From: Octopus bimaculoides
Taxonomy: Eukaryota
Direction of reading: 5' to 3'
Assembly (NCBI RefSeq): GCF_001194135.2
Contig: NC_069005.1
Span: 1,456,105-1,520,104, forward strand
DNA: 64,000 bases
The translations under genes were made by a program, and so were the position numbers. The stretch's first letter is position 1. Each line of letters begins with the position of its first letter. Positions 1-64,000 of the stretch are shown here, one piece after another. Below the pieces are notes generated by a model that worked only from the letters and a program-made list of their open reading frames with translations, searched no databases and was not told the origin of the DNA.

Positions 1-167
1 CTTATCGGCTGCTGACACATCAATTAACACCTCCATTGACTCTTGTCAGCTGTTGCTAGTTCGTGTTCCGTACAGCAAGATATGTTACAACCACATACGT
101 TGTTCTGTGTGTGTGTGTGTGTATATACCCTTAGTGGGTTGAACCCCCAACCCTTAACTCTCTCACG

Positions 168-203
<36 letters not shown>

Positions 204-1149
204 TTTCTCTCTCTCTCTCTCTCTCTGTCANNNNNNNNNNCACACACACACACACACACTCACATACACACATCACACACACACACACTCACATACACAC
301 ATCACACACATACACACATCACACACATACACACATCACACACATACACACATCACACACATACACACACATAGATTTACATTTATACGCTCAATCAATC
401 GTAAAAGTACTTTTGGTACGATTAAAGTTTTTCCTAATATTTGTTAATTTGAGGAAGAGAGAGGCCATTAAGGTCATGTCCCATTAACTTCATGTCTCAT
501 TAAAACCATATTGCATTAAAACTATCCCGTTTAAATTGTATCCTATTAAAACTGTCCCATTAAAGTTATCTCCTATTGAGACCATATCCTCTTAGGTCTT
601 ACGGCCTTGCAAACACCCTCAAGGTGCAATGTGTTAGCAATTTCATACAATACAGGCCGATGTTTACAAAAAAAAAAAAAGAAAAAAAAGATGAGTTCAT
701 TTCAGGTGATCGGAATTCTGGAGGAGAAGGATCAATCGGCGACGAGACGAGGGATGAATGCATCGACCCCAGTGCACAATTGGTACTAATCTTATTGAAT
801 ACGAGAGGACAAAATGCAAAGAATCGGCCTAGGTGGAATTTGAACTCAGACAGAAAAGACGGATGAAATGCTACTTGGCATTTTGCCCGGCGTGCAAACC
901 GTTCTGCCAGCTCTCCGCTTTACATAAGTCTATAAATCATAGAATGTAAATATTGAGCTGAAAAATCTCCTTCGGATAGAAAAGGTCGAGGGCTGTTTCT
1001 GGGCTCCACAAGTTTCACCTATATTTACATACTATTTTGTATAGTTTTATGTGCATGCTTCGAGATACTACACCCACCTCTCCAAAAGAAATTAGTTTAT
1101 GTTCTCCCGAAGACTTATAAAATTCTTATGACGTCAATAATATATATAT

Positions 1150-1525
1150 AATCGGCTCCAGCATTCTATCGTTAGCAGGTGACAATTCCGCTACAATTCC
1201 GAAAACTAACATTTTCAATCTACCGCTCAGCCTGTTAAACTCCAAATCAAAGATGATTTCCGCATGTCCCCACCAAATCTGCAACAACTCCCTCAAAGTA
1301 TTAAAAGACAAAGGATTACCAATAGCGTTAAATGGACCATTGTAGGATCACCTCCAGCACATTGTATCAGTAGCAAATACCAACTCCGCTTTGCATAAAG
1401 AAAATTAACACCTCAAATCTAACAATAGCATTAAATGGACCATTATGGAATCGGCTCCTACACATCCTATCGGTAGCAAGTACCAACTCTGCTTAGCAGA
1501 AAAATTTAACATCCCAACTCTACCG
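1150..1525 (+). mobile_element. Tandemly repeated PLE GIY-YIG C-terminal fragments
   Basis: KWTIVGSPPAHCISSKYQLRFA and IKWTIMESAPTHPIGSKYQLCLAEKFNI match the PLE W.I...AP.Y...SK.C.LCL.EK pattern; 2-3 degenerate copies. Confidence 0.65.
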
Positions 1526-2184
1526 TTCAGATATATATATATATATATATATATANNNNNNNNNNNNNNNNNNNNNNNNNNNNNNNNNNNNNNNNNNNNN
1601 NNNNNNNNNNNNNNNNNNNNNNNNNNNNNNNNNNNNNNNNNNNNNNNNNNNNNNNNNNNNNNNNNNNNNNNNNNNNNNNNNNNNNNNNNNNNNNNNNNNN
1701 NNNNNNNNNNNNNNNNNNNNNNNNNNNNNGGCTCAACAGCCTTCACCGTTTGTTTTTACAGTCTTGTTCTCACTGTTTTGTTTTTACTGTTTTTATTGCT
1801 TTTACTGTCTTGTTCTCTCTGTCCTGTTCTTGTTAACACTTTCACTCTCCGCAAAAAATTCCAAATTTTATCTAATTTGCTTTACGGGAAGGACTGTTCC
1901 AACGAAGTCACGTATTGTCCTTGCCTTCGAAACGCGGAGTAGATGGAACAGGGACAACTGAAGAAGGCAAATGTTCTTTATGTTGCATGTCTCGTTTCTC
2001 TGTTTGTTTTTTTTTCGTTGTTCGAGAAAAGTTCGTTTTCTGTTTTCGTTTTTATGTTTTCGTTTCTCATTGTGTTCAACGTTTTTTTGTGATGTCCTGT
2101 GCCCATATATGCACGTATGTATACATATAGATGTAGGTACCTGCATATCTGTATGGATATATGCATATATCTATATTATTTATA

Positions 2185-2270
<86 letters not shown>

Positions 2271-2831
2271 NNNNNNNNNNNNNNNNNNNNNNNNNNNNNN
2301 NNNNNNNNNNNNNNNNNNNNNNNNNNNNNNNNNNNNNNNNNNNNNNNNNNNNNNNNNNNNNNNNNNNNNNNNNNNNNNNNNNNNNNNNNNNNNNNNNNNN
2401 NNNNNNNNNNNNNNNNNNNNNNNNNNNNNNNNNNNNNNNNNNNNNNNNNNNNNNNNNNNNNNNNNNNNNNNNNNNNNNNNNNNNNNNNNNNNNNNNNNNN
2501 NNNNNNNNNNNNNNNNNNNNNNNNNNNNNNNNNNNNNNNNNNNNNNNNNNNNNNNNNNNNNNNNNNNNNNNNNNNNNNNNNNNNNNNNNNNNNNNNNNNN
2601 NNNNNNNNNNNNNNNNNNNNNNNNNNNNNNNNNNNNNNNNNNNNNNNNNNNNNNNNNNNNNNNNNNNNNNNNNNNNNNNNNNNNNNNNNNNNNNNNNNNN
2701 NNNNNNNNNNNNNNNNNNNNNNNNNNNNNNNNNNNNNNNNNNNNNNNNNNNNNNNNNNNNNNNNNNNNNNNNNNNNNNNNNNNNNNNNNNNNNNNNNNNN
2801 NNNNNNNNNNNNNNNNNNNNNNNNNNNNNNN

Positions 2832-2899
<68 letters not shown>

Positions 2900-3697
2900 C
2901 CGACGATGAATGTCCAGAATAACACGAGAATAATGTATAAAAAAGAAAGCAATGGTTTCGCAGATGTTCCCTAATTTCATAAAAAATTTTACATCTCAGC
3001 TGTTTCAACGATTAAAGTAGAAACAACATTAATCATATAATTACTTAATTAATATAGAAAAAAACATATTTAATTAGTTGAAAATGCGACAAATCCTTTA
3101 TTCAGAAAATATAATTGAAACATTTAAATCAAAACACCTTTTTTGTTATGAATATGACATAAAAGAGATGGAGAGAGAACATACATATGCCTGTGTATAT
3201 ATGTGTATATATGTGTGCATTGTGTTTGTTTGTGTATATATAGACGATGCTGTATAGTTACGTATGTCTGTTCTTTTATTCGTTTACTTGTTTCGGTCAT
3301 CTGAACCCAGTCATCGAACCCAGGACTTATTCTTTGTAAGCCTAGTACTTATTCCATCGGTCTGTTATTATATCAGGCATCGGTTGTCAAGCGATGTTGG
3401 GGGGGGGGGTCACAAATTAACACACAAACACACACACACATGCATNNNNNNNNNNNNNNNNNNNNNNNNNNNNNNNNNNNNNNNNNNNNNNNNNNNNNNN
3501 NNNNNNNNNNNNNNNNNNNNNNNNNNNNNNNNNNNNNNNNNNNNNNNNNNNNNNNNNNNNNNNNNNNNNNNNNNNNNNNNNNNNNNNNNNNNNNNNNNNN
3601 NNNNNNNNNNNNNNNNNNNNNNNNNNNNNNNNNNNNNNNNNNNNNNNNNNNNNNNNNNNNNNNNNNNNNNNNNNNNNNNNNNNNNNNNNNNNNNNNN

Positions 3698-3747
<50 letters not shown>

Positions 3748-3862
3748 GCATACATACACATATGTATATACATACATACATACTTAGACTCACACACATA
3801 TACATAGACTTATATAAATACTTGTGTATATGTATGTATGCATGTATGCATGTATGTATGTA

Positions 3863-3896
<34 letters not shown>

Positions 3897-4408
3897 CATA
3901 TATATATGTGTATGTGTGTGTGTGACCATATATCTCAAGAATGTAAGAACTTGGTATATTTGGACAGCTGGTGTGTGTGTGCGCGCACGCGTGTGTGTGT
4001 GTGCGTGTGTGTGTGTGCATGTGTGTGTGTGTGTGCGTGCGTGCATGCGTGTATGCGTGCGTGCCTGCGTGCGTGTGTGCGGCGTGTGCGCCCAGCTGCG
4101 TGTCTACTGAGCCCTATAGGTAGCCATTGATCCCCAGTCACTCGTCCTCATCAGATCTCTTTCGATCCAGTTCGACTTATTGATTTTATAACATGCAGTC
4201 ATTAACAAAACCAGGCAAGCTGTCAGCCAGCAATGAACCGACGGCCCCACTGGAAGGAACAGGTGAGGGGGGGGGTCCTCGTGAGACGCAAAATGCACTA
4301 AATATGTCCACCTGTTGGGAGATGGGCGGACCCTGCAAAAATGATGAACTCTTGCGGGGCTGGGGTGGAAATGCATTGGAGTAAAACGATAATGTCTCCC
4401 AGACTGGA

Positions 4409-4473
<65 letters not shown>

Positions 4474-4665
4474 GGAACAAATGTTTATCAATATCTATCT
4501 ATCCAAGTATGTATGTATCCATATCCATCTATTTAACTAGTTAGCTCTCTCGCTCTCTTATTCTCTCTCTCTTTTCCTCTCTCTCTCTCTTTATGTATGT
4601 ATGTGTCTGTCTGCCTGCCTGCCTACCTGCCAGTCTGTCTGTCTGTCTGTCTGCCTGCCTGTCTG

Positions 4666-4709
<44 letters not shown>

Positions 4710-4763
4710 AGAAATATATATATATAAATATGTATGTATGTATACGTAACTGAGACTTCCAAT

Positions 4764-4815
<52 letters not shown>

Positions 4816-4966
4816 TGTGTCTGTGTTTGTCCCCCAACATCGCTTGACAACCGATGCTGGTGTGTTTATCGACCCCGAAAGGATGAAAGGCAAAGTCGAC
4901 CTCGGCGGAATTTGAACTCAGAACATAAAGACAGACGAATGATCGATGATTATTATTTGGAATTAA

Positions 4967-5190
4967 GGTGGTGAGCTGGCTGAATCGTTAACGTGCCGGA
5001 AAAAGTGTTAGCAGCATTTCTTGCGACTCTTGGTTCTGAGATCAAATGCCGCAGGGGTCAAACTTTGTCTTTCATCCTCTCGGGGTCGATAAATTAAGTA
5101 CCAGTTGAGCGCAGGGGTTGATATAATCGACTTTGCCCCTCTCCCGAAATTGCTGGCCTTGTGCCAAAATTTGAAATCATTATTATTATT
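4967..5190 (+). mobile_element. tRNA-headed SINE family A; related copies at about 700-920(-), 4860-4935(-), 13050-13225(-), 17930-18115(-), 27630-27815(+), 50830-50990(-), 54985-55585(-)
   Basis: Head GGTGAGCTGGC.GAATCGTTA..GTTCTGAG.TCAAAT.CCGC and central CTTTCATCCT.TCGGGGTCGATAAA.TAAGTACCAG recur in all copies. The central block resembles the Meta/MESC SINE domain as I recall it (unverified). Confidence 0.8.
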
Positions 5191-6140
5191 TGGAAAATTC
5201 GAAGTTCCACATCAGCGTAAAGACAGAAGTTTAGTTGCCAAAGAATGTGAAAACTAATTAAAACAACGATATTGACAGACTGGGCCGCGAAAGGTGAGAA
5301 TGTAGTCATCTTTGGAATTCCAATTATTTCCAAAGACACCTCATTTAAATATAAAAGGGTTAAAAGTTAGAGATGACAGGGGTTGTGACCGGAGAATTCT
5401 TGCCTTTCCCACGACCGATTGTCTGTCGTCGCAATTTCACGAATCTGAACAGAAAATCACTTTAGTTTCTCCAGAAGGAACCAAACACAGAGAACATTGT
5501 TTAGTATCACGCATTTTTGGGACATTCACTCACAACGCACACACATATGTTTATTGTTATACATGAGTATGTAAGGGTGTGGAGGCGCAATAGCCCAGTG
5601 GTTAGGGCAGCGGGGAGAATCTACGTTAAGAGTACACGTGTCTGTGGAGTACTCACCCACTTGCACATTAATTTCATGAGCAGGCTGTTTCGTTGATTGG
5701 ATCATCTGGAACCCTCGTCGTCGTAACCGACGGAGTGCCACGACGATATGAGTGTACACACGCACACACACGTATCTATATGTATATACATATGCATTGA
5801 TGAGTGTATATACACATACACACACATGTATGTATATGCATATGCGTATATGAGTGTATGAATATTTATGTATGTACGTACGAGTGTATGTATGTATAAT
5901 GCACGCGCGTATGAAGTATTTCAATGCTAACATCGAATTAAACTTTCGAAATACGCTCCTGCTAGCATACCAAATGTATACATGCGATGAGGTTCTTCAA
6001 CCTCCCGGCATAGTTACGTTTCTGTAACATTATCTTATTGGAAACTTAGAAAGAACTGACCCCTCTCCCCGCCACAAATATATTTATATACACGCAAACA
6101 CATTCATACGCGCATACAGATTCACACACACACACACACA

Positions 6141-6172
<32 letters not shown>

Positions 6173-6465
6173 CACACACACATTTTCTTTTATTTCTTTT
6201 ACTTGTTTCAGTCATTTGATTGCAGCCATGATGGAGCACTGTCTTAAAGGGCTTTAGTCAAGGAAATCAACCCCAAGACTTATTCTTTGTACGCCTAGTA
6301 CTGATTCTATCGGTTCCTTTAGCCGAACCGCTAAGTTATTGAGACGTAAACACACCAACATCGGTTGTTAAGCGATGGTGGGTGGACGAACACAAATCCA
6401 AAGACACACAAACATAAATATATACATACAACGAGTTTCTTTCTTGGATACGAGATTTGCCAACT

Positions 6466-6686
6466 GTATGTATGTGTGTATGTATGTATGTATGCATACA
6501 TCTACGTATGTATGTACGTATATATGTATGTATGCATGTGTGTACGTATGTATGCATGTGTGTACATATGCATGTATGTATGTATGTATGTATGTATGCA
6601 TGCATTTACGTATATGTGTATGCATGCATGCATGTATGTATGTATGTATGTATGTGCGTACGTATGTATGTATGTGTGTGTATGTA

Positions 6687-6717
<31 letters not shown>

Positions 6718-6755
6718 ATGTATGTATGTATGTGTGTGTGTATGTATGTGTGTAT
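6466..6755. repeat. Compound (TGTA)n/(TG)n microsatellite field, representative of dozens of (TA)n, (CA)n, (CT)n and (TATC)n tracts in the window
   Basis: Direct reading; most N gaps are flanked by such tracts. Confidence 0.95.
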
Positions 6756-7020
6756 ACAGCAAATGTCCGTCTCTGATTCTACTGGTAACTCTACCACATC
6801 AGTACTTGACATATTTTTAATTAATGTTTTTGAAAACGAAGGAAAAGAGCCAAAAAAAAAAAAATGGTGAAAATGAAAAACACGAAAATCAGGTTTACTC
6901 GCCAAACTTGTTTTTGTTTACAACAACAAACAACAACAACAACAACAAAGGAAGTGATTAAAAATAGTGAAAAACACATCCGAGAGTACAATAGTGTCTC
7001 TCGAGACAATCCTACAAAGT

Positions 7021-7022
<2 letters not shown>

Positions 7023-7109
<87 letters not shown>
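7023..7109. repeat. (ATT)n microsatellite, about 29 units
   Basis: Perfect trinucleotide run. Confidence 0.98.
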
Positions 7110-7112
<3 letters not shown>

Positions 7113-7689
7113 ACACGTCGCACCAAAATTCATTCTTGGTGGACCCTTCCCATTTTTCTTCAATGTAAATTTTAACAGTTATATTTCCTGTGATTTTGTT
7201 TTTTTCCTTTAGCTTTTAACAAAATCAAAACAATTCATCGTCTTGTTCTTTTCTTTTTTTTATTATTATTTCATTTAATTTTATATTTTTCTTATCTTTT
7301 TTTTTCAATCCGCTTCTTTTTTTTTTCATTTAAGAATTTATTTATTTATTTTAACCTCTGGCGTTTTTGTCCTTTGTCATTGTTTATTTGGAGAGTTAAC
7401 ACCCAGAAATACATACATTAACATGAAAAGTAGATTGTCAAACTGATCAAAAATTCTTTTCAAACGCTTTAAAGTGTCGGCTTTTATTTATTTATCTATT
7501 TATTTATTTACTTATTTACTTATTTACTTATTCATTCATTCATTTGTCACAGCAATGGTATTGTTAAACGTAGCAAGCAAGAAGGAAGGCGGTCGAGTGG
7601 ATTTACCGTTAACTGTTGTTAGCGATTTTAATAAAGATTGCAGTCAAAAAGAAATCGATACATAATGTACTTCTTACTGATTGCGTCGT

Positions 7690-8510
7690 TAAAAATAAAG
7701 AATGAAGAAAACACAGAATACAGGTTTATCCCAAAGATGGCCTGGAAGGAACTAAACAGACGATATGGGTACCGTCAGGTGTGGGGGACACGCGCCCATG
7801 CAGCGCGTAGTTGTATTCACCCTTTGTCAGTATATTTCTTGCTGCTCCTGTGCGACCTGTCGGGTAAAGTACCAGTTTGTCCCCATCTCCGCAAGATACT
7901 TTTTCATCTGCATTATCGATAGGAACTTCCCACCTGGTCATAAATACCATTCTATATTTAATGGATCCTGTCTTAAATTATCTTGTTCTACCACATCCAA
8001 TCTTGGATCTATCATCGCAGCCAATAATAGACTTAAACTTAGAAATAACGAAACCATTAGAGATAACTTAGCTGACCTTAACACGAAGAACAATAATAAG
8101 GACTTGGATGTTAAAAATAGTAAGACTAAACCCGGAAACAAAATAAAAATATGTAATTGTCGTAATAGGGAATTTTGTTCCCTTAAAGGCTTCTGTTTAG
8201 GGAGAAATACCGTTTATAAAGTCGAAGTCTCAACCCTAAATGAACCTAAAAATATTTACATAGGTAGTACAAATGACTTTAAAAGTAGATATAGGGCGCG
8301 GATAAACTCTTTCACTAACCACGAAATAAAAAAACTCAATCACACAAGCAACCTACATCAATAAATTAAAAACGAACCATAAAGGATTCAGTCTAAATTG
8401 GTCTACAATAAGGGAAGCCACACCATATAATATATACACGAAGAATTACGATTTATGCAGGAAGGAAGCGATCCACAGAATCCGAGCCAACAAATATCTT
8501 TCAACGTTTA
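7690..8510 (+). mobile_element. Penelope-like element (PLE) 3' fragment: RT thumb/linker and GIY-YIG endonuclease
   Basis: HKYHSIFNGSCLKLSCSTTSNLGSIIAANN; CNCRNREFCSLKGFCLGRNTVYKVEV; IYIGSTNDFKSRY..INSF; then LNWSTIREATPYN...DLCRKE - the PLE-type GIY-YIG pattern. Confidence 0.88.
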
Positions 8511-9138
8511 AATTTTTCACCCAAAATAATTAAGCAGTAGGATTCTAATTTAGCCTTACTTCATATTATGGACTCTTCTAAAATTTTATATTATATATAT
8601 AGCGTCGTAATACGCTTTAGCCTTTTAACATCTTATACCCGATGCGAATGGTCCAATAAAACATTTGATTTTTAAAAATTATTTAATCCACCATTTCTTT
8701 TAAAGTTTTAACCTTGTGAATCTATTAACTCTGACGAGAGAAATACAGAGTATTACTATGGTTGGAGTTAGCTCGCCCATAGCAACCTACATCTTTTTGA
8801 AACAGCCATAGACTTTATACATGTTCCAGACTCCTTATGAATCATCTTACATTCGCTTTATCCTCCTCTTCGTTGATTCAAATTCGAACACTCGGACTTC
8901 GCAAGTACATTTATGGATTTATATTTTTATATATTTATATTTATGAATTTAATGTGTTTATAAATTTTTATATGTCTATGAATTTTTATATATTTGTTAA
9001 TTTTTGTCTATATGTATTTATAAATTCTTATAAATTTTTTATATATCATATAGAAGAATGCATCTATGTATGTTGAGAGAATAAAAAAAAATTATAGAGT
9101 TAGCAGTCAACATACATGCATATATACATATATACATC

Positions 9139-9890
9139 ATCATCATCATCATCATCGTTTAACGTCCGCTTTCCATGCTAGCATGGGTTGAACGATTTGA
9201 CTGAGGACTGGTAAAACCGGATGGCAACACCAGGCTCCAGTCTGATTTGGCAGAGTTTCTACAGCTGGATGCCCTTCCTAATGCCAACCACTCCGGGAGT
9301 GTAGTGGGTGCTTTTACATGCCACCGGCACGAAGGCCAGTCAGGCGGTACTGGCAACGGCCACGCTCAAAATCGTGTATTTTATGTGCCACCTGCACAGG
9401 AGCCAGTCCGGTGGCACTGGCAACGACCTCGCTCGAATGTCTTTTCACGTTCCACTGGCACAAGTGCCAGGAAGGCGACGCTGATAACAATTACGCTCAA
9501 ACGGTGCTATTTACGTGCCACTGTCACGGAAGCCAGACAGCTGCTCTGGCAACGATCGCACTCAGACGGTGCTCTTAGCGTTCCACTGGTACAGGTGCCA
9601 TCACGATTTCGCTTTCATTTGCCCCAACAGGTCTTCGCAAGCCGAGTTCAGTGTCCAATGAAGGAGACGTTAGCATGGGTGTCAATCGTCGAATTTAGTT
9701 CGATTTCGATTTCACTTGCCTCAACAGGTCTTCGCAAGCGGAGTTTAGTGTCCAATGAAGGAAAGGTACGCATAAGTGGGCTGGCTACACCCCTTGGATT
9801 ATAGTCTCACTTGGCTTGCCGGGTCTTCTCATGCACAGCATATTTCCAAAGGTCTCGGTCACAAGATTACCATCGAATTTGAATCAGACT
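9139..9890 (-). mobile_element. RTE-like LINE 3' end with a long, internally repeated 3' UTR and (GAT)n tail
   Basis: DRDLWKYAVHEKTRQAK* at about 9800-9865, then tandem subrepeats, then the GGAAGGGCATCCAGCTGTAGAAAC...GGACGTTAAACGATGATG end seen in many copies in the window. Confidence 0.7.
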
Positions 9891-12399
9891 GTTTTGATAT
9901 ATATNNNNNNNNNNNNNNNNNNNNNNNNNNNNNNNNNNNNNNNNNNNNNNNNNNNNNNNNNNNNNNNNNNNNNNNNNNNNNNNNNNNNNNNNNNNNNNNN
10001 NNNNNNNNNNNNNNNNNNNNNNNNNNNNNNNNNNNNNNNNNNNNNNNNNNNNNNNNNNNNNNNNNNNNNNNNNNNNNNNNNNNNNNNNNNNNNNNNNNNN
10101 NNNNNNNNNNNNNNNNNNNNNNNNNNNNNNNNNNNNNNNNNNNNNNNNNNNNNNNNNNNNNNNNNNNNNNNNNNNNNNNNNNNNNNNNNGACACCACCTC
10201 AGTTCCTTTATTGTTTGAACAAAGCTATTTTTATTTGAAGGCCAAGCAATTAATCTGAGTAGTTCGATTTCCAAGTTCACACAATGCAGATTTGATTGGC
10301 CAATAAACTGCGAAATCGTTCACAATCACTCATACTTACTCATTTATTTTTATATAGTTGTTAATCAGAAACGCACCAGTCGTTTGGAATGAAAAAGATG
10401 GAAACGTTATGGCTTTTACATATTTAACGAGTGGAACATGAAATTAAAAAAAAAAATTACTAGAAATATATTAGTCATTGACTGGTGCCAATATCTGACA
10501 GCAATAACTCCATTGTTTTTTTTTTTTTTTGCGGATGTCTTTGAAGTATTTAATATCTTAACAATAATACATAAAAAAAATATATAGCTTTTACTTTTAT
10601 TTAATCACTCTTTCATAACGACTTGGTAAATGAACGTTATATTACACTGATGAGATTGCAATAGGATGAAAAGCGTCTGCTGTTGTCTCCCTTACTTTCC
10701 GAACAAATGAAAACAAAAGCAAGTTATTGGCACTTATCCTACTCGCTTCTTTTGCCGAAACGCTAAGCTAAGGGGACATAAACAAACCTAATACCACTTA
10801 TCGAACGATGGGTGGAAGGTCACACACACACACATACACGATGAGCTTCCGCACAGTTTTACACCGAAGCCATTTGTCAATTCGAGACAATAGAAGGAAG
10901 CACTTGGTCAAAGTACGGCGCTGTGGGATTGAACTTCGTGCTCCGAGAAGCGAACTTAACCGTTCAACCAGAGTAGCGTCGAATTGATCATGCCCGAGGA
11001 ACCATTCGAAAATGGCACCTTTTTTTGAAATGGCACCTTTTTTTTCAGTCTAAGGACTGAAAGAAGTAAAAGATAAAAGATCTATCTATCTTTATTCCTT
11101 TCTTTCTTTCTATTTGTGTGTGATGTATGTGCGCATATGAGTATATGTGTGCATGTGTGTGTGTGTGTGTGTTTCTGTTTGTCCCCCACCACCGCTTGAC
11201 AGCGGGTGTTGATTTGTTTCCGTTCTCGTAACCTTGCGGATCGGCAAAAGATAACGATAGAGTAAGTATTAAACTTAGAAGTAAGTACTGAGGTGGGTTT
11301 GTTGACTAAGTACTTCAATGCGGTGCCCCAGCATGACCGTAGTTCAATAACAGAATCATCATGTAAAAGATAGAAAGGTAGTTTTCAAGAGAATACACAC
11401 AGATCTTAGAATTCTGTAAGATTTTCCGTTGGGTGTCTTTTCCTTAAAGAAGTTAGCTCAGAACTACGAGTGAATGAAACGAGTGATGGACTTCTACATG
11501 ACTGCTCCTATTTCTGTGACCACCCTTAGTTCGCCAACATAGTTTTATCCGTTATCTTTTAAGTGTTGTGCTAGGAAGTGCCGTAGACCGGATACGAACC
11601 TCTGGCTCCATGACAAGTTATTTTTTTGTATCGTATCCCTTATTGACTCGGCCATCCATTCATTAAGTCAATCAAACAGATATCACCTCATATTCTTTCC
11701 TTACCAACCTTCTTCCTATACTTTTTCTTTCCTTCAGTCTTTTCTTTCATTATTGGTATCTTTTTGTAAGTCTTTTTTTTAAGGTACAAAACGGCAGATT
11801 TTCGCAAAAAGCCGTCAAGTGTACTCAATGACCCGGCGTGGAGTTTTGTCTGGTTTTTGTTGATATTCCGGATTGGTAGCAAGATTCATTGTGCTCAAGC
11901 TGAACATAAAGTCACTTTGTTCTTTGTTATAGAAACCACTGACACTTCTGCTCTCAGGTATATTCGTCCCTCTTTCCAAATTATACATTATATATTAGAT
12001 TAATATGTACAAATAGATTGAAAGGACATAGAGAAAAAAGTATACACAATAGTGTGAGATTCGAAGCCTTATGACAAGCTTTCTGTCGGAAAAACTCTCC
12101 CGAATTCCTCTTCCTGTTCCTTCCTCTTTGTCTCTTGCATAATCAATTAATAGGCCTGGGTGCTTAAGTTCTTCCACGATCCAGCAGAAGGCAATGATCT
12201 TATTATGGTGGATATCAATGAAGCCAAATTCCCTTTTAATATGTGATGAAGTGCAAAGAGCTATCATAAAGATTTGTCCCAGAGACTTATGAATACGTAA
12301 ATGGATCGCAAGGTCTCCCAGTGCTGTCTTAAGGCACAGACGTCCTTGGCAGTTACTCGGGGTCTCAAGAGTCTTGAAGCCCAATTCTGATTTATGTAT

Positions 12400-12439
<40 letters not shown>

Positions 12440-13364
12440 TTGTACATTTGTGTTCATTTTCTGAATATATTTAGTTATCTTAATTGATTGGAAGTGTTAT
12501 CATGTACATTGTTTTGTCTTGGTATAAAAGATGGGTTACAGCAAATATTCTGTTCAATACCACAGATTTGCTGGTCATTTGCTTGACCTTAACCAGTTGA
12601 GCATGTCTCTTAGCGGCTGATATGTGCATCTGTGATCACAAGCAGAAGTAGTAGGGGAGCATCATAGCCATGTGTTGAGAAGAATTCTTTGGGGTTTGGA
12701 TAATTCACCTCTGGAAACATGGGAGTTTCGTTCGACATCCTTAAACAATCTTCATTCAAGGATCTTTTAAGCGGTATGAGAGATACTCGACCAGAAGAAA
12801 ATTCTAACTCGGCCCCCCACCTGCAACTTCATACGCTGTTTATCTTGATATGAGATCACCATGTCGTGCACATGTGGTTGTGATGCATGTGCCTGATGTA
12901 CCCTTATCAGACGGGTAGTCATGATGGGTATAATGGGCTTCGTATATTTGTACCCCAGCATCACTTTGACGGCATGCATTGCTCGCCCACTCAGTAATAA
13001 TGATAATTCTTTCTACTATAGGCACAAGGCCTGAAATTTTGGAGGATGGGGAAAGTTGATCACATCGACCCCAGTATTTGACTGGTACTTAGTTTATCAA
13101 CCTCGAAAGGATGAAATGTAAAGTCGACCTCTGCGGAATTTGAACTCAGAACGTAAAGCCGGAATAGACGCCGCTAAGCATTTCGTCCGGCATGTTAACG
13201 ATTCTGCCAGCTCCCCGCCTTAAACCCAGCTCGCCATATTGGTGTGGTTTTATTCAGGTGGGCTATTTCCTGCATTCAAGACATCTCTAAGCTATCGAAT
13301 GCTTTCCGATAAATAAAGGCACTGTTTGCTAACTTGTCTTGTTCCATGTCCCTCTTCATCTCTC

Positions 13365-13396
<32 letters not shown>

Positions 13397-15416
13397 CTCT
13401 ATCTCTCTATCTCTCTCTCTCTCTTCCTCTCTTTCATTCTATCTCTATCCCTATCAATCTATCCGTTTATCTTTTTCTGTCTCTCCGTCATTTTTAATCT
13501 CTGCACCCGTCGTCTTCCCCTCCACTTCTCCATCATCGTCTCGCTTCTCATTTCTTNNNNNNNNNNNNNNNNNNNNNNNNNNNNNNNNNNNNNNNNNNNN
13601 NNNNNNNNNNNNNNNNNNNNNNNNNNNNNNNNNNNNNNNNNNNNNNNNNNNNNNNNNNNNNNNNNNNNNNNNNNNNNNNNNNNNNNNNNNNNNNNNNNNN
13701 NNNNNNNNNNNNNNNNNNNNNNNNNNNNNNNNNNNNNNNNNNNNNNNNNNNNNNNNNNNNNNNNNNNNNNNNNNNNNNNNNNNNNNNNNNNNNNNNNNNN
13801 NNNNNNNNNNNNNNNNNNNNNNNNNNNNNNNNNNNNNNNNNNNNNNNNNNNNNNNNNNNNNNNNNNNNNNNNNNNNNNNNNNNNTATATATATCTTTCTT
13901 TCTTTCTTTTCCTTGATATTCCTATTTATCTATCAATCCATCGAACTATCTGCCTCTTTCTATCTCTCCATCACATTTTATCTTTACATCCAACATCTTT
14001 CCCTATTTCTCTGTCATTATCTCCTTTCTCATCTCTTTCTGCTTCACTTCAAATTTCTCTCTCTTTCTGTCTCTCGCTCGCTTTCTCATTTTCTCTTCGC
14101 CTTTTCCTTAACTTTTTTTCTCTGAATCTCCTTTCTTCCTCCCAACAAAACTGTCTTGCGTTCCTCTTTTCCTCATCTGTCGTCTGCTCAATCTTCTCGC
14201 CCCATCACTTCTGTTTCCTTAGCCTTCTGTCTGTCTGCATGTCTGTCTCGCTGTACCTTTCTTTCTTCCCCCCTCTTTCTTTCTCTAAAACACACTCTCT
14301 CTCTCATCTAACCCTCATTTCTCCCTTTCCAACAAAGGTGAACCGGTACGTGAGAAATAATCAACGAGGTGGGGTGGTCATTTTATTTCCAAACTGTTCA
14401 TCTGTGGTTTGTGTTTGGGAATTGTGTCGTCAACATATTTTTTTCTCCATTTTATATTGTGAGAACGGCAACTTCTGGAATGTTCGAGATTCCCATAAAA
14501 AGTAAAATTAAATCATAGATACTCTTCAGCATTCTTTCGTTTTTGTTTATATTTATATATATTTGTCTTTTCTTTCATATCTTACCATTTCAAATGTTCC
14601 ACAAGTCAGCCGGCCGGAGTGAGGTGGAGGAGGGGACGTTGTAGCTTTTTTTTTATGTTGCCTTTTTGAAAAAAATTTTCGTATTTTTTCGTTTTTTTTC
14701 TTCTCGCCATGATTTATAAATCAATCAAGAAAAGTGTTTTTATATTTGTTTTGTTTTTGTTTTGGGTTTTCGTTTTGTACTGAATAACCTCGGTTTCCTC
14801 TTCCCCAGGCTATTGAATATGCATTGAATAACACACATATTTATATATATTTGTCTTTTCTTTCATATCTTACCATTTCAAATGTTCCACAAGTCAGCCG
14901 GCCGGAGTGAGGTGGAGGAGGGGACGTTGTAGCTTTTTTTTTATGTTNNNNNNNNNNNNNNNNNNNNNNNNNNNNNNNNNNNNNNNNNNNNNNNNNNNNN
15001 NNNNNNNNNNNNNNNNNNNNNNNNNNNNNNNNNNNNNNNNNNNNNNNNNNNNNNNNNNNNNNNNNNAAATAAAAATTCAGTTCTGCAGGAATTTTGAAGA
15101 AATTTTCATTTATACAAGCGCGCACGCACGCACACACGCACACACGCACGCACACACGCACGCACGCACGCACACACACACACACACACATACACGCATG
15201 AATGTGTGCATATATGTATAGACATACATACATACATACATACATACATACATACGTATGTATGTGTGTATATATGCTTACACGTATGTGTGTGTATGTA
15301 TACACACGTATGTGTCTGTTGATGGATAGATAATTAAAATTTACAGAAAAGACGAAGAGATGTGTGAGAACCACAAGCAGGTGTATTAGTTTTGACGCTC
15401 GGGAAGAATGGAAAAG

Positions 15417-15454
15417 TCTTTGACATTTCGAGCCTCCGTTCTTCGGCAGAGAGG
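15417..15454 (-). ncRNA. Degenerate hammerhead motif, same repeat family as 32555
   Basis: CUGCCGA-AGAACGGAGGCUC-GAAAUGUC, followed by ...GAGCGTC like the 32.6-kb copy; core mutated. Confidence 0.4.
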
Positions 15455-16266
15455 GATGAGAGGAAACCAAAATAGAGAGAGAACGAAAACACGGAGAAAA
15501 GAACGTCTAACGATTAACATTTCAGCATGATGAGTGTATATATATATATGTATATGTATGTTTAGTCGCCGACGATCCGACCATTCGACCGGTTCTACTT
15601 GGCTGCATGTTACCAGTAGCATTATATTTATATATGCATGCACGAGAAGGGATCCACGGTCTTTTTCGAACACTAGGCTCATAAGGCCAGTTTCCCGAAT
15701 TATGTGGCGTATGCCTGGACGGAACGCCGGTTCGTCGTAGGATAACTCATTTTTGCCAGCTGAGTGGAAATGGGAAATGATGTGCTTTGCTCAAGAATAC
15801 AACACATCACCTGGTCCAGGAATCGAAATCACCATCTTATGATCATGAGTACAATCCCCAAACCACTGTAGCATACCGTAAGTGATTGTACAATCTGTTA
15901 GTGAAGAAGACCTGGTCTTTTTTTTAAAGAACATTTGTTGCAGAAACTATCTCCATGAGTAATGGATGTTGCAACTTCAAAGGAGCAAATAAACTCAAAA
16001 GTTGATTCCACTTTCATATCCTTTGATCAAATGTTGAGCGGAACCAGAAGCCCTTTGATTTCTTGGGTTTGCTATCGGTAATCCTTTCCATTCCAAACTA
16101 GAGGGTCAATCATTCAAGCCCCTCACTCGTTGTTGGTCTTTACATACTTACAGATTTCTATTCCATGTAAACATTCTCTGAATTTGCTCTCTCATGAATG
16201 CTTAAACATTCATGTTTCTACAATTCTATATTTAAGAGATGAAGAATTATGTACATCATTTACATT

Positions 16267-16350
16267 ATTTACATTTGACGGGCTTATGGCGTAGTGGTTA
16301 AGAGCGCAGGCTACTAACCCCAAGAATACGAGTTCGATTCCAGTCAGTGA

Positions 16351-16387
<37 letters not shown>

Positions 16388-16529
16388 CACAACATCGAAA
16401 AATACATTGGGAATGAGAACCCAGGTTCGAAATTTCCCCAAGACACCTGATGAAGGTTGGAGGGTATATCAGCCGAAACGTTGTGTTAACAGCAAACAAG
16501 ATGAGGACAAATATCCGTCAAATGTAAAT
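16267..16529 (+). mobile_element. tRNA-derived SINE containing an (AAT)n spacer and a hammerhead ribozyme, bounded by a 15-bp inverted repeat
   Basis: A box TGGCGTAGTGG at 16287-16297, B box GTTCGATTC at 16332-16340, (AAT)n at about 16355-16386, HHR at 16442-16488; ATTTACATTTGACGG (16267-16281) / CCGTCAAATGTAAAT (16515-16529). Confidence 0.8.
16442..16488 (+). ncRNA. Minimal type I hammerhead ribozyme
   Basis: GACAC-CUGAUGA-A-GGUUG(loop)CAGCC-GAAA-CGU-U^GUGUU: helix I 5 bp, helix II 5 bp, palindromic helix III ACGU, cleavage triplet GUU. Confidence 0.78.
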
Positions 16530-18127
16530 CATGTTTGTGTTTCTGTTCTTTCATATGTGACACCGGACGAAGATCTTGTTAACCAACAGCACTAATATTC
16601 TTAGCGGACTCAAAGAATTTGAAATTAGCGAACAGCTCTTTCAGAACTTGAATTAAATGCTTGCTTTCATAAGTGATTTGAATCTGCATCAACCCAACTA
16701 TATATTTTTTTTAATTTGGAGGTAGGGTTGAAATTGCAATTAGAAAAGTTACGACAGACAAGCAGAGACAGACAGACAGGCAGATAGATTGTGAGTGAGT
16801 GAGTGAGTGAGTAAGAAAGAGAATGAGAGAAAAGGATAAATTGGACTTGATAAGGCAAAGCTTTGAATGAGGGGCAGGAAATGGGATAGAAAATTGAAAC
16901 GAAGATTCGGCACTTTAGGGGAAGCAGAGATAAAACCATAGTTACATACAATGAAGAAAAAAGGATTGGAGAAGAGAGAATGGGATAGATATACACTCAA
17001 GCAAACTTCCTTTAATAGGGTTTATGTGACTATCTTTCATCTCTGCCCTCACTAACCCTTAGTAAAACCCTTTCAATTTAAAATTTCTCTGAAATTTATA
17101 TTTGCAAATTAGAATGAAATGAAATCGTTAAGTGGATGAACCGCAAATTGTCAAATTAAAAATAATCACGACACTTCCGATATGATTCATCGATTTCGTT
17201 TGTCAAGAAACTTGCCCAATAATTTTATGCCCATACATAAATAAAACTAATTTGTCTTGTTTGTGACCCTGAGCCGAAAGGGGAGAAACAAATCAGAAAA
17301 CAAAACAGAAAAAACAATGACATTGAGGAAAAGCTTGTTGGTTTATTTTCGTTTTTTGTTCGTTTGTGTTTCATTAATTTTTATAATTAGTAATTAACGC
17401 TTCTGATCAACTTGTGTCCACATCTGTGCTGCAATTCCCAGGATACGCTGTGCATAAATAACCCGCCGTGGGAGATAACGTTGTCGTAATTTAATTTATG
17501 GACCAATTCAGTTAATAATACAAACAAGTTCGTCGACATCTTTAATTATTCACTGAAAAACAATGACTCAGTCGGTGTTTTTTCGAATCTTTTTGGTTGT
17601 TTCTTTTTTTCCAATGTTTAAAATAATCTTAGAAGCAACAAACAAGGGAAAGTGACATTGTTTTATATGACAACTTGCATACTGTTAGGACGAGCGACGT
17701 AAAATAATATTAACAAAGTAAAGCTTACGATACCGGTTTCGATACGAAGATAAGTGATCAAATTTCTTCCATTTATCACATAAAAGAAAAAACCAAGATT
17801 TTCACCGAGGATTGTTCTTAGTTATTGCATAAATTTATCATCAGCTGATTAATTTACAAAAAATTATTTGAAAACTTTTTTTAAATGTTAAATAATTCTT
17901 TTTAATATAGGTGCAAGGCTTGACATATCGCGAGGGTGGGGGTGCGTAATTGATTACATCGTCCCAGTGCTCGACTGGTACTTATTTTATCGATCCCAAA
18001 AAGGACGAAAGTCAAAGTCGATCTCGGTGGAATTTGAACAAAGAGCGCAATGAGCCGGAAAAAACGGCGCTATGCATTTTGTCCAACGCGCAAGCGTTTC
18101 ATCCAGATCGCCTCCTTTAATAAATAT

Positions 18128-18129
<2 letters not shown>

Positions 18130-18160
<31 letters not shown>

Positions 18161-19435
18161 TCTTTTATTAGCCACAAAGGTTTACATAAAGTGGTATGAC
18201 ACAAGATAGAAAGCAACTCGTGACGAGACAAAGGGTTTCCAGCGTCTAAACATTTGAAAACAATAAAAAGATTAAACAAAATAAAACTCCCAACAGGGAA
18301 GGCGCTTTAAAGGTCCTCGTGGAAAACCCCACAAAAGCCACGAGTGCCTGATCAACAGGGCAAGGGTCCTTCTCCTTTTATTACTTCACAGGTGTACCCT
18401 CAGAATTGGTCCTTTCACACTGGCCATTCTTCCAACATCCCCCCACCTTTCAACAAACTTGTTACAAGGCAACACTTCTCTCTCCACCAGCAACTTCCGT
18501 TTCAAGTGAAACTTGAAAAAGTTGATGAGGGCTTGGCCAAAGAGGAAAGTGTCTGTCTTTAGCCCTTTCAGACGAGTCCACCATATTACCTCTTTCACTA
18601 CAGCCACTAGACAAATAAAAACTGCCTGTCCCTCTCGGCCAAAGCAAGGCGGTGGGACAATCTTCACTATGGATTCAGCTGATAGCCGGATCCGTCCCAC
18701 ACGCGACAGCAGGTGTTCGACATAAACCCACAGGTCAGCAATACCCGAGCACTGGACGACGGCGTGCAGAATGGTTTCATCGCTCTGCACACGCCTCGGG
18801 TAGGCCCGGCTGGCGGCACTTCTGTGCCTGTAGAGTTTATCCCGAACAGGCAGCGCCTCTCGGTAGCCCTGCCAGGCAAGGGATTTCTGGAAATTATCCA
18901 TAGGCCCAGGCCCTAAAGTTCTCCGAAACAGACCGGTCAGTCGATCCTCGTTAACCCCTAGAGTTTCTCCGAGAACGTCGTCGCACTTCTCCACTAGCCC
19001 TCAATAGAACGCTAGAGTGGAACAACCGCCGACCGCATTGCCCGCCGAGCGGAGAGTTGTGAGCGCTTGACGGCACTCGAGGTGCCAAGCGCCACCCACC
19101 CTCAGTCTACGCTTAATCCAGGATTGCAGCTCAGTCAAAGAGACGAGCTGGATAAAAGTGATTCTTGCAAACGGCGACCATACCTGCTCGCTGTCAAGGA
19201 AATGCTGGAGATGTCGTAGCCTGAACGCATGTCTGTGCATCAGCAACCACGGCATGCACAGCTCCCTATTCAGTGGCCGTTGACAGCAGATGGAGCGCCT
19301 GACCAGTGGAACACGCCCCCTCCACAGAAAGCGAAAGAGTAAGCGCACCAGCTTGGCCAGCCAGCAAGCTGGGCAAGGGACGACAGTCAGGCGGTAATAG
19401 ATGACGGATGTGATGTACATATGGGAAAAAATGGA
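18130..19435 (-). mobile_element. 5'-truncated Tx1/L1-like non-LTR retrotransposon, 3' portion
   Basis: YITSVIYYRLTVVPCP..LFRFLWRGRVPLVRRSICCQRPLN..L.MPWL; zf-RVT-like region (LAWQGYREALPVRDKLYRH..ETILHAVVQC); 3' UTR with AATAAA and an (ATT)n tail at about 18128-18160. Confidence 0.88.
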
Positions 19436-19499
19436 GTCCTGCCACATGAGCAGAAGGGACGCAAGCGTAAGTGCAGAGGTAGCAAGGATCAGCTCCTGG

Positions 19500-19640
19500 T
19501 ATTATAAGTTTGCTTCTCAACCACATAACTTTGGGTTCAATCCCACTGCGTGGCACCCTAGGCAAGTGTCTTCTACTATAGCTTCAGGCCGACTGAAGAC
19601 TTGTGAGTGGATATGATTGACGCAAACTGAAAGAAGTAGT
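19500..19640 (+). mobile_element. tRNA-headed CORE-like SINE family B; other copies at about 10810-10950(-), 32960-33085(-), 40670-40830(+), 40920-41060(+), 42800-42905(-), 44600-44690(+), 47990-48110(+), 51070-51210(+), 56520-56630(+), 59620-59730(+)
   Basis: GGGTTCA.TCCCACTGCGTGGCACC.T.GGCAAGTGTCTTCTACTATAGC...TTGTGAGTGGAT.TG recurs; the CCTTGGGCAAGT block is CORE-like. Confidence 0.78.
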
Positions 19641-19648
19641 TCTATCTA

Positions 19649-19679
<31 letters not shown>

Positions 19680-20180
19680 NNNNNNNNNNNNNNNNNNNNN
19701 NNNNNNNNNNNNNNNNNNNNNNNNNNNNNNNNNNNNNNNNNNNNNNNNNNNNNNNNNNNNNNNNNNNNNNNNNNNNNNNNNNNNNNNNNNNNNNNNNNNN
19801 NNNNNNNNNNNNNNNNNNNNNNNNNNNNNNNNNNNNNNNNNNNNNNNNNNNNNNNNNNNNNNNNNNNNNNNNNNNNNNNNNNNNNNNNNNNNNNNNNNNN
19901 NNNNNNNNNNNNNNNNNNNNNNNNNNNNNNNNNNNNNNNNNNNNNNNNNNNNNNNNNNNNNNNNNNNNNNNNNNNNNNNNNNNNNNNNNNNNNNNNNNNN
20001 NNNNNNNNNNNNNNNNNNNNNNNNNNNNNNNAATAAATAAACAAATAAATAGGAATAAATGAGTGAATATAACTCTACTCTTACAGCTGTTTCCACTTTG
20101 TGGGTGGGGCAGCATGCCGAAGTTGGCACATCATACGAAGATTATACAAAAATTGTACAAAAACTGAACAGAAATTGGTC

Positions 20181-20498
20181 AAAAATTGAATCCAAAAGCT
20201 TCATCAGAAAGTCCATAATGGCAAGAATTAAACAAGTAAAATAAAATAATAAAAATACTAAATAATAGTATAAAATAAATTCCAAGATAATATCCAGAGG
20301 TTGTGAGATCACATCTCATTTCAATCTAGTGGGGATGTAGTCTATTAGATTGAAATGAGATGTGATCTCACAACCTCTGGATATTATCTTGGAATTTACT
20401 TTTTACTATTCTTTAGTATTTTTATTTTATTTTACTTTTTTATTTGTTTAATTCTTGCTATTATGGACTCTCTGATGAAGCTTTTGGATTCAATTTTT
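20181..20498. repeat. Long inverted repeat (about 148-bp arms, 17-nt spacer at 20329-20345)
   Basis: AAAAATTGAATCCAAAAGCTTCATCAGAAAGTCCATAAT...GATCACATCTCATTTCAATCTA is mirrored by TAGATTGAAATGAGATGTGATC...ATTATGGACTCTCTGATGAAGCTTTTGGATTCAATTTTT. Confidence 0.92.
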
Positions 20499-20537
20499 AT
20501 TATTTTATTTTACATGTTTTCTTGTTTAATTCTTGCT

Positions 20538-20884
20538 GGATACGAACCTCTAACTCCATGACAAGTTATTTTTTGTGTCGTATCCCTTATTGACTCGGCC
20601 ATCCATTCATTAAGTCAATCAAACAGATATCACCTCATATTCTTTCCTTACCAAACTTCTTCCTATACTTTTTCTTTCCTTCAGTCTTTTCTTTCATTAT
20701 TGATATCTTTTTGTAAGTCTTTTTTTTAAGGTACAAAACGGCAGATTTTCGCAAAAAGCCGTCAAGTGTACTCAATGACCCGGCGTGGAGTTTTGTCTGT
20801 TTTTTGTTGATATTCCGGATTGGTAGCAAGATTCATTGTGCTCAGGCTGAACATAAAGTCACTTTGTTCTTTGTTATGGAAACC
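20538..20884 (+). repeat. Near-identical direct copy of 11590-11937 (about 348 bp)
   Basis: Both begin GGATACGAACCTCT and end TTGTTAT.GAAACC; only about 10 differences by eye; the ORF track shows twin ORFs (11688-11882 and 20635-20829). Confidence 0.92.
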
Positions 20885-21238
20885 TGATGAAGAAAATTTT
20901 TACACCTGAACAGAAACAACACCAGCAACAACAACAACAACACCAACAACAATGAATCTGTTGAGAGTTTTTCATAAAACAACGCCCAAAACAATTTTCC
21001 ATTTTCTCATTCAACACCGAAGACTGCTTCTCTTCGTTCTTTTCCTTCGTCGCCTTTCTTTCTTTTTCCATCTCTTTCGTAACCTTTCTTGCTCTTCTCT
21101 TCCTTATTTTATATCGTTTTTCACCCTTGTGTTTTTTTTGTTTCTTCTTCTTCCTTTCCCTATGATTTTGTCGTTCTTCATTCATATCTTACCTTTTTTC
21201 CCTTTCTTTCTCAATCTTGCCCCAGCAACAATATATAT

Positions 21239-21278
<40 letters not shown>

Positions 21279-23149
21279 CATATGCATGTATTTATGCACA
21301 CATATACATACGTTTATATATATATAGATATGTATGTATATATGTATCTACATATATGTATGGACATGTACAATTGCACCACCCCCCGCATTCCCCTCCC
21401 CCACAAACCAACTCCCAGACCCTAACCCTAACCTATATCCCACCAACACATGCGCTTTCGCCAGTCCTCTTTCTACTCGCTTCAATAAACACTAATACGT
21501 GCACCCCCTCCATTCCTCCGTTCTTGAATCTCTCCCCCACCACCACTCTCTACAATGGCAATCCTTCGACTCCCCCTGCGTCACTTCTGTTTCCAGAATT
21601 TCAAAATAATCTTTAATATATTTTAATTCTAATCTCCTTTTTTTTCGGAAACAGTTTGCAAATTCAAGTGATACCAATTGAAAACTGTGCATACTTTGAA
21701 CTAGCAGGCGCATGGAGTCTTTGGGAGAGAATGCGCGCCGTTTGGGGGCCTCCCACTCGACGGCATTATTGTGCTCTCACTGACATGAAGTCCCGCTTTC
21801 TAGATCAACTGGTCACAAGTCCTTACTCAATATTCTTCTCGTCATTGCTCATCGTCTCTTTTTAATCTTTCAAAATCTTATACCAAAATCATTTAAAGCC
21901 CCGAGATGTTAAAGCTTGCAGTTAATGTTGTCTCGTTCTAATAATTTTATTGGTAGTGAAGTTTTTTCTTTTATTCTGCCGCTTGAGTTGATGCTTTAAA
22001 AATATTCTTTTTCCTCTCAAGATTTTTAGGCGCGTAGAATCTTCGGCATATTTTTGGTAATTTCTCCATGAGATGTCTTTGGTGTGTTGTGAACTTAATC
22101 GTCATCTTGCATCATATGACAGTGTTTAAATGTCTGATTCTGTGATGCTGATTGTTTTCCCCTAGTTTCGTTACCGACTTGTTTGCCTTGTCTTATTAGC
22201 AAATCCACTGCAGATATTACCCAATTTAGCCAACCTCGTGGCACCCAACATCCAACAAATTTCGTTAATGGTATCCATCCGGGTGTCCATATCCACCTAC
22301 ACAAAGTGAAAACTGTGGCTTTCTTCGTTTTACAATCAGAAAGAAACATTTATTCTGCTCATCTTTCACCTATGAATCCCTGAGAATGTCGTGTAGATGC
22401 AATCACTCACTGTATATAGCTTCAGGATGGTGGCCCAGGATGAAGGGAGATTGTCATTAGCTTTGATTATTGTCTGTTGAACATTTAGCAAATCGAAAGG
22501 CCTCTCAAGTTTCTATAAGTGAAAGCAGAATCGAATGCTTTCTTAAAAGCTAATCAAATTCTTCATTTCGTTGTTCGACATTTGTTTTATTGATTAGGAA
22601 TTGCTTAACCCATTTTTAAACACGTTCTGTCGTGATTCTGATAATCTTGAGCCGATAATTTCAGACAGGCAGTATATATTTTAGACATTAGATTCTTGTC
22701 TGAGATTAACCGGCAGCTCTTTGCCTATTAACTGACTTTGTTATTTACTATGGAACTTATCCCTTCCAATGCCAGACAGCTTAGTATATTTATATCCCCA
22801 CCGAGGAAATGTTTAGGCTAATAAGATACCATCGACAGAAAGTCCGAGTTTGTATCTCTTCCTGATATTTTTTTGCTGAAATTTTTCTATTACAGTCTCA
22901 GGTGATGGAGGGTGCTCTTGGTGTTAAGCAGGGACAGCAATTCTTTTGGATATGTGTACATATCTATGCCTCCAATAAAATGGCTGTTTGTATGCATGTG
23001 TGCGTATATGTATGAGTGTGTATGTGACGTATGAGTGTACGCATGTATGTATGTACGTATGTATTTATGTATGCTTGTATGTATGTGTGTGAGATGTACG
23101 TATGTATGTATGTATGCATGCATGTATGTATGTGTCAAGTCCTCATTAA

Positions 23150-23460
23150 AGACCTGTGATATGCAGGACACTGACTGGGAGAACAATGCCTGTCATCGTC
23201 ACAGATAGAGGAAGCAGGTTAAGGAGGGGATCAACACTTTTGAGAGAGCANNNNNNNNNNGCCTGTCATCGTCACAGATAGAGGAAGCAGGTTAAGGAGG
23301 GGATCAACACTTTTGAGAGAGCACGTATCCAGCGTGAAGAACTTAAGCGAGCTGCTCGAAAGCGCACGGCTCGTATAGTGAATGGGGAAGCTTCGTCTGC
23401 AATGTTGGCAGTCGTGTCTGCTTGTCAAGAGCAGGGCTCCTTAGCCACCAACGGAGCCGC
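23150..23460 (+). mobile_element. RTE-clade LINE C-terminal fragment
   Basis: CDMQDTDWENNACHRHR*RKQVKEGINTFERAR..ELKRAARKR then C...RVCLSRAGLLSHQR (RTE C-terminal CCHH-like motif). Confidence 0.75.
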
Positions 23461-23580
23461 AAATGCAAAATGTAAGTTAGTACTAGAGCGCACACGAGTG
23501 GACGGCCATCATCATGTATGTATGTATACATATATGTATGCATGTATACATATAGGTATACATATAGGTATACATATATG

Positions 23581-23706
23581 GTATTGAAAATATTGTTGGA
23601 CGTTGGGAAGAAGTTGTAAACAACAAGGGTGAATACATTATTGATTAATTAGTTATTTTTTATTAAATAAAAAAAAAAACGGCGGGAACTTAGTTGCCAA
23701 CCTAAT
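23581..23706 (+). mobile_element. Mariner 3' terminus (transposase C-terminus and TIR)
   Basis: IENIVGRWEEVVNNKGEYIID* followed by ...ACTTAGTTGCCAACCTAATA, the typical mariner TIR end, then TA. Confidence 0.8.
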
Positions 23707-24601
23707 ATATATATATATATATATATANNNNNNNNNNNNNNNNNNNNNNNNNNNNNNNNNNNNNNNNNNNNNNNNNNNNNNNNNNNNNNNNNNNNNNNNN
23801 NNNNNNNNNNNNNNNNNNNNNNNNNNNNNNNNNNNNNNNNNNNNNNNNNNNNNNNNNNNNNNNNNNNNNNNNNNNNNNNNNNNNNNNNNNNNNNNNNNNN
23901 NNNNNNNNNNNNNNNNNNNNNNNNNNNNNNNNNNNNNNNNNNNNNNNNNNNNNNNNNNNNNNNNNNNNNNNNNNNNNNNNNNNNNNNNNNNNNNNNNNNN
24001 NNNNNNNNNNNNNNNNNNNNNNNNNNNNNNNNNNNNNNNNNNNNNNNNNNNNNNNNNNNNNNNNNNNNNNNNNNNNNNNNNTGTATATGTATGTGTGTGT
24101 ATGTGTATGTATGTGTGTATGTATGTATGTATGTGTGTATGTATGTGTGTATGTATGTATATGTGTGTGTATGTATGTATGTATATGTGTGTGTATGTAT
24201 GTATGTATGTGTATGTGTGTTTATGAGCATGTGTGTATGTATGTATGTATGTGTGTGTGTGTATGTATGTATATATGCATGTCTATGTGTCTATGCTCTT
24301 TGATATTTGTTTTAGATTGAGTCGAGTTCCAGGAATTTTTGTGTGTGTGTGCGTGCGTGTGTGCATGCGTGTGAATTTGTGTGTACGCGCGTATCTATAT
24401 ATCTATGTATCTATCTAATGTGTGTGTGTGTATACATATATATATATGCATACATACATATATATGTGTATTTATACTTAAAGAGTATGTGTGTACATAC
24501 ATTTTTAATACATGTGTATGTGTGTGCTTACTTTGTATGTATGTATGTATGTACGTATGAGTATGAGAACGCATACAAATGTATGTAAGTGCATAAACAT
24601 G

Positions 24602-24657
<56 letters not shown>

Positions 24658-25193
24658 AAAATCTACATACGTTTGAATATTCAAATCTCAGCTTTGATCG
24701 TGTATGGATGTGTGCATACAGACGCACACATACATATACACATCCTTATACATACATATGCGTATATGTGTATATAGATATAGATAGATACACACACATG
24801 GTGAGTGTATGTTGTTGTTGTCGTTGTTGTTGAACATACATATATGCATAAGTATGAAAGTACGAAGACCTCATTGGGTTTTTTTTTTAAATAATTAGTA
24901 TTCCGTGTGAATGCGTAATGATGAGAAAATTTTAAAGATTTGCCGACATGTCTTTGTTAGAGATAGAAATTCGAAGACCTCTCTTCTTTTTCCTCAACAT
25001 ACATATACATACTCATATATATATACATACACATATACATATGTGTCTATGCTGTGTTCTTTGATATAATCAAGTTTTCATTATACTGCTCGTCAGAAAT
25101 TTAGTGGCGATATAAATATAACAGTATTTAATTTGAATAGACCAACCTCTTGTTATGTCTAATGCGTCTTAATATAATCTTTTACATATATTA

Positions 25194-25262
<69 letters not shown>

Positions 25263-26099
25263 ATTTCGGATTTCTTTTAAGTTGTTTAACAAGTTGCTTT
25301 ATTTTTAGTTTTTTTTTTACAGGTGTTTGTATGGAATTGAATGGCAATTATTGTTCTCTAAATCTTCTTCCTTCTCCTCTTCCTCCTCCTCCTTCTCGTC
25401 CACCTCACCCTCGTCTGCATCGTCATCGCCATCGCCATGATGATGATGATCACCATCACCATCACCATCACCACCACCACTATCATCATCATCATCATCA
25501 TCACCACCACCACCCGGTGGAGCGACGGTTGAAACACTTTGAGTTGTTTTAATTTAACTGAATCTCTTTACGGATTCTGGTTTCAAATCGTGCAAGATCC
25601 GGCTTTGCCTTTTGTTCCTTAGACATCGATAGAATATTTACATTAATCAAATATCACAAATCGATTTAATAGGTTATTGATTACCTCACTAAAGTGAGTA
25701 AATAAATAATAAAATGTGTGGTCTTGTATCAATAATAGAAATCGTTCGGTCTTCGATTCCGAACAGATATGTACAGTCTCACCGCTGTAGTTTTACTGAA
25801 AGTTTTCCCGAGAAACGATGGAAAAGAATCGGTGGGTTCCAATACCTGCCCCGATTGTCTATTGCGATATTTAGCGGAAGATATAAAGCATTAGGAAAAG
25901 CCCATTTAAGTAGTGGAAATATTAATCAACTGTGCGTGGAATAATGCGTTAGGATCGAACGATCTATTCTTTGAATTGGATTGTAACATGCCGGAATCGT
26001 TCGCTACTGTCTTGGCAAATGTCTACAGCAACTAAAGTAGACTAGAAATATTCCCAATTGCATGAAATGGGGAATGTTCATGCAGTTGAGGAGAGGCGC

Positions 26100-26350
26100 G
26101 AATGAGGGGCGAGATGGCTATAGTAGACAATTTCTATGTCCATGGCTGTTGAATAAAAAATTAGCGACTTCGGAGGAGACATTCATCAAGAGTTACTCAT
26201 GCTGTCAGTGGTGCAGGTCCATCTGCTGCCGAAACGCACTCCAGGTGGATGCCAGGATTCTGTAGCAAATGATGCATAGGACCATGCTGAGGTTGTGGCA
26301 TCTGCAGAAACACCCGCACCACAACGGTGAGCAAGTGTTGTGGTCATCTG
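26100..26350 (-). mobile_element. Highly degenerate Tc1/maT-like transposase relic
   Basis: Fragments resembling VWAGVSADG and QQDGAPAHTA, in broken frames. Confidence 0.4.
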
Positions 26351-26689
26351 ACTGAGTCTTGGGTATTCACGGTCTGAAGTTGGATATTTGGTATCTGGAA
26401 ACTTACCAGTTGGACATTGGGGTCAAAGGAATCTCACTCTCGTAATCTAGAGAAAGTTAATGGAAGATATAAGAAATGATAATCTGGGGAAAATGCTTCG
26501 AGATTCGCTCCTGAACCCTACCTTTAATTCTACCTTTTTATGCATAAGCCATTATCTTAGCCCTCACCTCTACAGTTATCTAAGTCTGACTTTCTCTCTG
26601 GATTCAGACACACAAAAAAAAAACAAGCATACTGCCACGTGTAGCTAGTAACGAACTTTATAACGAAAAATAAGGTTCGCTTATTGAAA

Positions 26690-27218
26690 TGTCTTCATCT
26701 TTTGCAACAAAATATCTTCCTGAACTCCCTCAAAACCCACACAAAGAACTGTTTGTTGACTGTCTGGCCAGAGGGAACCCAGTAGATGTAGATGATGCAT
26801 TTGATATTGAAAAGCGTGTGGGGATCAATCGTGAGTTTCCTGGTGAACTTGCTTTGCCTGGCTTCCTTGGGTCTGGGGGAGCCAAGCTGTTTCCATTGGA
26901 TGTTCTATCTTTTACCCTCTGGAACAAGACGGTAAATCCAGTTTCCGTCACAGGTCACCAGCACTCTTGGCTTAGAGTAATGAGCTTAAAACCATCTCCC
27001 TGCTGTCACTAACGCGTTTTTCCTTCTGTTCGTCACTGAGTACCCTGGGAACAGACATTGCACAAAGTTTGCGTGTGTTCAGCTCACCACGAATAATTTT
27101 GTGCATAGTTGCCACACCAACGCCAATCGGTATGTTTATTATTTGTATAGATCCGACGGTCTTCGTCCAGAAATTTGCGAATTTTCTCAACCAGCTCTGT
27201 TTTTTTTCTCGTGCCCCC

Positions 27219-27252
<34 letters not shown>

Positions 27253-27260
27253 TTCTCTCT

Positions 27261-27306
<46 letters not shown>

Positions 27307-27530
27307 TTCTCTCTCGCTCTCTCTCTCTCTCCCGCACCTCTCATCTCTCACCTCCTCTCTATCGTTCTTCAGCTTCCTCTACCAGAGAAAAAAAAGATGC
27401 TCGACTCACACAAGTCAATCCATGACCAGTCTGGAGCATTTCATAAGTTTCTGCAGCGTTTTTGCTCAGTTCAATGAAAAACTTTGTGTCCCGAGCGTAA
27501 GCTTTGTTTTAAATGCAATGATTTTCCCCT
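26690..27530 (-). mobile_element. Degenerate mariner transposase, split by a (CT)n microsatellite (about 27215-27330)
   Basis: KFFIELSKNAAETYEMLQ; EKIRKFLDEDRR; VPRVLSDEQKEKRVSDSREMV; LVTCDGNWIY; QWKQLGSPRPKEARQSK; WVPSGQTVNKQFFVWVLREFRK; contains stops and frameshifts. Confidence 0.9.
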
Positions 27531-27847
27531 AAAGAAATGCTTTCATTATAAACCTTCAGTCCCTCACTCTACTTCTGTAAAGTTAATAATTTAATTCAAT
27601 TTAATGTAATATTTAATAAACCTAACGTGTCGAGCTGGCAGAATCGTTAAACATGTCGGGCAAAATGCTTAGCAGCATTTCGTCCGTTTTTATGTTCTGA
27701 GTTCAAACAGCGCCAGTTACGAGTTTGTCTTTCCTCCTTTCGGGATCGATAAAGTAAAGTACTAGTCGACTTGCCCCTCCCCGAAATTGCTGGCCTTGAG
27801 CCAAAATTAGAAACTGATATTTAATGGACCTTAGACTCCCAACTATG

Positions 27848-27886
27848 TTGTACTGATGAAATCCAATTAGATTGAAATATCAGTTA
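27848..27886 (+). ncRNA. Degenerate hammerhead-like motif
   Basis: CUGAUGA-AAUC(CAAUUA)GAUU-GAAA-UAU-C; core and helix II intact, helix I mispaired. Confidence 0.4.
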
Positions 27887-27989
27887 TATACGCCTTGTGA
27901 GTGGATTTCGTAGACGGAAACTGAAAGAAGCTCGTCGTATATATGTATGTATGTATAAGTATATGTTTGTGTGTCTATGTGTGTCCCCA

Positions 27990-28165
27990 CAACATCGCTT
28001 GACAACCGATGCTGGTGTGTTTACGTCCCCATAACTTAGCGGTTCGGCAAAAGAGACCGATAGAATTAGTACTAGGCTTATAAAGAATAAGTCTTGGTGT
28101 CGATTTGTTCGACTAAAAGTGGTGCTCCAGCATGGCCGCAGTCAAATGAGTGAAACAAGAATAAA
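27990..28165 (+). mobile_element. SINE 3' half (family C); copies at about 3270-3400(-), 6200-6400(-), 11170-11345(+), 37200-37300(-), 42585-42650(+), 43950-44135(+)
   Basis: CATCGCTTGACAACCGATGCTGGTGTGTTTACGTCCCC.TAACTTAGCGGTTCGGCAAAAGAGACCGATAGAA..AGTACTAGGC...CAGCATGGCCGCAGTCAAATGA.TGAAACAAG recurs. Confidence 0.8.
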
Positions 28166-28349
28166 ATAATTTTGTGTGTAATTGCGAGTATCCATATATG
28201 AATGAATGAATGAATGAATGAGTATATATATGCATGCGTAATTGTATGCACATGTGCGTGCACAAGCACATGCACACTCGTGCATTCGCACAAATGCATC
28301 CTTACAGTTCTAGTGCACCTTCCGCAACTGAAATCAGATGAATTAACCG

Positions 28350-28386
<37 letters not shown>

Positions 28387-28582
28387 GAGGGCCTGCGAGA
28401 AAAATATTGCCCTTTCAGAACGAGACAGCTGTCCCCACCGAATCCTGCTCCCTGTGAAGGGACTCGGGGTTCCTCTCTGCTATCGAAAACCTATCCTAAC
28501 CCTTTCAAGGATCTCCAGATCCCTCCACGGATCTTTGGGTTGAACCCGCACCTCTCATACATCCTGCACACACACACACATG

Positions 28583-28617
<35 letters not shown>

Positions 28618-29874
28618 GCATTCATACACACACAGACATACACACACCTACACACACTGACGCACACAAACATTCACACACACACGCACATCTGTAACAA
28701 CGTTTAACCCCCCTCTTTTACTGTCACTTTCTCTCTCTCTCTCTCTCTCTCTCTGTTTCTCTGTCTGTCTCTCTGTGTCTGTCTCTTTCTCTCTCTCTCT
28801 GTTTCTCACTCATTCTTTCTCTCTCCCTCTCTGTCTGTCTTTCTGTCCGTTTGTCTCTCTCTTCTCTCTCTCACTCTCTCTCTCTTTTCTCTCCCTCTCT
28901 CCTTGTTTCTCTGTCTCTTAGTTTCTCTTACTCTCTCTTTCTTTCTCTCTCACTCTCTTTGTCTCCCTTTCTGACTGTCTGTTTTCTGTCTGTTTCTTTC
29001 TCTTCTCTTCTCTTTCTCCCTCTTTCTTTCTCTCCCTCTCTGACTGTCTCTCTTTCTCTCTCCCTCTCCGACTATCTGTCTTTCTCTCTTTCGCCCTCCC
29101 TCTCTTTCTCTGTCTCTCTGTCTCTCTCTATAAAATTTTCAAACTACAAAATCAGGTTAGAAAACTCAACTCCACCACGCTAAAAAATAAGACCCAACCA
29201 AAAACCTGGCCGAGTGCGGTTTCAGAGCGCCAACTGCAGAGGTTAACGAGAGCGTGGGAACCAGGATGTTCTTGTTATTGTTAGCGTTGTTCTTTTTCTT
29301 TTTTAAACTTTAGATTGACGGCAAATTCTAGATATTGTTTTTGTTTCCTAAAAACTTTCGGAGATTTTTGCATTTCCTTTTTTCTTTCTTTGTTTGTTTC
29401 TCTTTTTTTTTTGTTGTTTTGTTTTAGTTCTTTTTTCTCGATTGCATCATTCAGTCTTTTTTTGTTTGTTTGTGTTTTGGTTTTTCATTTTAATAATTCT
29501 TAGCTTAGTTGGCAAAAATAGGCGATTTTCTACGGCGCAGATTTAGAACATATATATATATATGCAGTCTGGGAGATATAGGATTCTTAAGGCATTTCAG
29601 TTCCTTGGCTCCTAAAAGGCTCCTCTTATAGTGATCCCTGATTACTAGTTCCAACTATTTCTACTAATTGTTGTGTACTTATATGAATTCCTGGTAATTA
29701 ATTAGATGTTGAGAGTCCAGGTATAAAGTAATTAACAAGCTGCCTTTTTGTTTATATTTGCAAATATTTCCCCTGTCAAAGTTTCCAGAAATATAATAGT
29801 AAGCGCCAAAAGCCCGCCACGGACAATAGTGATGTGTGCGCGCGCAAGCGTGTGTATCAATATCTATCTATCTA

Positions 29875-29918
<44 letters not shown>

Positions 29919-29921
<3 letters not shown>

Positions 29922-31192
29922 GGTACAATGAATAAACTGTCGTCTAAATAACGCAAAAATGAAAATAACTCTGACATCTCATTTTAACAGATATATTTAC
30001 CAAAATTACATAAAAGTATCTTGAAATACTAAAGAGAAAATGTATTCAATAAAATCGCCATTGGCTTCGACCACAGCCTCCAGACGACTTCGGAATCTCC
30101 TGCAACTCTTCTGGACAGTATCGTTGTTTGGTGAGTGCAGCTATAATCCTTGTCTTGAGTTCATCTTTGGTGTTACAAGGAGTTTTGTTGGTCTTTCGCT
30201 TAATTGCGCTCCACACATAATAATCAAGGGGGTTGCAATCTTGGGAGTTGGGTGGCCAGATATAAGGCGTGATGAGGTCGCAGAAACTGTCTGACAGCGA
30301 TGACTGCGCTCTCTTGCTTGCGTGGCATAGTGTAGAGTCCTGTTGCCAGACACAGTCTTCCAGCAGCTATGCTTTTCACCCAGGGCAACACTACCTCCTC
30401 CAGGCACTTGATGCAAGCTTCCGTGTTGAGTCTGAGGCCATGTGGGAAGATGAATGGAGGCATAACGTCACCATCATAGTGATCACTCCAAACACCATGA
30501 TGTTGACTGGTTGTTTGATTTTTATCACTCTCAGTACATGGTTTGAGGACACGGCAAGCCAACAGTTGTTCTGTGTTTTCACCATCTGATCCTGGCAGAA
30601 ATTTTTCTCGTCTGAGAAAAACCAAAGCATGTTCAGTTGGAGGGGATGCTTGAGTTTGTTCAAAAGCTTCGTAGCGCGGTCTTTCTTCTTATCCTTGATG
30701 GCTTGGGATAAAAATTGGCCCTTTCTCATCTTGTATGAGGAATACCGAATGTATTCATGTACTACCTATCTGACAAGAAACTCAGACACTCCCAAATCAC
30801 TGGCGACTTGGAGGGATCGTTGTCAATCATGGCCTGGATCTCACCAACAAATTCAGGAGTTCTTTTTTTATTAGAACGACTAGAATGAGTTTTCCGAGCT
30901 GCCGTACTTTCGTAATCACCATTAGACTCCTCCAACTCTTTCCGAGTCCTCAGCACTGATCTCAGACTGACACCCAAACACTCTGAAATGTTCCTATTGG
31001 AGCTTCCGGCGCGAATGCCAAGCAGTACAGCATGTCCTTTCCAAATTTCTGGCAGAGTGAATGGCGTTATAGTGGTGTTTCTCACATACGGTGCTCACCT
31101 GACCCTACGATACTGTGTAGTCGACAAATTATAAACAGTGCGCATACGCGGAATTAAACACAAAACGGGGACAATTTACCCATCGCACCCTG
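29919..31192 (-). mobile_element. Full-length Tc1/mariner-superfamily DD37D (maT) DNA transposon, transposase frameshifted
   Basis: Imperfect ~26-bp TIRs (CAGGGTACAATGAATAAACTGTC at 29919 vs the reverse complement of GACAATTTACCCATCGCACCCTG ending at 31192), TA on both flanks. Motifs WFFSDEKNF, WQQD, WPPNSQDCNPLDY; I count exactly 37 residues between the 2nd and 3rd catalytic D. The ORF is split across several frames. Confidence 0.93.
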
Positions 31193-31205
31193 TATATGAA
31201 TGTAT

Positions 31206-31262
<57 letters not shown>

Positions 31263-31764
31263 NNNNNNNNNNNNNNNNNNNNNNNNNNNNNNNNNNNNNN
31301 NNNNNNNNNNNNNNNNNNNNNNNNNNNNNNNNNNNNNNNNNNNNNNNNNNNNNNNNNNNNNNNNNNNNNNNNNNNNNNNNNNNNNNNNNNNNNNNNNNNN
31401 NNNNNNNNNNNNNNNNNNNNNNNNNNNNNNNNNNNNNNNNNNNNNNNNNNNNNNNNNNNNNNNNNNNNNNNNNNNNNNNNNNNNNNNNNNNNNNNNNNNN
31501 NNNNNNNNNNNNNNNNNNNNNNNNNNNNNNNNNNNNNNNNNNNNNNNNNNNNNNNNNNNNNNNNNNNNNNNNNNNNNNNNNNNNNNNNNNNNNNNNNNNN
31601 NNNNNNNNNNNNNNNNNNNNNNNNNNNNNNNNNNNNNNNNNNNNNNNNNNNNNNNNNNNNNNNNNNNNNNNNNNNNNNNNNNNNNNNNNNNNNNNNNNNN
31701 NNNNNNNNNNNNNNNNNNNNNNNNNNNNNNNNNNNNNNNNNNNNNNNNNNNNNNNNNNNNNNNN

Positions 31765-31824
<60 letters not shown>

Positions 31825-32165
31825 TACACTTCTACTCTTTCCCTTTCTTACTTAGGACAGCCCTACCCACCGCCACCACTATGTCATTTCTATTTTCCAT
31901 TCTCATTCACCGACTTTCACCTCTCCCGCGCATTCTTCTCGACCAGACACACTTAACAATGTGTGTGTATGTGTGTGTGTGTGACTGTGTAATTGTTACA
32001 CAAAGCCTTGTGGGTGAATGAGCATAAGGTAAGGGTCTGATGTGTGTTTATACATACATATATACATGCATACATATGCCTATATATACAATATTGTATG
32101 TATAGGATAGTCAACCGCTATACACAGTGGCAGCTGCTTCACAGAAAACAATACACACACACACA

Positions 32166-32197
<32 letters not shown>

Positions 32198-32407
32198 CAC
32201 ACACTCACACTCACACACACTCATACACACGCATTCGCTCACAGCTGTATTGATAAAAAGTGGTGGCGGCGGCGATGGTGGCGATGAAAGGACGTAGATG
32301 CGTAGAAAGGTACATACGACCAAATTTAGATACGTTTGGGTGTGTGTGTATGTGTTTGTGTGCATGCGCATATACACTTCTGTACATATATACACACATA
32401 TGTAGAT

Positions 32408-32482
<75 letters not shown>

Positions 32483-32554
32483 TTCAATACGTGACTGCGT
32501 GTGCATCGTTGGCGATTTTCTTTCTCCGTCTTCCCTTCTTTGGACTTTTTCTAT

Positions 32555-32589
32555 ATTTCTGATGAAGAGCTCTGCTCGAAACGTAAAAT
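32555..32589 (+). ncRNA. Minimal type I hammerhead ribozyme
   Basis: AUUU-CUGAUGA-A-GAGC(UCU)GCUC-GAAA-CGU-A^AAAU: intact core, 4-bp helices I and II, palindromic ACGU, GUA triplet. Confidence 0.75.
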
Positions 32590-32693
32590 CTTCTTTTCTT
32601 TCCTTTCCTGAGCGTCCAATAACACTGTAGTTATTCCACGTCCTCGAGTTGTTGTTTTTCGTGTTTTTCTTACTTGTTCATGTTTGGATTAAC

Positions 32694-32736
<43 letters not shown>

Positions 32737-32847
32737 TCGTGCGCGCACAAACTCAGAGACAGACCAGTAGACCGACTGACAGACAGGGGTGGATAACTGT
32801 GTATGCATGTGTGAGTATATATATATATAGATAGATAGATATATATA

Positions 32848-32884
<37 letters not shown>

Positions 32885-33429
32885 TTTTGAAAGATTGACT
32901 CACGCACAGACACGCACGCATACATACACACACATACAGAAACACACACACACACACCGGTATTTCAGTTTTCATCTACAAAATCCACTCACAAGTGTTT
33001 GGTCGATCAGAGAAGACCCAAAGTGCCGCGCAGTGGGACTGAACCCAGAACCGTGTGGTTGGGAGGCAAGCTTCTCAACCACACACCATCACCTCGAAAA
33101 AAAAAATTANNNNNNNNNNNNNNNNNNNNNNNNNNNNNNNNNNNNNTAGATATTGTTTTTGAATCCGTTTTTGGAATGTTCTCACACCCACTTCTCGACT
33201 TTTGTTCATTACCAATTTTCGTAACTTCTGCCTTTTCGCCTCACCTTTTTTTCTTTCTTCAGATTTATTTTTATAAAACATGGACGATTACATAACCGAC
33301 ACCCTCGAGAGTGGACTTCTGCAAAATGTCATTCAAAAATATTCATTTCAAAAATAGGAGGAAACAAAGTGGAGTGGAGGCGGGAGAGACTGATCTGAAA
33401 CTCCTTCAAATAATAATGATGATCATCAG

Positions 33430-33675
33430 AACGAGAAGAACAGTCTGGTATGGTACATCAAACGGCAGAGTGAATCCTTGTTTGCCGCTGTTAGAATTAA
33501 CAATACAATACCTACCGAAAATGTGATGCACCCACAAACATTTAAGAAACAGCAAGAAAGAGTAAACAATTGGACAATGAAATCACTGCATGGACAATAC
33601 CTCGGAGAAACCGAAGGAGAATACAAGATCAACACTTGGAAATGGCTAAGAAAAAGGGATCTGAAAGGAAACTGA
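33430..33675 (+). mobile_element. R4/Dong-like (RLE-type) non-LTR fragment
   Basis: WTMKSLHGQYLGETEGEYKINTWKWLRKRDLKG matches the W..K.LHGQY...TW.WL..G.LK.ETE motif; it ends where the mariner relic begins. Confidence 0.75.
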
Positions 33676-33689
33676 ATGAAGCCCGTCGT

Positions 33690-34470
33690 ATATATATTTT
33701 GGTGGCCTGCATTTCACTGTAGCCTACACTGGTGACTGTGAACTCCTTCTCCAGTTGAAATTCTATTATAGCCCAAGAAACGGTTAGCATTACTTTTTCT
33801 GCAGATAGTTGAGTCTTCGATTTCTCCTTTGCTGCCAATTTTAGGTGATTCCACTCCATTCACTGCCTTTTGTATTCTGGCTCAAAGTGGTTGACCCACC
33901 ACTCATCTCCTCTGACTATTCTCATCATAAAAGTTTGGCCTTCATCGTTGTAGCGGCCGAGTAAGCTTTCGTAGATCTCCACACGATTGTGCTTATGTGC
34001 TACAGTAAGCTCTCTTGTTACTCAGCTCACACAGTCTTTACAGAAACGAAGCTTGTCATGATTTCTTATGCTGAGCCACGACTAATTTGCAGAGAACATG
34101 CCACCTCATCAATGGTCACTCGTTGGTTCACCAGAACCATCTCTCAAGCTTGTTGAATCTTTGTCATTTGAAAGAGGTTGGTGGGTGTTCTGATCCCTCT
34201 TCGAGCTTGACGCTTGTCCGGTCATTTTTAAACTCCTCGATCCACTCATGCACACTTCTACGCGGTAGAGCGCTGACCTCGGATTGTACTGAAAGGCTGC
34301 GATGAATTTCAGCTCCTGACACATCTTCAGACCAGAGAAATCGAATCATTCGTCTCTGGTTATCATTAGTCCACAATGCCAACGGAGTGGCAAGAAAAGA
34401 AACCCATTCTATCCCAGTCAAAACACGATTATGTAACCACAAAAATACCGTCTGTTAGCTCGCTGAAGGC
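33690..34470 (-). mobile_element. Degenerate mariner transposase (N-terminal HTH to mid catalytic domain)
   Basis: RRMIRFLWSEDVSGAEIHRSLSVQSEVSALPRRSVHEWIEEFKNDRTSV; later EW.HL...KEKSKTQLSAEKVMLTVSW. Confidence 0.88.
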
Positions 34471-34710
34471 AGTGCGACCAACCTTAAAGACAGTCTCGAT
34501 GGAAGGGCAGATAACTTTTGACTTGCCTCGGTATATATATTCTAGAATTATATAATTACAGCTACATAAATGTTTATGCAATTAGTATGTGCGTATATAT
34601 GAGGGTATGTCTGTACCGCATATATGTATGTGTGTGTGTATAACATGTCGCCTGAGGAAACACAACTAGATCTCAATGCAGGGAAATGGTTGCATAATCA
34701 AGTACCTTCA

Positions 34711-34748
34711 CGCCTGAAGAACTACGTTGCGTAGAAACAATTGTAGTG
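34711..34748 (+). ncRNA. Candidate hammerhead ribozyme
   Basis: CGC-CUGAAGA-AC-UACG(UUG)CGUA-GAAA-CAAUUGU-A^GUG; palindromic helix III ACAAUUGU, short helix I. Confidence 0.55.
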
Positions 34749-37653
34749 ATTGATTATAAATGTCCAACCGTACTCCTTCTTGTTGACTCCAATTTTTTTC
34801 AATTATCTCTTCACACATGGCAGAAACCTAAATGCAAACCTGGAAGTACGTATAACACTACTACTGTAGAGCACAGGGGGAAATCTGAAGGGGACAAGAT
34901 TTATAATGTACTCTAATACGATCTTCACACAGAATATACTATAACATATATATATATATATATATATACACACGCACACACATATACATACATACATACA
35001 TACATGTGTGTGTGTGCATATATCAAAAGGAGGTGTCATAATACTATTCCAAATATTCAAAAACAGCTATACCAACAATCCAACATACCTCCATCATCAG
35101 CTGCGCCACGGATATCATTATGGTTTCGACACCTGGACAGTACCATTCAATCCGGCGGTGTCAATAGCGTTAAAATAAGTGTTGTTTGGGAACAAACATA
35201 CCAAAGAAACCACAGCTTTCAAACACTTTCACCCAGTGTACAACCGTATCGGTAAATAAATTCAATAAGTAAATTACAACCAACTCTTTTACAATGTTTC
35301 GCTAAAAGGGGGAAATTATAAATGTCACTAAATGTGACTAGGCTTTTAGGAAACACCTACACTGCTAGAAATAAGAGCTAAAGCGCTCTAATGCTGTAGT
35401 TAACACACCTGAATGAAACCATACGCTAACAGGGTCCTTCATGTGCCTGCATAATATACACATGTATATTATGTACGTGTGTGTGTGTGTGTGTGTGTAT
35501 GTGTGTGTGTAAGCATGTGTCTGTGCTAATATAGATGTGCGCGCGGTTTTGCGTAATATACGCGCGTGCGCATGTATTAATTTACACACTCACACGCATG
35601 TATACACACGCATGTTTATTATTTACATTGTCGCTCACCTATTTCCCGTGCACTAAAATGACCGGCCTTCAAATCCCAACATCTATTCACTCTTAAAATT
35701 GTATCACAACGAACTCAACGAGTCTCTGCTATGAATTTCGAACAATAAAACCAACAACTAGCTTTATACACCCACCACTCTCTCTCTCGTTTTATCCATC
35801 CATCTATTTATCTATCTATCTAGTTTCATATCTATTTATCCATCCATCCATCCATCCATCTATCTATCCATCTATCCGTCTGTCTGTCTTACATCTGTCT
35901 TTCTGTTTGTCTGTGTGTCTGTCTTCCCCTCTGTCTGTTTGTCTCTCTCTATCTATCTATCTATCTATCTGTATGTATGTCTATCTAACTATATGTCTTT
36001 GTCTATACGTCTGTATGCATGTGTATCTATCTGCCTGTTTGCCTGTGTCTATCCGCCTGTCTGCCTGTCTGTCTGTCTGTCTATTTGCCTCTGTCTGTCT
36101 GTCTGTCTATATATCTCTGTAATCTATCTATTTCATCTTTCCTCCGCATGCGCTCATTTAAAACAACGTACGAGTAGCCCAGCACACACCTTGTCTTCGT
36201 TGCCATGTTTTTTCTCTCTGCAATACAAACCTCTCTTTCATTGTATGGTAATGCAGAGGAAGCAAAGCCACAGAACAAAACCCATATTCAGCCTTATACA
36301 TTACCATAACACCAAGTTTCTTGCTATGATGTTCACTCCCCTTTAATTCATCCATAATTCAAAACGACCTCAAGTTCGAATTAATAATTTCTAGACTTGC
36401 CCAACAGAATCGAAATGGTCTTTTGAATGAATATAAGAGAATTAATCACATCGTGAAATCAAACCCATTACAAACGTTGCATTGTTTTTCAAGTAGGATC
36501 CTTTCCTAAACTCTTGTCTGCTCGTCTTCTAAGTAAACGTTAGTCAAGCATAAGTTGATGTTTTATTCAAATTTCGAATGTCGTCGACGGATCGTCAGTT
36601 ATTGTGTTTCGATTTCATTTATTCCCCTCCGTTGTGTCCCCTAAACATTCTGAGCTTCGTCGGAAGATATGCATTCCATGTGGATTCTTTCGGCTTCCAT
36701 CTACTGTCATGCCGTCACAGTACTGGTCGCCTTCCAAGCTATTTCGCCCTTAACAAGATCATAACGCATGGCCCAGACGCCGAAGGCTTTCCTGTCAGCT
36801 CGAGCCAGCGGAGCTAGACTGAGAGGACGGTAGAAGGCCGTACGTTAATGACAATTTTCCCGTTCCGTGACAGTAGGCCCTTCATCTGGTATGTCACTTC
36901 TTGGTGTTGTCAGCCCAGGCTCCGCTGCTCGTCGGGCGGAAAAAAGAAAACTTGTCAAGGTATCGGTCGCTCTCAGACAGGTTTATCGTCGAGCTTGTGA
37001 GAGTTGAGATCTCTGGCGTCCTTGGTCTCCGGACCATATCGGGGTCCGAGAGCTCACCGCCATCGGGGCGGAGATTGCCGTCCGCAAGTGTTAGTCTCGT
37101 GAGCCAGAATGGCTGTTCCAACGCATCTCCCTTGCTATCTTCCGGGGGAACTCCTTTTCCAATTTGTCTGCTGGTGCCACGAGAAATGCTTCTATATTGT
37201 GAGAGGCCTAGTACTCATTCTATCGGTTGCTTTTGCCGGGCCTCTAAGTTACGAGGACGTAAACACGCCAACAACGGTTGTCAAGCAGTAGTGGGGGACA
37301 AACACATTTACACACACACACGTACGTGCATACATGCATACATACATACATGCATATATATATATATGTGTATATATATATATAATTTAAATAATTTGGG
37401 AAATTGAATTTCCAAATCAATCAGGTACAACCCTTCAGTATTATCTCCATATCGTACCTTGGGGGTCATATTTATCATATATTTATATATTTATCTAGAA
37501 ATATACAAAGTATCTTATAAAAGTCAATAATAATTCAGTTTTTGGGGGATTAATAGATATGCGGGTATTATATTTCAGATAATACAAAAAGAATATTACC
37601 GAATGAGTAATATCTGAAAGTAAACTCATGATATCCATCTGCACATCATGATA

Positions 37654-37959
37654 TTGTAGGAAAGTGGTTATACACCATTAGGTGTACTCCGCTTCCGTAC
37701 ATTAAATTTCTTGAAGAAACAACGGAACGGAGATTCTGAACAACACAACAATATTTATTTACAGTGGAATTCGGCTCACGCTTGGAGGGAATTCGGTAGC
37801 TCGTCGCCTTTGGTTCACTGAGACGCCGTCAATGAAGTTCGTGGTTATTTGTGTAGCTCTGGTGCTGGAATGTTGGAGAGAGCTCGGTGGGACGTCTAGG
37901 CTCAACGGAGATCAGCGAACGAAGAGAGTGAGAAAAGGCGCCAAAGCTGGATGTCGAAC
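37654..37959. mobile_element. Possible LTR fragment, truncated by an assembly gap
   Basis: Abrupt TGTAG start, higher GC content, AATAAA on the minus strand near 37750; no second copy visible. Confidence 0.3.
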
Positions 37960-38579
37960 NNNNNNNNNNNNNNNNNNNNNNNNNNNNNNNNNNNNNNNNN
38001 NNNNNNNNNNNNNNNNNNNNNNNNNNNNNNNNNNNNNNNNNNNNNNNNNNNNNNNNNNNNNNNNNNNNNNNNNNNNNNNNNNNNNNNNNNNNNNNNNNNN
38101 NNNNNNNNNNNNNNNNNNNNNNNNNNNNNNNNNNNNNNNNNNNNNNNNNNNNNNNNNNNNNNNNNNNNNNNNNNNNNNNNNNNNNNNNNNNNNNNNNNNN
38201 NNNNNNNNNNNNNNNNNNNNNNNNNNNNNNNNNNNNNNNNNNNNNNNNNNNNNNNNNNNNNNNNNNNNNNNNNNNNNNNNNNNNNNNNNNNNNNNNNNNN
38301 NNNNNNNNNNNNNNNNNNNNNNNNNNNNNNNNNNNNNNNNNNNNNNNNNNNNNNNNNNNNNNNNNNNNNNNNNNNNNNNNNNNNNNNNNNNNNNNNNNNN
38401 NNNNNNNNNNNNNNNNNNNNNNNNNNNNNNNNNNNNNNNNNNNNNNNNNNNNNNNNNNNNNNNNNNNNNNNNNNNNNNNNNNNNNNNNNNNNNNNNNNNN
38501 NNNNNNNNNNNNNNNNNNNNNNNNNGTGTGTTTCCTGTTCATAAAAAGCAAAAAAAAAAAAAACAGAAAAAAAGTTTAG

Positions 38580-39050
38580 TAGAGGCTGAATGTGACGATG
38601 TCCTGGGGCAGACCCTGGGTCTCGGGTATATTCAACTTGACAGCCTTTTCTTTCGTACGTTTGGGTTGAGGGCGCTGGATAATTTCCAAAAGTCCTTGAT
38701 CTGACAATGTTACAGAAGTGCCTTGCACGTTCGGGAAAAGCCTGCAAGACATGGTCAATGCGACTCACCGACCTGTCCAAGATGTGGGCGAGATAGGGAA
38801 ACCGTCCCGCACGCTATTGTTCAATGTCCGGAGGCGTCCGAGATGTGGGCTTATGCGGAACATCTGTTGTCTGGTGCAAGAGGAGTACAGCTGTCGACTG
38901 AGTCAATTATGAAAATTGACCCACCTGAAGTTTTGTCAAATGAAGGTAAGAATTGTTTTCTCACCGTAGTAGCAATAGCGAAAGAGGTCGTATGGAAGAC
39001 AAGGATGAAAGGAGTAAAGGCAGGCAGCTTCATCTCTGGCCTCGTGAGGC
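38580..39050 (+). mobile_element. Tx1/L1-like non-LTR fragment, same superfamily as 18130-19435
   Basis: CDDVLGQTLG..DNFQKSL..ALHVREK..CPRCGRDRETVPHAIVQCPE..WAYAEHLL is collinear with the 18-kb copy and retains the CPRC...H...C zinc knuckle. Confidence 0.85.
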
Positions 39051-41164
39051 TGGAGAAAAGGTGTAGATCGAAACTAGAGTCGTGGATTCCGTTTACATAA
39101 TTTTAAACTATTGAGAATAATAGCGAATCTAATAGCGAGGCCACCACCTCCGAACTGGCGCTCTCCTTTTGATGAGAACATAACAAAGATATTTCAACGA
39201 CAAGGTTAAATATTACCGTTACGAGTCAACATTTAATCAATTGATTAGACACACCTAAATTCTTTCTTAAAAGACGTGGAATATCTCATGAATTCTAGAA
39301 TGAACAATGATTGTTTTTATTAAGAGATCCGTTTTAAGAAAGAAGGGGAAAAAACCGGTATCATGACAACCGGAAATGAATCACTTAAGACCCACTCGTT
39401 TTCTTTTCCGTAAAATACTGCAAACGTAACCAACAACAACAACAATAATAATGATGATAATAATCCTAAACTACACCTGTAGTCTTCTCTAAATTCTTAT
39501 GGAAATATTTTAGTTCTTTCTTATTTCTAATACAGAATTTAGCATTGTCCGGTATTTTTCTTATAGAGATGTGCGTGCGTGTGTGTGTTGAATGGGGATA
39601 ATAAAACTCTGTGTTTATGAGCGGAAAGACAACAATAAGGAGGAAAAACGTTTCTAAGTCATGAAGTGGGGTTATTGTTTGGTGGTTGGGTCTGAAGGTG
39701 GCAAAGGTGTGGCTAGATTTAGATTTAGGGCGAAGTAACTCAAATACGAACTCAATTCTAATGTATATATTCTGAATTGAGCCAGTCGATAGAATATTAG
39801 ACCACTGATTTATAAGATGCGAGTTCAAATCTTCACTAGGCGTTTTGTTTCTGGTACAGATAAGATAACTGGTTCTCCGTCCAGTTTTACTAATGGTTGA
39901 TGGTTGTTTGGTCAAGAAATGAAAGAAAAACTGTGAACCTCGGAGTTATTTGAACTTTGAATAGTTTCCATTCCATCTGTCGCTCACCAATGGTTGTAAA
40001 AGTTGATTTATAGCGTAAAATATAGATTTATAATTTTAAACAAAAACTGGCACAAATATGCACAAATTCAGAGCTTGGAGGACATTTATTCGATTCTGGT
40101 ATCGAAAGTCAGAATCGAACTTACTGGAGTCAGAGAAAACATTTAGTTCGGGGCAGGGCCGTCTTAGAAGTATTATAAGCCCCACCCACGGGGGTGAATC
40201 AGTACACTGAGCCTTATGATATTGATTTATTGACAGCAAGCCACAGCTAGAATTGGGCCCCTTCACCCTAGAGACCCCAGACAAATCAGTGAAGTGAACC
40301 CTACAACATTCGTTTTTTGACGGTAAACCACAGAATACTTAGGTTAGAATTATGTCCCAGGTCCTGTGAGCTCCCTGGCCAATTGCCCAGTGTGCCTATA
40401 TTTTCAGACAACAAAATTTCGGTGCTCTACATTTACTGTTTTCTGTCGCTGCACTTTCTTTGATGATTGTAAACATTGCTGTGATTACGTTTGGGAAAAC
40501 CTTGCACTTCAATTTTCAAGACCAACAGAAATTTCCATACGAAAATCTTCTACAAATTTCCTGTGAATCTTCGCCGTTTTTTCTCCCAAGCACTTCATAT
40601 AAATATATTCAGGTGATCACACTTTCTAAATAGTTTCTGAAATTGAGGATAATTTTCTTTACCGGCACGGCTGTATGGCTCAGAAGCTTGCCTCATAACC
40701 ACGTGGTTACGGATTCAGCCCCACTGCGCGACACCCTGCCTCGATTGGTTCAAATGCCTTCTACTATAGCCCCCTACCCGACCAAATAACTTTAGGGGTT
40801 AATTTTGATAGACGGAAAATGTGTGGAAGCCCGTTTTATATATGTATACCAAAACAAGAACGATTCAGGGAAGATTAACAAGGAAGATGCGCAGGTTCGT
40901 GAAGCGTGAGTGTAACTGTGTGGTGAAGAAGCTTGCTTCGCAACTATGTGGTCTTCGGTTCAGTTCCACTGTGTGGGGACAAGTGTCTTCTCCCATAGCA
41001 CCGAGCCGACCAAAACATTGTGAGTGGATTTGGTAAATGGAAACTTAACAGAGCCCATCATCTATGTAAACACACACACACTGATACATACATAGACATA
41101 CACACACACACTGATAATACATACATACACACACACACACGTACATACATACACACCCATACGC

Positions 41165-41222
<58 letters not shown>

Positions 41223-41517
41223 CAAGCACTATGCTTTCTATTGAGGACTAGGAAATACTTCACGCCTGATCACTTGCTTACGCATTACAGGGTTTCAAGT
41301 ACGACTCACATCAGAGTACAGCTCACGTATCTATAATAAAGCTGCTGTTACATTTCCTAGATCACACCCAAAATAAAGTCGACCAGCAAAGTTGTAAAGA
41401 CTCACCCACCAATATCCTGAAGACATTCATTTGCACGTATATGGGTTCCTCTCTCTTTTTCTCTCTATCTCTCTCTCTTTCTCTCTATCTCTCTCTCTTT
41501 CTCTCTATCTCTCTCTT

Positions 41518-41548
<31 letters not shown>

Positions 41549-42106
41549 ATTGTTTTTTCGACTAAAACTACCCAAACCGTCATGTTTCCCTGGGACCACT
41601 CCAATGCAATGTGATCAAATTTTCCCCAGAATTACAATTTTGTGCTTGTAGGAACACGTAAATAGGGAGCCCCTGTTGTCCTATTGACACAAGATCACAC
41701 ANNNNNNNNNNNNNNNNNNNNNNNNNNNNNNNNNNNNNNNNNNNNNNNNNNNNNNNNNNNNNNNNNNNNNNNNNNNNNNNNNNNNNNNNNNNNNNNNNNN
41801 NNNNNNNNNNNNNNNNNNNNNNNNNNNNNNNNNNNNNNNNNNNNNNNNNNNNNNNNNNNNNNNNNNNNNNNNNNNNNNNNNNNNNNNNNNNNNNNNNNNN
41901 NNNNNNNNNNNNNNNNNNNNNNNNNNNNNNNNNNNNNNNNNNNNNNNNNNNNNNNNNNNNNNNNNNNNNNNNNNNNNNNNNNNNNNNNNNNNNNNNNNNN
42001 NNNNNNNNNNNNNNNNNNNNNNNNNNNNNNNNNNNNNNNNNNNNNNNNNNNNNNNNNNNNNNNNNNNNNNNNNNNNNNNNNNNNNNNNNNNNNNNNNNNN
42101 NNNNNN

Positions 42107-42146
<40 letters not shown>

Positions 42147-44247
42147 GTGTGTGTGTGTGTGTATATATATATAATACATACATATGTGTATATAGACATG
42201 CATATATATATATTTATACATGTGTGTATACACACACACACACACACACATATATGTATACCATGTTTGTATATACCATGTTTGTGTATACGTATGACTT
42301 TGCGTGTGTGTGAATATATATATATATATATATATATTCACATAACACACACACTCACAGACACACACATATATACATATATACTGGTTGACTTTCCGCG
42401 CCAAATACAATCAAGTGGAAAATCGTATGTTAATTCCAGATCAGAAATATTCAACAAATGCAAACATATGAGCAAGTTTCTTTTGGAAAATTCGAGACCA
42501 TCACCTTCTCAGCTATATCACAGACTTTAGACCCCTTCCGTTGATTGTCTCTGTCCTTCCACCATCACTTGACAACTCATGGTGTGTTTTTGTCCCCGAA
42601 ACAGCGGTTTGGCAAAAAAAGACCGATAGAATAAGTACTAGGCTAACAGAGAATATATTTATATGTGTGTGTGTGTGTGTATAATGCTCGAAATGAGTAG
42701 CTAGATAGATAGACAGCCGACAACTGATGAAGGCTCGTTCTTAGTGTTACTTGTCTTGTCTTTCCAGCATGGCCGCAGTCAAATGACTGAAACAAATAAA
42801 GGAATATATAATACGACGGGCTTCTTTCAGTTTCCGTCTACCAAAATTCACTCCTAAGGGTTTGGTCGGCCTGAGGCTATAGTAGAAGACACCTGCCCAA
42901 GGTGTCACACAATGCTACGCGCGCGCGCGCACACAAACACTATAATCTCGTATTCATTAACCCCTATCAATATATGTTTAAATTTTGTTTGTGTATTTAT
43001 TTTTATTGATGAAACCGTTAAAAAAAATGCATTTTCCACGTCATGCGCACATGTGTATGTATGTATATATATGTGTGTATATATATGTGCGTACGTACGT
43101 GTGTATGTATATTCATCTAGACAACACATGTATATGTATGTATGTGTATGAATGTATATATGTGCGTACGTACGTATGTATATTCATCTAGACAATTTAC
43201 GATTGAAATATTTGAATGAAAAAGCACGGAGTTGTCGCCCTTACACCATTCGTTTTTTTTTGTGCCCCCCCCCCCCACATTCATAGTAGCTTTGATAACA
43301 TTTCTCTAATGGATCCTTCGATGATTTCGCCATTGTTGTCATTAGTTACCATATGCCTTTTCCAGCACATTGATGATATTTCAGCAAAAATGTTCTGGAT
43401 TAAACGCTTGTTTTCTTATCGGTTGTCTTTCACGGTTCGCCGGCATGAACGCCTTTTACACATCACTGGCACAGAGCCGTGTTTTATGCACCACTGGTAA
43501 GAGTGCCTTTCAAATGTTTGGCACTGGCCACGACCACGATTTCAATTAGCTTGAAATGTCTTCTCNNNNNNNNNNNNNNNNNNNNNNNNNNNNNNNNNNN
43601 NNNNNNNNNNNNNNNNNNNNNNNNNNNNNNNNNNNNNNNNNNNNNNNNNNNNNNNNNNNNNNNNNNNNNNNNNNNNNNNNNNNNNNNNNNNNNNNNNNNN
43701 NNNNNNNNNNNNNNNNNNNNNNNNNNNNNNNNNNNNNNNNNNNNNNNNNNNNNNNNNNNNNNNNNNNNNNNNNNNNNNNNNNNNNNNNNNNNNNNNNNNN
43801 NNNNNNNNNNNNNNNNNNNNNNNNNNNNNNNNNNNNNNNNNNNNNNNNNNNNNNNNNNNNNNNNNNNNNNNNNNNNNNNNNNNNNNNNNNNNATATATAT
43901 ATATATATATATACATACACATATATAGATGTATATATTTGTCTGTGTTTGTCACCCCACCATCGCTTGAGAACAGATGTTGGTGTGCTTATGTCCCCGT
44001 AACTTAGTGGTTCAGCAAAAGAGACTGATAGAATAAGTACCAGGCTTACAAAGAATAAGTCTTGGGGTTGATTTGTTCGACTAAAGGCAGTGCTCCAGCA
44101 TGGCAGCAGTCAAATGACTGAAACAAGGAAAAGAATAAAAGAATTACTTAGTTATTTTGAATTTTATTACAGAAAAATAAATTCGTGTCTTTGATGTTGT
44201 TAGTTGAGATTTCCATTTTGCTTCTGAATTTACTTGAATTTTGATTG

Positions 44248-44436
44248 CTATCTTGTTTTCTTTTCATCTAATTTGGACTCTGGTTCCTTTGTCTGTGATT
44301 TATACTGTTGCCAGATAAAATTGATGGAGTCTTTCTCTAATATGATAACGGTTAATAGATTGGCAAGTAGACAGGTGGCACCAATGACAACATGAACCAA
44401 CCGATACACGGGGCCTTTGTCACAACAGAATAAAGT
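44248..44436 (-). CDS. RFT1: RFT1 terminal coding exon 14 ([35 protein letters not shown]...KKTR*)
   Basis: tttttcag acceptor, TAG at 44248-44250; AATAAA on the minus strand at 44163-44168. Confidence 0.95.
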   Translation of the reverse strand, partial: TLFCCDKGPVYRLVHVVIGATCLLANLLTVIILEKDSINFIWQQYKSQTKEPESKLDEKKTR

Positions 44437-45169
44437 CTGAAAAAGAAAAGAAAAAAACAGATATTTATTGGTGAAAATAAATTTTGATGGAAGCTGAAAA
44501 GAAACAAGACATCGAGGAACATGGACATACGTGAGGCTTTTGTGGATCAGATGGGGTTTGAAAAAGCTACAAATTTTGACTTTCATAGACACAGACATGG
44601 CTGAATGGTTAATAAGTTAACTTCCAAACCCTGTGATTTGGGGTTCAGTCCCACTACGTGGCACCTTGGGAAAATATCTTCTATAGTAGAAGAGACTTGC
44701 ACAAAGTACCTGCTGTGTGGTGGAATTGATCCTGAAATCATGTGGTTGAGAAACAATTTTCTAACCACCTAGCCATAACTGGATATATAAATGAACTTTT
44801 CTATATAAACTCACCTCTGACAGAAAGGTAAAACAGAACGATATACTGAAACCAATCAAGATGAGAGGTCGAATTAACAAGGCATGAAGAGGTTGGATGG
44901 AACCGTTTTGGAAATATTTCCAAATAAACATGGCACTGCAACACAAAAAGAAAGACAATTGGTTTACAATGAGAAACATGTGAAGCAGTGATCAACATAA
45001 ACGTGTCAATGATCAATATAAAGAAAAAAACTGATCAAACAGTAACATGGTAGGAGAGACAGATAGCAATGGATCTGAAGAAGAGAAATAAACCATAAGG
45101 TGAGAAGTTCATGGAGATTAACAATACTGCAACCACCTATGCAGACACAGGTGGGTGTTATATATGTAG

Positions 45170-45211
<42 letters not shown>

Positions 45212-45283
45212 NNNNNNNNNNAGATTTATATCACTGTCCAAATTTGCTTTTATCAAAAGAGAGGGACGGATGGACAGAGGAAT

Positions 45284-45327
<44 letters not shown>

Positions 45328-48300
45328 CATACATACATATCATCATCATCATTTAATGTCCACCTTCCGTGCTAGCATGGGTGGAACAGTTTCACAAGAG
45401 CTGGCTAAGCCGAAGCTTGCACCATACTTCTGTGACTGTTTTGGCAGGATTTTTACAGCTGGATGCCCTTCCTAACACCAGCCACTCAGCAGAGTGGACT
45501 TAGTGCTTTTTACATGGCACAAGCACAGGCAAGGTGAGTAGTGCTTTTTACGTGGCACCCACACACATCCATAAAGTAAACTTCTTTGCCACATCAGCCA
45601 CCAATGCAAGAAGACGTTTGGTTCCATGAACCAAGACTGAAAGCCTGTATTTCTGCTTTTAAGAATATAAGAGAAAGAAAATCGGAAGATAAAGAGGAGG
45701 AATACAACTCAATCAATAGAATACCTGTGTAGAATCCGAAGAAACATGTTAAGACAATTGGCCAGGATGAAACCAATGCTGCCAAGATAATGGGTGAAGA
45801 TCCAAGAGGCACTCAAGAAAGAAACGGAAAATATCAACATCATATTGTTGTACCTGAGAAATAAGAAAAGAGAAATCTGCATCTGACAAAATTTATTTTA
45901 TTTAGTTTTTTAAAGTTCTTCTTTAAATGTTTATTTTCTTCAATTATGTATTTTTTTCTTTTCTTTTATTTATTTTTTGCGTCAGTCATTGGACTATGGC
46001 CAAGCTGCAGCACTGGGTTGAAGGGTGGAGTCGATCAAATCAAGCTCAGAACATCTTTTTTTCCTCTAAATCTGGTATTTAGTTTATTGGCCTCTTTTAC
46101 CAAACTGCATGGTTGTCAGGCAGTGGCAGGGACAAACACAAAGACACATTAACTCCCAAAGAGTTGGTAGTTACAGTGACCTTTCCAGATATGTTCCAGT
46201 CTCATTAGACCTCATCAGTAGAGTAAAAAATGTTGATGCAAGATCTTAGAATAATTTCCAGAGGATAGACTTGGTGCAAAAAAAAACTACTGATGAGTTT
46301 AAACCGAGCAACATTAAGAAAATCCGTGTGATTGCTATGAAACGGTTAACTCATTAATAATGAGGTTAATGAGAAAAAGCCAATAAGTAGTGCTATCAAC
46401 AACAAATGAACTGAATAATCTAAACAAAGTTATCAGTGCTGAAAGGGGATGGAGATGAAAATAAGTAAAGAGAAATAGAATTCTATAAAAAGAAATCCAA
46501 CCAGATTTCGTAACTCACCGATCGACTTCTTTTTTGCTCATTACAGCAAACACAAAGGATTCTGAGACACCATTCACAGCAATGATTGAGACATAAACGG
46601 TATACCAGCGAAGAAGAACCGGACCTGGTAAAAGAATGAGACATCATAATCAGTCATTTCAAGTTTGTTTTCCCTGCTGATATAGACCAGATGTTTCAAC
46701 AGGATCCAGTGTCTTGAAGGACCAAGCCTTGCTCCAATGATTCACATTTGACATGGTTTCTACAGCCAGACGACCTTCCTAGTGCCAACCAATTTACAGA
46801 ATGGATTGAGTGCTTTTTCTTCTTTTTTTATATCATGGCACCAGCAAGAGTCCCTGAAACTGAAAGGGACAAGAGAGAGAAGGGGATGGCTTTGTGCAAT
46901 ACGTAAGCTTAAAATATGATACAAGAAACAGGAAGAGGTCATTGGGGTGTTGGACACAGGGTCGTGATTTCAATTCCCATACCATTGTGTTCTTGAGCCA
47001 AACACATCATTTCATATTGTTCCAGTCTACTTACCTGTAAATGGGTCATCCTGTGATGGATTGGCATACAAGGGTGAAACGAGGACTCAGGAAAATCACC
47101 TGAATGGTGGACTCATGGGCCATGTTTTATATTCAGCAATCAAAAGGATGAATGGTACAACCTGTACTGTGAACCCTGACTGGTTGGGATTCGAAGTTTC
47201 AATTTGAAATTAAGGAATTCTAAGAGGGAAAAAAATGTGCCCACGTTAATTTCTTTCTTTTTTGCTTACTTATTAGAAATTAAGAATTTTTAGCCAAAAA
47301 TGATTGTATCCAGTTGTAATAACACTTAAAAGAATTTAGAAATAGGAAAAAACTTATGTAGCCATGGAAATATGGATTAAAAGAGATGGTGAGAGAAAAT
47401 GAAAAGAGGAAAATGACCAGAAACCATTTCTTGTTACTGACCTAATGATGAGCTGAGCATTGGACCTCCATACATGTCCAATGCAAGGAAAGAATACGAA
47501 TAACCAAACACCAAGATAGTCAGCCCTATAAGAGTCACTCCAGTCAAGAGGATTCTTAATACAGTTGCTGCCATTCTTGCAGATTCCTGAAAATGAAAGA
47601 GTAGATTCTAAGGTCCACAGAACTACACACAAACATATCTGGATACATTTACAAATGTGCGCATCATCATCATTTCACATATGACAGGGATACTCATTTA
47701 CAGCTATTGTGTATGCAAAGTCAAGACAAGGAGACACAAACCTTTGTTTGTTGCTTCAGAGTTTTACCACGGAACAGCAGCTGAGAAAAAAACAGGTAAC
47801 TGCTCTCTTCTATGGGGCAAAAGAGAAACCTCGGTGCCAGTGAACCAAGATTATGAATGATGTCATAGATTCCTGTGAGAAAAAACAAAAATACAAACAT
47901 GTCAAATATTTTTTTTTTGTTTATTTAGTCAGTAATTCCTAGAACTGACTTCTTCTCAATTAATTAAAAATTTTTTCATCATATTTCATATGGTCTTGGG
48001 TTCAGTTCCACTGTGTGGCACCTTGAGCAAGTGTCTTTTAATAGAGCCCCTGATGAACCAAGGCCTTGTGAGGAGGGGATTTGGTAGACAGAAACTGAAA
48101 GAAGCCTGTTGTGTGTGTGTGTGTATGTCCCTGTCTTGACATCACACAATGGTTGTAGGTGAACATCACTACAAGCTATGGTGAACCTTTTCTAATCTTC
48201 AGTGGAAAACATGTCTAGCTATGGGGAAATACGATACCTAGAAACAGGCACCCCTAGACTAGGTTAGAGAAGTAACAGGCTATGATTTGAAGATAATATT

Positions 48301-49397
48301 CGAATTATTATAGGTTGACCCTTTGATATTAATCTACTTAAGACTGGCCCTGGTCTTATGATACTGATTCTCTGTTTTAAACTGATCTGAGCGAAAGCAT
48401 TCTGTTAAAACTTCATGTTCCAAACATTATTTGTCAATAATGACAAAGGAAGTGTATGTCTACAGAAATATAAGTAATAGCAGAGTGAAAGTGATCTAAA
48501 TAAACAGCTTCCATTTAAACTTCATGTCAGTTTATGTTCCAAACACCATCTTAAGAATAACAAAGTTTATTCTACAAAATTCTTCATTGTTTTAAAAAAT
48601 AATTGAAACAAAGTCATAAAAGTAAGCTTTGCAAACATATCGTGTTTTCCACTTACCTTGATCAGCAAAAGAGAGCACTTGGAAAAGAGTCATAACATAT
48701 TTCTCACCTGAAATAGAAAAACATTGCTTCTGTACCTTTTCAAAGCTATAAAAGTGGCTGAGATCAAACAAAATCAATCACTATGGCTAATAACTTTATG
48801 CTTGATAAGTAAACTACAGCAGAGTTTCAACAGTGGCACACACTGACAACAAAACTGCAACTAGCTTGAGCTGGTGCCATGTAAAAAGTGCCCAAGGGGG
48901 TGCCACATAACAAGTCCCCGTGCTGGTGCCAAGTAAAAGGCGCCCATCCTGGTGCCACATAAGTGTCTATGCTGGATCCACATAAATAACACCCATGTTG
49001 GCACCATGTATAAAGCACCCACGCTGGTGCCACATAAAAAGCGCCTGTGTTATTTATGTAAAAATGGATATTCTGTAAAATGGTCGGCATTAGGAAGAGC
49101 ATCCAGTCATAGAGACCATGCGAAAACAGACAACTGGAGTCTGGTGCAGCTCTCCAGTTCCATGCCAGCATGGAAAACGGACCTTAAATGATGATGATGA
49201 TGATGATCCATTTAGTAAGCTATAATTTTTTCACGTTAGCATGGGTGGTGGTGGTATTGGTGGTGGTAATGATAACGATGATGATGATGGTGACAATGGT
49301 GAATTACCTTCTGTAAGAATCTGTTTCAGGAAAGATTGCTTCATGAAGCTCCATGTCAAACTGGTCAAGTCTTTGTTAATAAAGGGCTACAAGATGG

Positions 49398-49432
<35 letters not shown>

Positions 49433-49596
49433 TACGTATATATATATCAGATATAATGTGTGTGTGTATATACATATATACACACACACACATATAGATA
49501 GATAGAAAGATAAATATAAATATAATATACATTCACTATATATGTGTGTGTGTCCAACCCATGCCAGCATGGACAATGGACATTAAATGACGATGA

Positions 49597-49643
<47 letters not shown>

Positions 49644-52600
49644 TATCGATAATATATATATATAATACAATGATGGCCTCTCCCATCATTAGACGGAGTA
49701 CATGCAGTGTTGCCAACTTAAAATCAGAATTTTATGCTAAATTGTCGACCCTGAGTACAAGACTTCTGCAATTTTTTGCTGAACAACGAAACAGTGGATT
49801 TGTTAATAGATAGCAACTGATTCTCTCCCTTTGATACTCCCAGCTTCTCGTCAACCGTTGTTGCCAGCGATCGTCACTTGACACGTTCTGTGTGCGAAAA
49901 GTTGTTCATAAACCGAAGTTCCATTGTATTTGTTTGCATCAAGTTTAACCTGGTGCAGCATCTTTCTACTGAAATTGTATCTATTCATTATATTCTATCG
50001 CTTGCTATAAATATTAATTAATTAATTAATCTATTCAGATTTTTTTTTTCAATATATACCATCTCCCACTTCATATATTTACTTGCTTTTAGAATTTTTT
50101 TATATCTCTTCTTATAAGTAGAGACCAACCCACCTGAGACCACCACCTCTGATAGTTTCAAATAAATCTAAACTAAACCCTTCCATTGAAATTTCATGTT
50201 AATCCGTGTAACAAACACCAGATTAATAATGACCAGGTTATTTTACCAAATTCTTTGCTATTTTCAAAATTCTCTACAACACAGGCAGCAGTGCATTTCA
50301 ACAGAAATATTTTAACAAAACTGTTAAAGTGGTCGAAGTTAAAACCTTCCACCAAAATTCCAAGTTAATTTATGTTCCAAACACCAGTTTAATAATGACT
50401 AAGTTATTTTATTAAATTCTTCATTTTGAAAACTAAATGAAACAAAAGCAGTGGATTTCAGTTGAGATTTGGCACCGAAAAGGTTAAGTGATCTTGAATC
50501 ACTTAGTCCCATACCTGGTTCTGAAGAAATTTTGGGAAAAAATCTCTGAATGTTTTCAATGGAAAATCTTTGTTTTCTTTCCGTCGTTGAATGTAAAATA
50601 TAAAGAAGACATAAAATGCTCCCACGTAGACCATCATGGAAACCACCTGGAAAAATAAAGAAATACAAGAGTAATGGTAAGGAATATTTCAAGACAGTGC
50701 ATCATATGGATAAATTCAAATGGCAGGAGTGTTCCTTATGTAACACCATAAGAATCGGAAAGCATTGGACAGAAACTATACAAAAGTTTCAAATTCTGGT
50801 ATAAAACCAGCAATTTTAGAGGAAGGAATAGTTTGCTTATATCGACCCCCAGCGCTCAACTGAAACTTATTTCATCAACCCCCAAAAGGGACAGTCAACT
50901 GCAGTGGAGTATGAACTCCAGAATGTAAAACCAGAAGAAATGCTGCTAAGCAGTTTTTCTAGCATGCTAACGATTCCTTCAGCTTACCATTTTTATATAA
51001 AACTATATAACAGACATGAATGAATGGTAAACAAATGTTATGTTGAAATATTTTAGGATAATGGCATTCAGACATGGCTGTGGAGTTAAAAGGTTTGCTT
51101 CCCAATCTTGTGTTTCAAGGTTCAGTTCTACTGCGTGATACCTTGGACAAGTGTTCCTCTTTTACTATAGCCCCAGGCCAACCAAAGCCTTGTGAGTGGA
51201 TTTGGTTCAGATATCAGTTTTGTGCTATCCAACTAAAGTTTGGAAGCCTTCATTTTCTGGTGCTTTCTTTCTATAAGAGGGATACCCTCTTCACCTAATT
51301 GGGTCTCCTTGACAAAGGGTCTTGCAAACCATTTGGCACTCCTGTTGTTTTCCATGCAATGACTTCTTGTTGAAGGAAACCAGCAGGGATCATGAACCAT
51401 CCAGGTTTTAACAAGACTGAAGAATGCTTTCTTCCTTTGTGGGTCTTGAAGTTCTGCTGATATTATGGAATCAATTTGATTGGAGAGCATGATATTCATT
51501 AACTACACCAAAACCATGTGCGCATGCACTCACACATACACAATAATATTCTATGTATATTCAGAGAGAATTAACGGTGATATCAGCTTACCTGAGCTAA
51601 TGAAAATATAATGAGTCCTAAATGTGGTTTATAGATAACGAGGAACATCGTTATGGCAGCTTTAACAATGAGAAGCAGGCCTTCCATTAACACCTGTAGA
51701 AAGATATTTATCATTATCATCATCAACATCATTATCATCATGTTTATGTTTATTTTTTCATGCAAACATGGGTTGGAACGGTTGTCATAGTCCAAGGAAC
51801 AGGGATCAGAATATAAATGGAATGGTAAAGGAAGGGAGAGAGAAAGGTGGTGGAAAGTGCTGGGGCATACCATCAAGGTATGGAGGGCACGATATAAGTG
51901 GGAGGGTATTGCCAAAGAAGCATAACAGTCAAGATTAGTGCAGTGACTGGTGAACATTAGGGTGTATAGAGGGGGTGGGGCAATACAGGATAGCAATGAT
52001 ACAGTGAGCAGGGTTGTGGGGACAGGATTGGGGAGTGAGAGATAAGCGTTGTGCATGAAGAAGAAATAGAAGGAAGAGAAGAGATGTAGTTTGGTTTGTT
52101 GGGGTAGGATGTGTGTGGAAGGTTTTATTGTTACGTGTGGGTGGAATACACAGAGCTTCTAGAACTGTTTTGCTGATGTGGGTGGATCATCTCAAGAACC
52201 TCATAGTGCCAGACATCTCAATCCATTGTCATTCCCTCCATGAGGCCCAACAACCTATATACATATATATATATATGTATGTATAGAGTGTTTGAAGTGG
52301 TGTACAAATCTTGTATATTGAGAATAAGAAGGCAGTCAGAATTTTGGCTAATTCTTTATTAGCGCTTTCATTGATTTATCAAACTTGTCAAAACACACAG
52401 ACACACACACACACACACACACACCAGGACTTCTGTGTAAAAGTCTTGCTAACAATAGTAACATTGGTAACTAATGTAGCATCATTAATTTTCATGGCAG
52501 ATGATGTTCCGATTCTACAGAGTTTATCATTGGCAACCTTTTACCATTTCACATTCCTGTCCTTTTCTAAGGGAGTCATTTTTAACAAGAAATTAAAACA

Positions 52601-53500
52601 CAATATCAATAAAAATATCTCTGATAGAAAGGTGCTAATTACTTACCTTAAGTTTGACAAACATAAACGCTTGTGTAATCACCCAGAGAGGTTGAGCAAT
52701 TACCTCAATGACTGTTGATGCAGCAAAGGCAAATACTCCTATACTGTAGTGAGGCACAATTAGGGGATCGGGTCTTTGAAGTAGGTGGAGCCATATTGCA
52801 CCCAAGACAGTGCTAGCAATAGCAGCACAAGGAACACTGGAAGCAAGGTGATGGTAAGTATACATTTATTAACTACAAAATTGAAAATAAAGGACAATTC
52901 TTAAGACACGTGGAACTTCAGAAAAGTAATTTTAATTCTGAAATAATAAATAAAATTGCATTGATGGTTATTTTCGCTATTTTAGACTGAAATAATCTTT
53001 ATTAGGATGAGAACTGACACACAAAGAAACTTGGAAGTAATGTAACAGTAAATATTGACTTGGTACGTACAAAATTTGAAAATATAGGGTAAATCTTAGG
53101 ATGTGTTGTGGAACTTTAGAGAATTAATGTTTGTATTGGAACAAATTCTGATTAAAAACACTCAGAAAAAGAATAATAAATAGAATTACATCTAAGAATA
53201 AGAAGACCTGTTTAAAGCAAGAATTTACAATATAAGCCTTCTGTTCTAACCGATTCTGATCTAACCGATTCATTAGATTAGTAGAGAGAATGATTAGATA
53301 CACATCGTCATTATGATTTTTAATGTTCACTTTTCCATGCTTGCATGGGTTGGACAGAATTTTCTGAAGCAAGTAGTTTCATAGCAATAAGGTGGTAAAG
53401 ACGTTTATCTATTAAGAATAAAAACACACAAAATGGCAAGAGACAAAGAACCAAAGACATGGAGACAACTGCTGAGCCTTGCTTTGGAAACAGAAGCAGC

Positions 53501-53539
<39 letters not shown>

Positions 53540-56062
53540 TTACTCACGTAAGCCACAACAAATTAATGACTTGTGTCCACGAAGTTTTCCCTGCATGACT
53601 CAAACAGGCTCGGTTGAACGCTTCCCGTGAAATAAATATACCAGTGCTGTACAGCAGAGTTAGTCTACAGGGGGAAAAGAAAAGAAACAAAACTTAAAAC
53701 AACATAAGGAGGTCACATGACCAATTCAAACAGTACAAAAGCAATGATGATGATAATGGAGACATTAATTTTAACTCCCTTCCATCATTTAGATGTGGTG
53801 AGGGTGGTGTAGACTCTTCCACTGAACAGTAGCTTAGTGGGATAAATATGGATTCATGTCCAAAGAATTGAAGGAAAAGGAGTTTAGGGGATCCATCCTC
53901 ATCAATTGATAATATATACACAATTACTCTTTTTTTATGATCTTAATATCACCTCAATGTCTTCAACACTTTATCTAAGTTATTTATGTGAACTATAATT
54001 ACAATAAAAATAATGATTATTATTTTAACATTAAACCAAACTAGCCACTGTGCTATTAAAAATCTAAAAAATAAATCACAGGTCCCTTCTGCTTTCAGCA
54101 CTTTTTTTATACAGATACACTCTCGAAGTGGTTGGCGTTAGGAAGGGCATCCAGCTGTAGAAACTCTGTCAGATCAGATTGGAGCCTGGTGCAGCCATCT
54201 GGTTCGCCAGTCCTCAGTCAAATTGTCCAACCCATGCTAGCATGGAAGGCGGACGTTAAACGATGATGATGATGATGATGATGATGTCATCTTCCAGACG
54301 CAACACCTGTTCCTACCTACACTATCCTCTCTTGATCAATATCTGATTTTGTTTATATAGATCACTTTCAAAGAAGCTTGTATCACGAAATTAGAGATGG
54401 CCACAATTGGATTCATATCAAAATAGTCAAACAACAAACAAAATATACAATGAGTCTTGCAAAATTTATAAATTATTACAAAATTATTAGAATTATCAAA
54501 CTTTTTTTATTTATAGTTGAAACAAGTAACTAACCTGACATTGACGACGCCCAGCATGTCCCGAGAGATGTAGTGAAGAATGAAGGCATTCAATATAAAT
54601 GTCAAAATCCTAGTGCTTAGCTGAGAAATAGACAAAGTGATGCAATTATTTTAAAGACATATTTGCATATTTAATAATGTCGTCTTTTACAAAAACTCAG
54701 CTGAGTGTATAGTCTTTCGGTATTGGTCTAACTTAGACAAGAAAGTTCTAGCATTCTAGACTTCATCATAATGGATTAATAATGTAGAAGAAACAGTTCT
54801 AGTTCCAAAATTATGGTAAAGATTTAGTGGACTGTTCCACTAAACAAAAATCATTCACCTACCAGTTGTCATAATTGTATGTCACCTTTTCTCTCTCTAT
54901 CTCTCCCCAACCATTATAATACCCGAAACAGACTTCTGCATTCATTCTAGGGTCAACACTGGCGAGACGTCACTAAATATCGGTTTCAAATTTTGGCAGA
55001 AGCCCAGCAATTTCGGGGTGGATGGAGTGAAGTCGACTACATCGACCCCAGGGTTCAACTGGTAATTACTTTAACCCCCACGAAACTATCGAACTCAGAA
55101 CGTGAAGACGGAGGAAATGTTGCTAAGCATTTCGCCCGGCGTGCTAACGGTTCTGCCAGCTCACCGCCTTTTAGGGACGTAACTGAATATTCTTTTCTAC
55201 TCTAGACACAAGGCCCGAGATTTTGGGGGAGAGGGCGCCAGTCGATTAGATCCATCGCAGTACGCAACTAGTACTTATTTATCGACCCCGAAAGGATGAA
55301 AGGCAAAGCCGACCTCGGCGGAATTTGAATTCAGAACGTAACGGCAGACGAAATACTGCTAAGCATTTCATCCAGCGTGCTAACGTTTCTTATTTCTTTA
55401 TTGCCCACAAGGAGCTAAACATAGAGGGGACAAACAAGGACACACAAATGGATTAAGTCGATTACATCAACTCCAGGGCGTAACTGGTACTTAATTTATC
55501 GACCCCGAAAGGATGAAAGGCAAAGTCGACCTCGGCGGAATTTGAACTCAGAACGTTGACGTTTCTGCCAGCTCACCGCCTTACGCAACTAAATATTGCG
55601 GGATATTTGATTCAAAACTCGGTCGTTTCTTCTACTTTACAGTGAAATTTATTTTAACCATTTAAAATGTCATATTTAGACACAACATCAACAACAAAAT
55701 AACTTCAATTTTGTAAGTAAACTTCGAGAAAGCATAACTGTAATTTTAATGTAAACAAAAAGCAGCAGTTGTTACATTATAAAAACAAAATAACAGATAC
55801 AAGTAAAACTAATAATTGAGTTCCTGGTCCCCAATCGGGGAATATATTCGTTAATTCTATAATCCATTGATATTAATTTAATTCCAAATATGCAAAGGAT
55901 TAAGACAGTGCGCGTACATTCGTAAACACGTATGAAGTAAATTGGAACGAAACCGGTTCGCGAAGAAAGAAGTATCGTAAATAAAGTGATATTTAATACC
56001 TGAAGAATAATATTATAGGATGCGGCTTTAGCAGCCCCTGAGAGTAGATTTGAAGCTTTCAT
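44248..56062 (-). CDS. RFT1: Protein RFT1 homolog (Man5GlcNAc2-PP-dolichol translocation protein), 14 coding exons: complement(join 44248-44436,44815-44935,45725-45853,46519-46624,47442-47586,47742-47872,48657-48707,49308-49386,50515-50646,51592-51693,52647-52836,53548-53664,54535-54620,56000-56062)
   Basis: Exons joined by hand give 1641 nt = 546 aa + stop with consistent phases and GT-AG at every junction. The translation aligns end to end with RFT1 as recalled (e.g. [80 protein letters not shown]). Confidence 0.96.
44815..44935 (-). CDS. RFT1: RFT1 coding exon 13 ([41 protein letters not shown])
   Basis: ttgcag acceptor, GTGAGT donor; 121 nt. Confidence 0.93.
45725..45853 (-). CDS. RFT1: RFT1 coding exon 12 ([43 protein letters not shown])
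   Basis: tttctcag acceptor, AG|GTATT donor (read-through hits a stop within 4 codons); 129 nt. Confidence 0.93.
46185..46223 (-). ncRNA. Degenerate hammerhead motif in RFT1 intron 11 (sense strand)
   Basis: UCUA-CUGAUGA-GGUCU(AAUG)AGACU-GGAA-CAUAU-C^UGGA; all helices present, but GAAA reads GGAA. Confidence 0.5.
46519..46624 (-). CDS. RFT1: RFT1 coding exon 11 ([35 protein letters not shown])
   Basis: ttaccag acceptor, GTGAGT donor; 106 nt. Confidence 0.96.
47442..47586 (-). CDS. RFT1: RFT1 coding exon 10 ([48 protein letters not shown])
   Basis: ttttcag acceptor, GTCAGT donor; 145 nt. Confidence 0.96.
47742..47872 (-). CDS. RFT1: RFT1 coding exon 9 ([44 protein letters not shown])
   Basis: ctcacag acceptor, GTTTGT donor; 131 nt. 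Confidence 0.96.
48657..48707 (-). CDS. RFT1: RFT1 coding exon 8 ([17 protein letters not shown])
   Basis: tttcag acceptor, GTAAGT donor; 51 nt. Confidence 0.96.
48860..49050. repeat. Degenerate about 25-bp minisatellite (GCTGGTGCCACATAAAAAG-like) upstream of an RTE-type tail in RFT1 intron 7
   Basis: About 7 imperfect units. Confidence 0.7.
49308..49386 (-). CDS. RFT1: RFT1 coding exon 7 ([26 protein letters not shown])
   Basis: cttgtag acceptor, GTAATT donor; 79 nt. Confidence 0.96.
50515..50646 (-). CDS. RFT1: RFT1 coding exon 6 ([44 protein letters not shown])
   Basis: tttttccag acceptor, GTATGG donor; 132 nt, phase 0-0. Confidence 0.9.
51240..51500 (-). mobile_element. Helitron Rep fragment in RFT1 intron 5
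   Basis: [29 protein letters not shown]...[29 protein letters not shown] matches the Helitron [34 protein letters not shown] pattern. Confidence 0.82.
51592..51693 (-). CDS. RFT1: RFT1 coding exon 5 ([34 protein letters not shown])
   Basis: tctacag acceptor, GTAAGC donor; 102 nt. Confidence 0.96.
52647..52836 (-). CDS. RFT1: RFT1 coding exon 4 ([30 protein letters not shown]...QAFMFVKLK)
   Basis: ttccag acceptor, GTAAGT donor; 190 nt. Confidence 0.96.
53548..53664 (-). CDS. RFT1: RFT1 coding exon 3 ([38 protein letters not shown])
   Basis: pyrimidine tract + tgtag acceptor, GTGAGT donor; 117 nt. Confidence 0.96.
54121..54287 (+). repeat. RTE-type 3' tail ending in (GAT)n; further copies in RFT1 introns at about 45340-45500(-), 49080-49210(+), 49555-49600(+), 51720-51785(-), 53300-53360(-)
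   Basis: GGAAGGGCATCCAGCTGTAGAAAC...CCAACCCATGCTAGCATGGAAGGCGGACGTTAAACGATGATG. Confidence 0.8.
54535..54620 (-). CDS. RFT1: RFT1 coding exon 2 ([29 protein letters not shown])
   Basis: tttctcag acceptor, AG|GTTAG donor; 86 nt. Confidence 0.95.
54985..55585 (-). mobile_element. Three tandem, same-orientation family-A SINE copies in RFT1 intron 1
   Basis: ATCGACCCC..GAAAGGATGAAAGGCAAAG.CGACCTCGGCGGAATTTGAA.TCAGAACGT at about 55281 and 55499; an internally deleted copy at about 55040. Confidence 0.85.
56000..56062 (-). CDS. RFT1: RFT1 coding exon 1 ([21 protein letters not shown])
   Basis: ATG at 56062, CAG|GTATT donor; 63 nt. Confidence 0.92.
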
Positions 56063-57569
56063 CTTTCTTTAAATATCAGTAGTTTTTGGTTAATATTGAA
56101 AAGTTTAAACGAGAAAAACACTCCGATAACTTCCATGTTGTTGGAAGATCGCTTAACACATAGTGTCAATATTAAAATTTTAACATATTTCTTTTTACAA
56201 AATTAAAAAAAGGAAAACAAAGAAATATAAAATTTAAAATATTTAATAGAAATTTAAATTTGTAAATAATTCTTCACTAGCCAGTACTTATATTTAGCCA
56301 ACCTTTTCAGAGTACATAAGCGATGTTTCAATTAAGGAAGTACTTTACCCAGGGAAAACTTGTTTTGTTGTCGTTCTATTTAAATGGAAATTCTTTTTTT
56401 TTACGAAAGGCAAACATCATTTATTTATTAAATACAGTATTCATGGAACGAAACAAAAAAATTATTTCTTTAACTGTAGGCGTTAGCTTCGCTGTGTAAT
56501 TAAATTCGCTAAGCAACAAGTTTTTTGGGTTCACTTGCCCAAGGTACCACTATGTGACACTTTGGGTCAGTGTCTTTTACTATAGGTCTGGGTCAACTAA
56601 TACTTTATTTCTAAGGGGATTTGATATGCAAAACTACACACACACACACGTGTGTGTGTGTGCCTCAAATTCGACTTAGTTCAGAATATCCGGGGGTGTT
56701 CGTCACTGAGGAGACCAAATGAGATCGCATCACCGTATCTAACGATCCACCTCAACATACTGAGAGCGACTTGGATGTTTTTTTAAATGGCCTTTTGCAA
56801 AGTTTGTCTGTGAATAAATATTACAGCTAGCGCTGTTCTACGATTGCATATATACATTATAAATGTTATACACACCGCCGTTCTAATCTAATTCTGTTTT
56901 AAGTGCTGGGATATGCTCCAGCTATGCAAGTCATGCATGACCACTGGATTGAAGGGATCTCCTATTCTGACCATTTCCCATCCCGTTAAAAATAGCTTCG
57001 AACCTCCTTATCTGTCAGTTTTTTTGTAATTGGTGTCGCTAAAGACTGACCACATGGCTTAATGGATTTGGCCTCAGTCTAAAAATAAAAACCTTTTCAA
57101 AATTCTTAGTCAAATCGGCTTTGCCAATTGAACAAAATTATTCATTTTCTCTTTGATATTTAATGTTCGTTGTTACATTCCTGGACTTTTTTTTGATTTT
57201 TGATTATCTGACCCAAGTTGGAATTTCTCCCTTTTGACCAGGAAAAACCGGAATGTGTAATCTTTGTTCATGTATTAATCTTAGTTAAGCATGCTCTGCT
57301 ATAAAAGAATGCAAGATATTTTTTCGACAATAAATGGACTGGGTGCATTTTTTATGAAATCGCCTAGAAGGGCTGATGTGGTTAGGTAACATAGTTTAAA
57401 AAAGATTCCCCAAAGCTGCAGGAACTGCATGGAACTAATCCTCATATCTTGTTCTTACTATAAAAGAAAATTGTAATAGAGGAGACATAGAAAGAAAATC
57501 ATAGAGATGGTGTCTAGTTTTCACATTGTGGGACAGACAGACAGAATCTCCCTTTTATATATATAGATG

Positions 57570-57880
57570 TCATGTGTTGCTTTTTGTACTTGGTTTGCAA
57601 GATTCTTGATGTGAATTTGTGTGTTGAAACATTTTGTTGTTATAATTTCTGTTCCTTCTCTGGAACTTTCTGTTTCTTGTTGGTAGAGATCACCATTTTG
57701 TCACTATTGACATTTTTTTGGCCATCTTGAAACGTCTGAACCACTTCTACCCCTGTGTGTGGCTCATACACTTTCTGCAACTTTGCGTAAGCTTCTGAGC
57801 AAGTATCGCCATGACAACTTTCTCTGTCATGGTCAATGCAACAATTATGCTACTTCGAAGCACTGGTGTAAACAGCGGAA
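57570..57880 (-). mobile_element. Mariner N-terminal fragment
   Basis: GDTCSEAYAKLQKVY..SHTQG*KWFRRFQDG resembles the mariner HTH. Confidence 0.65.
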
Positions 57881-60318
57881 GTGAGCTAGAACGTTAAAAT
57901 TTGGTGCACGTGCACAGCAGAGTTCAAGGTCAATCTGTGCCATGCAGCTTCACTCTGCATGCTTTAGCTTTGTTACTATGGCAAAAGTCTGGATACTTAT
58001 TGTTCAGACTATATTCTATGTTGTACCATTTTTCTTTGATGCTCTTTCATTTGACTTAGGTATTTAAAATCTTTGTGGCATTTCTGATCTTTCTCATATC
58101 TTACAATGGATATCAATGTCTATGAGTTTTTTTTTTCAGATGTAACTCTGGGGGACAAAAAGGCAAATTTGGTGCTCGAATGTTGTTTTTCACGTGTCAC
58201 TAGCACCTTTGGTCTAAACTATATTAAGAAAGTAATGTTTTAAATTGTCAAGAATAAGTTATAAAAATGCCAGTGTGGAACCTGAAATGAAAGAGAAAAC
58301 TGCCAAAAAAGTAGCAGTAGATGAATTGAATGAGGTCAGTGAGAAATCAAAAGAGCAAATATGAGGCAAGCAATTTGATGCAGAAGTGGTCTAATTCCAT
58401 TCACATTTTCAAGTCCACTTGTAAATCAGGCCTCAGGTACACTTGATGCCACCATGACAAACCAAGCATCAGATGGCCAGCTTGGCACTGCCTTGGAAAG
58501 TTTGGTTAAAGGAAAACAAAAAGATGGATGCTTGAGTCACATTCAAAGTTATTTCTTTGGATTAGTCGTGTCACATTCAAAGTTATTTCTTTGGATTAGT
58601 CGTGTCACATCAACGACACACAACCACCATCCTCTACCATCAAAATGACAGCATTTTACATCATTTGAAAAATGGTACTTAATAGATGCATCAAATATAT
58701 ACACTTCATATATTTGATATAGAATAATTGAATATTTTATTGAAAATACTTTGAAGGATTGGATCCAAAGAAAACAAAATATGAGGGAAATTTTTATATA
58801 AATTGTTTTAATATTTTACTGAGGTTAATAGAATAAAATTTCTTTATTTAAAGGTTACAGATTCCCCATCTGTTATTTTATTAAATTGCTGGTCAATCTG
58901 CATCATAAAAGTATCAGTAATTCACACACACACACACACAAGTTATTCATATTCATGATTTATACAAAGAATTACAAAGAAAGTCTGTGGAGTTTACTGC
59001 TCACAGTTGAGTTTGGTTTATATGTGGATAAAATCCCCAATGAAATCCCTTCAAAAGTGTTTATCCCTGGAAACAGTTGAACTCCTGTCCATTTTTATGA
59101 GTTCTACTGCTCAACCAGGAGATGGAAATATTATGTAAACAATAAATGTGAAAGTGCTGTTCCAAAATTGCAAGGCACAGTGTGTCAGAGAGAACGAAGA
59201 TGGCGGTGGAGGGGGAACAAGCTCAACATGATTGTGTGTGTGTGTGTGTGTGAGAATCGTCATCATTTTAACATCCACTTTTCCACATTTGCATGGGTTA
59301 ATGTGTGTGTGTGTGTGTGTGTGTGTATGTCTGTGTGTGTGTGTGTATCTATGGTGTTAAATACTTACGTCTGCATGCATATATGCATAGGAGTATATGT
59401 ATACATAGTGAGGGCACATGACCTAGTGGTTAGGGTGTTGCACTTACAATTATGAGATCGTAGGTTCAGTTCCCGGGCTGGCCGAGGCATCGTGTTCTTG
59501 AACAAAACATTTCATCTCTCATTGCTCTGCATGACATAACACACCTGACATGTGGTATGTCGTGCATCCACCTGTACGAGCAATGTATACACAAGTCTAG
59601 GCTATGAGAACAATTTGCTTTGAAACCAGGTGGTTTTGTGTTCTACCTCACTGCCCAGTACCCTTGGGCAAGTGTCTTCTACTGTGCTAGTAACTGGAAT
59701 TAGATGGAAACTGTATGGAAGCCCATTGTTTGTGTGTGTGTATATATATAATGGCTGACGACTAGCATCATGCTTGAAATTCAAGATTACCAACGAATTG
59801 GAATCAAACTGTTTTTATCCATATATATATATATATACACACACACATACATATGCATGTATATATAGTGTTTTTGTGCTTAGATATTCTTGGATATGAA
59901 AGGTGTTTGTTTTGATTATATTTCGAAATATGTGTGCTTGTACAGGTGAGATTGTAACATTGACTAATCAGGACTCACAAATACATTTAGTATATTTAGT
60001 ACAATACAGTTTCAAACAAACATATCAACCCCTAAGTACACAAATCTGATTAAGTACCTGGCAAAATTACCTGACTGTTAGCAGCAATGTCAGACAAATC
60101 TCAATGAGATTTACCTGACAGTAATTAGAAAATGGTAGTCCACTGGTGGTGTAGTGGCCTTCATCAGTTGTAATTTACATAGAAATAAATCAAAGAATCC
60201 CTGCTTGAAACAACAATCTCTCTTTCATCTCATCACACATCAAACCTTTTCTTCAAGATTTAGTCTTTCTCACAAAGACAGGCGTTTGAGGTTTTTTTTG
60301 CCTCCTTTTTGTTCTGAA

Positions 60319-63222
60319 TCATGCCTCACTTATGAATTCATTATCTTTCAAAACAGAAAATGTTACTTCACTTAGTTTCATTGGTTCATAAGTGAAATCA
60401 TCACTCAACAATACGGCCAGTGTAGATCCTCGTTCTGATTTCAAATCTTTGAATTTCCGTATGGCATCATATTGCCTTTGGCTTGTGTCTATGCCTGTCG
60501 TAGGTACTCCAGGGGTCAATATATGGGAAAATGGGTAAACAGTCTCCAGGAAACTATCTATAAACATTTTCTTATGGGTGTTGCTGTCCCGTCGAGCTGT
60601 TCGACTCCTCTCTTTCTGCTTCTCAATCCAAGTGTCACGAAGTAATTGCATCATGTCAAATTGATCTGCAACCAAAGGGAAAGATGCCAAAACCGAACTC
60701 GATATCAGCTCCGTGTTATCTGAATCGATTCTGTCTCGTAGGAGAGCCTTTGCCAGAATGTTCCGGTACAATGCATAAAAATGCATCAGGCACACGTTAC
60801 CAATGATGGTATGAGGTAAACTGTTTAAAACATCTTTCTGTTCTTTTTTGGGAGGGAAAACTTTGACCACTAATGTTGGCTTTTGGTGCCCAGTAAAAAG
60901 ACTAAGAAAGGAATTCTCTTCAACTGCATTTGAAAACCTGGAATCAAGAGGAATACCTCTATCATAGGGAGTTCCACCATGAAGGGGCAATTCATAAGTA
61001 CGGTTTGTCATGGTTTCTTCAGATAATAAAAGCTTAGTCCAACCACAACTGAATATTCCTTGTTCCTGGGTGTCTTGTTGGGTATATGACAGACACAGCT
61101 CAAACAGTAAATTTATCTGATTCCCTGAGTAATTTGTTCTCACAAAGAATTCTGTATGTAAACTGACATCCATATTATCGGAGACACGAGAAGAAAAATT
61201 CCAAGACTTTTGAGATTTATCAACTGATTGCACTTTGATTGTGTGTATGTTACTCAAGACATTTTTCCCATCAAAAATACAAACTCGTATGCATCGACAC
61301 TGGACATCAATACCCGGACCTGTTTGTGGAATGTTCCGGCAAGACTGAATACTCACAATTTTTAAAATATTTACACTATAAGGACAAATTTGTTTGTCTG
61401 ACGGAGAGTAAAACAAATCTGTATAGCTCATTGCTGTTTTACTCAAGGACGGATGAAGTGCTTTCTCCATGCGATACTCCGAGTTGGCAGCCCATAAACT
61501 ACTCAGAGTAGAAGGTCGGAAACCAGATGGCACGGTACCTTTTGCTTGAAGAACATCAACAATGGATTGTTCTTGAATTGATTCTTTGATAGTTTGCCAA
61601 AGTTGTTTAGCAGAACGAGTTTTTGGTTTATCTCCTCCACTCTCCACTTTCACATCTTCATCTATATCTGAGTCTTCTTCCTCTTCATTTTCTTTCTCTT
61701 CTTCCTCAGAGTTATCATCACTGTCACTTTCTCCTTCGTCTTTTCTTGATTCTTCAGCGCTATCCTCTTCTTCCTCCTCCTCATCATCAGTAGGAGACCT
61801 CATCTGCAGATAGGTGCTGGGCACCAGGCCTTGAAAACCATCATTATTCTCAGCAAGCCACCAACCATTTCGATGGGCCTGCACTATTTTTAGAACTTCA
61901 CCTTTCTTAAAACTCAGATCACTTGTCTCTTCTTTCTCATAATTTGATAATGCAATAAAATACTTCGTAGGAAGTTCCATTTCTTCATCAGACTCCTCCT
62001 CCTCCTCCTCCTCATCATCATCTTCCTCATTTGTAGAATCCTCTTTTTCCTCATCCACTTTACTCAGCTCCTCCTCTGCCTCTTCTTCATCAGACTCCTC
62101 CTCCACCTCTTCTTCATCTGACTCCTCCTCCTCCTCCTTCTTTCCTTCATCTTTCTCCTCCTTCTTTCCTTCATCTTCCTCTTCCAAGAGTTCCTTAGTT
62201 TTCGAAGGTAATTTCTCTTTATGATGAAGATTATGTTTCAAAACTGATTTCATGTCAGCGATTAACTTTGATTTCAAACCTTTCTTCTTCTGGTTGGTCA
62301 CGGAACTTTCACTTTCTGTGGTTGTTGCTGCTGCTGCTTGTCCCTCGTGAGGATCTGGCGTGGGAACAACTTGAGTGGGGCTTTTCTCAGATTTCGATTT
62401 CTGATTCAAAATTTTCGACTTGGATTTCGAAGAAGAATGGCTACTTTTAAAAGACTTTACCTTACCAACATCTTCATCCTCTGTAACTGCAACGCTAGTA
62501 CTACTAGCTGGGCCACTCGTGCTAGCAGTGGCACTAGTACTAGCTGCGCCCTCTTCTTCCTCTTCGTCATTATCATCCTCTTCATTGTCACCATCGTCTT
62601 CATCGTCGTCGTCATCATCATTGCTTTCATCACACTCGTCCACATTTTCAGATATATCTTCGTTTATTTCTTTTTCAGAATCTCCTGCAATACTTTTCCC
62701 GGAAATGGTGCTTCCAGACTGGGAATCTCTCTTACTACTGTTATTATTGTTTTCTTTCTTCGATCGATTTTGCTTCTCAGAAATCTCCTTTTGCTTTTTC
62801 TTTGTCGTGATGCGTTTCGCTGCCGCCTTTTCCCCCGTATCTCTATCCTTGGTACTTTCAACTTTTCTGCTAACTTCGCTTTCTTCTGGTGTTGTTTGTT
62901 GAACAATAACATCGTAAGTATCTGATACTAGTTTCTGTTGGGTGGCCACTTTTTTTAGAAGGCTCTTTTTCTTGGAATCGAAATTCTTCTGTTGCTTCGG
63001 ATCTTTATTTTCAAGTAAATTAATTTCCTTCGTTAAACTTTCCAGCTCGTTCGCTAAACTTTTACATTCTTCGCTTAACGCCGAAACATTTTCCGACTCC
63101 TTGACGTCCGGATTCAACTTCTTAAACTTTTTAAACTTCTTTAGAAACAAATCTGTATCTTTTTTTAATTTATCATACGAATTCGATAAAGTCTGAAGCG
63201 CAACTGGTGTCTTGCCCAACAT
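60319..63222 (-). CDS. NPHP1: Nephrocystin-1, single-exon ORF (967 aa from ATG at 63222)
   Basis: N-terminal coiled coil, acidic tracts, SH3, then the nephrocystin homology region with motifs matching NPHP1 as recalled (VDVLQAKGTVPSGFRPSTLS, VCIFDGKNVLSNIHT, LLFELCLSY, SCGWTKLLL, TYELPLHGGTPYDRGI, LPHTIIGN, YEPMKLSE). The ORF-track start is a TTG at 63255; the first ATG (MLGKTP) aligns with the NPHP1 N-terminus. Confidence 0.95.
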   Translation of the reverse strand: MLGKTPVALQTLSNSYDKLKKDTDLFLKKFKKFKKLNPDVKESENVSALSEECKSLANELESLTKEINLLENKDPKQQKNFDSKKKSLLKKVATQQKLVSDTYDVIVQQTTPEESEVSRKVESTKDRDTGEKAAAKRITTKKKQKEISEKQNRSKKENNNNSSKRDSQSGSTISGKSIAGDSEKEINEDISENVDECDESNDDDDDDEDDGDNEEDDNDEEEEEGAASTSATASTSGPASSTSVAVTEDEDVGKVKSFKSSHSSSKSKSKILNQKSKSEKSPTQVVPTPDPHEGQAAAATTTESESSVTNQKKKGLKSKLIADMKSVLKHNLHHKEKLPSKTKELLEEEDEGKKEEKDEGKKEEEEESDEEEVEEESDEEEAEEELSKVDEEKEDSTNEEDDDEEEEEEESDEEMELPTKYFIALSNYEKEETSDLSFKKGEVLKIVQAHRNGWWLAENNDGFQGLVPSTYLQMRSPTDDEEEEEEDSAEESRKDEGESDSDDNSEEEEKENEEEEDSDIDEDVKVESGGDKPKTRSAKQLWQTIKESIQEQSIVDVLQAKGTVPSGFRPSTLSSLWAANSEYRMEKALHPSLSKTAMSYTDLFYSPSDKQICPYSVNILKIVSIQSCRNIPQTGPGIDVQCRCIRVCIFDGKNVLSNIHTIKVQSVDKSQKSWNFSSRVSDNMDVSLHTEFFVRTNYSGNQINLLFELCLSYTQQDTQEQGIFSCGWTKLLLSEETMTNRTYELPLHGGTPYDRGIPLDSRFSNAVEENSFLSLFTGHQKPTLVVKVFPPKKEQKDVLNSLPHTIIGNVCLMHFYALYRNILAKALLRDRIDSDNTELISSSVLASFPLVADQFDMMQLLRDTWIEKQKERSRTARRDSNTHKKMFIDSFLETVYPFSHILTPGVPTTGIDTSQRQYDAIRKFKDLKSERGSTLAVLLSDDFTYEPMKLSEVTFSVLKDNEFISEA
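61801..61968 (-). other. SH3 domain within NPHP1
   Basis: YFIALSNYEKEETSDLSFKKGEVLKIVQAHRNGWWLAENNDGFQGLVPSTYLQM shows the canonical SH3 signatures (ALY-like, DLSF.KG, WW, GLVPS.Y). Confidence 0.97.
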
Positions 63223-64000
63223 TATTACGCCTGTGTATGTAGAAGTTGGGCGCAAGTTTGTGTACGAATATATGAATGAATAAACGTGGATGCTCGCGCC
63301 AATGTATGTCTTTATATGTCTGTGTGTGTGTGTATCTATCTATATATATGTGTGTGTGTGGATCTATCTGTTCGTATTAACATTCTTTACAAAAACTCGA
63401 ACAAAGTTTACACGTTGTTAAGGCGAAGCGTTATTAACAACGCGCCACCTACAGGAAAGAAAGCAAACCGAAAAGAATAAAAGGAGGAGGTAAGGCCGAG
63501 TGGAAAATAAAACGTTAAATCAAAGGGAGGTAATTTGGTTAATTATTTTCGCCCTTTTAAAAAATGCGTCTGGAATGGAAGTGACAAATAATAGATTAAA
63601 AAGGGGCGGTCTTCGAGTTTACGCGTTCACTTTCTCAAGTTAACATGTAGCTTCTCTCCTTTGTTTGGTTGTTGGTGAAAATGGAGAATGTGTGCGTGTG
63701 TGTGTGTATGTATGTATGTACAGTATATATATATATATATATATATATATGGTGGTGGTTGTCTACTCCTTAAACAGAGTTTGACCACCTCCTGCACCTA
63801 CATCTTAGCCCTTTCATGGCGTCTGATGTGGCTTTTTAAACCAGACAGTGTTTTGAAAAAACACCCACACAGATTGCACCTCTGATTTGCACTACCAATA
63901 CCTGCAAGTAAGTTCTGCTCATTGTGGATCCTAACATGTCTTTTAAGACCCCCATTGGATTTGCAAACCCTCTGGCATACACCACATTCAAACGTGTGCA

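What the first reader, a model, noticed from the sequence alone, without database searches (positions are those of the whole stretch)
60319..63222. Intronless NPHP1 next to an intron-rich RFT1
Seen: the whole nephrocystin-1 homology (coiled coil, SH3, C-terminal domain) is in one 2904-nt open frame. Established: vertebrate NPHP1 has about 20 exons, and cephalopod genes usually retain ancestral introns, as RFT1 does 4 kb away. Inference: a retrocopy that inserted upstream of RFT1 and stayed intact, possibly replacing the parental gene, or wholesale intron loss through cDNA recombination. This affects a core ciliary transition-zone gene. No clear poly(A) scar or TSD is visible (only an A8 run about 20 nt after the stop), which implies an old event.
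Basis: partly seen in the sequence, partly recalled or inferred. Interest (0 to 1): 0.7.

Follow-up and report, generated by a model that had tools for sequence, protein, structure and literature searches.

The report
Intronless octopus NPHP1 gene, likely retrogene
The octopus version of the cilium gene NPHP1 sits in one uninterrupted 2.9-kb exon, although other molluscs and vertebrates split it into 20-29 exons; it probably arose from a reverse-transcribed mRNA and still looks functional, which is a tidy new example of a known process rather than a new kind of thing.

Summary
Confirmed. Window 60319-63222 (minus strand) is one 2,904-nt ORF encoding a full-length nephrocystin-1: helical N-terminus, acidic linker, SH3, acidic linker, C-terminal homology domain. 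The window is Octopus bimaculoides chromosome CM046625.1, where the public gene model is also single-exon.

NPHP1 has 27 coding exons in a chiton, 29 in a snail and 20 in a gar. Twenty-four intron positions are shared in phase by at least two of these (14 by all three). Octopus has none of them. RFT1, 4.3 kb downstream, keeps its first four introns at the whale-shark positions.

The ORF looks maintained. Comparison with a cuttlefish transcript shows the codon-position pattern of purifying selection, and one of only three CpG islands in the 64 kb straddles its ATG. There is no poly(A) tail or target-site duplication.

Best reading: an old RNA-mediated event, most likely a retrocopy that replaced its parent ("orphan retrogene"). 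Intron loss in place by recombination with cDNA is the main rival. Exon-junction signatures hint that the loss predates the octopus-cuttlefish split.

Not testable here: RNA-seq across the locus, a second spliced locus, gene structure in other cephalopods.

Verdict: real, a new member of a known kind, modest interest.

The parts
60319..63222 (-). Complete NPHP1 (nephrocystin-1) coding sequence in a single exon: 967 codons plus TGA stop (60319-60321)
   Evidence: ORF list. Public gene model at GCA_001194135.2 CM046625.1 is the same single 2,904-nt exon. Homology to NPHP1. End-to-end alignment.
62878..63222 (-). N-terminal helical (coiled-coil type) domain, aa 1-115
   Evidence: Aligns with the N-termini of mollusc, nemertean and vertebrate NPHP1. 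AlphaFold model gives helices 8-36, 44-72 and 81-110 at pLDDT about 80-90.
61963..62877 (-). Long disordered K/S-rich and E/D-rich linker, aa 116-420, about 100-200 aa longer than in other molluscs; contains imperfect 9-33-nt tandem repeats
   Evidence: Alignment. pLDDT below 50. Tandem repeats at 61993-62185 and 62550-62607. No in-frame stop although the other sense frames have 1-20 stops per 300 nt.
61804..61962 (-). SH3 domain, aa 421-473
   Evidence: Pfam SH3_1 E 2.2e-13. Matches the solved human nephrocystin SH3 structure 1s1n. Model pLDDT about 85-89.
61633..61803 (-). Second acidic disordered linker, aa 474-530
   Evidence: Alignment. pLDDT below 50 for 482-533.
60322..61632 (-). C-terminal nephrocystin homology domain, aa 531-967 (beta-sandwich plus helical part)
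   Evidence: 42-45% identity to mollusc NPHP1 and about 34% to vertebrate NPHP1. 56% identity to the Sepia esculenta transcript. Model pLDDT mostly 75-95.
62751..63750 (.). CpG-undepleted island straddling the start codon; putative own promoter and 5' end of the transcript (inferred)
   Evidence: CpG o/e 1.1-1.8 in 250-nt windows, against a window median of 0.72 and 0-0.6 in the intergenic DNA. It is one of only three such islands in the 64 kb; another covers the RFT1 5' end.
60292..60299 (-). A8 run 19 nt after the stop codon; too short and too close to the stop to count as a poly(A) remnant
   Evidence: Sequence. The Sepia transcript has more than 400 nt of 3' UTR and no such run.
56063..60318 (-). 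NPHP1-RFT1 intergenic DNA (includes the unknown 3' UTR): microsatellites, a SINE-like segment, a 34-nt tandem duplication. First canonical AATAAA signals lie about 1.4 kb after the stop (about 58840-58885). No poly(A) tract and no flanking direct repeats.
   Evidence: Sequence. Repeat scans.
52647..56062 (-). Comparator: first four exons of the neighbouring RFT1 gene (about 56000-56062, 54537-54617, 53547-53666, 52647-52835), with introns of about 1.4, 0.9 and 0.7 kb at ancestral positions. A later exon lies at about 47440-47571.
   Evidence: Gene call. Pfam Rft-1 matches. Coordinates and splice flanks. Boundaries coincide with whale-shark RFT1.

Best explanation
This is the working NPHP1 gene of Octopus bimaculoides. 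Its whole coding sequence is one exon because it descends from a reverse-transcribed, fully spliced NPHP1 mRNA.

Most likely a retrocopy landed between a P2X-receptor gene and RFT1. There it came to be driven by a CpG-island promoter directly at its 5' end, took over the function, and the multi-exon parent was lost (retrogene replacement, an 'orphan retrogene'). The event is old, probably older than the octopus-cuttlefish split, so the poly(A) tail and target-site duplications have eroded. The protein kept the full nephrocystin-1 architecture while its disordered linkers expanded and its sequence evolved faster than in other molluscs.

Shown: the single-exon structure, orthology, ancestral intron richness, intact domains, the selection signature, and the CpG island.

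Inferred: the RNA intermediate, the relocation, loss of the parent, the age, and promoter use.
For: - Orthology: full-length collinear NPHP1, placed within Mollusca as sister to the Sepia sequence.
- Ancestral intron richness: chiton has 26, snail 28 and gar 19 coding introns, all resolved as GT-AG. Twenty-four positions are shared in phase by at least two of the three (14 by all three), and octopus has none.
- This is not a genome-wide habit: RFT1, 4.3 kb away, keeps its ancestral introns.
- Not an assembly artefact: the ORF is in the same gap-free 18.8-kb stretch as the RFT1 exons.
- Maintained by selection: octopus vs Sepia gives pN 0.30 against a saturated pS of 0.79, with codon-position identity 60/77/39%. 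A neutral insert of 300 nt or more would carry an in-frame stop with P > 0.99.
- Promoter-like CpG island at the ATG.
- The exon-end 'AG|' signature has decayed to background in octopus: 3/22 against 30/63 in the references, p = 0.004. It is equally low in Sepia: 1/15 against 15/41, p = 0.025.
- No shared neighbours with the chiton or snail NPHP1 loci within 10 kb.
- No second cephalopod-like NPHP1 among the 78 best hits of an exhaustive search of 1.84 billion representatives.
- Precedent: retrogene replacement (PMC5803294, PMC3548309), intronless retro-derived SP6-9b/c in cephalopods (PMC7661307), and LINE ORF2 remnants in this very window.
Against: - No poly(A) tract, no target-site duplication and no recognisable parental 3' UTR end. 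The classical hallmarks of retroposition are therefore absent, and have to be explained by age.
- A native-looking CpG-island promoter directly at the ATG is what intron loss in place would leave. A retrocopy does not carry its promoter.
- Relocation is not demonstrated. Only 10 kb of flank could be compared in two distant molluscs, and coleoid cephalopod genomes are reported to be heavily rearranged (my own knowledge, not checked here).
- Absence of a parental locus could not be tested on the genome.
- The protein searches returned no Octopus-genus proteins at all, not even the query's own record, so their silence about a second copy is weak evidence.
- No octopus transcript data could be examined.
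- An assembly gap lies only 778 bp upstream of the ATG.
Confidence: 0.5

Rival explanations
1. Intron loss in place. The original multi-exon NPHP1 locus was converted by homologous recombination (gene conversion) with a full-length cDNA of its own mRNA, erasing all coding introns while keeping the native promoter and position.
For: This rival naturally explains three things: there never was a poly(A) tail or target-site duplication; a proper CpG-island promoter sits directly at the ATG; and no second locus shows up in the protein searches.
Against: It requires one event, or a long series of events, to remove at least 24 introns spread over what is a 32-38 kb gene in other molluscs. From general knowledge, cDNA-mediated intron loss in animals usually removes a few adjacent, 3'-biased introns, and fully intronless orthologues are normally traced to retrogene replacement (PMC5803294). 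The neighbours differ from those of chiton and snail NPHP1, though that comparison is shallow.
Confidence: 0.28
2. An expressed retro-duplicate whose multi-exon parent still exists elsewhere in the octopus genome. The window copy would then be an extra paralogue, possibly with a specialised role.
For: The genome itself could not be searched. The homologue searches returned no Octopus proteins at all, so they cannot exclude a parent. Cephalopod SP6-9b/c are retro-derived copies that coexist with their intron-bearing parent (PMC7661307).
Against: Among the 78 strongest of 1,454 hits in 1.84 billion representatives, only the Sepia fragment is cephalopod-like; the others group with gastropods, bivalves, deuterostomes and so on. 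The octopus protein is a singleton at the 90% clustering level. Only one NPHP1 transcript type was recovered from four Sepia RNA-seq runs. The full domain set is under constraint.
Confidence: 0.1
3. Not truly intronless: the gene model hides one or more short in-frame introns in the low-complexity linker, or has introns in its untranslated regions.
For: No RNA evidence could be examined. The linker (aa 116-420) is 100-200 aa longer than in other molluscs. A neutral in-frame insert of 100 nt or less would escape the stop-codon test (P about 0.14-0.30). UTR introns cannot be assessed at all.
Against: Every 300-nt window of the ORF lacks in-frame stops, while the other sense frames carry 1-20. 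Local introns are 0.7-1.4 kb, and inserts of that size would carry stops. The conserved domains align without insertions. The CpG island abuts the ATG, which argues against a distant first exon. Even if true, all 24 ancestral introns are still absent.
Confidence: 0.08
4. Artefact: cDNA contamination or a mis-assembly placed a processed NPHP1 sequence in the scaffold.
For: A 1,007-nt assembly gap begins 778 bp upstream of the ATG, and the window holds 16 N-runs.
Against: From 45222 to 64000 there is no gap. The ORF is physically continuous with 4.3 kb of typical octopus intergenic repeats and with RFT1 exons. About 550 bp of non-coding, CpG-island DNA and microsatellites precede the ATG. There is no poly(A) at the 3' end. 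The same model persists in the chromosome-scale v2 assembly.
Confidence: 0.02

Closest known systems
Amphioxus SYCP1 retrogene replacement (Garstang & Ferrier 2018, PMC5803294)
   Same: [quoted passage not shown] It is interpreted as a retrocopy that replaced its parent.
   Different: For SYCP1, absence of the parent was shown by genome and transcriptome searches in three species, the UTRs were mapped, and promoter co-option from the neighbour CHIC was supported. None of that could be done here. NPHP1 lies head-to-tail with its neighbours, so it does not share a bidirectional promoter with them.
'Orphan' retrogenes of vertebrate genomes (Ciomborowska et al. 2013, PMC3548309; Carelli et al. 2016, PMC4772013)
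   Same: Intronless functional genes whose intron-bearing parent has been lost. The hallmarks have eroded with age, and promoters are often CpG-rich.
   Different: A different lineage (cephalopod mollusc) and gene. NPHP1 is not reported as intronless in the searched literature.
Cephalopod SP6-9b and SP6-9c intronless paralogues (PMC7661307)
   Same: [quoted passage not shown]
   Different: Those are additional copies beside an intron-bearing SP6-9a. The octopus NPHP1 appears to be the only copy, that is, an orthologue replacement.
Reverse-transcriptase-mediated intron loss by recombination of cDNA with the genomic locus (classical yeast model; my own knowledge)
   Same: It would give precise deletion of introns, no poly(A) or target-site duplication, and a retained native promoter, all of which are seen here.
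   Different: It usually removes a few adjacent 3' introns. Here all 24 or more ancestral coding introns are gone, including those in the first 75 codons.
Nephrocystin-1 (NPHP1) family of ciliary transition-zone proteins
   Same: Same domain order (helical N-terminus, acidic stretch, SH3, acidic stretch, C-terminal homology domain). 34-45% identity across bilaterians.
   Different: It is the longest of the sequences compared (967 aa against 650-850), owing to expanded disordered linkers. The branch shared with Sepia is long: 43-48% identity to other molluscs, which are 54-69% identical among themselves.

Membership tests
Nephrocystin-1 (NPHP1) orthologue | SH3 domain flanked by glutamate/aspartate-rich stretches | tested here: met
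   Pfam SH3_1 at aa 423-469, E 2e-13. Matches the human nephrocystin SH3 structure 1s1n. Acidic runs on both sides.
Nephrocystin-1 (NPHP1) orthologue | C-terminal nephrocystin homology domain | tested here: met
   aa 531-967 align over 98% of the query with named nephrocystin-1 proteins, E down to 6e-138. Confidently folded in the model. No Pfam model or solved structure exists for this domain.
Nephrocystin-1 (NPHP1) orthologue | N-terminal coiled-coil/helical domain | tested here: met
   Collinear alignment of aa 1-115 with orthologues. Three long helices at pLDDT about 80-90. No dedicated coiled-coil predictor was run.
Nephrocystin-1 (NPHP1) orthologue | Phylogenetic position consistent with the species tree (orthologue, not a distant SH3 protein) | tested here: met
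   A neighbour-joining tree on 439 columns places octopus plus Sepia inside the lophotrochozoan/mollusc group. No bootstrap was run.
Nephrocystin-1 (NPHP1) orthologue | Localises to and functions at the ciliary transition zone | not testable with these tools
   Inferred from orthology only.
Retrocopy / processed gene | Lacks all introns of the parental gene | tested here: met
   None of 24 ancestral in-phase intron positions is present; the references have 19-28 introns.
Retrocopy / processed gene | 3' poly(A) tract | tested here: not met
   Only an A8 run 19 nt after the stop. No A-rich tract after any AATAAA in 4.3 kb.
Retrocopy / processed gene | Flanking target-site duplications | tested here: not met
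   The direct-repeat scan of 58300-64000 finds only microsatellite and low-complexity families.
Retrocopy / processed gene | Genomic location different from the parental locus | tested here: inconclusive
   ORFs from the 10-kb flanks of chiton and snail NPHP1 have no match in the window or its upstream 10 kb. The comparison is shallow and the parental locus in cephalopods is unknown.
Orphan retrogene / retrogene replacement | No intron-bearing parental copy left in the genome | not testable with these tools
   No genome-wide search was possible. The only indirect evidence is that there is no second cephalopod-like NPHP1 among the top representatives and the protein is a singleton cluster.
Orphan retrogene / retrogene replacement | Copy is functional (selective constraint, expression) | tested here: inconclusive
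   Constraint is met and there is a CpG-island promoter signature. Expression in octopus could not be tested. The Sepia orthologue is transcribed in larvae.

The most novel reading that the evidence does not exclude
NPHP1 was retro-replaced once, in the stem of coleoid cephalopods (or of all cephalopods), so every octopus, squid and cuttlefish runs a core transition-zone gene from a processed copy under a newly recruited promoter. The shared long branch and expanded disordered linkers would then reflect re-tuning of the transition-zone module after relocation, and the single-exon state would be a rare genomic change that marks the clade.
Probability: 0.3. Interest if true: 0.45.

Novelty: new member of a known kind. 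Interest (0 to 1): 0.35.

Why it matters
NPHP1 is a conserved ciliary transition-zone gene and, from general knowledge, the commonest cause of juvenile nephronophthisis in humans. Its exon structure is otherwise very stable: 14 intron positions are shared in phase by gar, chiton and snail.

A lineage in which the whole gene has been swapped for a processed copy is useful in three ways:
- It is a clean natural experiment on how a retrocopy acquires the regulation of a ciliary gene.
- It adds a documented case of retrogene replacement in lophotrochozoans, where few are described.
- It offers a possible clade marker for cephalopod phylogeny.

Practically, it tells annotators that this single-exon model is genuine and not a processed pseudogene. 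It does not change any general concept.

Tried and rejected
- **Cephalopod orthologues via the search for homologous proteins:** three searches returned no Octopus-genus protein, not even the query's own record. Only a Sepia fragment came back. The RFT1 query, meant to fetch other cephalopods' RFT1 loci and read their upstream 10 kb, gave only vertebrate fragments.
- **Sepia contigs L004-L007 as genomic evidence of intronlessness:** rejected. Run SRR31864756 is larval RNA-seq, so these are transcripts.
- **P0123 (UniParc, 43% identity) as a possible second octopus copy:** rejected. It nests within heterobranch gastropods.
- **JGI metagenome scan for stray cephalopod DNA:** nothing found.
- **RFX X-box upstream of the ATG:** there is no strict match. 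The best candidate (63414-63427) has one mismatch, and the degenerate pattern occurs at chance frequency (6 seen, 6.6 expected). It gives no evidence either way.
- **Target-site duplication and poly(A) search:** only microsatellites.
- **Synteny with chiton and snail flanks:** no shared genes, but the flanks are only 10 kb.
- **Rfam scan of 56-64 kb:** only sub-threshold mir-297/466 matches on TG/TA microsatellites. ARAGORN found no tRNA.
- **Fold search of the model against the PDB:** only SH3 domains and weak PLC-gamma matches, so no solved relative of the C-terminal domain.
- **PWM version of the junction test:** octopus and Sepia both score above random same-phase positions, probably because conserved codons carry part of the signal. 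I therefore rely on the comparison with intron-bearing references, not on the null.
Full report
**What is there.**
Window 60319-63222 on the minus strand is a single open frame of 2,904 nt: ATG at 63222, TGA at 60319-60321. The frame stays open to a TTG at 63255, but orthologue alignment begins at the ATG. It is not a chance ORF. The coding frame has no internal stop, against 29-113 stops in the other five frames, and the longest ORF in 15 kb of adjacent gap-free DNA is 191 aa.

An exact-sequence look-up identifies the locus as Octopus bimaculoides GCA_001194135.2, chromosome CM046625.1. There the public gene model is the same single 967-aa exon. It lies between a P2X-receptor gene (upstream, beyond the window) and RFT1 (downstream), all on one strand.

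**What it encodes.**
- Pfam recognises only the SH3 domain, aa 421-473.
- The C-terminal 550 aa hit hundreds of proteins named nephrocystin-1. The best are molluscs (Haliotis 42% identity, 98% coverage, E 6e-138); vertebrates are about 34% identical.
- A multiple alignment shows the octopus protein is collinear with NPHP1 from end to end: N-terminal helical region, acidic stretch, SH3, acidic stretch, C-terminal homology domain.
- An AlphaFold model built on 36 orthologues gives three long N-terminal helices (8-110), an SH3 barrel (420-474) and a well-folded beta-sandwich plus helical C-terminal domain (535-960, mostly pLDDT 75-95). Disordered linkers span 113-417 and 482-533.
- The PDB fold search recovers only SH3 domains, including human nephrocystin 1s1n.

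The first linker is 100-200 aa longer than in other molluscs and contains imperfect 9-33-nt tandem repeats.

**Is the intronless state unusual?**
I fetched the genomic loci of three orthologues and mapped their exons exactly.
- The chiton Liolophura sinensis has 27 coding segments over 38 kb.
- The snail Biomphalaria glabrata has 29 over 32 kb.
- The gar Lepisosteus oculatus has 20 over 15 kb.

All 73 introns resolve with GT-AG boundaries. Twenty-four positions are shared in the same phase by at least two of the three species, and 14 by all three, so they date to the bilaterian ancestor (a looser count within two alignment columns, ignoring phase, gave 16). The octopus ORF has none of them.

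As an in-locus control, I located the first four exons of RFT1 at about 56000-56062, 54537-54617, 53547-53666 and 52647-52835, with a later exon at about 47440-47571. Their boundaries coincide within one residue with those of whale-shark RFT1. The neighbour therefore keeps ancestral introns, of 0.7-1.4 kb.

**Is it an artefact?**
The window has 16 N-runs but none between 45222 and 64000. The ORF is physically continuous with 4.3 kb of typical octopus intergenic DNA (microsatellites, a SINE-like segment) and with the RFT1 exons. A 1,007-nt gap begins immediately beyond position 64000, 778 bp upstream of the ATG. No other NPHP1-like piece exists in the window or in the 10 kb upstream.

**Is it functional?**
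One closer relative could be retrieved: a 281-aa fragment (P0127) carried on four run-assembly contigs that are 99.8-100% identical to each other. One of the runs, SRR31864756, is listed in the data statement of a Sepia esculenta larval RNA-seq paper. So these are cuttlefish transcripts. They show the orthologue is expressed, but they say nothing directly about introns.

The longest contig (1,781 nt) is collinear with octopus aa 534-959 at 56% identity, and it groups with octopus on a shared long branch. Over 437 codons, pN is 0.30 against a saturated pS of 0.79, and identity by codon position is 60/77/39%. That is the signature of purifying selection.

One caveat applies. If the octopus copy were young, most of that constraint would have accrued in the parent. 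The complete absence of retroposition scars argues against youth.

A neutral in-frame insert of 300 nt or more would carry a stop with probability above 0.99, so hidden introns of the size seen next door are excluded. Short in-frame introns, or introns in the UTRs, are not.

A CpG-undepleted island (o/e 1.1-1.8, window median 0.72) straddles the ATG at about 62751-63750. Only three such islands exist in the 64 kb, and another covers the RFT1 5' end. This suggests that NPHP1 has its own promoter immediately upstream.

**How did it arise?**
Precise, simultaneous absence of every ancestral intron points to a spliced-RNA intermediate. Two routes remain.

(a) Retroposition to a new site followed by loss of the parent. 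This route has clear precedent (PMC5803294, PMC3548309). Cephalopods have other retro-derived intronless genes (PMC7661307), and LINE ORF2 remnants lie in this window. The chiton and snail NPHP1 flanks share nothing with the octopus locus. However, the defining scars, a poly(A) tract and target-site duplications, are absent, and the relocation is not demonstrated.

(b) Conversion of the original locus by its own cDNA. This route would never have produced scars and would keep the native promoter, which fits the CpG island. But erasing at least 24 introns across a gene of tens of kb in place is, from general knowledge, much rarer in animals.

I put (a) at about 0.5 and (b) at about 0.28. A parent still present elsewhere gets about 0.1. 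Indirect evidence against a surviving parent is as follows:
- In an exhaustive search of 1.84 billion representatives, only the Sepia fragment among the 78 strongest hits is cephalopod-like.
- An unnamed 43%-identical UniParc protein proved to be gastropod.
- The octopus protein is a singleton at the 90% level.

This evidence is weak, because the word-indexed searches returned no Octopus proteins at all.

**How old is it?**
Direct evidence is unavailable, so I used an indirect test. Exons that are still spliced end in 'AG' much more often than chance. At the ancestral junctions the counts are chiton 13/23, snail 9/22 and gar 8/18, and three of the four mapped octopus RFT1 donor-side exon ends are also 'AG'. 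The octopus NPHP1 ORF shows 3/22 (Fisher p = 0.004 against the references).

At the 15 junctions covered by the Sepia transcript, the references show 15/41. Octopus shows 1/15 and Sepia 1/15, against a background expectation of about 1 (Fisher p = 0.025). Sepia thus looks like the known-intronless octopus. This suggests, but does not prove, that the loss predates the octopus-cuttlefish divergence.

A position-weight version agrees in ranking. It also shows both cephalopods above random positions, probably because conserved codons carry part of the signal.

**Comparison with what is known.**
The gene is a bona fide NPHP1 orthologue. Its mode of origin fits the known category of retrogene replacement (orphan retrogenes). 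The closest described analogue is amphioxus SYCP1, a single coding exon of about 3.2 kb next to the ParaHox cluster.

No paper in the searched library links NPHP1 with intronlessness, and none describes NPHP1 or retrogene replacement in octopus. It is therefore a new member of a known kind.

**Verdict.**
The mechanism is narrowed to two RNA-mediated routes, with retrogene replacement favoured. Interest is modest (0.35).

The decisive tests could not be run here. They are genome-wide tBLASTn in octopus and other cephalopods, and transcript mapping across 56-64 kb.

Noticed in passing
L004 519-521 and L005 about 350-395 (Sepia esculenta NPHP1 transcript contigs): The two contigs that cover the codon aligned to octopus 'DKSQKSW' are each disrupted. 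L004 has an in-frame TAA where L005 has GAA, and L005 has a 1-nt deletion plus a substitution about 40 nt upstream. Contigs L006 and L007 begin just 3' of this spot. Each disruption rests on a single contig, so it is unresolved whether these are assembly errors, alleles, or the start of gene decay in cuttlefish.
   Followed up: partly
window 63799-64000 (minus strand); L001 8216-9222: The tail of a C2H2 zinc-finger ORF (two fingers, Pfam E 8e-11) ends about 575 bp upstream of the NPHP1 ATG. It is cut by a 1,007-nt assembly gap that starts right beyond the window end. No gene is called there in the public annotation.
   Followed up: partly
window 17001-18250: The third CpG-undepleted island of the window (o/e 1.25-1.42) has no recognisable ORF of 35 aa or more. 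It may be the 5' end of an unannotated gene or a non-coding transcript beyond or within the RFT1 region.
   Followed up: partly
window 18389-18994 (-), 38723-39097 (+), 30765-31085 (-): Transposon remnants lie downstream of the RFT1 5' exons. Two are LINE ORF2 C-terminal fragments (zf-RVT, below Pfam's cut-off) and one is a helix-turn-helix, transposase-like ORF. They show that reverse-transcriptase-bearing elements have been active at this locus.
   Followed up: partly
window 63412-63440 (minus strand): An 8-bp inverted repeat, GTTGTTAA...TTAACAAC, lies about 200 nt upstream of the ATG. It encloses an X-box-like TTCGCCTTAACAAC that is one mismatch off the RFX consensus. It is not statistically distinguishable from chance.
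   Followed up: partly
window 58536-58603: A perfect tandem duplication of a 34-nt unit lies in the NPHP1-RFT1 intergenic DNA.
   Followed up: no
window about 59420-59500: A tRNA-like, SINE-looking segment (GGTTCAGTTCCCGG-type box on the plus strand) is flanked by (TG)n/(CA)n microsatellites. ARAGORN calls no tRNA there.
   Followed up: partly
protein level: octopus and Sepia NPHP1 against other molluscs: Cephalopod NPHP1 sits on a long shared branch. It is 43-48% identical to other molluscs, which are 54-69% identical to each other. So the protein's evolution accelerated in the cephalopod lineage, whether or not that relates to the intron loss.
   Followed up: partly
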